Source of the DNA: Cyanidioschyzon merolae
Taxonomy: Eukaryota
Length of the DNA stretch: 64,000 nt
Assembly: GCA_000091205.1 (NCBI GenBank)
Contig: AP006483.2
Reading direction: 5' to 3' (one strand)
Shown piece by piece: positions 1 to 64,000 of this stretch. Each line of letters starts with the position of its first letter. Within the stretch, counting starts at the first letter, position 1. The notes below the pieces were generated by a model. That model was not told the origin of the DNA and made no database searches. It saw only the letters and a program-made list of their open reading frames with translations. Made by a program: the position numbers and the translations under genes.

Positions 1-1918
1 CGTTGGAAAGGAAATGAACGACAAGTCGCGTCGTTCGGTGCTGGGCTCTATCGCTGGACCTCCCCTAGCCCGGTCATATTTACTCGTGCTTCCTGTACGA
101 AAGCTTAGAGTTCGTGCAGGAATCGATGCTGTGCGATTCCCATGGATGCGTGCAGAGCGAAAGAAGAGCATCATGAGCACGCGTCCACGCTGGAGCACAT
201 AGAGAAGCAGAGCCAGATGCATTCGATGGTGTTTGGTACGCTGACAGAAAGTCAGGCGGCGAGGTCATCAAAGCTACGAAGCTTGAGATGGGATGACTCC
301 AACAGCGATCGTGCCCGCAAGCGCTTTCTGCATCGAAACCAAAAGCGCCTCGGTCAACATCCGGAAATGTCTCATGCTCCCGGAGCGTCCAGTTGCGTTA
401 CATCGTGCAAAGTTTCCAGGGATCGTTTTGTACTTTGTGCAGGTATTGCCCGTTACCGCTGAAGACTTGAGATGAGAAAATCAGTGGCCACCAGAGATGG
501 TATTTGATTCTCGCTAGGGGCAACAGAATTCTATACGAAGTTTGAGAGATTTGGCAATGCTGACGCCCTGCAGAGAAGCTCCGGGAAAGGTATCCCCGGA
601 CAAGTGGTGAACGATCATGGTGTCCCGCTATTCGATCTACCGAGTATTTGTGGCAGGAAAGGTCATTCATGCATATCTGGCAGGGCCCGCCGCTCTCGAC
701 ATACTCGTGTCTGAGACGCCATTGCGGCGTTGATCTAGCCGCTGCGACATATGAAGTTTTTTTGCAATACTCCCGTCATGCGTGCTGCTATTCGGCGCCA
801 CATTTGGCACCGGACACGCTACCGATTCTCTCAGTCATCTTCGGTACCAGGGTGACAATCTTAGAGTTCGAATGCGCGCGAACAGATCTCAAGGAAACTT
901 GGATGAACACTGGCGCATGTGCTGCTCAAGGCTGTCGCTCGCAAGGGGACTCCTGAGCCGTCCAGAATCTGCAGCAACTTCGCTATGATGAAACGTCCGC
1001 CGCCGCCGCCGCCGCAACAGCAGCCAGCATCTGGAAAGAGCTCTATATCCAGAGCGTTGGTAGATTACTTCAGCGTCTAATTCTTCGAGCAGGACTGCTC
1101 CTGGGTGGGCGAAATAAAATAGCGTCCATGGAGCAACTGACGTCCCTGGGCGCTTACCGGCAAGGAGCGTTCCCGTCGAACCCGGATTCGATTCGTTGAT
1201 CTGCCGCCGATAGAAGGCACACGGCAATGACGCCCCCAGCCTGGTATCGCATGGAGGAAATAGTCTGGCAACTAAAATAGGCATATTGTCACCGTATCTC
1301 TCTGTTCAGCGCTCACGCACGCTTCCGCGCCGCACCCAACACGCAAAAAGTGTCGTGCATACGACCATGTTCGAGGATGCACCGAATTTCTTGAGCGACC
1401 CTTTTGTATACGTCGCGGAAAAAGCAGAAGCGCCTCCAACCATTGCATGACTATCGCGCCAGCCAGGGCACTGCCGGATGCTCTATCGCCTCTTATTGCC
1501 GCACCACGACGCTTCCAATGACGCCACACGACAGCCGGCGGAACACCACTGCGTGCAGCCGCCGCACGTGAATACTGTAAATTCCGAAGTGGAACTGTCT
1601 TTGTTTCTCTGCATATCGATCATTATCTCCCAGTTTGTGTCTCCAGAGTCGATTCAGTGATTCTGCAGCATCGATAAACTACGGCGAGCGCTTTTCGCGG
1701 ATGCAGCGGCGCACCAGACCCGCTGCTGGGCGCTTGAATTCCGAACGCAGGCGCGCATTGGCGGCACGCACACACGCACGTAGACACGTTTCTTCCTCCG
1801 TGCGTGTCGACTGCAACACGCACGCTCTTTGTTACCTGATTAGGAACTGTTTCAAGAGTACGCATCAAAAAAAGAGACTGCACCAGGTCTAATGTTCAAG
1901 TAGACGGCTTGGGTTTCT

Positions 1919-4900
1919 ATGCCGCTTGTGCCGGAGTTTCGAGTGATTTTCAGGTGCTCGAGCGCCGTGCGAACTATGGAGGAACTTCGTGCATACCTCC
2001 GCGAGCGCAGACACGCTGAACTCTTTGGGTTTCTGAATCGCCACGCTGGTGTAGATGATGCTGGTAATCTTGTAACGGTGGATGCTGGTGGCGCCTCCCG
2101 CAGCACTGGTGGGTGCGCGGGTACGTTCCCTGAGGCGCTTCGAGAACCGGACTCAAAAACTACTGCTCGAGGGGGCGCGCTCCAAGCAGAATCTTCTGGA
2201 CAATTACTTAACCTTGATTCAGAAATGAAAAATAGGGAATTGGAGTCGCAGCGCTTCCAGAACAGTCTATCCGCTGCTGGTACGCTTCCACCCGATGGTG
2301 GAGTCTCGAGCCCGAAAGCCCGCAGCGTGTCGGAGCGCCCAGCAGCGAGACTGGTGCGAGATCCAGCACAGCCGTATCGCGGAGCTTCCCAGCATGGCGC
2401 GCATGGTGTTAAGAACATTCCCGAAAGTTTGGACCCGAGCCAGCCTGACGATAACGAGCTCTGGCTCGTGTCGGAGCTCGGGGCGTCCAGTAACGACGAG
2501 CGAACAGTTCGTAGTCACGACAGTGTATCTGAGGTGCCGGACCCGCCCGCAGCAAAGAGCAGGCCGGATGAAGGGGCGTTCTCGATGAACCTGAGACCTG
2601 GAAGCCAAACACACATGAAAGCGCTGCGAGCCTCCGACGTAGAATGGGTCTGTGAGCGCCGTTCCTTGAAAAGAGGTCCCATTGCAGGGAGCGATTCCGG
2701 CGATTTGGTGATGAATTATGATGGGACAAGAGAGCATGAGGCGAGCAATGCGACAGTTGCGTTCCCTGAGAGTACTCATGGTGGAACGAGATCTCCTGTA
2801 TCGGGCACCAGCTCAGACGAGGATATATTTGAATCCATCCTCGGGGAAAATCGGCAGTACACGTTCTCTGTTCCAAAGCGTGCTCGCATTCGGTGCATGG
2901 AATTGCCGGATATGGATGAAATCCTTAGTTCGTTACGGGAGGCGGAGCCTGTGAGCGCTAAGTGTGAGACAGACCAACGGGAACGAAGCGAGGCGAGCGT
3001 GTGCTCGGGAACAAGTCACTGTGGCTCACCCAAAGCAGCAGTTTCGCCAATCGACGGACATAGAAACGTTGTCAAGCCCCTAGGAGATTCTACCAAATCA
3101 AATGTGCTGCCCGCTGAAATAGATTTGCGGGATCAATTGCCAAATAGTGGAGCGGTTCCTGCGACGCCGCATGCACCGACAACATTTGGAGGCCGCACGT
3201 CCTTTGTCTCACCGTATGTTGCGCCCAAACAACAGCATCCTCAAAGGACAGCAAGTCCAGAAAGTGCATCGATGCGGTCACCAGGGAAGGCCGCACTGCC
3301 AGAGACAAAGCACTCGAGCACTCGAGTGATTCCGCATGCTACGCGTCATGGTGAATCGCCAAGCAGCCCGGTGGTGGTGTGCGACACCTCGTCAACGCTT
3401 CCCCGTGAGTTGAATGAGTCCAGTGGAACAATCGCATCTACTGATCATCGCCGAGAGGGTCCAGGATCAGATCGGCCCAGTGCTCCTGAAAAGATGCGTT
3501 CTGAGCCTTCTGCTCTTCTTCTGAAAAAGCGGCAGGTTGCCTTAGAGCGGCTTATGCGATTGGAAGACGAATTTCTCGAGACCATCGATGCAGAACAAGC
3601 TGAACGGCTGCACACGCTCATCGAAAAAACGAAATCAGCCATACAGCATATTGATCGATGTCTCGGGAATGACGTTGCTACGAAGAAAGCAGCAAGCTGC
3701 ATACCGAATCCTGACGTAGATTCACAATCCCAGCGAATGGCGAGCTTAGCGAACGCTGCGGCGCTCTCGGCCAGCGGTGCTCGCCCGAGCGGAACACATG
3801 ACGCAGAAAACGCGTCTCCCGCGAATCCCGCAAACAGCTCATCTGGCGAGAGTGCGTTTCGTTGCAGCGCCTCCACTAAGGACGTCGTCACGTTAACGGG
3901 ACTGCGAAGCGAGCGCTACGGCTCCATGGCAGGTGCATCAGGAGCAGCGCCAGCTTGTGTCGGCAAGATTGGTGAGACCTCAGATCGTGCTGTCGACGCA
4001 GCCGAGGTTCACATGGCCATGACTGACCATTACCATGAAGAACAGCCCGTATCCAGACTTTACGACAAATCAAGTGTACCTGTAATCGAAGGCAGCACGG
4101 GGGCGCCCGCTGTCCCGGTCCAAATGACAACATCAGACGCAGTGGATCTCGATGAGGTCTTCGAAGCGGCCTGTGCTCAAGCTTCTGCCGAATTTGCTGG
4201 TGATAACTATCCGTGGTCAGCACAGCTGCATCACAACAACCGTGTTCAGTTCGGTAATCAGGGATTTCGTGCCAATCAGAAAGAGGCAATCAATGCGGCC
4301 ATGTGTGGGCGCGACGTTTTCGTCCTGATGCCCACAGGGGGCGGCAAGTCTCTCGTCTATCAGCTGGCCGCGACGCTCACGGGACCAGCGGGCTGCGGTG
4401 TTACTGTCGTGGTCTCGCCTCTGAAATCGCTTATCATGGATCAAGTGATGCGTTTGCAGGCGCTGCGTATTCCATGCGGTGCCCTGTGCGGCGCGACCTC
4501 GGAAACGGAATCTCGAGAGCTTATGCGTGATCTTCGCAGCTTGCATCCAAAGACTCGGATTCTTTACGTGACTCCCGAGAAAATAAGTCTTTCGGAGGCG
4601 TTTCGGTCCATACTCGATTGGCTTGCCTCTCGAAAACTTCTCGCTCGATTCGTGATCGATGAGGCGCACTGCGTGAGTCAGTGGGGCCACGACTTCCGCC
4701 CCGACTACAAGCGGCTTAGTCTCTGCAAGCAACGTTATCCGTCCGTCCCGCTGATGGCTCTGACGGCCACAGCGACAAGAGAGGTGCGAGAAGATGTCAA
4801 AGTGCAGCTAGGCATCCCACGCTGCGTTACTTTCAAACAGAGTTTCAATCGGCCGAATATTTCGTACGAGGTTTATCTCAAGGGGCCTCGTTCCAAGACT

Positions 4901-6730
4901 GTGGAATGGATCGCCGAGTTCATCCAAAATGAAATGCCGCGCGGTGCTTCAGGCATTATCTACTGTTTTAGTAAGCAAGAGTGTGAGGATGTAGCGAAAG
5001 CATTGCGACGCCAGTTTCGCATCGCAGCGGAGCACTACCACGCTGGTCTCACGGACGAGAGTCGCATTGCGGTCCAGCAACGTTGGATGAGGCGGGCCAC
5101 GCAGGTCATTGTCGCCACCATTGCCTTTGGCATGGGCATCGATAAGCCGGATGTGCGCTTTGTCATTCACTACACCATGCCAAAGAATGTTGAGGGCTTC
5201 TATCAGGAAAGCGGGCGCGCTGGGCGCGACGGTCAGCCCGCCCGCTCTATTGTACTCTTCTCTCATGCGGATCAGCGGCGGCTGATCGGCATGATCGACA
5301 AGAACTCGAACGGTCTCACGAGAGCGGCGCTATCGCTTCAGAAAGACGCTGTCAAGAGAATGGCGGCCTGGTGTCTCGACGACGTCAGTTGCCGGCGCGT
5401 GACAGTGTTGGCTCACTTTGGCGAACGCTTCGATCGTCGAGCGTGCAGTCCGCCGTGCGATAACTGTCGGAACCAGGCTCCCTGTCAAATGGAAGACTGG
5501 ACGGCTACGGCCCGCGGTGCGTACCAACTGGCGCAATGGATGCAGGACGTGCGGCGGATAACGCCAACTTCGGCCAGGATCGCCTCTGGTCTGCGAGGTT
5601 TCGAATCCTTTCGTACTACCGTAGGCGCTTCACCGGACGTGGATATACCGGGTTTCGGGAGCGCCCCGCCTGGTGCCAACGACAATGACATCTTTCGTCT
5701 ACTCGCGGAGATGGAGCGACTGCACATTCTCCATGAAGAGGTCTACCACAACGAAGTGCACGGTGGCGTCTGCGGTTGTTTGCGTCCAGTACCGGGGAGC
5801 CAGTCTCCGATTGTGCACGATTTACTATACGGTAACGAACGGCGTATTTATCTGCTTGTTCGACGGGGCAAGCACGGCCTTCAGGCGATCCGGCTGCGTT
5901 CAGAGATGGTGCGCGCTACTTCAGGACGCAAGCGGGGCGTCGCATCTGCAACAGGTGCCACCGATGCCTTCCCAGAAGACACCAATGATTCGGTATCGAT
6001 CGGGAACACCACCAAGTCGCACGCAGAATCAGTTCGAAATCGTCTTCTGGAGCTCCGCCGAAGCTGGTGTAAGCAGCACAAGGGCCTGCGGGCAGACTCA
6101 GCCCTTTCGACAACAGAGATCGACAGCATTGTGCGTATAGCACCAAAGAGTTTGACAGAACTTGCAGCTCTACGGCGCCGTTCTCGTAATCCCGATCGCC
6201 AGGTCCCCGATGCCCTCGTTTGGCAAGCCATTCATGGCGACCAAAGCGACTCTGCTGTGATATCTGGCGACGGCATGTTGCCTCGCGACGCGCTGCCTGG
6301 CGCATCGAGTCGACATGCGCACCCAACTGCGAGTGCCAGCGCTCCCGGAGTACTGTTATCCGACGAGGATTCCATAGATTCCGGTGATGATGTAACAGTT
6401 GTTGGTGCTCGCTCTGCGTCCATCGACAGTCCAGCGAAGTCGGCGACGTGCATCCATCGGAAGAACGGGCAGCGTTCAACAGGGCGCCGCCAGAGTCATC
6501 GCACTGGTCACGCCCCGAAGGCGGCGCTGGCGCAGCGTACGGGGAAACGTCCCGCACGGGTCAATGAACGAGGACCCAGGTTGTCTCGGAGCCAGGAGTC
6601 GTGCCCCGTGGGCCGGTTTCAGCGCAGTGGCGGCCCCAGTCGCAGAAAGCCAAGTCGCACAGAGGCGCTCGCATCCAGCGACTACGGCAGTGCCGCCCCG
6701 TGGACTGGGAACGAGGCCATGCCCCTGTGA
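1919..6730 (+). CDS. RecQ-family (BLM/Sgs1-like) ATP-dependent DNA helicase. It has a ~700-aa low-complexity N-terminus followed by DEAH helicase, RQC zinc-binding and HRDC regions.
   Basis: Uninterrupted 1603-aa ORF. Helicase motif I is FGNQGFRANQKEAINAAMCGRDVFVLMPTGGGKSLVYQLAA, and the DEAH box is FVIDEAHCVSQWGHDFRPDY. Motifs ATIAFGMGIDKPDVRFVIHY and YQESGRAGRDG are present. A Cys cluster CRR...CDNC matches the RQC zinc-binding region. An HRDC-like segment (SLTELAALRRR) follows. The true start Met is uncertain. Confidence 0.88.
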   Translation: MPLVPEFRVIFRCSSAVRTMEELRAYLRERRHAELFGFLNRHAGVDDAGNLVTVDAGGASRSTGGCAGTFPEALREPDSKTTARGGALQAESSGQLLNLDSEMKNRELESQRFQNSLSAAGTLPPDGGVSSPKARSVSERPAARLVRDPAQPYRGASQHGAHGVKNIPESLDPSQPDDNELWLVSELGASSNDERTVRSHDSVSEVPDPPAAKSRPDEGAFSMNLRPGSQTHMKALRASDVEWVCERRSLKRGPIAGSDSGDLVMNYDGTREHEASNATVAFPESTHGGTRSPVSGTSSDEDIFESILGENRQYTFSVPKRARIRCMELPDMDEILSSLREAEPVSAKCETDQRERSEASVCSGTSHCGSPKAAVSPIDGHRNVVKPLGDSTKSNVLPAEIDLRDQLPNSGAVPATPHAPTTFGGRTSFVSPYVAPKQQHPQRTASPESASMRSPGKAALPETKHSSTRVIPHATRHGESPSSPVVVCDTSSTLPRELNESSGTIASTDHRREGPGSDRPSAPEKMRSEPSALLLKKRQVALERLMRLEDEFLETIDAEQAERLHTLIEKTKSAIQHIDRCLGNDVATKKAASCIPNPDVDSQSQRMASLANAAALSASGARPSGTHDAENASPANPANSSSGESAFRCSASTKDVVTLTGLRSERYGSMAGASGAAPACVGKIGETSDRAVDAAEVHMAMTDHYHEEQPVSRLYDKSSVPVIEGSTGAPAVPVQMTTSDAVDLDEVFEAACAQASAEFAGDNYPWSAQLHHNNRVQFGNQGFRANQKEAINAAMCGRDVFVLMPTGGGKSLVYQLAATLTGPAGCGVTVVVSPLKSLIMDQVMRLQALRIPCGALCGATSETESRELMRDLRSLHPKTRILYVTPEKISLSEAFRSILDWLASRKLLARFVIDEAHCVSQWGHDFRPDYKRLSLCKQRYPSVPLMALTATATREVREDVKVQLGIPRCVTFKQSFNRPNISYEVYLKGPRSKTVEWIAEFIQNEMPRGASGIIYCFSKQECEDVAKALRRQFRIAAEHYHAGLTDESRIAVQQRWMRRATQVIVATIAFGMGIDKPDVRFVIHYTMPKNVEGFYQESGRAGRDGQPARSIVLFSHADQRRLIGMIDKNSNGLTRAALSLQKDAVKRMAAWCLDDVSCRRVTVLAHFGERFDRRACSPPCDNCRNQAPCQMEDWTATARGAYQLAQWMQDVRRITPTSARIASGLRGFESFRTTVGASPDVDIPGFGSAPPGANDNDIFRLLAEMERLHILHEEVYHNEVHGGVCGCLRPVPGSQSPIVHDLLYGNERRIYLLVRRGKHGLQAIRLRSEMVRATSGRKRGVASATGATDAFPEDTNDSVSIGNTTKSHAESVRNRLLELRRSWCKQHKGLRADSALSTTEIDSIVRIAPKSLTELAALRRRSRNPDRQVPDALVWQAIHGDQSDSAVISGDGMLPRDALPGASSRHAHPTASASAPGVLLSDEDSIDSGDDVTVVGARSASIDSPAKSATCIHRKNGQRSTGRRQSHRTGHAPKAALAQRTGKRPARVNERGPRLSRSQESCPVGRFQRSGGPSRRKPSRTEALASSDYGSAAPWTGNEAMPL

Positions 6731-8063
6731 GGTGCCAGTAGCTGTCCCTGCTCGGCGTACCGCGGTACGCCGATCCTCATCACCAGGCCTTTACAGTCGC
6801 TCGAAATGCAGGGTGCCTGGCGGGTGAGGCAGGTGCCTCGCAGCAACGTACCAGTTTGGTTGGCTTTTGTCGTGAGCCCGCCGAGGGACTGGGCTTGAGC
6901 GCTTAACCGACCGCAGGTGATGGCGTTGCGGACGCAGCGCAGCTGTGAAACCCGTACGCCACTGTAAACGCTACACCGTATCCGTGTCCCCGGAAAACAC
7001 TTGTGTGGTGTCTCTCGACCTGTGAGGCGTCCTCCAGCGGAACCGTGTTCTCAAACGGTTCGGCGTTGCGCATGGCGAACACGCTAGTGTCGCTCCAGTG
7101 GATGCAGCTGCGCGACAACGCGCTTCCAGAGCCGTTCGCGAAGCGTTACCCCCGTTTTTTATGAATGTGCAGTTTTCGTCTCACGAATAGACATGGGCAG
7201 CGAACTGAGAGCTTTCACGATATTCCGGCTTTCCGCTAGAGAGTTTCCTCGGAAACCTGCAGATAAATAATGCACCATCGAAACACCTTTCTTGAATCAG
7301 GGATCGTTTACACCCGTCAAGTTCCCCGATCGTGCACCAGCATTCACCAGCCAGGCAGCAGAGCATCCTCCAATCCCGAAGCAGACCTCCGAGTTCCAAG
7401 ATTGCCACTGCCACAACCGCCCCCCAGACTCGTATTCGAAGTCCATGGTCTGTTCATATGATCACTTGAGCGCCAACTGGCAGTGACGCGCACCCTTTTT
7501 CATGTCCGTAGCTCTGCACCAAACACATCACGGAAATAGAGTTGCTGCTGTATGCAATCTTCGAGGGCATGCTCTCAACGCATCTACGGCGGCGGATGTG
7601 CGTGTCGAATCGCCCGAGTGGACACGCAGGCGATCGTTCAGCGCTGTGACTGCCGAGCCCCGGTGCTCGCAATGACGAACAGCGCGTACAGTCGGGCATT
7701 CTAGTGTATGTCTCGATGTGCTGTGAAACGAACAGCACACCATTCCGCACAGGGCTTACCATCGTCGATTCTGGAGTTCGTGCAAACGCTCCGCGACACC
7801 AATGAATCATGGAATCCCGCGCCGGGCGTGCAGCAGGCGGCACGCATGGCTGCAGCGCTGCCCGCAACCGGCGATGCCGCTGATCGCGCCTCGAGGCAGC
7901 GGTGGCAGATCGCGCGAGCCGCCCGCCCTGCACAAACGTCGCCGCTCTGGCTGGCGCACGGGCCACTGGCGATAAACAATGCGAATTTTGCCGGCGACTA
8001 GAACTCCTGGTGTGTAGCGGCTGCGTTCGGTCCGCCCAGCTATCGCCGGAAACAGTGTTGAAC

Positions 8064-9602
8064 ATGACTCGAGGAAGGGTGACTCTTGAACTTTTGAAGG
8101 ATGAGAAAGCGAGAAATACGACTTTTTCGAAGCGGAAGAACGGATTATTTAAAAAAGTTCTGGAGCTGAGCGTGCTCTGCGACTGTGAGATCGGCATTGT
8201 GATTTTTAACCACAACGGGAAGCTAGTGGAGTACAGCAGCAAAGGTGAAGATAGTCTTGTTGACTTGATTAGACGATGGGGAGCGTACACAGGCACCGTT
8301 GAGTCGAAAAGCAACCTCACGGCACTGCAGCCTGCAGCTGGGCGCTACGAGCAGCTGTGTCCCCGCTGGAACGTGCACCCGGTGCGTTCGGAGGTCGAAC
8401 CTGCTCGCGTCGCTCGGAGCGAGGGTTCCCCACGAGCGCCTAGACTCAGGCCTCGTTATTCTTCGAAAAATAATGACGTGGTCAGCGCCGGTGAACCAGG
8501 CAACCAACCAGATTCACGTTCTTCGACACAGGACGTGCTTGTACCTAGTATGGCGAACGATGACCAGTTTGTTGAGTGTGAGTCTCTTAGAAAGATGTGT
8601 GCCGAGGCAGATATGATGCAGGACCTGCGGCGTCAGTATGAACGATATCGGGAACGGATCCTGCGTTGGTCGGGCAAGCGCCGGCGTGGTGCGCAGTCGA
8701 CCGAGCACACCACATGTAGCGGTAAACGCTGCCATATCGAGAGCGGGGACGATGACTCGTCGAGGTTCCCGTCTGCAGACCTGGTCGATTTGCTGAAAAG
8801 TGAAGATACCCGGCCTTCGGGGGCAGCAACGGAGGAAACTGGATCCCCAGCTTCCCGGAAGAAGCGCTTTCGGCCAGAGGCGCTGTCGATCGAGGTGGAT
8901 CCGCTGGGTATGGCCTTCAGCGGCGCGAATAATGAGAAACAATCGACTGGCACCTGGGATCAGACCGCTCTTCGACCGGGTTTCTTCGCGTCCGACGAGA
9001 CTTTACGCAACCAGACGCCATCGGTAACGTTTCCAGAAGCAAGCACCAGCGGCAGAGGACCGGTTCTTGAGGCACCGTTCTCCGGCCAATTGTATCCTTC
9101 GGCGGGCGTTGGGAGCCAGCTTTCACCGCGGCTCTCGTACCGCTCGCTTGTGTCGTCATATCCAATTCTGGTTCCATCACCTGCAGGATTGCCTTCTACA
9201 ACAGGCTTGGGCGTCCCTGGTGTGATGATACCCACACCAACTGGAGCCAGTACGAGGCATGTGCCTGGTTGCCCTCAGGGAGGCGCAGGCACTGGCGCCG
9301 CCACAGCCACCGGAACAGAAACCGGAGGACCGCCATCCCATCCGCGTACGCAGCCGGCGATGTTGAGTCCAACAGCGCTCATTTTCGAGCAAATGGGACT
9401 CGCTACTCCACGGGAGTCAGCCTCTTGGGGCGGCTACAATGGGACCTGGTTTTCGTTTGTTGGTACTGGTTCTACTCCGCGGATGGGCGCTTATATGGAG
9501 CGCGCCACTGGAACAGGAAATCAGAGCACCTCTCCGTCGCAACCATTCTCGGCATCCAACGATGCGGAAAAGAATGCTCTCGATAGCCCGGCTGGGACGT
9601 AG
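8064..9602 (+). CDS. MADS-box transcription factor of the SRF/MEF2 type, with a long Ser/Pro/Gly-rich C-terminal region
   Basis: The N-terminus MTRGRVTLELLKDEKARNTTFSKRKNGLFKKVLELSVLCDCEIGIVIFNHNGKLVEYSS matches the MADS domain consensus (R-x-KI...R-x-VTFSKRK-G-L-KKA-ELSVLCD-EI-L-IF). I placed the start at the Met immediately before the MADS box (8064), which lies inside a longer ORF beginning at 7902. Confidence 0.82.
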   Translation: MTRGRVTLELLKDEKARNTTFSKRKNGLFKKVLELSVLCDCEIGIVIFNHNGKLVEYSSKGEDSLVDLIRRWGAYTGTVESKSNLTALQPAAGRYEQLCPRWNVHPVRSEVEPARVARSEGSPRAPRLRPRYSSKNNDVVSAGEPGNQPDSRSSTQDVLVPSMANDDQFVECESLRKMCAEADMMQDLRRQYERYRERILRWSGKRRRGAQSTEHTTCSGKRCHIESGDDDSSRFPSADLVDLLKSEDTRPSGAATEETGSPASRKKRFRPEALSIEVDPLGMAFSGANNEKQSTGTWDQTALRPGFFASDETLRNQTPSVTFPEASTSGRGPVLEAPFSGQLYPSAGVGSQLSPRLSYRSLVSSYPILVPSPAGLPSTTGLGVPGVMIPTPTGASTRHVPGCPQGGAGTGAATATGTETGGPPSHPRTQPAMLSPTALIFEQMGLATPRESASWGGYNGTWFSFVGTGSTPRMGAYMERATGTGNQSTSPSQPFSASNDAEKNALDSPAGT

Positions 9603-10287
9603 CACGCCCACATCGATGCAGCGTTGGATGGTGCTGTGTCTCTAACCGGGGCAAAGTGCGCCAGCGATGAGGCCGCTTCTCTGTGCTCGGAACTCAGTAT
9701 CCAGGGCTGCGACCCGGACGCGACGCCGTCTCACGCCACGAACTTGTTTCATTGATTTATGGAGCTCTGCAGCTCCGCTTTTGGACGTGTAGCGTGCAGG
9801 GGTCTCTCTCTGCAAGCCACTTTGAACCTTTTGCTTGCATTGGAAAGAATTTCCGAACGGATCGATGCATATGATCGTTCGATGGGATGATTAAGGCGCC
9901 TCAGGTGAATCCAGTGGAAGCCTGGTGCAGTGATTGCGTGGGAGGAGCCGACGCCCCCCGCTCCCCGCAGCCTCGCATATCCGCTGAATTCAATGCTTCT
10001 TTGCCCGATGTCAAGAAGATTGACCTGGGCTCTAATGCTTACCTCTGAGACCAAGCGCCTGCGCGACTGTGTGCCTGTGCATGAATGCATGCGTACCCCC
10101 AGTGCAGAAATGTCAGGCACCGAACCTTGCTCCAGTGGCAAGGCCTATGCCTTTTTTGGGGCACCCGATTGTCCCAGGGCAATGACCGAGATGAAGGCGA
10201 GTGCCCAAGTGAGCATCCTCGTCATCGCATGAAGTCGCTGAACACTTGCTCAGTGGGAGATTGTGCTCGCGTCCGTCTTCTATGCCG

Positions 10288-11655
10288 CTTACACTCGTGT
10301 ACGAATGGAATGGGACAGGTGCCCGATCAAGGCCGTATACGCGGTAAAGATTTGGTCTCTTTCCGTTGCCATCAACACCAGCGTTTCCGGGGGGGTTTCC
10401 TGTGACTCGTTTCGTCTGCTCCCTCGTACCTCGGGTTTTCAATGCACTGGTCGTTCCGGTCTCTCAAGCGCTATCGCTAGCAGTCAAGGATGTTGAGAGC
10501 GGCGTGAAGGTTCAGATCTCGCCGCTTCTCACTGTTATCGACACAGTTGGTATACCTGCGGTAGCTGCGATCTTCGCTTCGCATGCCGCTTTCATCTTGT
10601 CTATATACAGTCGCGGTATGCGCTTCGCAGCGGTGGCGCCTGGCCTGGTTCAGGCGCTCTGATACGTCGAGCAAGCCGCTTACTCCGCGAGCCGGCTGGT
10701 GGCTCGTGAACGCCTGCTTTATCGCTCGCTAGGCGCCCGGGACGCGTAGCGAAGAGTCCCGCTGATGCCCGCCTGCGATGCAGCGCCCGGTGGGGTACCT
10801 CTTGCGACCAGAAGCTTCTCGTGAGCGATCGCTTTCGAGCATGCACTGTTTGCTGCACAGGTAAGCGCGCGCGCTTCCATTCGGTAGAGCGTTTGTGGCA
10901 CGTGGTGTTGTTCCCGGTAAGCGAAAGCCGGACTCCTAGTCTAGGCAGGGGAACAAGCCGAGATACTCCGATCCGACTACACACGCCTCGTGCGAACCGG
11001 AGACGCGCTCTCCACGGGGAACCTTCGCTGCGCTGACCCGAATCCTGGTCCAAGACTCTTTGCGCTTCGAACGCGCAAGTCACGGGATCCTCGGTCAGCA
11101 TGCGCCATGCGAGGTATCATGCTGGTGTCGAATGGCAATTCGTTGAAGGGTCTAAGAATCAGAGGGCTTGCGCTTCGAGTGGAATCGATTATTAGGGAGA
11201 GGAATGCTCGGCGGACACTTGGCGTGAGCTCGTGAAAATGCCTGCAGAGGAGCGTGTCGAGTATTTTTCGGCACCAGTACAGCGGCAAGAAAGGCTGTGT
11301 CCAGTCGTTGCCTTGAAACAGGAAGAAGGGAAACGTGAGGCATGCTCTATGTGAGCGATCTACGCGCAAGCCAGTAGAAGAATCGAGGCCAATGCGCTTG
11401 TACTGTTCAATGATATTGGACGTTTGACGAACGCTTGCTCGAAAGCGCGGTGGACCATGCTGATTCAGGTACTGTGAAAAATTGCAGATGCACGGGGTCG
11501 AAAGAGGCACTCGGAAACCTCCGCCGCTAATCCTAGAAAACCGTTTGAATTTGTCGGGCGCAATTGTTGCACTCCGAATGCGGAGGCTGTACATCGGGAA
11601 GAAGATGTTTGGAAAACGTCGAAGGGCACGAACACAGCGAGCAGTTCAGTATTCC
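10288..11655 (+). repeat. Palindrome 1, left arm. It is a ~1.37 kb non-coding repeat unit lying in forward orientation.
   Basis: It is the reverse complement of 15004-16378 at ~99% identity. Mirror-image ORF pairs in the six-frame track show this directly: the 166-aa ORF 10601..11101(-) matches 15558..16058(+) with one substitution, and the 205-aa ORF 10977..11594(-) matches 15149..15682(+). The inner end terminates ...GAACACAGCGAGCAGTTCAGTATTCC. Confidence 0.9.
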
Positions 11656-12457
11656 ATATGATTCGTCCACAGATGTAGGGAAGTGTTGCACGTGTCGCAG
11701 AAACAGCATGCACACCGTAGCATCGCCCACGGGTCAGCGTCTTCGTCGCCCTGGCACCGAACAACCCCGGCTCTCTTGATATGACAGAGGCAACCACGAA
11801 GGCATTTCATGACCGCCATTGCCACTGCGAGCGTACCAGTTGCAACCGCGACTATGCGCGTGTGCTTCGAGCGAGTCCGTCTAGGTCACCGCCGGCACGA
11901 TAGCTCTCAACGAGCTATTGTGCGGAAACCTCGTGGCAACGAGAAAAGCTCTGCCCTGAATTGTGTTTCGGCAGACACATTATTTTCCTCATTTATGTAT
12001 TTTTGTCTAGTCTCAATCATTTCCAAATGCAGGAAAGTAGACAGGTAGAAGTGTCGTCACTTCCAGTGCATATCACCTGGAGGAGTTCGCTCGACGCTGC
12101 GCGAATCAGTGAATGTGCTCGAGAGCACATGACTCCTTCATGTGACCATCTGCAATGCCGAGCGTGTCTCACGAACGTGTGTCCATTCGATGCCATGCAA
12201 CCCGGTGCGCCTGCACGTATTCTACATGAACCCGGCATTGCATGTTTTTCATTTTGAAATAGAAGCATCCACCTAGAAAACGAATCCTCATCTATGTCAG
12301 GAGAATAGTTCGGGAAACTAGCATTCTTTCTTATCAGCAAGCGATTTTGTCATGCTGCTTGGGATTCGGCTGGAACAAGGCACCGGCGACGACGCAGCAA
12401 TGCTGCTGGAAAACGGCCACCATAAAGATTTCCGTATAAACGGGAGCTCGGAGAAGC

Positions 12458-13639
12458 TTGAGGGGCGCGTCTCTGCAACTGTGCGGAACCATGGGAACGG
12501 ATGATAGCGATACCCTTACAAGTGACGTTCAGTATCAAAAGCCGCAATCAGCAGTGATTCCGAACGGTACAGAACCAGCTGACGCTGACACTCAACTCTC
12601 TGCCTCGTCGAAAGAGGAAGCACTATGGAGGGCGAACGTGTTACGGCCGAGCAGAGATCTGGAGCTACTGCGGAGCGCTCCTTCTGTACAGGGTCCCGAC
12701 TTTAACACAGTCAATAGTGCAGATGATGTGGTGAAATCCTTTGCAACGATAGGATTCCAGGCTACTCAGTTCGCACGCGCAGTTGACGTTGTTCAACAGA
12801 TGCTCCGTGACGAGCGCGGTTGTGTCATTTTTTTGGCGTACACTTCAAACCTCGTCAGTAGTGGTGTTCGTGACGTGATCCGGTACCTCGTGCAACACCG
12901 CATGGTCGACGTCCTTGTGACAACAGCAGGAGGTGTCGAGGAGGACCTCATCAAGGTTCTGGCTCCGACCCTCATCGGCGACTTTCGCTTGCCTGGGGCA
13001 TTGCTGCGAGAGAACGGCCTCAACAGGATAGGCAATTTGCTTGTACCCAATGCGAATTACTGTCTTTTTGAGGACTGGCTCATGCCACTGCTTGACAAGA
13101 TAGTTGATGAAAGACGAATATGGACGCCCAGCGAGTTCATCCATCGCCTCGGCCAGGAGATACAACACGAGTCGAGTATCGCCACCTGGGCTGCACGGAA
13201 CGGAGTGCCGTATTTCTGCCCAGCGATTACGGATGGCTCGCTCGGTGATATGCTCTTCTACCATACATATCGGAATGAAACTCCACTCATCCTAGACGTT
13301 GTCGGCGATATCCGGAAACTGAATCGACTCGCGATTCACGCCAAATGCACGGCGATGATCATCCTCGGTGGCGGTGTCGCAAAGCACCACACCTGCAACG
13401 CAAACTTAATGCGCAACGGAGCTGACTATGCCATCTACATTAATACTGGTCAAGAATATGACGGAAGCGACAGTGGTGCCGCTCCAGACGAGGCTGTGAG
13501 CTGGGGCAAAATCCGCGGCTCCGCTGAAGCGATCAAAGTTTTCGGTGATGCATCGATATTGTTTCCGCTCCTGGTATCACAGACGTTTTGCAAGGTGCCC
13601 AGGCAACATCGACCGGACTTTGATGAAATCTCGGGGTAG
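12458..13639 (+). CDS. DHS: Deoxyhypusine synthase, the enzyme that hypusinates eIF5A
   Basis: A 393-aa intronless ORF with hallmark DHS segments [61 protein letters not shown] and [10 protein letters not shown]. An alternative start Met lies at 12491. The gene sits in the 3.35 kb unique spacer between the palindrome-1 arms. Confidence 0.93.
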
Positions 13640-15003
13640 TGGGCCTCGAAGGGTGTCCGTTTAGATCATGCAGGGTCAACGTGCACATCTGCGTCGCATG
13701 GGAATGCCGTGGAATGCGGCATGGATTGCGGGAACACCGGCCCTGTTCTCGCGCTTTGCACTATTCATGTCTTCGCATTGTCCTAGGAGCTACAATGCTA
13801 GGTTAGATTTTTTCGATCTTTACGAGAAAAACTCTGTCTCTGAAAGGCACGACGGCAGCATGGTTCGTGAAAGTGATGAATGCCGCAACGCAGCTCCGAT
13901 TTCCAGTCTAAAGCAGAGAGACCGGTGGAATCTGGTCCTGTCCACGGTGACTTTGTGCCAGTCAGTGCATAGTATTCACATCGACGCTTTCACAAACATG
14001 AAGGGCATCATTTTTGCTCGGTCTGGGTCATACCAATGACGCATTACGGAGCGCATCGCACTCTGCGTCAGCGTCGGAGCTGTACTTGGCTGCAGCGATT
14101 GATTGCCTCGTGACTCGCCTGGACTGGCTCCTGTTGCCACATTCGGTCTCAGTGGAAGATTCTCGGAACGCCCCAGGCGTTTTGTGTGTAGTGCGAGGTC
14201 CGGTTTGCCATGCGAGAGGACGTCTCGGAAGGAGACGCCTATGCGCAGCAGCTGCCCCAGGGTGATGCCGTTCTTAAGAATACCGTTGGGAGTTCTCGAC
14301 GCTGGCCCCAGCGTATTCGACTTCAAGCATCGTCAATTAGGCAGCATATGTGTGGCAGATGAGCATATACCCTGGAATGGAACTCGTTTTCAGCGACGTA
14401 CGATTGCGTATGGGGAGATGAGCACAACCGGACCCAGCCTGGTCGCGATCTAGAGTGCACTCGAAGTGTTCCAGCACAGCGGTTCACCAGCATGCTTGCG
14501 TTGGATAACCAGGCGATTGGAACTGTTCGTTAAACATGATGGACCATGTGTGCTATGGGTATTACAACCGTAAAAAGCGTCTGAGTTTCGAACCGAACCG
14601 GAGCGACCGCAGCTGTCAGGATCCCGTCCAAAAGTTGGCCGGATACGGCCCAAGGGAGAGCACCCCGCTGTGCTGCACATCCCACAAGCGGACACTCTTC
14701 AAAGGGCAGTGTAACCGGTGGGTCTATGGAGACTGACCGCGGTGGCGACGCACTCAACTTTGCAACGAGTGCGTATAGTAGGCCGTCCGGCCTCTGGCTT
14801 CTTGGACCATGCTTCTGTTCCTGGGAGAGCTCTCTCTGGGAGTTGGCGCAAAGCGATAGCATCTCGTGAATAGAAGTATTTCCATGCGTTATCGCAGCAA
14901 GCGCCCGTATATCTATGGATCCTGGTTAGCGTGTTGCACTCTGTTGGGATAAAAACTTCTCATACAACATGCAGGGCAAACTCTAGTCTTGTCGGATAGG
15001 GAC

Positions 15004-16378
15004 GGAATACTGAACTGCTCGCTGTGTTCGTGCCCTTCGACGTTTTCCAAACATCTTCTTCCCGACGTACAGCCTCCGCATTCGGAGTGCAACAATTGCG
15101 CCCGACAAATTCAAACGGATATCTAGGATTAGCGGCGGAGGTTTCCGAGTGCCTCTTTCGACCCCGTGCATCTGCAATTTTTCACAGTACCTGAATCAGC
15201 ATGGTCCACCGCGCTTTCGAGCAAGCGTTCGTCAAACGTCCAATATCATTGAACAGTACAAGCGCATTGGCCTCGATTCTTCTACTGGCTTGCGCGTAGA
15301 TCGCTCACATAGAGCATGCCTCACGTTTCCCTTCTTCCTGTTTCAAGGCAACGACTGGACACAGCCTTTCTTGCCGCTGTACTGGTGCCGAAAAATACTC
15401 GACACGCTCCTCTGCAGGCATTTTCACGAGCTCACGCCAAGTGTCCGCCGAGCATTCCTCTCCCTAATAATCGATTCCACTCGAAGCGCAAGCCCTCTGA
15501 TTCTTAGACCCTTCAACGAATTGCCATTCGACACCAGCATGATACCTCGCATGGCGCATGCTGACCGAGGATCCCGTGACTTGCGCGTTCGAAGCGCAAA
15601 GAGTCTTGGACCAGGATTCGGGTCAGCGCAGCGAAGGTTCCCCGTGGAGAGCGCGTCTCCGGTTCGCACGAGGCGTGTGTAGTCGGATCGGAGTATCTCG
15701 GCTTGTTCCCCTGCCTAGACTAGGAGTCCGGCTTTCGCTTACCGGGAACAACACCACGTGCCACAAACGCTCTACCGAATGGAAGCGCGCGCGCTTACCT
15801 GTGCAGCAAACAGTGCATGCTCGAAAGCGATCGCTCACGAGAAGCTTCTGGTCGCAAGAGGTACCCCACCGGGCGCTGCATCGCAGGCGGGCATCAGCGG
15901 GACTCTTCGCTACGCGTCCCGGGCGCCTAGCGAGCGATAAAGCAGGCGTTCACGAGCCACCAGCCGGCTCGCGGAGTGAGCGGCTTGCTCGACGTATCAG
16001 AGCGCCTGAACCAGGCCAGGCGCCACCGCTGCGAAGCGCATACCGCGACTGTATATAGACAAGATGAAAGCGGCATGCGAAGCGAAGATCGCAGCTACCG
16101 CAGGTATACCAACTGTGTCGATAACAGTGAGAAGCGGCGAGATCTGAACCTTTACGCCGCTCTCAACATCCTTGACTGCTAGCGATAGCGCTTGAGAGAC
16201 CGGAACGACCAGTGCATTGAAAACCCGAGGTACGAGGGAGCAGACGAAACGAGTCACAGGAAACCCCCCCGGAAACGCTGGTGTTGATGGCAACGGAAAG
16301 AGACCAAATCTTTACCGCGTATACGGCCTTGATCGGGCACCTGTCCCATTTCATTCGTACACGAGTGTAGCGCTGTAC
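15004..16378 (-). repeat. Palindrome 1, right arm. It is an inverted copy of the 10288-11655 unit.
   Basis: Its reverse complement matches the left arm over the full length. It begins GGAATACTGAACTGCTCGCTGTGTTCG, which is the reverse complement of the left-arm terminus. Identity is lost exactly at 15003/15004 and at about 16378. The outer end abuts the stop of the minus-strand gene that ends at 16399. Confidence 0.9.
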
Positions 16379-16398
16379 ACCCGCGTATGCTCTCGTCA

Positions 16399-17925
16399 TT
16401 ATGCTCGCACGCGGTCCACGCGAGTAGGCTGTACAGTTCTCATGAAAGATTTCGGTAAAGCTTCCCGAATTCCAGGGACCGCAGGCGTTATGGCGTCAAA
16501 GAGAATCCCTTCGCGATGCGCAACAAGATACCCAGCGGCTTCTGCATAGCTGCGAACCCAGAGAACCCATGGCGCCTCATCTGAGGCCACGCGCTGGTGG
16601 CGAGTCAAAGCTCCATCATCGCGTACCTCTAGGACGTTCACGGGAAAGTCCCAGGGAGACCCATTCAGGCAGGTCGTGTTCTCTTTGACTGCAACGACAA
16701 GCTTGCCGCGTTGAAGCGTTGCCTGCACTGCGGGACTGCTTAAAGCATTGCTGGGCGTCACCAATGCCGCTACCTCATCTATCCAGAGTGCATATGTGCT
16801 CTTTTCGCGCTCTACTTCATCTTTCAAAATGAGGCGAGGCGCACGTGCTAAACCAGCAAGTACGCAGGGCAGGAAGGTATGGCCGAGTTCCTCTGCTGCG
16901 GCCTTGGGGTTGCAACGCTCGGCGCTGAAATGCAACTCGTTTAGCGCCGGCGCATGAGCGCAGGGTACTTTCAACGCCGTCGTAACCGTACGCGACAGTG
17001 CAGCCTCCGCGCCAGCAATGGGATCCACCCCCTTCCCTTGACGATATCGTTCGAGCATTTCTCCTGCGTTCGCGATCATATCTGGGGGAAAGTAGCAGAT
17101 AATTGCCAGCGCATCGCAGTTGTGGGGCGGTTCGAGTAAGCTCGCCGCCGCTTCAATGAGCGTCCCGGGAGCGTCCACCACGCCATAGCTGGATCCATCG
17201 TCGTGCAGGCCGCATCGGAACCTTACGGGTTCCCGCGTGACGGTATAGGCGGTTACCTGAATACCCAAGGTAGCCCGAGCGGCGTCACAGACCTGGAGGT
17301 GGCGCTCTAGGAGCGTCGACGGCACCGCTCTATCAAACACGACGCCAATCCGATTCGCAGTACCGCGCTGCGGCATGAGCCCCCAGAGGCCTTCACAGAA
17401 CCTATCCAGGGCGTATCCTTCAACGTAGAGCGCATTCGGAACCGCCCAGTAGAGCATGGCTCCGTTCAGTACGTTTGGATGGGTCACGAGCGTATCGCAG
17501 ACGCCCGCGAGTAGTCGACAGGCGGGTAACGCGTCACCGGCAAAGCCACCGATCCTAGCAGCGGTTCCGGTCGGCACGATCATGACGGCATTGTAACCGT
17601 CAAAGCTGCAGAGCAGACGGCGCGCTGTAGTGTCCCGGCACTGGCGGGGCGCGAGGCACCACGGTTGTTTGCTTTTCGGGGCAGCAACGAAGGCGTTTCG
17701 GTTGCTTTTTCCCGACCGAGACGACGCGAAATTGAGTGCGCTGCGAATACTAGCCACACCTGTTTGGACCGATAGTGCCCTTATTCTATGACAGCTCCCG
17801 ACGACGCCACAGTCACTACTCAATGACGCGTTCCAGCGTTCAGATCCAGCGAGAGATCGTACCCCGTTGTTCACGACTGCCGTCGAAACGAAGGCGCCCT
17901 GTCCCGCGGCAGCGAAACGTACCAT
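16399..17925 (-). CDS. Conserved hypothetical protein, possibly DUF3326-like. I recognise the motif MIVPTGTAARIGGFAGDA from a cyanobacterial/plastid-lineage family, but only from memory.
   Basis: A 508-aa uninterrupted ORF with a GC-rich codon pattern. It shows no match to the other enzymes I could recall. The domain assignment is tentative, although the ORF is very likely real given its length and composition. Confidence 0.6.
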   Translation of the reverse strand: MVRFAAAGQGAFVSTAVVNNGVRSLAGSERWNASLSSDCGVVGSCHRIRALSVQTGVASIRSALNFASSRSGKSNRNAFVAAPKSKQPWCLAPRQCRDTTARRLLCSFDGYNAVMIVPTGTAARIGGFAGDALPACRLLAGVCDTLVTHPNVLNGAMLYWAVPNALYVEGYALDRFCEGLWGLMPQRGTANRIGVVFDRAVPSTLLERHLQVCDAARATLGIQVTAYTVTREPVRFRCGLHDDGSSYGVVDAPGTLIEAAASLLEPPHNCDALAIICYFPPDMIANAGEMLERYRQGKGVDPIAGAEAALSRTVTTALKVPCAHAPALNELHFSAERCNPKAAAEELGHTFLPCVLAGLARAPRLILKDEVEREKSTYALWIDEVAALVTPSNALSSPAVQATLQRGKLVVAVKENTTCLNGSPWDFPVNVLEVRDDGALTRHQRVASDEAPWVLWVRSYAEAAGYLVAHREGILFDAITPAVPGIREALPKSFMRTVQPTRVDRVRA

Positions 17926-20067
17926 AAGAGCCTGTGTCAGATTCTCAACGAGCAGCTCGTGCTAGCACAGCGAGCACCCGAACCCCACTAGATGAGACCA
18001 CTCGAGTGGCACTCTATCCACAAGGGACCCGGCTCTGAACGGAGAGCACCCAAACTCGATAACCAGATACAACTCCAAACCGACACAGTTGCAATGTAGA
18101 TGCATCTATCTCGCACCGATCGATGCGTCCGCGTTGTGCAATGCATCCCTGGGTATGTGTTTGTGTGTTTGTGTGCTCATCTGCAATGCCCGCATTTCAT
18201 GGGATACTGGATTTGGTCATCCTTTCCCGCTCAAAGCATCGAGTGCAAGCGGACATCAACACAGCTCTGTTGAAACGCTGCATCTGGTGCTGTTGGTGTA
18301 CCCATCATGCCGAATAACTCCGAATACAGTCATTATGTTCGGTGCTGCAACTGCAGTAGAGGCACTTGCAAACAGTATCTGTTTAAGAGTCAACTAGTTC
18401 GATTGGTGACCTCTTGAGGCAGCATCAGTCACAGAAGCAGGCAGAGAAGATATCCTGTTGGGAAGCGGGTGATCCGATTCGAGTCCGCTTCGCAGCGGCT
18501 GTCGTCTTTGGCATTGCACAGAACGCCGTGCCGTGCTGTGTTCCCACGCCGAGCAGTCTTAGCTTTCCCGTATTGGTAGGCAACAACAGATCGAAGCGCC
18601 GCGGTTACTACAGAAACTCGAGACGTGCTCTTCACTCGCATGCTCCAGTCAAAAAAAACATCTAGCTAGAGCGCCTTTCCGGTATTAAATCTGCTTGACA
18701 GCCACCGCATTCATTCCTGACCCGTGCTTATCGGGATGGATGCGCTGTGGTCGCCCGCAGCAACCTGCTTCCACACAGAACCTCAAGCTGTTCCCCAAAC
18801 CAACGGGATGAAGATCTCCTGCGGGAAAGCGCACATACTGGGACCCGGATCCGCATGGAATTTCCGGTTCGCTTCTTTGCGTCAAACGTTCACCACTTAC
18901 GACGAGAAGACATGGACTTGTTTTCAGTTATTCTTATCGCAAGCTGCGTCGCGATTTGCGGAGATCCCGGCGCGTGTACTATGGCCAACAGCTGCCAGAT
19001 CGGCAGCGGACTATCGGTATCCTGGCACACATTGCAGTCTCACTGCGAAAAGACTGCAAAAGACGGATTGCTCAAGTGGAGAAGAACGCTGCCACCGAGG
19101 TCGCGAACTTGTTGGACCCAGTCAATGCCGGCCTTCTCCAGCCAGGCTCTACCGCAAAAGTAGATACGCCGACTTTGCCACTGATCGCATGGGTACAGAC
19201 GATCAAGAATACCGCCTCGCGTCGTTTCGAGCACCCGTTTGCCTCCTCGTGTCTCGATAACAGGGGTCCGCCGCAGAGCGAACTCACAGAGTGCCCTGCG
19301 GACCACTTGGTGCAACTCATACGGGAACGAAAGATACCCGGTGGGGTAGTAGATGACCAAGCGTTGTGCCTCAGCTGGTCCTCCGGCTCGTTTTGAGTTC
19401 ACAGAGGAGGAAGCCTTTCGCTTCTTCGCCATAACTGCACTATACGCGTGCAACTCTGAGTCGTGTGGTTAGACGTTGGACCAGCAAGTCCGTTCCAGCA
19501 AGCCAAGGCGAGGTCTACGCAAAGGAAGACGTGCTTCGCGCTTTCCGAGCCCCTTGGCGACCTATTGGGCTCCAAGAGTTGCGTGCCTTGCGCGATCAGT
19601 TTCCGGAGAGAGCGCGTCCAAGTCGCCCGGCCCCAGAGGAGAACACTTCGCAAACACCTGCTTCGCGAAACCACACACCCTGGTAACCAGGAAGGAAGCG
19701 CGCCCCTTGTACGTGCAACCTTGGAGCAGTGCGCCCCAGCCAGCTCGCAGTCCTATTCGTCACGTTTCCTCAAAGAACAGTGACCTGTGAAACACGTTCC
19801 TCCCTTGAAAAGGCTCCGAATCCTCCAAGTCGGCTGAGACTGCTACGTTTACCGCAACCCGCAAAATAGCTCAACGCTTTCGTAGCGCAGGCAATGCGCT
19901 GAATCGTCCGCCTCAGGTCGTCAAGGACGCCTCACTTGGATGCCAGTAACTAGGATGGCATCGAGGATTTCCGGGGCCTGGCGGCGACCCTGGGCCGAAA
20001 CATATCTGGCTCTGTTCTGAGCAGCTTTCGTTGAACAGTGCGCCCGCTGAACAGTCATAGTTGGAGG

Positions 20068-20736
20068 ATGCTTTCTTTTTTGGACTGGGGATCGAGCTTC
20101 CGCTCGAAAAAAGTGTCCTCCAAGGATCAAAATGATAACGCCGGTTGGCCGCCGAGCTTTCCACAGTCGCAGCTGACTTCGTTGCTGGGTACGGCTCCCG
20201 CACGCGAACGACTGCGCTCGTTGCTGCTGGAACGACAGCAGCTCCAGCTGGCTATTCGCCTTCCGGAAAGTGAAAGCGTCGACGATTGGATCGTTTTACA
20301 CTGTATCGACTTTTTGAACTTGCTGAATCTTCTCTACGGAATGGTCTACGTGCACGCTTGCACACCGAATACGTGTCCACGAATGACCGCAGGACCGGCA
20401 TACGAGTTTCTCTGGCAGCGCTCGGACAAGCGGACAATGGAGCGCTTGCCGGCCTCCAAGTATATTGAACTTGTGCTTTCCTGGGCAGAAGAGGAGCTTC
20501 GGCGCCTGATGGCGGGCAGCGCAAACCGCAAGAGCTGCCACAAGCTGGCACAGCGTTTCCATCGGATATTCGCCCATCTCTACCATCACCATTTAGCAGA
20601 CTTGCTTGATATGGACGCTATCGCCCATTTGAATACATCATATCTTCATTTCTATTTTTTTATCAAAGAGTTCGACCTCGTGGGCAGCAAGGAATTGGAG
20701 CCTATGCGAGCGTTGACTGAATGCTTGCTGGCGTAA
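20068..20736 (+). CDS. MOB1: MOB kinase activator (MOB1/phocein family)
   Basis: The N-terminus [15 protein letters not shown] resembles MOB1 MSFLFGSRSSKTFKPKK. Four core segments match MOB1. [23 protein letters not shown] matches [38 protein letters not shown] matches [27 protein letters not shown] matches [30 protein letters not shown] matches HLNTSFKHFIFFVQEFNLI. The gene has no introns. Confidence 0.9.
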   Translation: [222 protein letters not shown]

Positions 20737-23700
20737 ACCTCGTACCTAATGGAATCGGAGCTGAACCATTCTGCTATCTGGAAGCGTACGTGACGCCAAT
20801 AAGCGCTTTGCTTTGAAAACAAATACAAATCAGTATACGAGCCTCCTGGAAAACTTGTTTTTTGAATTCGGTCGGATTGGCGGAAGCAGGATTGACGGAT
20901 ACCTGGCTCGGCGGAAGCGCTACGTCCGTGCGCTCTGCGCGTTGCGTGTACTCAGTAGTAGTATCGAAGAACAGAGCACCATTTTTGTTCACCAATCACT
21001 CAGGAAATCTGTTACCCGTGTACATAGATGGCGCGTCAGACTTACTGGATTGACGAAGCGTACCAAAGCGCAGCCTAGCTCGAGGCGGGAATCTCATGCT
21101 CTCCCGCCTATCCACTGATTCTTTTTCATCGAAAATCCGTAACGTCTCTGCACGATACCCGCATTGACTAGTGGACGATTCCAATAAAATTTCGCTCGAC
21201 GCAAACCCGCGACACGCTCCCGATGCATGAAGCATTCCAAGATATCGATCATGGCATCGAAGACTTGGCGCGAAGAACGGGTTTCCGCGCATAGTTGCTG
21301 GTGGAATCACACCAAAGCAAGCCGCTTATCTTCGAATGACTCGGGATCTGACGTCGGGTCAGCGTAGCACATACCACCTCGTAGATGCGGATCTGCTTCA
21401 CGCACTTCTTCTGTGTCTGGTTCACCGTGCAACGCTGCTCGTGACGCGTATACTTTGTCCAAAAGTCATCCATGGGGAAAGTATAGAAGCCATTCCTGGA
21501 CTCGATGTATGCATTCGTTCAGGGAGCAAGCATGCGGCATCTCCGCGGAACAGAATGTCCAGCGTCATAGGCCAGAACCGAGTTACGCGGCTTCTCAGGC
21601 ATTTGCTTTCCAAACTCATTGAAGAAGCTCGCAAATGCACGCGTCTTGGATCGGTGCAACCATACCCGTTGGCGAGCACAGCGAGGTCCGGTACACTCCT
21701 GCCGAAAATCGTTTGAATGAGCCAATTGAACGCTAATGTGCTCTGCGGATACAGCGTCGAAAACATCCCGTTCTATTCGAAAACGTGTTGAGAGAGCGTC
21801 AAGATAGGTCCTGATGCCGTCCTTCTCCGAGCGGGAATGGCTGCTGACGCCGAGCATGCTCGAGTCGCTAAGACCCGGAGCCATGGACAAGTTGAGCAGC
21901 TTCCGTGACATTCCATTCAAAAGCTCCGGGAATGCCGTCTTGATTCGGTAGCGTGGTGACGGCCGAGGTGTTGTTACGCCCGCGATCCACGCCCAACACG
22001 ACATGTTTATCTTTATGTACCTTGAACGGTTGAAAAGGGTTGCGTTGCCGGGCTCATGTCGAGCTCTCCCTAGTTTCAGTAAGTGCATACTCATTGACAA
22101 GTCCTCTTTCTACATGGTTCCTGTGAATTGCTTTCCATTGGCCCCGTGTTAACGAGAACGCTCGATGAGCCCCGCCAGTGCACTTCGCAAAGTCGTTCGA
22201 TTGCTTCGTTGTTGCTCGCAGAGCCCAGCGATAGCTCACCGTTCAGGCCATCGTGGACAATACTCCAGCGTTTATGATGCTAGACTGGGACTTGCTTTGG
22301 CATAAAGAGACTACATCGACCTGAAGCGCATGGGGGCAATGTCGCTCGCATTCGCAGAATGATGCCGCTCTGCCCTGAGCGACTCTGTTCAGGAGCGCGT
22401 ACCGGCACAATACGCAAGCACATCGGGCATTACGTTCGAATCATGCTTTGGATACGACATTGGTCGGCCCGAGTCCGGGCGCAACCCGAAGGGTTTCCAG
22501 CATCTTACGCGACGCCTGCTCTCTCTGTGTGATATCGCTTCGGAGTACGCGAACATCACGAGCTCTTCCACATCAGCATCAACACCACCAGCACCTCGCT
22601 GGCCGCCTTCGACATCCCAAGATTCCCTTGCTTCAGTTCCGAGTTTTCGGGCAAGAATGGCGTGCGTACACCGGCCACAGCCTGTGCTTCATGAAGCGCT
22701 TGACATTGACCCTGCATCTGAGTTTTGAGATTGGTCGTCTACTCGCTGGCACAAGCGCTGTCGACTTTTCTCGATCCCCAGAGTGGGCACGGCAGGCCAG
22801 CAGGGCGCGCTGGCAAGCTGGTTTAGCACCTTTCTGATCCAATGGTCAGGCTATGCTGCATCTTGGGTGCCCGGGGCATCAAGTACGTTGGCACACGAGG
22901 GTTCCATTGAAAAATTCCAGAGCATTGTAGGCACCTAGCTGGATTGCGTGCAGATTCCCCACGAACCGTTGCTTGACGAGCAGCGTGCATGCGAGTGGAG
23001 CTCGGCGAGTGCCCGTCTACAGCGAAGCTTTAGGATCCCTAATGACTTGGTGCACCGTTCTTTGTGGAAGATGCTCATCGAAGATCTGTTCGAGTCGCGA
23101 GGCCTTGGCAACGGTTCCAGATTGATCGGGTCGCTTCGACACTTTTTTCATTCCTGTCCGACCTGATCTTCTTTGGTGAGGATATTTCCATTCCGTTTTT
23201 CGTGTTGTGGTACTTCCTCTCGTCCACAGCGCTGCATAGCATAGATATGGACGCCACATGCCATCGTTTTCATTTCCGGGACTCAGATGCACTGGCTGGA
23301 CAATGAGACCCCAAATCGCATGCTCTACGTATGCCTATTCTATTCCTCAGGTGCATTGTCGTCATCGGCTTTGGTACGAGCACGCTCAGCGACCGAGGCG
23401 AGCCATTCTGGTTCCTCGCACTCACGACTGGACAAGCAATACTGCAGTTCAGGGCTGGGAAAGACCGAAAGCGATTTATCGAGGAACGTCATGTCGCAGA
23501 TGCGAACGACTTGTCCATGAATCCATCATCGTGAAAATGGCGTACAGCATCATATAAAACGCTTCCGAATGCATACGATAAGAAACGCAAGTTGCGACAA
23601 AGAGCAGCTGAACGCCAATCTCGGTTGCGTACTCCTGGACGACTTTTGAGTATTGAAAAGCAAACTTATCTGAAAGCTGGTCACATGAATGCGGTAACGA

Positions 23701-25603
23701 GGAGCCACCAAGTGCTTCGACGACGGACATGGTGTTGAACGGTCCAGTGCATTTCGCGAGTGGTACGCTACCAAACCACTGAATTGCCCCTGAAGCTAAT
23801 GCTGGCGAAATGCGCATTTGTCCCTTTCTTAAAAACAGCGGTTGCCCTGGTCGAGTACCCCATTCTCCCGAACCGAGTCGCATCGAGTGAAACGAAAATC
23901 CACGCTTCCTGGAATGAACGTTCGCGTTTCAGTGCGAAACTGACAGCGTGTTGTTCGACGCGCGACTCCCTCGCGTAGAGGCGTACGTCTGTTGCGTTAT
24001 CCATCGGTGTCACACCGCTGACATTCGAGTCAACGATACGAAATCTTTGCATCCTATTGTCTCTTTGGTAGTATTTCTTAGAGAATCAGTCATTGGAATG
24101 GACTGACGAGGTGGTCAGTCATGTGCATGGAGCTCTACATATTCTAGTCTGGGTGCCAAACGTCTAGGATGGAGGCAATGAGAAAGCCGGTGTATTCCCC
24201 CGCATCCACTAGAATGACGGACTTGTCAAATTGATGCCGATTTTCGATTGACAACAATGACATTCTAGAATCTTTGCGTGACGTTTCCCCAATGTACAAC
24301 GTGCATTCCCATGCTCGAATACCTGGGCGAAAAGCAAAACAAATACAAAAAAGGCGCCCTGATACTGGTATTCCGGAATTCGATGCCCATTCACTCACGT
24401 GAGCCGCAGGCGTACCCCGAGAGGCGACGGCAAAACAATTCCAGGGTCTGAATGCACCATAGTTTTGCTCCTTTCGAAGCTGCAATCATCCGATTACATA
24501 TCCTATTCGAAGACGCGACTGCACAGTGATGGCAAAGCGAAGCAGCCCCCGAGTCTCTGATGCGCTCCCCCGTAGTGCATCTGGTGCTGCCTTTCGCGTC
24601 TCGGTTTCCAGCATGTGCAACACCAACAACACCAACAACAATACTATGGTAAAAGCGTTTGCTGGCTCGCTCACTTGTACTTAGTTGTTCCATAGCAGTC
24701 CATTCAAACGTCTCGTCGCCAAACGCAGCAAGCCCGAGACACGAGCGACCACGGAACTAGTCCACAGGGAACCGGTTTCACGTCTGGTGAAAGCGTCACC
24801 AGTGGCAGCTAGCGCCAAGGGGGTAATTGATGCAGTGCCTTGCACTGCTCCACGCTCTAGTCGTATGCGGCTCAGAACGTGACTTGCACACCACAAACCA
24901 ATCGGGTAAAGAAGGCTTGCACGGTGGCGCGCATCTCCGTGACTTGTCTCGGAGCACGGACTTTTTCAGTACGCTTGCGAGTAGGATCACGTGCCGGCCA
25001 GCGTCGTACTCTCCGTGCCTGGTCAACAGGAACGCGCTCCAGCAGCGATCAAGACGCCCGAGGCCCGCTTACCGAATACCTCGCTAGCGAGTTGCGGCAC
25101 CAGGTTCCCCGAACCTGCGATCAGGGCTTTGAACCGGAAATGTCTCCCTAATGGCATCAAACTCCCGTTAGGATACCGCAACCGAATTTCTACAAGGTCA
25201 GAAAACTTTCACCCTAACCACCACTGGCGAACTAGCTGTCCAGTCACTGGAGCATACGGCACCGCACCGTGCAGACCAGCGAGTAGTTTGCACCTAGTTC
25301 CGGGAGGCAAGCACAGGAACCGACGCTACAGATGCCGCTCGTTCCCGAGCTTTCTCGAATCCAGGCCCTATGAACACTGTCCCACACCGTGCATCGGTCA
25401 GTGCACTCCCTATGCAACAGCAGTCTCTGACTGCATTCCAGTGAAGTTGCGGACTTGTCGGTTATCGTACGACGTTCGCTGGCGGTATCGACACGGGGCG
25501 GTGCTGCGTTGCGAACGCTTCAACGCAGTGCCCGACAGCGTTCCAGCTAGGGGTTTTCTCATCGGTTCGGGTTTCAATCGACGACTTTTGTTACGAGCGC
25601 GTT

Positions 25604-28204
25604 GTGCATACGCCGAGAGTCGTAGACCTGCGTACACACAACGAGCACCGCTGCGTCACCGCGGACTGCGAGGAGGCAACGAGGCCTTGCAGGGACCGGG
25701 GGAAGCCCCAGGCCTCAGTCGCCGGCCCAGCAGCGGTACGCTTCGCTCGGGACACACTGGGCACCTGGACTTTGGATGAGGAAATGCCAGCCGAAGAACA
25801 GCACTACTCTTTACATGGACAACTTCCAGGCTCAGTGATGAGCTACGTCTTTCAGCTGGCCGGGGACGCCCTCACAGCGAACCCAGCTGTTCCGCTGCAC
25901 CGCTATGTGCTCGCAGCACAGCGACTCATGCGTGAAGCTGACCGCCAAGGTGCGATGGGCAACCTCCTCATACGGTCAGTCTTACTGGTGCGTTTCGTTC
26001 AGCTCGTTACCAAGACGATGCCGCAGCACCCGGCCTGGTCACAGGAACCAAACCGAGCACTCCGCGAAGCGCTTCGACAGGACGCCAGAGAGGTGCTCAA
26101 CGACCTCGAGCAACTTCGTGCGACGCTGACGGCACAGTGGAATGAAAGCGCCACCGCACCGTCACACACAGAGGTGATGTGTGCGGTTTCAGACACACAC
26201 GCTACCGCAGACAAGCTCGCCGAGGATGAGCAGGCATGCACTGCGGCATCGTCGTCGTCGTCGTTGTTGCCACCAGCACCAGCACCAGCACCAGCACCAG
26301 CACCAGCACCAGCACCAGCACCAGCACCACCATCTACTACTACTACTCCTCCTCCTCCTGTAGCAGTGAATGGATACCAGCAGTCGGGAATCGATGGAAG
26401 CATCGGTGCCGCGGCGGGTGCGGCAGCCCGTGCAGCAGCGCTTCTTGCATCTGGTCAATGTGAACAGGGCAATGACGAACAAACAGTGTCAACAGCGGTA
26501 CTGCCGGGGGTTCCTGCAAACCACAGAGCGCACGTGAGCGCACAGGCACCGGGGATTGCTCAACAAGGCGACCCGAGCTGGTTCGAAACACCCCGGGGAC
26601 GTGCCTACACGGAGCAGCAGTTGCGAAGCCTCATGTCACGCACCCACTTCATTCGCGACATGTTTTGTGAGACCTGGCACGTTGACCCAGAAGAACGAAA
26701 GCAGCGGATGATCTTTTACCTCCTACAACATGCGGATATTCCACCGCATGGCGCAGCGCTGGAAGTCGCGGGTACGATCCTGAACGAGTATCTCTTGGTC
26801 ACAGATTCGCCACGATTGCCTGGACCAGCAAACCCTGGCCCTGGTGGCACAACAGGCTGTCGAAGCGCACTGGAGCAGACGACCTCACAGATTGGTGTCG
26901 ACGACAAGTACCGTGGATCGCTCGCCACAGGAGCACCGCTGCCCCACGGCCTGCTCAACAGACATCCCCGAGCACGTGGCGGTGCAGCGCCAGCCCTGCA
27001 GCGCGATCATCATGAGCTGCCACAGGCGGACGTCAACGCCGTAGTCGAGCGCCCTCGGCACTCTCTGAACCGAATGCAAGTCTTCGCGGATGGCGACACG
27101 AATCAGCACAGCGCTGCAACGGAAACGGCAAGTTTCAGCACGGCCTTCAGCATGCAGTGGTCGATCGATTTCAATGACGTGATTGTTGGACCGAAGATCG
27201 GCTCTGGGGGTTACGGTGAGGTCTTCGTGGGCAGGTACCGAGACCAGCTGGTAGCTATTAAGCATCTCCAGCCGGTGGATGGGGTCGACTCCGCGCAGCT
27301 GCTGCGCTCCTTCCAGGACGAAATGATGCTGATGAGCAAACTTTCGCATCCTAATATTGTCCGTTTTATCGGAGCCTGTATCACGCCTCCGAATCTTTGC
27401 ATCCTGAGCGAATACGTACATGGAGGCACGCTGTATCGCTTACTCCAGAAACGTCGCCAGAGACGACTTGATCCGAATACGGGTGAACCCACCGGCGAGA
27501 CCGTGGTGACGAGTCATCTGCCCTGGTGTGGGATTCTACGCATTGCCCTGGGAATAGCGCGTGGGATGCGGTACCTGCACGCGCAGAGGCCTATAGTCGT
27601 GCACCGGGACCTCAAGTCTCCGAATTGCTTGGTGTTCTCGGCGACCAGTACAATACAGGATGAAGGTGCCGGGGACACGAACGCGGTGCAACGTTCGGCG
27701 CTATCGTCGCCGCAGGCCACCGTGCAGGTGTATGGCGGTCCGATTCGTTCGGATGAGGATTTTGCGGAAATTGATGTGAAGCTCATTGACTTTGGACTCA
27801 GCAGGACGCAGCTCAGGTCGTATATTTCGACCGGAATCGCGGGAACTCCCGAATGGATGGCTCCCGAGGTCATTCGCCAGGACCGGGTCAGTGAGAGCGC
27901 TGATATATTCTCCTTCGGTGTTATACTGTGGGAGCTGGTGACTGGACGCAAGCCCTGGGAGCATCTGACGCAGACCCAGGTAGTCTATCGAGTCGGTTAC
28001 CTGGAAGAGGTGCTTCCGATGCCGCCGGAGACGCACCCGAGCCTGCAAGCGCTCTATGCAGCGGCTTCACAAATGAACCCCGCTAGTCGACCAAAGTTCA
28101 CAGACATCGTTTCGAAACTGGAGCAGCTTTGTAGAGAGAGTGGTGTCTGCACGGAAACCGGTGAGCAACTGATGCGTCGTCGCCAGTTTCAGGAAATGAC
28201 GTGA
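25604..28204 (+). CDS. Protein kinase, TKL / Raf- or MAP3K-like Ser/Thr kinase. The N-terminal region is long, and a ~40-aa insert sits between the catalytic loop and DFG.
   Basis: The kinase motifs are IGSGGYGEVFVGRY, VAIKHL, HPNIVRFIGAC, HRDLKSPNCLV, IDFGLSR, GTPEWMAPEV and ILWELVTGRKPW. A (PA)n tract is encoded by a CACCAG hexamer repeat, and poly-Ser and poly-Thr runs sit upstream. Which Met in the first ~200 nt is the true start is unclear. Confidence 0.88.
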   Translation: MHTPRVVDLRTHNEHRCVTADCEEATRPCRDRGKPQASVAGPAAVRFARDTLGTWTLDEEMPAEEQHYSLHGQLPGSVMSYVFQLAGDALTANPAVPLHRYVLAAQRLMREADRQGAMGNLLIRSVLLVRFVQLVTKTMPQHPAWSQEPNRALREALRQDAREVLNDLEQLRATLTAQWNESATAPSHTEVMCAVSDTHATADKLAEDEQACTAASSSSSLLPPAPAPAPAPAPAPAPAPAPPSTTTTPPPPVAVNGYQQSGIDGSIGAAAGAAARAAALLASGQCEQGNDEQTVSTAVLPGVPANHRAHVSAQAPGIAQQGDPSWFETPRGRAYTEQQLRSLMSRTHFIRDMFCETWHVDPEERKQRMIFYLLQHADIPPHGAALEVAGTILNEYLLVTDSPRLPGPANPGPGGTTGCRSALEQTTSQIGVDDKYRGSLATGAPLPHGLLNRHPRARGGAAPALQRDHHELPQADVNAVVERPRHSLNRMQVFADGDTNQHSAATETASFSTAFSMQWSIDFNDVIVGPKIGSGGYGEVFVGRYRDQLVAIKHLQPVDGVDSAQLLRSFQDEMMLMSKLSHPNIVRFIGACITPPNLCILSEYVHGGTLYRLLQKRRQRRLDPNTGEPTGETVVTSHLPWCGILRIALGIARGMRYLHAQRPIVVHRDLKSPNCLVFSATSTIQDEGAGDTNAVQRSALSSPQATVQVYGGPIRSDEDFAEIDVKLIDFGLSRTQLRSYISTGIAGTPEWMAPEVIRQDRVSESADIFSFGVILWELVTGRKPWEHLTQTQVVYRVGYLEEVLPMPPETHPSLQALYAAASQMNPASRPKFTDIVSKLEQLCRESGVCTETGEQLMRRRQFQEMT
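26249..26345 (+). repeat. Compound coding microsatellite. It runs (GTC)5, then (CACCAG)~10, then (ACT/CCT) runs.
   Basis: This is direct sequence: gtcgtcgtcgtcgtt...caccagcaccagcaccag...ctactactactcctcctcct. It encodes SSSS-(PA)n-TTTPPP inside the kinase N-terminal region. Confidence 0.9.
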
Positions 28205-28814
28205 GTCGAACGAGTCGACTGAGTGCCAGCGCTCTGGGCCCGAGTCCTTTGACGGAGCATCATTGCTTTGAATCTGAGCGGGTCCTGATTCCAAACACGC
28301 GGTTTGCAGGAAACCCGGGCTTCCGTCGTACGACGGCGGGTGAACTCGCTGCATCTGAGCATCTGTTGACACCATCGTGCAGATCATTGGGGAATCATGT
28401 GATGAACGCGGTCAGCCGATGAACGCAGTTTCCTTTTCGTTCGCCGGGGTGTGCCTCGAGCATTTCCTCTGTGACCCGGAGGCGAGACTGCGTACGGACT
28501 GGGATTTCGCAACACACACAGAGGCCTGGAGGCCTCGTCTCGATATGCCCCAACGAATCGCTCAATGGTGCTGTTGGCGGGAATGGATGCTAGCGCGGCA
28601 GTTGGACAAGCGAGCAGCGTGCTATCTCCCAGACGTAATCACGAAACCAGTTGGACGTCCCGGATATCCAGATGCCAGTTCCGAATGCATCAACCAAAGG
28701 TTCTGTCTTCGTCTGGAACGCGAAGCGGCATCGGGACATACGCTCAAACAGCGTGGAGTGTAACGCAGTGGCCTGCAAACGCGCGCTTCTGCACCTGCGC
28801 TCCAGCGCAAGTCC

Positions 28815-29243
28815 ACGTGAGCACTAACCCGAAGTTTCAGATGTATGGTCATCTCCGGACGAGCGTGTACGCTTGATGCGAAGCTTTGGATCAGGAACAG
28901 AGTGCGCTTCGCTCGTCTACAGTGGTACAAGTGAGACTCGCGGAACACATCGGAGTCCACGTGAGCACTAACCAGAAGTTTCAGATGCATAGTCATCTCC
29001 GGACGAGCGTGTACGCTTGATGCGAAGCTTTGGATCAGGAACAGAGTGCGCTTCGCTCGTCTACAGTGGTACAAGTGAGACTCGCGGAACACATCGGAGT
29101 CCACGTGAGCACTAACCCGAAGTTTCAGATGTATGGTCATCTCCGGACGAGCGTGTACGCTTGATGCGAAGCTTTGGATCAGGAACAGAGTGCGCTTCGC
29201 TCGTCTACAGTGGTACAAGTGAGACTCGCGGAACACATCGGAG
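28815..29243. repeat. Tandem satellite of a 143-144 bp unit, about 3 copies
   Basis: The unit CACGTGAGCACTAACC(C/A)GAAGTTTCAGATG(T/C)ATGGTCATCTCCGGACGAGCGTGTACGCTTGATGCGAAGCTTTGGATCAGGAACAGAGTGCGCTTCGCTCGTCTACAGTGGTACAAGTGAGACTCGCGGAACACATCGGAGTC recurs at 28815, 28958 and 29102. The antisense ORF 28622..29236 shows a three-fold internal protein repeat as a result. Confidence 0.9.
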
Positions 29244-30488
29244 CGCGGGCGATGCCCTAAGCGGTGCTCCCCATGGCGCCGCTGGTGTTTTGTCTGCAGA
29301 ATCCGTTAGAAACAAGCGTAGCACGTTCTTGAGTGCACATTCAGAGGCATCTGCAAGGACGTTGTTGGCATCGTCATTCTACATCTTGCTCGCTCGCTGG
29401 ACAGACTTTCAGGTGCGATCCAGGATGCACGGTTCCGTTCTGGGGCTGCATCCTCGGCATAACCATGGCTCCCAGACAGCAACGAGCGAAGCTCTGAACG
29501 GGCATATGGACATTAGCGCTCGTTATGCGCTCTCCACTGGTGCTTTCGATCGGTCCCCTGGTGACGCACCATTGACGACGCTAACCAGAATACGCTTGTC
29601 GCCATCGATGACTCATTGCTGGTCCGGAATCACCGCTCACCGAACGCGAATACGCTGTATCCACACCAGATGATCAGCGTGACGGCCAGGAACTGGGTCA
29701 TGCTCGGCAGTATCGTTTCAATCACGCTCAGCTGTTTTGAGTCGCAGCATCTTCGAATTGCGACGTAGGGCTGTCTTTATGTACTGACTCGATTCACACA
29801 AGTTGCAAACAGGAAGAAGATGAAATGTTTGCTTCGCCAAATAGTAGTAAAACGCCTTTCTATTGTGGTGAATGTCCAGGCAATACGCTAGTTCGTCGAA
29901 GTTTCCTTTGATGCCTGTTTCGGTCACGTTGGCTGCTCACCGGAGGCCAGCACGGTACCGTCCGAAGCGACGCCGAGCACCAGCGGTGCCGCTCTACGCG
30001 TTACCAACCGGCTGTTCGTCGTGGACTTGCACGCGAACATGCCACGTGATCTGGAACTTGAACGCGTTCAGCGCTTCATAGCTGACACGCGAACATCAGC
30101 ACCGATCAGCTGTGTTGTCTATGCGGAAAGAACAGGCTATCGATCGGTACGCTCGAGCTGCGGCACCCTCGAAGCCAGTGAGTGCTCAGCGCGTCCGCAG
30201 GGGCCGCCTCTCAGCACGGGTGTGCTCCATCGCTGATCCCCAGGCACATATAACCTGAACAAAAGCAGCACTTCTAGCGTCTACTCTTGTATTGATGGGT
30301 GTTCCGTCTTGAGCAGTGAGCGTCGTCACGAGCCCCTAACACAACCTGGTGAAGACGACGTTCCGCAGCGTTCGCAGGTCCCTGGAGGCGTCCCGCAGAA
30401 GCCAGCGTGCGTCCCGACAAGCAGAAACGCCTCCTGGGTCTTTGTTCGACTTTTGCAGGAGGTTGCCAGGCCTCGTTGAACGGGGGCG

Positions 30489-31949
30489 ATGTTCTGTTTG
30501 ACGAGCGCCCATCCAGGTACACAATGGGTACCTCAGTCTATACAAGCGTGTCCTGGACAACAACCTCGGAGAAGAGCGCCGTGTAGAGAGCGCATCGCTG
30601 GACTGGTTGTGAGGCCCCAGCCGCAGCGGCAAGCGGTTGCCACGGTGCTACGAGCCGCTTCCCGTGGAGCATTCACCGGTCCGGGGTTAACTGAATGCAC
30701 CTTCCTGGTGCATTCATTGAACGTCACCAACGTCCAACAGCGAAATCGAACTGCGTCACGAGCGTCCGCCAACACGTGCCGGTGTTGTACCGGTGCCGTA
30801 GAGCCTGTCGACGAGCCGAGCGCCCGTCGTGATGAGCCCAAGCGCTCACCGGGAACACCACCTTTCACTGACGCTCTGCGTACGCGTAGCTTTCTTGGTC
30901 TATCGTCGCTGACACTAGCCCGGCTTGCACTTGTTGGTACAACGCTGGTCTGGGCTGCGAACAACGTCCTGGTGAAGAAGCTCTATCGACTCGGCTTGCA
31001 GCCGGGCATGGTTACAGCAGTGCGGTTTTCGCTTTCGGCTTTGGTCTTGTCGCCGTTTGCAACCTGGCAGGCTTTGCGACCTGCCCTCGGCCTATCTATG
31101 ACCTCTTTTGCTGGCAATGCTTCCTTAGCGCTTTCACTTCGATTCACGAGCACGGGCAGGGCCTCATTCTTCGCAGCGATGTCGGTCGCTGTGACGCCGT
31201 TGTTAGAGTTGCTGCTCTACGGCAGTCCACTTCGCCCAGGTTTCCTGACAGCGTCTTCGCTCTGCGTCATTGGTGTTTTCCTCATGTCCAGGGAAAGTCT
31301 GCTGCAAGTCCGACTTGGACAGCAGACAGGCCTCGCCAGCGAGACTGGGGCTGGGCTCGCCTCCTGCGGTGCGCTCCGCGGAGACATGCTGGCGCTCTTG
31401 GCGGCTTTTTGGTTCGCACTCTATAACGTTCGACTCAGTCGAGAAGCGCCAAAGCACCGCACGGAAGCATTGAGTTCCTCACTTCGAGTCTGGACGGCTT
31501 GTTTCTCGACAATCTGGGCCTGTTTCGAGATTGTGCTTGGCAAGCATGCAGCACCCACAGGAGCGCATTCCTCCGCTAAGGTCACTGTCGACGGCGGTTC
31601 TGGTGCTCTGCTCGCTACCTTGAGTATCATTCGCGAAGCGGTGCGTTCCCTGTTTACCCGCCTCCATCAAGGTGGAATCACAGCTTACCTCGGCCTAGCT
31701 GCGCTAGCAGTGCTCGTGATTGTTGGCGCCTACTTTCAGGTCTATGGGCAGCAGCGCATCTCAAGTCAAGAGGCAGCGGTGCTGTATACATTGAATCCCA
31801 TATGGGCTGGATTGGCAGGGTATCTGTTTCTGGCGGAGACCTTCACTTTGGAGCAGGGGCTGGGCGGCCTATGCATTCTGTTCGGCTGCCTTGCTGCACG
31901 ACGGCAGCAGCAGCAGCGCTCGCCTGTGACGAGCATTCCCAGAAAGTAA
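30489..31949 (+). CDS. Multi-pass membrane transporter of the EamA / drug-metabolite transporter (DMT) superfamily
   Basis: The 486-aa ORF carries two blocks of hydrophobic helices in the second half. The EamA-like segments are LVGTTLVWAANNVLVKKLY and YLFLAETFTLEQGLGGLCILFGCL. The first ~130 codons are Arg/Pro-rich and may be 5' leader, so the start is uncertain. Confidence 0.65.
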   Translation: MFCLTSAHPGTQWVPQSIQACPGQQPRRRAPCRERIAGLVVRPQPQRQAVATVLRAASRGAFTGPGLTECTFLVHSLNVTNVQQRNRTASRASANTCRCCTGAVEPVDEPSARRDEPKRSPGTPPFTDALRTRSFLGLSSLTLARLALVGTTLVWAANNVLVKKLYRLGLQPGMVTAVRFSLSALVLSPFATWQALRPALGLSMTSFAGNASLALSLRFTSTGRASFFAAMSVAVTPLLELLLYGSPLRPGFLTASSLCVIGVFLMSRESLLQVRLGQQTGLASETGAGLASCGALRGDMLALLAAFWFALYNVRLSREAPKHRTEALSSSLRVWTACFSTIWACFEIVLGKHAAPTGAHSSAKVTVDGGSGALLATLSIIREAVRSLFTRLHQGGITAYLGLAALAVLVIVGAYFQVYGQQRISSQEAAVLYTLNPIWAGLAGYLFLAETFTLEQGLGGLCILFGCLAARRQQQQRSPVTSIPRK

Positions 31950-32663
31950 ACGCTGAACGACTGCATGCTCCGTTCTTGGTCAACGTTAGTATTACTATTG
32001 TTGTTGTTGTTGTCGTAGCAGCAGCAGCAGCAGCGCCGCTCGCCTAGTCCACGTATTCCGATAAAGTCAACGCTTCGCAACTCTACCCTGCGCCCGTGCG
32101 TAACCGGGTTGCTGCAGCAACAGCGGCAGCAACAACTGGCAATGCCACGCGCTCGAACGTGGCGAGGCAGTTCTGTTCCCGATGAAACGTATGAGCGACA
32201 CACACTGCTATACTGGAAAGTTGCGTTTATGTCGCAGCCGTGCGTTGGTCCTCGGAATGCCGTCGTAGGCGACGCCCTCAGACAACACTCGGGACGATGT
32301 CGTACGAACCAGTGAACAGCACTGCTCGATGCTGAGACAACGACTGATTCGGAACAGTACGTCTATCGCATGCGCTGTGTGGAACGGGTAACTGGAATCT
32401 CCAGTTGGAGTGCGCTTCTCTGTGTGTCATCGCTTTGGAAGTTTTGGGAACAAGGCTCTATGCATGCCTCTCCCTGGACATTTTTTCGACGCACAGGTGC
32501 TTTCGATACCCGACACACTACTGTGGAGCACGTTAGTCGCATCCTCAGGGCTCGGGGCCGCACATGTGAACGTGCCCAGGTCGCTTGCCACTCCTACGGG
32601 TTGCATCGTTCCTCTGCTTGCCAGTCAGAAGAAGTAGCCTTCGCTCGGCTGGGTCAACTTGAA

Positions 32664-35360
32664 TCACCAGTGCGTACCGCTCTGCGCTGACTTGTCGACT
32701 GCCCCAGGCATCGACGTGGCTGACGAGTGCGTCTGGAGCAGTTTGAGCGCTTGACGTGGCTTCTCCTCAGGTGCACCCCGGTTACATTCGAACGTCTCGG
32801 AACGCAGCGCATGCGTCGGCAGAGAGTCCGACACTGGTTGCACCCGACGGTAGAGGAGCAGCTCGTGCAGCGGAGCCTCCTCGGTTATGACGCACGGGCC
32901 GAGCCAAACGGTGTCTCGGTTGTTGATGTCGACGTTGTCAGGGGATAACGAGCTTTTCAAAGTCGAGCACGCCGAGTCGATTCGCCAACGACACCAGTAA
33001 CCGGTCGGTAAGTAGACGCTTCGTCGACGCTGACCATAGGCGAGGACGGGTGCCACCAGCAGGTCTGTACCGATGAGGTATTCGTCGTCAACGCGGCTCG
33101 CGACTCCACTTAGCGGATGATCCGCGGTAAGGCGCTCATCCCAGCAGACAGGACGCACGATAGGCTCATCGTTCTGGAGTAGCGTGAGCAGGAGCGGAAC
33201 GATGGACGTTTCGCGAAAACGCAGGTATCTCCGAACGAGGTCGACGACGGTTTCAGAGAGTTCCGGATGAGGTGGTAGCAAGCGATCGAATAGTTGCGGC
33301 TGCAGAGAGAACTGCACACAAGGCATGGCGATGCTGGCTTGCAACCATCGAATATAGAGCTCTCGCAGCTGAGCGGGATCAGTCTCCAGAGCGACCTCAT
33401 CTGCATTACCATAAGCGTTTCCACCAATCATGTCGGGCATCACGACTTGGACGCCCAGTACGCTGACGGTCAAGGCGCCTGTGACGACACTCTTCAGGCC
33501 GTTATCGGTGCCCCATTTAGAGGATTTGTCGAAAAGGCGAACCACGACGGGCGCGAAGAGGCTATCAAACCAGGAGGTACGCACCTCCGCAATAGGGAAA
33601 CTTGAAGCCATGGCAACGTACTGACGCGTGTACTCGTTCTGCTGGAGTACTGCATCTGCGTCCAAGGCATCGCAGCGGAGAAGAGCGCTTGGGACAAAGG
33701 CACCTTCGCCGGCGTCGAACTTGAAGCCGTCGATTCCAGTTTCGTGTTGGAGTTGGCGGAGCTTGGACTGCCACCAATCCCGCGCTTCCGGTTTAAAGAC
33801 ATTGAGTAAATGACCCTGGCCTTGCCACCATTCTACTGGCCGTTTACCGTGGCCGAGAAGGAAGCCGCGGTCTCGAGCTTCGGCAAAGTTGGTACTCTCC
33901 TCGGTGATAAATGGCGGGATCCAGAGCGTTACGAGAAAGCCGCGGGCATGCAGGGCATCGACCAGTTGTCGCGGTTCCGGGAACTTGTTCGGATCGAAGC
34001 TTGTATCGCCGTAGTTTCGCTGCCACTTATCGTCTATCTCAATGATACCGCCCTGCAGGTCGAGCGAACGTAAGTTATCCGCCATAAGCATGACCTTGGT
34101 CGCGGTGACGTCGGCTTTCATTTCGGCCCAGGTAGACCAGATCACGCGCTCGATGAGGGCAGTGCTCTTCCAGGAGCGCTGCGGTGCGCCAAACCAGCGA
34201 CGCAAATGAGAAAACGTCTGGTCCAGTCTTGGTTCTGCTGCAATGAGCAGCTCAAGTTCTAGACGCTTTGCTCGCGCGGACCAAGCACAGAGCCGCTGGT
34301 CACCGCGAGTCGTGCCAGGCTGCTGCACGGGCGGGCACTGACGATGCGGTCGCTGGCGGCTGCGTCTCGTCTCGGCGTCCAGTACGGATGAATAGATCGG
34401 TATATAGACGTCCGTGGTGAACTTTTCATGGGGTATCGCCGGCTCCACCTGGGCATTCGACGAGACGTGTAAATCAAATGGAGGGTGCGGCATCACAACC
34501 GCTACCCCGGTTGAGGACAGGAGCACGGGAGAGAGCACCGAACCGACTCCACTGGGTGCATTGTCCCAGGTCACAAATGGGGTCGGCGGTAGCATTGCGT
34601 CCGACAGAGGCCACGTCTGATTTAGGAACTCACCTAGGCCGTACACCACCTTACCCTTAGGCTCGTTGAGCACATACGACCAACCGAGCAGTGACAATGG
34701 TTTCCCAGCACCTGCAGCCTGTTTTCCTGGTTCAGTACGCTCGGCTGTGAGACAAACGCGACAATCTTGACGGTCGCAATGCACTGCAATGGTAACCTCA
34801 ACAACGTCATCGGGGTCGGCTGCGTCGTGGTAGCGCAGACGAACACCAGCAGCTCTCGTTCTTTCGTTACATACGACCTCATTGCCGCCCTCGAACGCCA
34901 GTATTTTACGCTCAAATCTAGAGTTTCCGTCCTCCAAGCCCCAGAGCAACGAGCCGGTAGCGCAGAGCGCACCGTCTCGATATATATGGTACGTTGCAAG
35001 CGCCACCGTCACGCGTACAAGCAACTCGCGCGGCTCGTGCCGCAAAATGTACCACTCACCCGCACGCTCGGTAACTTTGAAATAGTTGCCTTCATATACC
35101 TCTTCTTTGACTTGAGTTTGCAGTACATTGGACTGTACCGCACGCGACAGCAGTGCGGCAGCGCCCACAGCGGAACTCAGTGTCCGGGCAAGCACGGTGC
35201 CGCCTGCAAACGCAGCTGCAACGTTCGCAGCTAACACGTCCGAGTTTCTCGGCAGCGACCCGCAATGCTCTAGTTTCTGAGCGTCGCCCTCCTGAAGTTT
35301 TTGGAAATCCTTGCTCAAAGCGTGCGCAAACACTGGTATCGAACGTGATACACCTTTCAT
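32664..35360 (-). CDS. Glycoside hydrolase family 31 protein (MYORG/KIAA1161-like alpha-glycosidase)
   Basis: An 898-aa intronless ORF with the motifs GIDGFKFDAGEG, LWIPPFI and MPDMIGGNAYG, plus the WQGQGHLLNVFKPEARDWW region, which I recognise as typical of the GH31 MYORG subgroup. Confidence 0.75.
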   Translation of the reverse strand: MKGVSRSIPVFAHALSKDFQKLQEGDAQKLEHCGSLPRNSDVLAANVAAAFAGGTVLARTLSSAVGAAALLSRAVQSNVLQTQVKEEVYEGNYFKVTERAGEWYILRHEPRELLVRVTVALATYHIYRDGALCATGSLLWGLEDGNSRFERKILAFEGGNEVVCNERTRAAGVRLRYHDAADPDDVVEVTIAVHCDRQDCRVCLTAERTEPGKQAAGAGKPLSLLGWSYVLNEPKGKVVYGLGEFLNQTWPLSDAMLPPTPFVTWDNAPSGVGSVLSPVLLSSTGVAVVMPHPPFDLHVSSNAQVEPAIPHEKFTTDVYIPIYSSVLDAETRRSRQRPHRQCPPVQQPGTTRGDQRLCAWSARAKRLELELLIAAEPRLDQTFSHLRRWFGAPQRSWKSTALIERVIWSTWAEMKADVTATKVMLMADNLRSLDLQGGIIEIDDKWQRNYGDTSFDPNKFPEPRQLVDALHARGFLVTLWIPPFITEESTNFAEARDRGFLLGHGKRPVEWWQGQGHLLNVFKPEARDWWQSKLRQLQHETGIDGFKFDAGEGAFVPSALLRCDALDADAVLQQNEYTRQYVAMASSFPIAEVRTSWFDSLFAPVVVRLFDKSSKWGTDNGLKSVVTGALTVSVLGVQVVMPDMIGGNAYGNADEVALETDPAQLRELYIRWLQASIAMPCVQFSLQPQLFDRLLPPHPELSETVVDLVRRYLRFRETSIVPLLLTLLQNDEPIVRPVCWDERLTADHPLSGVASRVDDEYLIGTDLLVAPVLAYGQRRRSVYLPTGYWCRWRIDSACSTLKSSLSPDNVDINNRDTVWLGPCVITEEAPLHELLLYRRVQPVSDSLPTHALRSETFECNRGAPEEKPRQALKLLQTHSSATSMPGAVDKSAQSGTHW

Positions 35361-35917
35361 ATTGGGAAAGCGTCAAGCGTACGAATGCTGGAATGCCACT
35401 GCATGCTCCGGAAACGTGAGGCGCAGCGAGCGCACGCGATGCCGGAATTTCGAATCGCCTCGGAAGGCGTCCGGCGGCGTCCATCGCAGCAGACACCCAA
35501 AACGGTACCATTCTGTACATATATACACACAAGTGGATCAATGACATCGAGCGATGGCCAAGTCGAATGCAGCTGCGATGCGCTGGCTGCATCGTAGGCG
35601 AGCATCATGGAGGGCGGTTTTCCGGCGAATGACGAACGTCCTCTGCACAGGCAGGTGCATGTATCCTAACGAGCGATGTGCACGTGGTAATGCTGCTGCA
35701 CCTGAATAATCCAAGTAGTTGCTGGTGCTGAATCGTTGTTGTTGTCGTTGTTGTTGTTGTCGTCGTCGGAGTGGTATATCCGTGTATGGGTATCGCGAGG
35801 CAAGCGGTGCTCGAGTCCGGCGCGAAGATGCAGCTCAATCGCCAGCTGTTGGTGTATCCTGTCATGAATCGTTTGCACGACAATCGAGTCAGTGTAGAAC
35901 GGCAAGGGTCTGCTCAT

Positions 35918-37224
35918 TCGGGAGTACACACGAACGATTGGGATTCGTTCCGCTCGGGTGCCAACAGTGGCCTTTAAGGGGCCTTTATTCCACAAATGCT
36001 GTGTTCTCCTCTGTCTTGTATTTGGCTTTGCATACGCTGGTCTGCGACGCTCCTTCAGCTTCGTTATCAGCAGTCGATGGGTGTCGAAAGCGGCGTTCAA
36101 CGACCAATGTCGGTGCTTCCGCCTGTTGTCGACGCATTGCATGCAGGTGCACCAGTTACGATGCACACTTTGCTTGGCATTCTCGTCTCGTTTGAGCACG
36201 GCATCTGTGCACGCTTCGCACTGGTGGCACTCGACCGTCATTGGAGCTCCTCGAATGCTCACGAAACCTCCTTCTTCGAAGACGACCTCCAGGTGCGACG
36301 GGACTCGCTCCACCGCTCCTTAGGTGGCCCCGACGGGTATCGGGGGCTTCACGCGATAGACGTCTCCGTTTCCGCTGCTGAGGGATCCCGTCGACGATGT
36401 CGTTGTCCGCTGGACACTTGAGCGCGCGCTATTCCATTCGACAGAGTAATTGTGGAGCGCGATGCTTCATACGATGAAACAGGTGTCGAAGAGAATATCC
36501 AGGCAGCAGAGCAAATCCAGAGACTCAGATCCTTGTACGCTCCCTCTGTAGCGAGCGGTGACACACACTCCACTGACACCGGGCTCGCTGCGTAGACTCA
36601 GGTCCGAGTCCAGGGCCCTGTCCCCGTGAAAGCGGAACAGACGGGAGCCCCTGGAGACGTCTCTCATGCGTGGTACCATGCTGTTGTCGAATGCAGTTTC
36701 ATCGACAGCGGAGAAACCGAGCGTGATTTGATATTCGACCATGATCACTTACTCTAGGTGACATGTTCAGTGAATGTTCGACGTAGCGTCCTGAGGGAGC
36801 TTTCCAGAGTCGACGTCGAGCTTCTTTCCCTGGGAATCGAGCGACACGAATCGCAGCGCCCGCAAGTGCCCTTGAACCAGAGAGATCGGAAACTGTCAGC
36901 ATGCGTCATTGGCGCCTGCTCCACACGGGCAAAGGAAAAACCTGGAGGCCTCTGCATACGAACCGGATAATCATAGCGATTGGTGTACGAGCCCTGGTTC
37001 GAGTGCTTTGCGAATCACCTTGAGTCTGGTATCGTCACGAATGCCAGCGGTGAGCAGTCGATGCAGCCAGCTCGTGAGAACGACCGTGACACCTTTGACC
37101 ATTTACCAAACTCGTAAACTCTTATTACTGGACTTTGAATCTCGAGCCGGTGCACGTTGAGTTTGGAAACATCTAGAGTCAGGAACAAGCGAGCAGTTCA
37201 GGGCTCCGTATCTAGTCTGCTACA
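35918..37224 (+). repeat. Palindrome 2, left arm. It is a ~1.31 kb unit in forward orientation and belongs to the same repeat family as the palindrome-1 arms (~70% identity).
   Basis: It is the reverse complement of 43384-44698 at ~98.5-99% identity. The mirror ORF pairs are 36349..36579(-) with 44030..44260(+), 36467..36748(-) with 43861..44142(+), 36909..37160(+) with 43449..43700(-), and 35996..36421(+) with 44188..44613(-). The inner end terminates ...GTTTGGAAACATCTAGAGTCAGGAACAAGCGAGCAGTTCAGGGCTCC.... Confidence 0.9.
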
Positions 37225-37576
37225 TGTCAGCGCAGCATCCTTCTCAGGTGGGTGCAAGTGCCGGCTGCAGGCATACGGCGTATGCGTTACAGCTTCCGTG
37301 CCGTGCGCTCTATTCTTGAAGCGAATGGTATGCGCTATCTCTGTTCAGTGTCGTCTCTGATCTGGGCAGCTGCTGGATTCTAGTGCGGACGCCACAGAGC
37401 CTTGCACCGTACCCAGGCTGTTTCGCACTGGCGGAACTGCCGCTAGAGGAGGTGCTTGTTGGAGCGCGCGGCACTTGGGCCTCGCTTGCTGAACCTGCTG
37501 CAGCTGGAGTGCACTCGGTGACTCCGCAGCAGCAGCAACGTCAACAGCTGCAGATAGGCAACTACATCAGAAGGAA

Positions 37577-39451
37577 ATGAGCAGTTCCGTGCGCTATGGG
37601 GCACTGCGGACGCTCCAGGGCGTAGCGGCACGTGGTGCGCACACTGCTGCTTTTCGCCAACAGTGCGGCGACCGAGGATCGCTTCTACGTGCCCTGGGGA
37701 AGCGCGCTGAGGCACCCGTCGCACAAGGCTGTAAGCAAACACGCAACGATGCAGAGTCTTGGCCTCGAGGTCTCGCTCGTGGCCCCGGCCGGGCGTTCTT
37801 TAGCAACCACACCGGCTACCAGGACGCGTACCGACAGCAGCGTGCTTCCGAGGTCGCCGCCGCAGAGGAAAAGGAGATGCTGCTGCTGAGGAAGCTCAGA
37901 CTAAAACTTACGAGGCCGGTCTCGCAGGCAACCGGTCATACGCATCCACATCTCCTGGACATAGACCAGGTTACACCTGGTATTCCACTCGCGGAGTATC
38001 GAGCGCGACGACAAGCACTGGCAGCGCTCATGCCGCCACATTCGCTGCTCATTTTACCCGCTGCTCCAGAGCAGTTTTACTCAATGGACGTTCCACATCG
38101 CTACCGTCAACACACGGACTTTCTGTACTTTACGGGGTGTCTGGAACCGCAGGCTGCACTCGTGGTCTACAAACCGCGCTCTGCTGCCGTTGACGCCTCG
38201 GCCATCGAGCCGGGCCCTCAACCGGATGCACTGCAAGCTGAGTTTCTCCTCTTCGTCCGCGCGAGAGACGCATCCCGGGAGCTCTGGGATGGCCCCATGA
38301 TTGGCATTGAAGACGCTCCGGCAATGTTCGGCATTCCCAATGTGTACCCAGTGGAGCGCCTGGGCGCTCTCGTTGCCGAGATTATGCATGGTGGCGAGCC
38401 GACTCCGCCGTCACTCTTCTTTGACGCAAATGTGAATTCCGAGTTCACGAAACGTGTGGGTACCGCTCTGGCACCCGACAAGTCCATGGAATCCGCCGCC
38501 GGCGCCGCCTGGCAGTCTTTTGCGTCGCGTCTGTGTTCACCGGTGCCTCTGACGCAACCGCTGCGGTTGTTCAAGTCACCGAACGAGCTCGCATTGATGC
38601 GTCGTGCCGCTGCAGTTACAGCGGATGCATTTATCGACGCGATGCAGCGCACTAGCGCCGGACTTGGTGAATGGCAAATCGCTGCGCGCATGGCCTATAC
38701 CATGGGGTTTCGTGGCGGCCCCAGCGCTCGCCTTGCGTTCCCCATGGTGGTGGCATCGGGTCCACGAGCCTGCACGCTCCATTATACGGAGAACGCAGCG
38801 CTACTGCAAAAACACCACATGCTCATGGTCGACGCCGGCGTTGAACTGCATGGCTATTGCAGCGATATCTCTCGTTCGTGGCCTGTCGATGGCCGGTTCC
38901 GAGGAGCTGCCAAGACCCTCTACGATATGCTGCTGAGCATTCACGAGGCTTGCTTGAAGCTCGCGCGGGAGCAAACGCACCCATCGCATACCGCTGGTGA
39001 TGTCGCCGGTGAATGCCGAGCGCCAGCGGCCAGCCTGGAGCACCTTCACCGAGTCTGCGTTCGGATGATTGCGGAGAATCTGTATGAACTAGGGTTTTTC
39101 GGCCGACGACACCGGGTAGATGAGATCATCGAGCGCGGTCTCTACGGACGGTACTTTCCGCATGCGCTCGGGCACTATCTGGGCATGGATACACACGACA
39201 CTCATCAGTTGAGCAAGGCGATTCCGTTTCGAGCTGGCATGGTGATCACTGTGGAGCCCGGCGTATACGTCCCGGTGGCAGATGGTGATGCACCAGCAGC
39301 CTTTCGAGGTCTAGGCATGCGCATCGAGGACGACGTGGTGATTCGCCCGGGCGGAGCCGCCCCGGAAATCCTCTCCGCGGGGATTCCTCTGCAAGCGCGA
39401 GATATCGAGGCGGTTATGCGTGAGATAGCCACGACAAGCGCGCACTATTGA
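37577..39451 (+). CDS. Xaa-Pro aminopeptidase (M24B family, XPNPEP3/AMPP-like, probably organellar)
   Basis: An AMP_N region (PGIPLAEYRARRQALAALMP...HRYRQHTDFLYFTGCLEPQAALVV) is followed by the pita-bread metal ligands HGYCSDISRSWPVDGRF, HALGHYLGMDTHD, GMVITVEPGVY and GMRIEDDVV. The 624-aa ORF is intronless and sits in the 6.16 kb spacer of palindrome 2. Confidence 0.9.
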   Translation: MSSSVRYGALRTLQGVAARGAHTAAFRQQCGDRGSLLRALGKRAEAPVAQGCKQTRNDAESWPRGLARGPGRAFFSNHTGYQDAYRQQRASEVAAAEEKEMLLLRKLRLKLTRPVSQATGHTHPHLLDIDQVTPGIPLAEYRARRQALAALMPPHSLLILPAAPEQFYSMDVPHRYRQHTDFLYFTGCLEPQAALVVYKPRSAAVDASAIEPGPQPDALQAEFLLFVRARDASRELWDGPMIGIEDAPAMFGIPNVYPVERLGALVAEIMHGGEPTPPSLFFDANVNSEFTKRVGTALAPDKSMESAAGAAWQSFASRLCSPVPLTQPLRLFKSPNELALMRRAAAVTADAFIDAMQRTSAGLGEWQIAARMAYTMGFRGGPSARLAFPMVVASGPRACTLHYTENAALLQKHHMLMVDAGVELHGYCSDISRSWPVDGRFRGAAKTLYDMLLSIHEACLKLAREQTHPSHTAGDVAGECRAPAASLEHLHRVCVRMIAENLYELGFFGRRHRVDEIIERGLYGRYFPHALGHYLGMDTHDTHQLSKAIPFRAGMVITVEPGVYVPVADGDAPAAFRGLGMRIEDDVVIRPGGAAPEILSAGIPLQARDIEAVMREIATTSAHY

Positions 39452-42400
39452 AGCTAGTTTGGATCGCTCGGTAGACGCTCTTCTATCGAATGATGGAATA
39501 CTCCATGATTTTGGGCCAGTTGCTCAGGAAACGCCTAGTCGGTGTATGGATGCGGCGCTGGAGCCTTTCTTGTACGCTGAAACGTACCATACCGAGGCAT
39601 TGCCTGTGGCAAGCGTTCGATTCCACCTCTGCTGGCCGCTGCTATTTTTCCAACGGGATTCTGAGGTCACGTAGCACATTGCCCGCCCAGAGTACGAAGC
39701 GACGGTCTCGAAAGTTTGCTCTACAAAACGCTGCTCGACGCCCCGAATCCATGAGATACTTTTGAATGATGATCGAAGCGTTCAAGTCGGGGTGCAGAGC
39801 ATGCCAGCGCGCATCGTTGCTGGTGGAATCATACCGCACAGAGCCTCTGAACTTCGATTGTCTCGCCAACTGACGTTTGTTCCGTCGACCGTAAACTGTC
39901 TCGTGGACCCGTCTCTGTTTCATTGTTGTCTTCTCTGTGTGCCCCAGCATACATCCCGTGCTCGTGATACCTGTAGGTTATCCAGGACGCATCCAGGGGA
40001 ATCGTGCACAACCGATTCTTGCTATCGTTGGTCGCTCTCAGCCAGCAAGCAGGAGTGCACTTGCTGCGTGGACCAGGATGTATAGCGCAACGCGCGACTA
40101 GAAACCGACGTGACTTTTCGGCCAGTTGCTTTTTTTTAACGTACTGAATAAGTTGGTAGAGGCGCGCTTCCCGCCTCCGTTCATCCGAAATCGTTGGCGA
40201 TCGAAAGCGTGGTCTCGTGGATGCCTGCCAGGGATCCAGTGCATGAGCCATTGACAGGCTCATGGACTCTATTTGAGAAAAGTGTACAGTGCAGCTCGCT
40301 CTGCTCCGTATGTCGCTCAGAGCGTCGATACGGGTCCAGACGTCTTCACTAGACTTTTTGGTATGCCATCTGGTGTCTGTCGGGCCTGCTGCTCAATTGT
40401 ATCGAGCCCGGGAAGCGTCGAGTGGCCCCAGCTGCTCTCGGTTCACCTCTTTGACGCCGTCGTTTGGATTTGGAGGTACAGCGACGGAGAGGACGTTGTC
40501 CAGCCTGCGATCGAGTCCCATTGCAACGCGCTTATCTTCGATGAATTTGAACGGTTGAAAATGGGTATCGTTACGCGTCTAAGGTTGAGGGTTTCGCGCT
40601 CCTCATGAGGTGTATACTTATTGATATTCTCTCGCTCTTCATATTCCCTGCAAACTGCTTTCCATATTCTCCCTGGGAACAAGAAAATATGAATGTGCTC
40701 CGCCAATGCACTTCCAGAAGTTTAATGAATGCTCCTTGCAGTAAAGCATGATGTGCGGCGATGGAACGGGCCTTGAAAGGATCTCTGGAATAAAATCGAA
40801 GTCAAGCTTGATGAGGATCGGGCGCTCGGACTCGGGAATGCGTCTGCTTTGGCTATGGAGGGCTCTTCTTTAGATCTCTTTGCAATGTACGGCGCAAGGT
40901 GGGCGTCATGTTCCGAGCATCCTTTGGATATGACGCATCTCTCTGTGTGCGAGGCGGGACCGTACACTATGAGCTTGGACGAGGTGAGTCGACTCTCGCT
41001 CTGGTCGCAGCATGTGTTCAGAACTCGCTACCATCCCGAGCGCTTCTGGCACCACCAGCTCGACACTTGCCTCCGTCGACGCACCGCAAGTGCCTTGCAT
41101 CAGAGCCCACATTTTCGGACCAGGATTCTGAGGGTTCGAAGCTCACAGGATGCATCTCGTGAAGCGCTCGAGACTGAACCGCAATTAAGATCGGATGTTG
41201 AGGTTCGTTTGATACGTTTTCACAACGGCGTTGTAGATATACCGATCGACGACGTTTTGTGAAGACGCATCAGGTTTATTTGGGGAAAGCGTGTCCACAA
41301 AAACGCGGATCCTACGACCAAGCGCCTCTGCAGCTCCAGTACTGCGAAGCGGTTGTGTTGCCGCACTAGGGTTGAATCGAAAAATTTCAAAGGAATGTCG
41401 ACAGCGGGCAGCCCGGTTCCCCAAACTGAAAGGAACAGTTGCTTGATGAGGTCCGTCAACGCGACGGAGGCTAGAGAGGACTTGCTCGGGACGGAGGAGG
41501 AAGCGGCTTCGTCGATAGTTGTGTCGTGCATCTCCATTTTCGTGCACATTCTGTCTGTTGGGATGGTTTACTGCGGCGATCTTGGCCAACCTTCCTCACC
41601 GATGTATATCCGCTCTGACAGTTTCCTCTTCTTGGTTCACCTCGTCATGTATTCCGAACGATTTCTGGCTTGATTGTCCGTTTTTTTCTCGTAGTTCTTC
41701 TCTGGCATCTCCTGGACTCGGTGGGATGACATGCATGTGGGCGCGATACCCCATATCCACTTGTTCTTCGGGATTCAGACGTATTGGGTGAATGTTTGGA
41801 ACGCAGCTTGCTTTCTCCGTTGATGCGCGTACGGGTTTTCACCAAAACATTCTCGTCATCTTCAACGTCAAGAATACACCCATAGACCGAAGCATGCATC
41901 TCCGCTCCCTCGCAGGCGCGAGCAAAGAAGCAACAGCATCTTTCAGAGCAGGTGGAGTTCGAGCAAAACCCGCCAAACAACCTCGATGTCTCAAATGCGA
42001 ACGAATTTTCTATGGATCCCTGAGCGTACAACCGGCTTTTGACGATAGAAAAGGCTCGTTGGAATGAAGTCGACCCAGGGCGACAGGCTGATTCGAAGGC
42101 CAGCTCAACGCCAATGCCAGCTGCGAGCTCCTTGAAAGATTTCGAGTCGTGCAGAGAGATGCTGTCGAAGAGCAGGAAGTACGTAAACAGTACTCTGTCA
42201 CGAAGAATGCTTTGATCAAGGATGAGGCGCTGAAAGATGCTGTCTGTTCGGTGGTTCACTGGCGAATACACCACTGAATCGCCATCAGGGCGGTTGGTGT
42301 CGTGATTCTCGCTTGCCGCTTCCTTACGAACAGTTATTTGTTCGAGCTGAGAGCCCACATACAGGTCTAGACCGTTTCCGCCGAATCAGGTCTCATCGAG

Positions 42401-43383
42401 TTGGACGAGCATTCCAAGTCCTGTGATGAGCGTTCGGGTTTTCGGTTTGCAGTCGGATGTGTGCTGGTCAATACGCGATCGTCTTCCACAGAAGCGCGCC
42501 TTTGATATCGTCTATGCAAGCCTCTTTATCATCGTTAAATTCGATGGCAAACAAATTCACATGTTCCACCTTCCTTCCCAGTGCTGTCTGGAGAGCGTTT
42601 GCTTTCGACTCGTTCGACACGAAGAGGATCGTGTGGATCGAGGTTGATACCCCTCTGTTCGGAATGCACCATGTTCAGGGCACGGGCTGTGCGAAAGCTC
42701 TTCATCCATCCGTTGCTCGCAGAATGACGGACTCGTGGAATTGAGATCGATTCCTGCAAGCTAACGGTGATAGCCTACATTCCTCCCGCGACATCTCTTC
42801 AGCCTGCGAGAAAAAAGTCCCATCGCCCAGTACCCGCGACAGAAAAGAAACAAAACAAATGAAGCGAGCTGGTACCGGCATTCTAGGATTTACTGCCCGC
42901 AGATCGAATGAGCATAGCAATCTCTGGGAATAAATGTATCGTTCAGAATGTAATGGAGTATGCTCATACGAAGCAGACTAGCTTGCTTTCGTTGTCTTTT
43001 CTCTGGCACCAGATCGGATGACGTGAACACGTCTGTTCCGCAACGTGCTGGAGCGCGGCCATCGTCTGGACAAGGCATCTAGACATGTCGCTCTGGATCC
43101 AGAGACGGTACGTTTGTACGTTCACGACCGCGTAGGTCGATCCGTTTCGCGGGCGAACGTCCGCAAGCGCATCGCAAAGCCGTTCCATGTCCATGCGATG
43201 CTCACGAACAGGACTGGTACCCGCAGGGTGGTCGCATTCGTCCAGTCATTCTCGCCGCAGGCATCACTGCTCGAGGCGAGCTAGCACCCGGACGGTTCTG
43301 TGGATGAGCAAAAACCTGTTCCTATGCTCGTGAGAAAGTTCATACATCCCGGGGGCTTGCCAGACTCATTGATGCACTCTACT

Positions 43384-54143: not shown

Positions 54144-54394
54144 CCTGACCCCAGTGAATAGTCTCTGGTTTGTCCCCAGGGAAAGCAGAGCGTGCCGGAA
54201 GCGTTCCCAAGAAGTAACGGCACCTGCGCACCGCTACACTGTCTGTCTGTCTGCAGTAGCGACGCCCTGAGCGCCTGCCGTGGACGCCCGGCACACGACA
54301 GCCGGAACGAGTACGCCGCTCACAGGGCGAGTCCACGCCTTGTGCGTAAATGTTTGGTTACATCTAGATCCACTGCGAGGAAGCGTTTCCAATC

Positions 54395-56518
54395 ATGGGA
54401 AGAAAACGTGTGAAGCGTTCACAGCTTTCTGGCGGTCATGGCGCTGGGTCCGACGATGCGCTGGTACAGCGTCAGCTCCGGGTCGAGGGCACTGCCGGTG
54501 TTCTCAAGTTCCAGAGCAGCGATGCACAGTACGCGCTGGCCTCCTGGTGGCTTACACAGTGGAAACAGGTCACGCGTAGCAAGCTGGACGCAAAAGGAGG
54601 TAACGCGCGAGACTCGATTCTAGAAAAACTGTGCAAACTGGCAAACGCGGAGCACCTGTGGGAGCAGCCACCGCTCGAGACGTCCGTCAGTGCCGCGGAC
54701 TGGGGTTCGCTCTTTTCCCAGATGAAGAACGATCCAAAATACTTTTCCTCAAGCGTGTATACGGCGCTAAGTATGTGGATGCAGCGAGCAATGACGCGAA
54801 CAAAGGCGGCCGATTCGAGCGAGCTTGCGACGCTCGTCGAGACACTGACTTGTTGGGCGACCTGCGACGCACGCGCTCTGGTTCCTCTGCTTGCGTACTT
54901 TGCAGGCACCGCAGTGGATGCTACTGACGACCGGCTCCAGCATGAGCTACGTGAACGCAGTTGGTCGATCCTAACAGCGGACACGTCGAGCATGGCCGAG
55001 CGACTCCTTGCCACCGAGGCCCTGAGCATGCTCGCCATCGCGGATCCCAGTGCCTTGTTGTACAGGGCGTTGGATGCTCTTCATGAACTGGAGGAGCGTG
55101 CCCTGAGTCGGTGCTCTGAAACCCCCGAAGCGCCCAGACATGACACAGATGATGCCGAGGCGGCGTTCACAGTCGCGATCATGCTCAGGGACAGGCATCG
55201 CGCCCTGAGCAGGTTGGTCGCCCAGCTGCTTCGGCACTGGCATCGACTATCCGAGGCACCGTTGCACCTGCCCGCACGGCACCTGTCCTTCAGGGCTATC
55301 AGCGAGGATAGCATCAACGTTTACAATGACGTCAATGGTGCGCTGCCGCTGCCACTGGAGCTATGGCTGCATGTACGCCCAGCATGGCATCAGGATATCC
55401 TCCTGATCTGGGAGGCATCCTTGGAAAGGTTCGGCGTTGCAACGCTTCCCGTGGTAACCAAGTGGCTCACCGACGCGGTGCGCTGTTGCCCAGGGAGCTC
55501 CGCATTGCACCGCCTGCTTTACCAGGCGTGTTGCCGAGTCGGGATCGCTGCAGCACCGTCTGTGGAACGCTACTTGGTGACGTATGTGGCAAAGCGTCTT
55601 ACGAATCTGAATGAGAGCGCAAGCTCCCAGACGAGCTGGTGCAAGCTCATCATCGCCGTTTATCGATCCCCAGCAGCGTGTGCGATGCTATCGTCGGGTA
55701 TCACGCAGGCGTTGGCAGAGGCGCTTCGCGTTCTCCTTTCCCAGAATGACGTCGCTTTTAGGGAGCAGAAGACCTGGGCGGCACGAGCACTTGTCGTGAT
55801 GGCGGGTACAGCGCGGGATGCACACGCGCTGGAATGGGTTGCCCGCCGCATCCAGCGCGATAGAGCGTTGCGGCACGAGGCAGGGGCGCTTTTCGAGGCG
55901 CTCTCGCATCCACGCGGCTTTCCGCTCGAGTCGTTTGCAACACAGTCGATTTTACTCGATGCAAAGCACCAGAACGGGGAGCAAGAGGCTAAGCGGAGAC
56001 CCGCTCACGGGCTGCGTTCCACTCCGGCGCTGCCTGCAAGTCGCGGCGGGGCGCATACCGACGAGCCGGACTGGCGTTTGCAGGTCCCGGGCCAGTCGGA
56101 CTCGGTGCGTACCCGGCCAACCGCGGATGCCGCTCTAGCGTCAGACCAGAGCAGCGACCTGAAGGCGGCGGCATTGCTCGATGCGACTCCGTCGTCCGCA
56201 CAAGGCGAGAATCCTCTGCACCCGGAGACGCTTTTCGCGAGCGTGCGCCAGCCGACCCGAACAGAGGTACCAGCGGTGCAGGTATCATGTGCGGTAGACG
56301 AGAATTTGTATGATCAGGGGAGCATGGCGTTGTGCGGCAGCGAGCCGCTGAGGTCAACGTCGGATACACTGGAGGACCACGATGGTGCGAGCGACAGCGC
56401 TTCGGCGTCGTCGATCGAAGCGCTCGTTCAGCGGGTTGTGGATGCAAGCCCGTCACCCAGCCCTAGCTCAGAGCAATGGAGCAGTGACGACGATTCCGAG
56501 GCATCCTCCTGTTCCTGA
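54395..56518 (+). CDS. Hypothetical protein. It is 707 aa and predicted to be largely alpha-helical, with an acidic Ser/Asp-rich C-terminus.
   Basis: The ORF is long and uninterrupted, with a basic N-terminus (MGRKRVKRSQL, NLS-like) and the coding composition of neighbouring genes. I recognise no motif. Confidence 0.5.
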   Translation: MGRKRVKRSQLSGGHGAGSDDALVQRQLRVEGTAGVLKFQSSDAQYALASWWLTQWKQVTRSKLDAKGGNARDSILEKLCKLANAEHLWEQPPLETSVSAADWGSLFSQMKNDPKYFSSSVYTALSMWMQRAMTRTKAADSSELATLVETLTCWATCDARALVPLLAYFAGTAVDATDDRLQHELRERSWSILTADTSSMAERLLATEALSMLAIADPSALLYRALDALHELEERALSRCSETPEAPRHDTDDAEAAFTVAIMLRDRHRALSRLVAQLLRHWHRLSEAPLHLPARHLSFRAISEDSINVYNDVNGALPLPLELWLHVRPAWHQDILLIWEASLERFGVATLPVVTKWLTDAVRCCPGSSALHRLLYQACCRVGIAAAPSVERYLVTYVAKRLTNLNESASSQTSWCKLIIAVYRSPAACAMLSSGITQALAEALRVLLSQNDVAFREQKTWAARALVVMAGTARDAHALEWVARRIQRDRALRHEAGALFEALSHPRGFPLESFATQSILLDAKHQNGEQEAKRRPAHGLRSTPALPASRGGAHTDEPDWRLQVPGQSDSVRTRPTADAALASDQSSDLKAAALLDATPSSAQGENPLHPETLFASVRQPTRTEVPAVQVSCAVDENLYDQGSMALCGSEPLRSTSDTLEDHDGASDSASASSIEALVQRVVDASPSPSPSSEQWSSDDDSEASSCS

Positions 56519-59500
56519 GGAGGAGCCTGCAACACTACATCCATGAACCGGATCGACAACGCCGTGTGTTTATCAGCAGCACTGCATGCAGCAAGCGGAT
56601 GTGTGCTCCGCATTCAAGGTGCTGCGAGGACGCTTGTTTTCTCACGGAAATGCCGGACGCTCCATGCGTATGGACCCTGATATCGACGCACTTGATCTGT
56701 GGTTAGATGTATCCAGAACTAAGCGTCTCCGGATGTTGCTTCATGTCGCACAGGCAATTGTCCGTTGGTGCATCCAGTCCGGAATCCGTTGATCCCTGTC
56801 GCTGATATGAGAAGAGGCATCGCGGATGTGTTTCGGAATCCGGTACGGTCGTCTGGAATCATCATCAGCTGCAACAGATAGACCCAGAGGTGCATCGTGC
56901 AGGACGGTACCTGGATCGCTTCCAGAGCCTACGACACGCCGTCGACGCGAACTCGTTGCGCTGATATCCGCAAGCGTTTCGAGACCGTTCTCGATGACCT
57001 CAAGTGCGATGGTGACGACGACAGCTCGTACACCCCCCGAAGGAACACCATCCAACGCGCACAAGCTCGACACTGACCGTGATCACTGTGCACCGAGACC
57101 ATATTCAGACACAAGCTCGGCGCGTATCGTATCGACTGCATTGATATGAACCGGACCATGCATCATCGTCGTGATTCGCATCGTGAGGCAGAGGTCCGCT
57201 CCTGAGCGTCCCATCGTCCAGAAGATGGTGCACTAGGCGCTCGACGATGACGCAGGAGTCGCGCATCCGCAGCGGCGACTCCCTGGTCCTCGCTGCATCT
57301 TCATCGTATGTGTGTGTTTGTGTTTGCGTGAGCAGCACAGCTGATGCCAGCGGTGTTCTGTGCGTCCGACGCACTGCCCAGCATCCGACACGTTACGAGA
57401 AGTGGGTACGCTCATCGTGTCATGTCGCCAGTAGGTGTGCCGTTGCTTGGACTCTTTCTCAGACGCCTGGGGAAATGTTTCGTTCATCGTGAAAACGGGA
57501 CAAGATATGGCACTGCTTCGCATGCAGCCAAGGCAGCCGCGGATATGGCCGCAGCAATGCATGAGTCGCTCGTGCCTGTCGGTTGCTTCCGCACAGCGAC
57601 TCGCGAGGTGCTGCTACCACAATGACGTTGACGCTGATGATGACTCGAAGAAAGGCACATGGGAACGATCCCTCGGGCGTTGATCTCATTTCGGTCTGGA
57701 CACGTTCGGGGTGCTCGGAGGATCGTTCGGAAGTGACGCTTTCTGTGGGATACGCGGACGCCAGCGACAACGGCAGCAAGAGTCGCACGCTGGAGGCGGC
57801 CGCCTCTTGATGATAGCATCCCCTGTGCCGTGTCCTTCTAGGAAAACGAAACGCACATGCGATATCACGACCCCGTTACACTCATTGGAAACTCTAGTGG
57901 AACGGATGCACAAATCTCGGTCGTGGACACCAAAGTCTTCTTTTCATTCCATTGTCGTCAAAACGGACGTTTGTAGGCTCTTTCTGTGACATGGTTCGCT
58001 TCCCCTCATGTATCGAAGGCTTTCATCACATATCGATCCCGCATTTGCGTCAAGCGCCGGTGTCAGTAGTCGAAGCAAGTTCACGGCAGCGTCCGAGTCT
58101 CGATGACGCTGCTTTCAGTTGGAGCCGACGCCTTTCATGCACAGGCGGTCGTTACGACCTACGCTTCTCTCGCGCTTCTCATCTTCTTTGCTTGGAGCCT
58201 CTTTGCGCCCGTTGGAGCGTCGATACTCGACAGTGATCAAATGTTTCTGGTTTCCACCAGATAACCTCCAGCGGGTGTCGTGCTGCGGTGCATGAACGCT
58301 TGCGTCAGTGCTCGGCATACGCCTTTGACTGGTACCGGTGGCTACCCTGGTTGTCCTTTTCCGGTCCCGCGTCCGATGGTCTGCCGTACGATTACGGGCT
58401 TCTCCTGGTCGATGCGCTTGTCGCGTACGCTCTCTGCTGTACGAGCAGCTGCAAGATATTCCATCCAATTCGGAATTAGTGGAACGCAGTGTTATCCATG
58501 GTCGAGTGAGCACCGAAATGAAAATCCAGCAAGGAGAACAAGTCGAGAAATATCGATCCTCGTACGCGCCCTTGTTGCAAAGCAGTGACAGACACTCCAC
58601 TAGACGCGATTCCTGCAAGTTCGCAAGTTCGAGTCCAAGATTCTTCTCCCATTCAAGTTCATGGAACGGAATCCTCTGGGAGCATATCTCGTGAGAGGTA
58701 TGATACTGGCGTGGAATCGCACTTCGACGATTGCGAAAAACGCGAGCAGGATATGTACCCCAAACAGCATTGATGTTTGTTCCATGTGTCCAATGAAGCG
58801 ATCATTCGGCAGCTGCTCTTGAAAACGTCGTCGATGGACGACGTTGCGAATTTTCCATCTTTAATCCAGGAACGTGAACCAGTAAGCCCAAGCGTTTCTT
58901 GGAAACGCCAGTATCGAAAGTTTTGAAGCAGGCACAACACAGGCATGCCGCACGTCAACGACGGAGACCATTGGCGGCTTATGTGTCATATTTTAGACAA
59001 CCATATGCGTTCTTTTACGGACTCCTGATGGAAAACGTCACGAAACATCTTGGTTCCGGTGACGTCAAGAACACCAGCAGCAAAGCGTCGAAGGTGCCAC
59101 TCCAGAAAAACAAAGCCACCGAGAATCCAAAACCAACATACGCATCCGAAAGCCCTCTGTTGCGGTACTTCAGTTCACGGCGCTGTTCATCTAAGGAGCT
59201 GTGCGGAAACGCAATGGAATAACAGGAAAAGAGCGCGCAGTTCAGTGCTCCACTTTAAACTGAAAAGTTTTCAAGCACGTTACCTGCCCGACATACATAC
59301 ACACATACATAAACATACAGCTTCGTCTCTGAAGCGTCTTGATAGCCACGACGACAGCGTCTCCTCGAAGTGCGGCATGCAACCCGGATGTATCGCCTCG
59401 CAGGGCGTCTGAGTGATCCAACGACAAAGCGATGCCGAATGGCTTCACGAGACGCTGGCTCGTACAGTGTTCAATAGCTTCTCGAACAGGTGCACTGAAC

Positions 59501-59787
59501 GCTGCCCTGGCTGTTGACAACACTTGAACGCATCCGAAGGCGTCTGGTGAAGTGCACTGAGCGGAACCGGTACGGAACGCTCCGCAGGGGCCCTGACCTG
59601 AGCCCTGCCCTCGAGTTACCTGTTCTTGTGAGGAGCACCCAAGGACGCGAACGTCTGCCTCGAAGCTACCGAGGCGCTGTACTCTGGAACGTACGCTAGA
59701 AGGAGCCGGGACACCAGATTCACAAGTTTTTGGTTCGGTTTCCCAGGACGGTACACCGCTACGACTAGCCGGCTCTCTGGCTGTGCT

Positions 59788-61135
59788 GTGATGCTGGGGT
59801 TTTGCGCCGGTTGGGCACGTCCCCGAAGCACACATCGACGACGCTCTTTACCTTCGGACGCATGGGCGCTGACCCCTGACCCGTTGGCTCGACAACAGCA
59901 ACGCACTTCATATGCGGAAAGGAGCGCCGCCAAGCGTGGATGCACCCGGTGGTTGCGAGCGGCGCAAGCTGGGGATCCTGCAGCCTGCCCGGCGACGTCG
60001 ACCTCGTTGCAGGCAAGTACGAAGCTGATCCACACCGCTGGGGTAGAGCGAGTGTACCTCGTCCGCTGCAGCCGCGTTTGGGTCCCGCCAGCGTGCCGGA
60101 CGCGTGCTGCTGGGCTGCATCTTGCTATGCAGCCGGTGGCAGCGTCGCCTCCCTCTGGACAAGTAACAGGGGTGACTCGCTGGGAGCCGAACGTGCTCCT
60201 CTCAGCGGTCTTCCTGGGAGCACTCGTCATGAATATGGGTCTTTGGGTATGGAAGAGGCTTTCTTTGAGGCCTACCCGCACTGATGACGTCGTATCTGGC
60301 CAGGATACTGAACCGGCATTGGATCCCGACTACGCAGACCAGCAGCGTGCAGGTACGCGGCCAGCAGGCCTCAAGACCAGAGTCCGACAACCAGCTGAAC
60401 TGGACCAGGTCTCTGGGCCAGCGGCAAGTACAGACACGCCCAGTGCAGACGACAGCGAGCGTGTCGGGCTCGGTGAGACGCTGCGTCAGCTCAACAAACG
60501 TTTACGAGAGCTCGAAACGCGGCTTGCAGAGCAACAAAAGAGCAACCAAGCGCTCGAGCGCCAGAGTCGAGAGCTCGAGCAGCGGTATCGTGCAGAGAAA
60601 GCACGAAGGCAAGCTCTACGGAAAGAGCTTGCACAAATCGAAACAGCCTATCAACAATTGGAGAAAAGACATGAGGAGCAGATGGCTGCCCTGCGATCCA
60701 AAGCAGAGGCACAACTACAGGGTCTGAGGCGTACAGCCGAGAAGCGTTTGACGACGCTGCAGACGCAGCTTGAGGAGAGCATGGTGCAGGCAAAGAAATG
60801 GCAGAATCGGGCACAGGTGCTTTCGGCTCAGCTGGCATCACTTTCGGCGGATATGGAGTCGTTATCGGAACGCGAACAGGAGCTTCGGGGCCAGCATTCG
60901 GAAAAGTCACAGCGATACGCTGCGCTTCTGCGTGCATGGAAGCAGCTGCGTACAGACTACGAGGAGCTTCAGTCCAAACTGGACGCACGAACAGGGATGC
61001 TAGACGCCGAGTCCGAGGAGCGCGCCCGACTCGAACGACAGAATGCGCAGCTTCGCCAGCAGATCCAGGCGTGGATAGAGCATCACCGGGCATCCATTCC
61101 GTTCCCGGATGGTGCACCGAATGACGCTGGATCAT

Positions 61136-61179
<44 letters not shown>

Positions 61180-61629
61180 CCTGCGACAAGTGCTACGAAA
61201 CCGGAGAAGGGGCCCTCGGAGTCGGTAGCGTCCGAGACGCCACCTGCCAGCCCCGATGCGTCGTCGAGGATCCCGAGGCATCCGGGATTCTCTGGGCCTG
61301 CAACGAGCCGCAAAAGGCGAATCCGCGTCGATGCAGTCGATCACGTGCTCGAAGTGGGTTTCTTTCGGCAGGAGTTTAACGCTCCTGATACGACATCGTC
61401 AGCCGTCCATCCAGACAAGGCGCATTCGAATGAAGGCGTATCTGAGACCACACCACAAACGATGGCAACGAGGCCCGCCGAGCCCCATCCACCTACCAGT
61501 TCGATGCGAGCAAGTGTTTCCGTCAGCGCAGCAGCAGAAGAAGCAGCAGAAGAGACACGGGATGCGCGACCGCTCGAGGATACGGCTAGCGAGCAAGCGA
61601 GTGGCGTCGAGAAGCAGGCCGCCGATTGA
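59788..61629 (+). CDS. Coiled-coil protein with one predicted N-terminal transmembrane segment and a poly-Ala tract
   Basis: A ~330-aa heptad-rich segment (LRELETRLAEQQKSNQALERQSRELEQRYRAEKARRQALRKELAQIETAYQQLEKRHEE...) has coiled-coil character. The TM-like stretch is VLLSAVFLGALVMNMGLWVW. A (GCA)14 microsatellite encodes A14. The true start is probably an internal Met near 60130. Confidence 0.55.
61135..61177 (+). repeat. (CAG/GCA)14 microsatellite encoding poly-Ala inside the coiled-coil protein
   Basis: This is direct sequence: cagcagcagcagcagcagcagcagcagcagcagcagcagcagcc. Confidence 0.9.
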
Positions 61630-62036
61630 ATGGACCCTGACGACCTGTGATGCCGGGCAATGGCACCATCACCGATTTGCTGGATGAAGCGTACTACGAG
61701 CGGCAACAGATCACGCGCTTGCTCACAACCCCGTTAAACAGCGTACCTGGAGACCGCAACGATGGTGCCGAGAGCGTCACCAAAGTGGCTTGGTGCAACC
61801 GCCGGTCCATCTGGGCCACATGCCTAGAACCCGAGCATTGCAACACTGGCCTGGCGCTTGCAACAGACGGACACTCAGGCAAGGAGGCGGGTTCACGGCA
61901 CTAGAGAAAAACCGGGAGCAGACATGACGCTCTCGGACGATCGATGTGATTCACGAGCGAATTGATTCGCAGTTGCGTCGTGCCTGGGATACGCAAAAGG
62001 CGGCGGACACAACAATGTACAGGTGCTCAATACTGC

Positions 62037-63569
62037 TTATCCCATTTGATCGAGAGCGAGCGCTTCGATCAAATGCGACTGTCCCCGGCTACTGGCATCC
62101 AAATGGCTGCTATCCGGCATCAACGTTCGCCATGCGCGGGTCCGTAATACGTGTCGGCGGCTGGGCGTTGCTTTCGCGGATCGTCGTGGTGTCAGGTCGT
62201 CACGCTCGCGCTCTTCCATGTCGCGCGTTCGTGATCTGGGCAGTCGTAACAATCGACGCAGGGATGTCGAGTCAACAAGATCCACAAAAACGTCTGCACA
62301 TCGATTTCCAAATACCAGACCGTCTAGAATGTAGTCCCATTCGGTAGGGCGGAGCGCGCGCTGAAGTGCCCCCTGCATCTGCGACCATTGCAATGCATTA
62401 TCGAGCAATATGGTATTCGGGACGCTGTGTCCTACCAGGTCTGCGGGTTGCAAAGCTCGTTGCGGAGCCTCATGCCCAGGTTCGCTATCGACAGGTGTGC
62501 TCGTTGCCGCGAACCACAGCGCGTCGGAAGCATCGTTTGCACAAACCGATCCTGGTTGCAGCTGGATATCTGTGGAGGTTGCTGGATATGCTTCTTCTTC
62601 TTCTTCTGCTCCTTCTTCTTCAGCCGCTGCTGCTGGAATTGTTGTTGTTGTTGTTATTGTTCGCGGTGGTAGTGGTGTTCGTTCCAGCGCAGCCTGCGCA
62701 TCCTGTTGCCCTCGAGAGCGCCCTGGCTGGTCAAACGGAGCTGATGCTGATGATGTGGCGATCAGGGCTGCTGCCCCTGGGCCCGGGACTGTACTGCTAG
62801 CAGAAGCACCAGGCATTCTGGGTTCGGTCGCAGTCGCGCTAGAGGAGGGCGATCCTTCGACAACAGCAGTCGTGGCGGCAGCAGCAGTCGTCGCACAAGT
62901 GATCATGCTGCTGGCATTCCACGACGACGTGTCCCCGGGTGTCGGTACACGGGACGGTCCTGGACCGGGCCGCGAACTCGCCACGCGAGCAGTGCCGTTC
63001 ATCGATGCTGCGTCTATGTACCGTAGACGTAAATAGGGATGTCGGGTGATACGTCGACCGCCCCAAAGCCAGTACGGCAGCTCTGAGGGCAGGGTGATCT
63101 CGGCTTTAAAGCTCTCGACGTACTGGGACTCACTGAGCCGGATCTCGCTGCCCTTCACGTATCGACAAAACTCTGAAAATATGACAGAGAGGTTCCAGTT
63201 CTGTAGTCTTCGCAAACACATAATAACGAGACCGGTATTATGCCCTCCGTCACGACAATGGATAAAAAGCGGTTGGTTTCTCTGATCCAGCAGACAGAAG
63301 AGAATCGACGCTATCGTGCTTGGCGCAAGCGTTGGCACATCCTCGAACTTGTCCGCGTGCCAGTGCCACAGGCGAATTTTTTCGTTTTGGCAAAACTCGC
63401 GCAGGTCTTTCGTCGGTGCGTCGGCTGAGAGCGTTACGATCGACCGAAGTTGCAGACGGCGCAAGAAACGCCAGTTCTTCAGCGTGGGGTACGCGCCACG
63501 GTAGAGGCCGTCCTCCACGCACCCGAACCGGAACGGTGTGACCAGGGCGGGAAGCTCCCACTCCTGCAT
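62037..63569 (-). CDS. Atypical dual-specificity / tyrosine phosphatase of the PFA-DSP (Siw14/Oca-like, Y_phosphatase2) type, with a long low-complexity C-terminal half
   Basis: The N-terminal domain is LVTPFRFGCVEDGLYRGAYPTLKNWRFLRRLQLRSIVTL...LFIHCRDGGHNTGLVIMCLRRLQNWNL. It carries the HCxxGxxxTG P-loop and the conserved Y_phosphatase2 layout. The C-terminal ~250 aa are Thr/Ala/Glu-rich and are encoded by CTT/GTT/GCT repeats at 62585-62660. Confidence 0.82.
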   Translation of the reverse strand: MQEWELPALVTPFRFGCVEDGLYRGAYPTLKNWRFLRRLQLRSIVTLSADAPTKDLREFCQNEKIRLWHWHADKFEDVPTLAPSTIASILFCLLDQRNQPLFIHCRDGGHNTGLVIMCLRRLQNWNLSVIFSEFCRYVKGSEIRLSESQYVESFKAEITLPSELPYWLWGGRRITRHPYLRLRYIDAASMNGTARVASSRPGPGPSRVPTPGDTSSWNASSMITCATTAAAATTAVVEGSPSSSATATEPRMPGASASSTVPGPGAAALIATSSASAPFDQPGRSRGQQDAQAALERTPLPPRTITTTTTIPAAAAEEEGAEEEEEAYPATSTDIQLQPGSVCANDASDALWFAATSTPVDSEPGHEAPQRALQPADLVGHSVPNTILLDNALQWSQMQGALQRALRPTEWDYILDGLVFGNRCADVFVDLVDSTSLRRLLRLPRSRTRDMEERERDDLTPRRSAKATPSRRHVLRTRAWRTLMPDSSHLDASSRGQSHLIEALALDQMG

Positions 63570-64000
63570 TAGTGAGGTTGTGTACGAAGCGAACCGCTGG
63601 AGTACGCAGTTACGCCCAAACTTGACCGGAGCCTCTGGCCCGCTTGCCCTGCTCTTATCCCGGTTCGCAGAAGCGTTCTCGCGTGCACAGCGTTGCCACC
63701 ACGTGGAGAATAGGAAACCGGAACGCTGAACAACTGGCTATGCGCTGCCTCGGGATTTGTTTTGCGAACTTGTTTTCCATGCAGAGTTTTGATATTCACA
63801 GTGAAGCTATAAGCGTTGACAGACTCATGCGTGGTTTGTGGATTCTCGGACGTCTTTTCGGAGTGGTTCATTCGACGGTTTGCTGTTGGAACGTGTGATG
63901 TCAACGGAATCAAGATGACTCGGTACGCTCTCGAGCACGGGTGCATGAGATAAGTGATTTGATTAAGCTGTTCATACTTGCAAGCCTCTATGATTCTCAT

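Follow-up and report, generated by a model that had tools for sequence, protein, structure and literature searches.

The single-copy gene for deoxyhypusine synthase (DHS) of Cyanidioschyzon merolae lies in the unique spacer of a pair of long, nearly identical inverted repeats, which we refer to as IR1. The pair is located between the genes for a MADS-box protein and a DUF3326 protein, toward the left end of the 64,000-nucleotide stretch of DNA that was analysed as a whole (hereafter, the window). The features of this locus are as follows:

8064–9602, plus strand: gene for a MADS-box (SRF-TF) protein, left flank, collinear with the outgroups
10290–11655, plus strand: IR1 left arm, a full-length copy of a ~1.36-kb non-coding repeat
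11656–15003, no strand assigned: IR1 spacer, unique, 3348 nt, inverted relative to the outgroups
12491–13639, plus strand: DHS coding sequence, intact, 382 aa (Pfam DS, PF01916, E 7e-118)
15004–16369, minus strand: IR1 right arm, a second full-length copy of the left-arm repeat, inverted
16399–17925, minus strand: gene for a DUF3326 protein, right flank, collinear with the outgroups

The two arms, 10290–11655 and 15004–16369, are each 1366 nt long and 99.56% identical, differing by six substitutions (at 10308, 10506, 10681, 11538, 11540 and 11593) and no indels. This combination of length and identity rules out a chance origin of the repeat. The central claim of the sequence-only reading, namely, that near-identical inverted arms bracket a unique spacer with an intact, single-copy DHS gene, was thus borne out, with corrections in detail. 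The left arm starts at 10290 rather than at 10288, and the right arm ends at 16369 rather than at 16378; the distance from the outer end of the right arm to the stop of the DUF3326 gene is 30 nt, not ~20 bp; and what had been taken for a small indel (AATCCTAGAAAACCG versus AATCCTAGATATCCG) is the two substitutions at 11538 and 11540.

The left arm is oriented with its 3' end toward the spacer and its 5' end outward, toward the MADS-box gene. DHS is the sole supported gene of the spacer, and its protein is identical to that of C. merolae 10D (XP_005535085.1 / BAM78799.1). On the promoter side of the gene, 835 nt of unique DNA are followed by the left arm. The 3.3-kb spacer makes a cruciform or stem-loop unlikely, and the earlier contention that a housekeeping gene in the loop of a palindrome is unprecedented was overstated, given that invertible segments flanked by inverted repeats are a well-known structure. 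Literature searches did not recover a description of these C. merolae palindromes.

Independent assemblies reproduce the inverted repeat

Some long-read assemblies are known to fail by producing near-identical inverted arms, but beyond this resemblance we found no support for the reading of IR1 as a fold-back artefact of assembly or chimeric reads, to which we assign next to no probability. The window belongs to chromosome 1 of C. merolae 10D, a finished genome obtained by Sanger/BAC sequencing (PMC1955436), and a fold-back would not yield a 3.3-kb unique spacer together with six differences between the arms. Moreover, the arm was recovered as a stand-alone contig of 1364–1366 nt, with the exact arm ends, in at least seven independent sequencing runs, many metagenome contigs end at, or slightly inside, the arm boundaries, and the independent assemblies of many samples agree on the repeat node, its ends and the two junctions with the flanks. 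Because independent assemblies break at identical arm ends, IR1 is not an assembly artefact, and the fold-back reading is already contradicted.

The arms belong to a dispersed family of non-coding repeats

A second inverted pair, IR2, lies 20 kb from IR1. The arms of both pairs are members of one family of dispersed, non-coding repeats of ~1.36 kb, of which the IR1 arms are full-length representatives. Six copies are present in the 64-kb window (the IR1 pair, the IR2 pair, a lone copy and one truncated by the window end), together making up about 11% of its sequence. The additional features, including the conserved motif of the IR1 arms, are the following:

11636–11649, plus strand: 3'-terminal motif AGCGAGCAGTTCAG of the IR1 left arm, conserved in the repeat family and separated by 6 nt from the arm's inner end
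15010–15023, minus strand: 3'-terminal motif of the IR1 right arm, a copy of AGCGAGCAGTTCAG
35918–37227, plus strand: IR2 left arm, same family, identity ~60% with the IR1 arms and 98.6% with its partner
37577–39451, plus strand: gene for Xaa-Pro aminopeptidase in the IR2 spacer, inverted in place compared with the sister lineage and Cyanidiococcus
43381–44691, minus strand: IR2 right arm, same family, partner of 35918–37227
57891–59250, plus strand: lone, diverged, full-length family copy (E 6e-71, with the IR1 arm alone as the query)
63721–64000, minus strand: diverged family copy, 3' part, cut by the window end (E 1e-26, family profile)

The sequence-only reading had treated the arms as unique DNA, and this view had to be abandoned, the family including the arms of what it called palindrome 2 as well as the lone copy. 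A BLASTN self-comparison detected no similarity between the IR1 and IR2 arms, which accordingly appeared unrelated, until a match of 14 nt at the inner ends, come upon by chance, prompted an nhmmer search that revealed full-length homology. With the IR1 left arm alone as the query, positions 3–1362, 5–1362 and 15–1365 align to the IR2 arms and the lone copy, and the matches to other family copies have E values of 1e-64 to 6e-71. The ends of the IR1 arm are at most 15 nt (5') and at most 4 nt (3') off the ends of the family homology. Each of the four IR1 and IR2 arms has an exact copy of the 14-nt motif AGCGAGCAGTTCAG close to its inner end, and there are none elsewhere; at up to two mismatches, there are six matches compared with 0.76 expected, a count reached in 0 of 100 shuffles. 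The motif has weak hairpin potential.

The boundaries of IR2 are less sharp than a simple pair of insertions would suggest. On the 3' side, near-identity extends ~24 nt beyond the end of the family homology, an overrun that independent insertions do not predict. In the outer ~37–40 nt, both copies still align to the family and yet differ from each other; the ~40 nt outside the high-identity region align in register as diverged element termini with a p of about 0.07, a score that is not significant by itself.

In agreement with the sequence-only reading, the arms contain no recognisable protein. Pfam searches detected no protein family in the IR1 arms, and neither Rfam (gathering and E-value thresholds) nor ARAGORN detected RNA genes in the arms. 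The longest arm ORF (190/205 aa) is frameshifted between strains, and the family copies have no consistent reading frame, with TBLASTX matches switching frames and strands. Given the lack of Pfam matches, the frameshift and the absence of a common frame, coding potential of the arm ORFs was rejected.

The sequence-only reading had also considered that solo dispersed copies with target-site duplications would mark the arm as an ordinary transposon. A lone copy is indeed present in the window, but neither target-site duplications, direct or split-inverted, at the arm junctions nor a transposase were found, and the IR1 flanks ...ATGCCGCT and GCGCTGTA... have no direct repeat in common. No terminal repeats, whether inverted or direct, were visible on inspection of the repeat termini, nor were Helitron-type ends, and there were no Pfam domains. 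With copies at different loci only ~60% identical and no coding capacity, the family looks old and inactive. A profile search of 157 kb of outgroup loci did not detect the family, and the inverted repeats are likewise absent from these loci; judging from the sequences compared, the repeat appears to be specific to Cyanidioschyzon or its lineage. Searches for arm homology in outgroup intergenic DNA by BLASTN, TBLASTX and nhmmer profile were also negative, which says little because unique intergenic DNA is equally unalignable.

The two IR1 arms share polymorphisms across strains

Flank-anchored metagenome contigs show that site 10308, located 18 nt from the unique flank, is polymorphic (G/A) at both arm positions. 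Within the inner 141 nt, 0–3 differences separate the two arms of a given contig, whereas the two haplotype groups differ at 3–7 sites that are common to both arms. In these metagenome assemblies, arm similarity is therefore higher within a genome than among orthologous arms of different haplotype groups, with the proviso that the similarity within contigs is possibly inflated where assemblers collapse variants. The occurrence of the same polymorphisms in both arms across strains, as seen in metagenome assemblies, suggests that the IR1 arms exchange sequence. The 26-mer at the outer end of the arm has only two known contexts in the metagenome collection, where no third near-identical arm copy was found. 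The polymorphism shared at 11593 is in a CpG context, in which parallel mutation is plausible.

Among short-read metagenome contigs that cross an IR1 arm, two have the reference junction (L001, L052) and two the flipped junction (L005, L051), and among those crossing an IR2 arm, one is in the reference and two are in the flipped configuration. Because assemblers may traverse an inverted repeat either way, these counts cannot settle whether flip-flop takes place. Recombination of this kind is feasible: experiments in strain 10D have shown that short repeats can undergo intrachromosomal homologous recombination (PMC13353863).

Genes inside both pairs are inverted in place relative to related algae

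In the sister lineage (contigs L015–L019), Cyanidiococcus yangmingshanensis (L066) and a Cyanidium-like contig (L020), DHS occupies the same place in the opposite orientation, with no repeat. In L015 and L066, the gene lies between the MADS-box and DUF3326 genes, and in the Cyanidium-like contig it is reversed relative to the adjacent MADS-box gene. All flanking genes around the reversed DHS are collinear between 10D and the outgroups. The Xaa-Pro aminopeptidase gene inside IR2 is similarly reversed in two outgroups (L047, L049). These two genes account for the only orientation differences in the about 55 kb compared, so that the only two gene-orientation changes relative to the sister taxa coincide exactly with the inverted family pairs, and in both pairs the segment enclosed in 10D is in the derived orientation. 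Flip-flop inversion, which the sequence-only reading had named as a possibility for the locus, is the relevant dynamic, the DHS segment being inverted relative to three outgroups.

After subtraction of both arms, the distance from the MADS-box gene to the DUF3326 gene is 4.07 kb in 10D compared with 4.03 kb in the sister lineage, which hints that both arms are insertions. We give this bookkeeping little weight because the IR2 locus contains a further 3.9 kb of extra DNA that is unexplained.

Recombination between the arms as the probable cause of the inversion

The explanation that we favor, and consider reasonably probable, is that gene conversion has maintained the similarity of the IR1 inverted repeat pair and that recombination between the arms inverted the DHS segment. 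The arms are copies of one sub-lineage of the Cyanidioschyzon-specific repeat, with one copy in each of the intergenic regions beside DHS, oppositely oriented. Given their length, proximity and near-identity, the arms would be prone to recombine. Gene conversion, that is, exchange without crossover, would hold the pair at 99.6% identity, while copies at other loci would have drifted to ~60%; exchange with crossover would invert the 3.3-kb spacer. We infer that at least one such crossover inversion occurred, the 10D DHS being opposite to that of three related taxa, and flipping may recur today. The second family pair, 20 kb away, would have inverted the aminopeptidase gene in the same manner. 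Flipping should be nearly neutral for DHS expression because, whichever way it points, the gene keeps 835 nt of upstream DNA of its own, beyond which lies an arm of identical sequence. On this explanation, IR1 represents a local instance of gene inversion mediated by repeats and not a structure of a new type.

Among known systems, IR1 is most readily compared with invertible segments mediated by inverted repeats (NAHR), with which it shares long, similar inverted repeats, a unique segment found in opposite orientations in related genomes, and signs of exchange between the repeats. It departs from the typical case in that the segment spans 3.3 kb with one housekeeping gene, the repeats are lineage-specific and non-coding, and the orientation difference is between species. 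Near-identical arms evolving in concert around a unique spacer are also characteristic of primate Y-chromosome palindromes. However, the arms of Y palindromes span tens of kb to Mb and carry genes, whereas those in C. merolae are 1.4 kb long and geneless, with the gene in the spacer.

A one-off event that produced the pair and the inversion together fits the derived orientation of both pairs equally well or better than recombination between resident arms, and the lack of target-site duplications and the overrun of near-identity at IR2 also count against the favored explanation. Duplicative inversion in one step, in which a resident copy would replicate or template-switch into a nearby site and invert the intervening DNA, is a known outcome of intramolecular replicative transposition of bacterial elements. 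As in bacterial IS/Tn elements that move in this way, two complete inverted copies, whose ends in IR1 coincide with the family ends, bracket an inverted segment, and at IR2, too, the enclosed segment has the derived orientation. Also in line with such an event are the lack of near-identity between the diverged copies at 57891 and 63721 and the failure to find a third near-identical copy. Nevertheless, we judge it quite unlikely in this eukaryotic nuclear genome. The expected split target duplication is absent, the end of the left flank not being the reverse complement of the far end of the spacer, nor the mirror case; no transposase accompanies the copies; the family looks old and inactive; and the outer ~37–40 nt of IR2 suggest two older copies that were homogenised later. 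Furthermore, replicative DNA transposons of such a type are not known from eukaryotic nuclear genomes, which also counts against duplicative inversion.

A staggered-break inversion, in which a 1.37-kb stagger at one breakpoint, followed by fill-in and end joining, would invert the DHS segment and duplicate the arm in inverted form, was our working model after the outgroup comparison. An inverted segment flanked by an inverted duplication missing in the outgroups speaks for it, and such duplications accompany 17 of 29 Drosophila inversions, where they reach about 1.9 kb and often affect one breakpoint only (PMC1885836). IR1 resembles these breakpoint duplications (Ranz et al. 2007, PMC1885836) in combining an inversion relative to outgroups with an inverted duplication of ~1.4 kb that is absent ancestrally, but it is a single-gene micro-inversion, its arms are 99.6% rather than about 88% alike, and what is duplicated is an entire copy from a dispersed repeat family instead of an ancestrally unique breakpoint sequence. 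We downgraded the model because the arms are whole repeat units: the duplicated unit of a random stagger would rarely coincide at both ends with a pre-existing dispersed repeat, and this would have had to happen twice in the window. The arm, a whole dispersed repeat whose two ends match the family ends, is not the ancestrally single-copy breakpoint DNA that the model calls for, although the outgroup intergenic DNA, being unalignable, allows no direct comparison; polymorphisms common to both arms across strains are not predicted either. In addition, DNA integration in C. merolae proceeds mainly through homologous recombination (PMC13353863), which makes end joining a less natural route. Taken together, these observations render a staggered break very unlikely.

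That DHS is the cargo of a long-TIR or composite DNA transposon is extremely unlikely: 1.37-kb inverted repeats of a dispersed family do bracket the gene, but there is no target-site duplication around the whole unit, no transposase anywhere in it, and only two known contexts for the arm outer end, and the reading is already contradicted by synteny, since the gene has the same two neighbors in the sister lineage and Cyanidiococcus, and the same MADS-box neighbor in the Cyanidium-like contig, and hence has not moved.

Implications for the C. merolae genome

C. merolae serves as the "simplest" eukaryotic model genome and is described as having very few transposons, and its intergenic regions are two-fold larger. 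In the broadest reading, the ~1.36-kb family may systematically make single-gene invertible cassettes throughout the genome that evolve concertedly and flip repeatedly; in a stronger version of this reading, each pair would originate through a one-step copy-and-invert mechanism undescribed for eukaryotic nuclear elements. We regard this as speculative and unlikely, but if true, it would account for much of the intergenic expansion in C. merolae and for the small orientation changes compared with Cyanidiococcus.

If the pattern seen in the window holds genome-wide, some of the two-fold enlargement of the intergenic regions would be attributable to the repeat family, and micro-inversions in a genome where homologous recombination dominates would have a concrete mechanism. 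Some genes of the reference, one of them essential, may then vary in orientation between strains or within cultures. Gene targeting would be affected as well, because homology arms placed inside these repeats could recombine ectopically.

Two inverted repeat pairs enclosing single genes

A repeat finder, base-by-base comparison and BLASTN all agree on a pair of inverted arms, 1366 nt apiece and 3348 nt apart, around the deoxyhypusine synthase (DHS) gene (IR1). The near-identical arms described in the sequence-only reading are therefore real, with ends that it placed 2 and 9 nt off; the small indel that it described between them proved to be two substitutions, the arms differing by six substitutions (10308, 10506, 10681, 11538, 11540 and 11593) and no indels. 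DHS is intact, as had been proposed (Pfam DS, E 7e-118). With 3.3 kb between the arms, cruciform formation is unlikely. The locus comprises:

8064–9602, MADS-box protein BAM78798 (exact protein match), left flank
10290–11655, IR1 left arm
12491–13639, DHS BAM78799 (exact protein match)
15004–16369, IR1 right arm
16399–17925, minus strand, DUF3326 protein BAM78800 (exact protein match), right flank

The consecutive accessions of these three proteins suggest that the IR1 arms contain no annotated protein, and Rfam and ARAGORN gave no match in the window or the arm. The DUF3326 gene model encodes 508 aa in the 10D annotation and 568 aa in most metagenome calls of near-identical sequences; the MADS-box gene is annotated at 512 aa, versus a 566-aa ORF (7902–9602) starting at an upstream GTG. 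The sole other large inverted repeat in the whole window (IR2; 35918–37227 and 43381–44691, arms 98.6% identical) has a 6153-nt spacer that holds a Xaa-Pro aminopeptidase gene (37577–39451).

The exact protein matches place the window on chromosome 1 (422,616 bp) of C. merolae 10D, and the reference genome was finished from Sanger and BAC sequencing (PMC1955436). In assemblies of 10 independent sequencing runs, the IR1 arm forms a separate contig, covering exactly 10290–11655 (1364–1366 nt) in 7 of them, as expected for a repeat node with two copies. Most metagenome contigs that approach an arm, whether out of the DHS spacer or from the MADS-box or DUF3326 flank, end at its boundary or within ~130 nt of it. 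The finished reference and the same repeat ends in independent assemblies rule out the assembly artefact that the sequence-only reading had wanted excluded. The metagenome strains differ from 10D by ~0.5–1%, so the IR1 structure is common to natural populations; it is real and biologically meaningful.

The arms are copies of a dispersed repeat

BLASTN detected no similarity between IR1 and IR2 arms. All four arms carry an identical 14-mer, AGCGAGCAGTTCAG, at their inner ends, with 6 matches at ≤2 mismatches in contrast to 0.76 expected (6 reached in 0 of 100 shuffles). Used alone as an nhmmer query, the IR1 arm aligned nearly end to end with both IR2 arms and a lone copy, and also matched a copy that the window end truncates:

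IR2 arms, IR1-arm positions 3–1362 and 5–1362, E 2e-64 and 5e-66
57891–59250, lone copy, IR1-arm positions 15–1365, E 6e-71
63721–63997 (to 64000), cut copy, E 7e-8

A profile from a three-copy family alignment (mean column identity 72%) matched exactly six places in the window: the four arms, the lone copy and the cut copy. Together, the nhmmer and profile matches identify each IR1 arm as a complete copy of a dispersed repeat ~1.36 kb long, whose family makes up ~11% of the window. The inverted pair stands, and its arms have family members elsewhere in the window.

The element does not look coding, given that Pfam gave no match, the longest ORF in the arm carries a frameshift between strains, and TBLASTX alignments of family copies change frame and strand; the earlier view of arms with no recognizable protein holds. 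Unlinked copies are ~60% identical, and neither terminal repeats nor target-site duplications were seen at the repeat-copy termini examined. The family profile had no match in 157 kb of outgroup loci, in agreement with the repeat content of 12.7% in the C. merolae genome versus 0.59% in Cyanidiococcus (PMC9812998), although the repeats counted there may not be this family.

The lone and cut copies are in inverted orientation, with 3' ends facing, and bracket two long ORFs (59788–61629, plus; 62037–63569, minus). They are diverged, their only BLASTN match being 74% over 91 nt, and may be an old pair that escaped homogenization.

Both enclosed genes are inverted relative to outgroups

We fetched the DHS locus from three relatives: a sister lineage (L015–L019, from GCA_041825655.1 and JGI metagenomes; DHS identity 78%), Cyanidiococcus yangmingshanensis (L066) and a Cyanidium caldarium-like contig (L020). 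In L015 and L066, the flanking RecQ, MADS-box, DUF3326, Mob1 and kinase genes are all collinear with the window and share one relative sign, and DHS alone has the opposite one; the convergent DHS/MADS-box arrangement recurs in L020. Because the three outgroups agree, the 10D orientation of DHS is derived. None has an inverted repeat at this locus. Likewise, the aminopeptidase gene is reversed against collinear flanks in L047 (sister lineage) and L049 (Cyanidiococcus), neither with an inverted repeat there, a polarity based on two outgroups only, possibly related to each other. The ~55 kb compared contain no other orientation change, and these two fall at IR1 and IR2, the sole large inverted repeats.

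L020 (ENA ERZ1300892) carries aminopeptidase, ribosomal S24e, Tmemb_14, Y_phosphatase2, DHS and MADS-box genes within 13 kb, so this region was heavily rearranged between Cyanidium and Cyanidioschyzon. For some 3.9 kb of the IR2 spacer (39452–43380), nothing equivalent is present at the syntenic site of either the sister lineage or Cyanidiococcus, and metagenome contigs give no Pfam-supported ORF calls there.

Probable exchange between arms

Site 10308 is only 18 nt from the arm boundary, so any read that covers it is tied to unique flank. The 10D copy next to the MADS-box gene carries G there, and the copy next to the DUF3326 gene A; in flank-anchored contigs, A outnumbers G nine to three on the MADS-box side, and G outnumbers A seven to three on the DUF3326 side. 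With both alleles on both sides, one polymorphism segregates in both arm copies. Another shared site, 11593, is in a CpG context, where parallel mutation is plausible. Over the inner 141 nt, the six sequences with both arm ends form two haplotype groups, which differ at 3–7 sites; the arms of one sequence differ at 0–3, both carrying variants of their own group. Such sharing fits the pattern of concerted evolution, with the proviso that metagenome assemblies can collapse variants.

In IR2, near-identity continues ~24 nt past the family's 3' end. Both IR2 copies also keep family homology for ~37–40 nt beyond their 98.6%-identical part, in stretches that differ from each other; these stretches resemble the boundary of a conversion tract, from a short alignment not significant alone. 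In L005, a metagenome contig, the second arm departs from the first over its inner 305 nt (8304–8608) at 10 sites, several variants being absent from all other contigs examined; a genuinely diverged arm, a strain chimera or an error at the contig end could each account for this.

Proposed origin and possible flipping of the segments

The account that fits most results starts from two copies of an old lineage-specific repeat, inverted, one either side of DHS. Gene conversion would keep the arms alike while unlinked copies drift to ~60%, and a crossover between the arms would invert the spacer; experiments in 10D have shown homologous recombination between repeats on one chromosome (PMC13353863). 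A one-step copy-and-invert event, making pair and inversion together, would explain the derived orientation of both pairs, but it should leave a split target duplication, which is absent, and the family seems to be inactive. Staggered breaks (Ranz et al., PMC1885836) predict an inverted duplication at an inversion breakpoint, but not a duplicated unit whose two ends match those of a dispersed element, twice in one window. Conserved synteny excludes a cargo-carrying transposon with DHS.

IR1 is of a known kind, an invertible segment between inverted repeats evolving in concert, which makes the initial claim of a palindrome without precedent around a housekeeping gene an overstatement. New relative to the literature searched are the role of this family in C. 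merolae, the exact match of repeat pairs with single-gene inversions, and the possibility that the orientation of an essential gene is unstable. The significance would be greater if this holds genome-wide or if pairs arise in a single step.

Four metagenome contigs run through a complete IR1 arm. L001 joins the MADS-box flank by way of the arm to the 5' side of DHS, and L052 joins the DUF3326 flank to the 3' side, both in the reference orientation; L005 and L051 join the DUF3326 flank to the 5' side of DHS, the ancestral-type orientation with arms present. For IR2, L057 matches the reference, and L056 and L058 have the flipped orientation. Such counts fit flip-flop but are no proof of it, because an inverted repeat that exceeds the insert size permits either path through the assembly graph; relative to outgroups the segment is inverted, and the flip-flop proposed earlier is possible within the species.

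The window also contains tandem repeats at 47010–47359 (70-nt period, ~5 copies, 94–98% identity) and 28810–29243 (144-nt period, three copies, 98–100%), and a 69-nt direct similarity (78%) between 21286–21354 and 39808–39876, the second site within the IR2 spacer.
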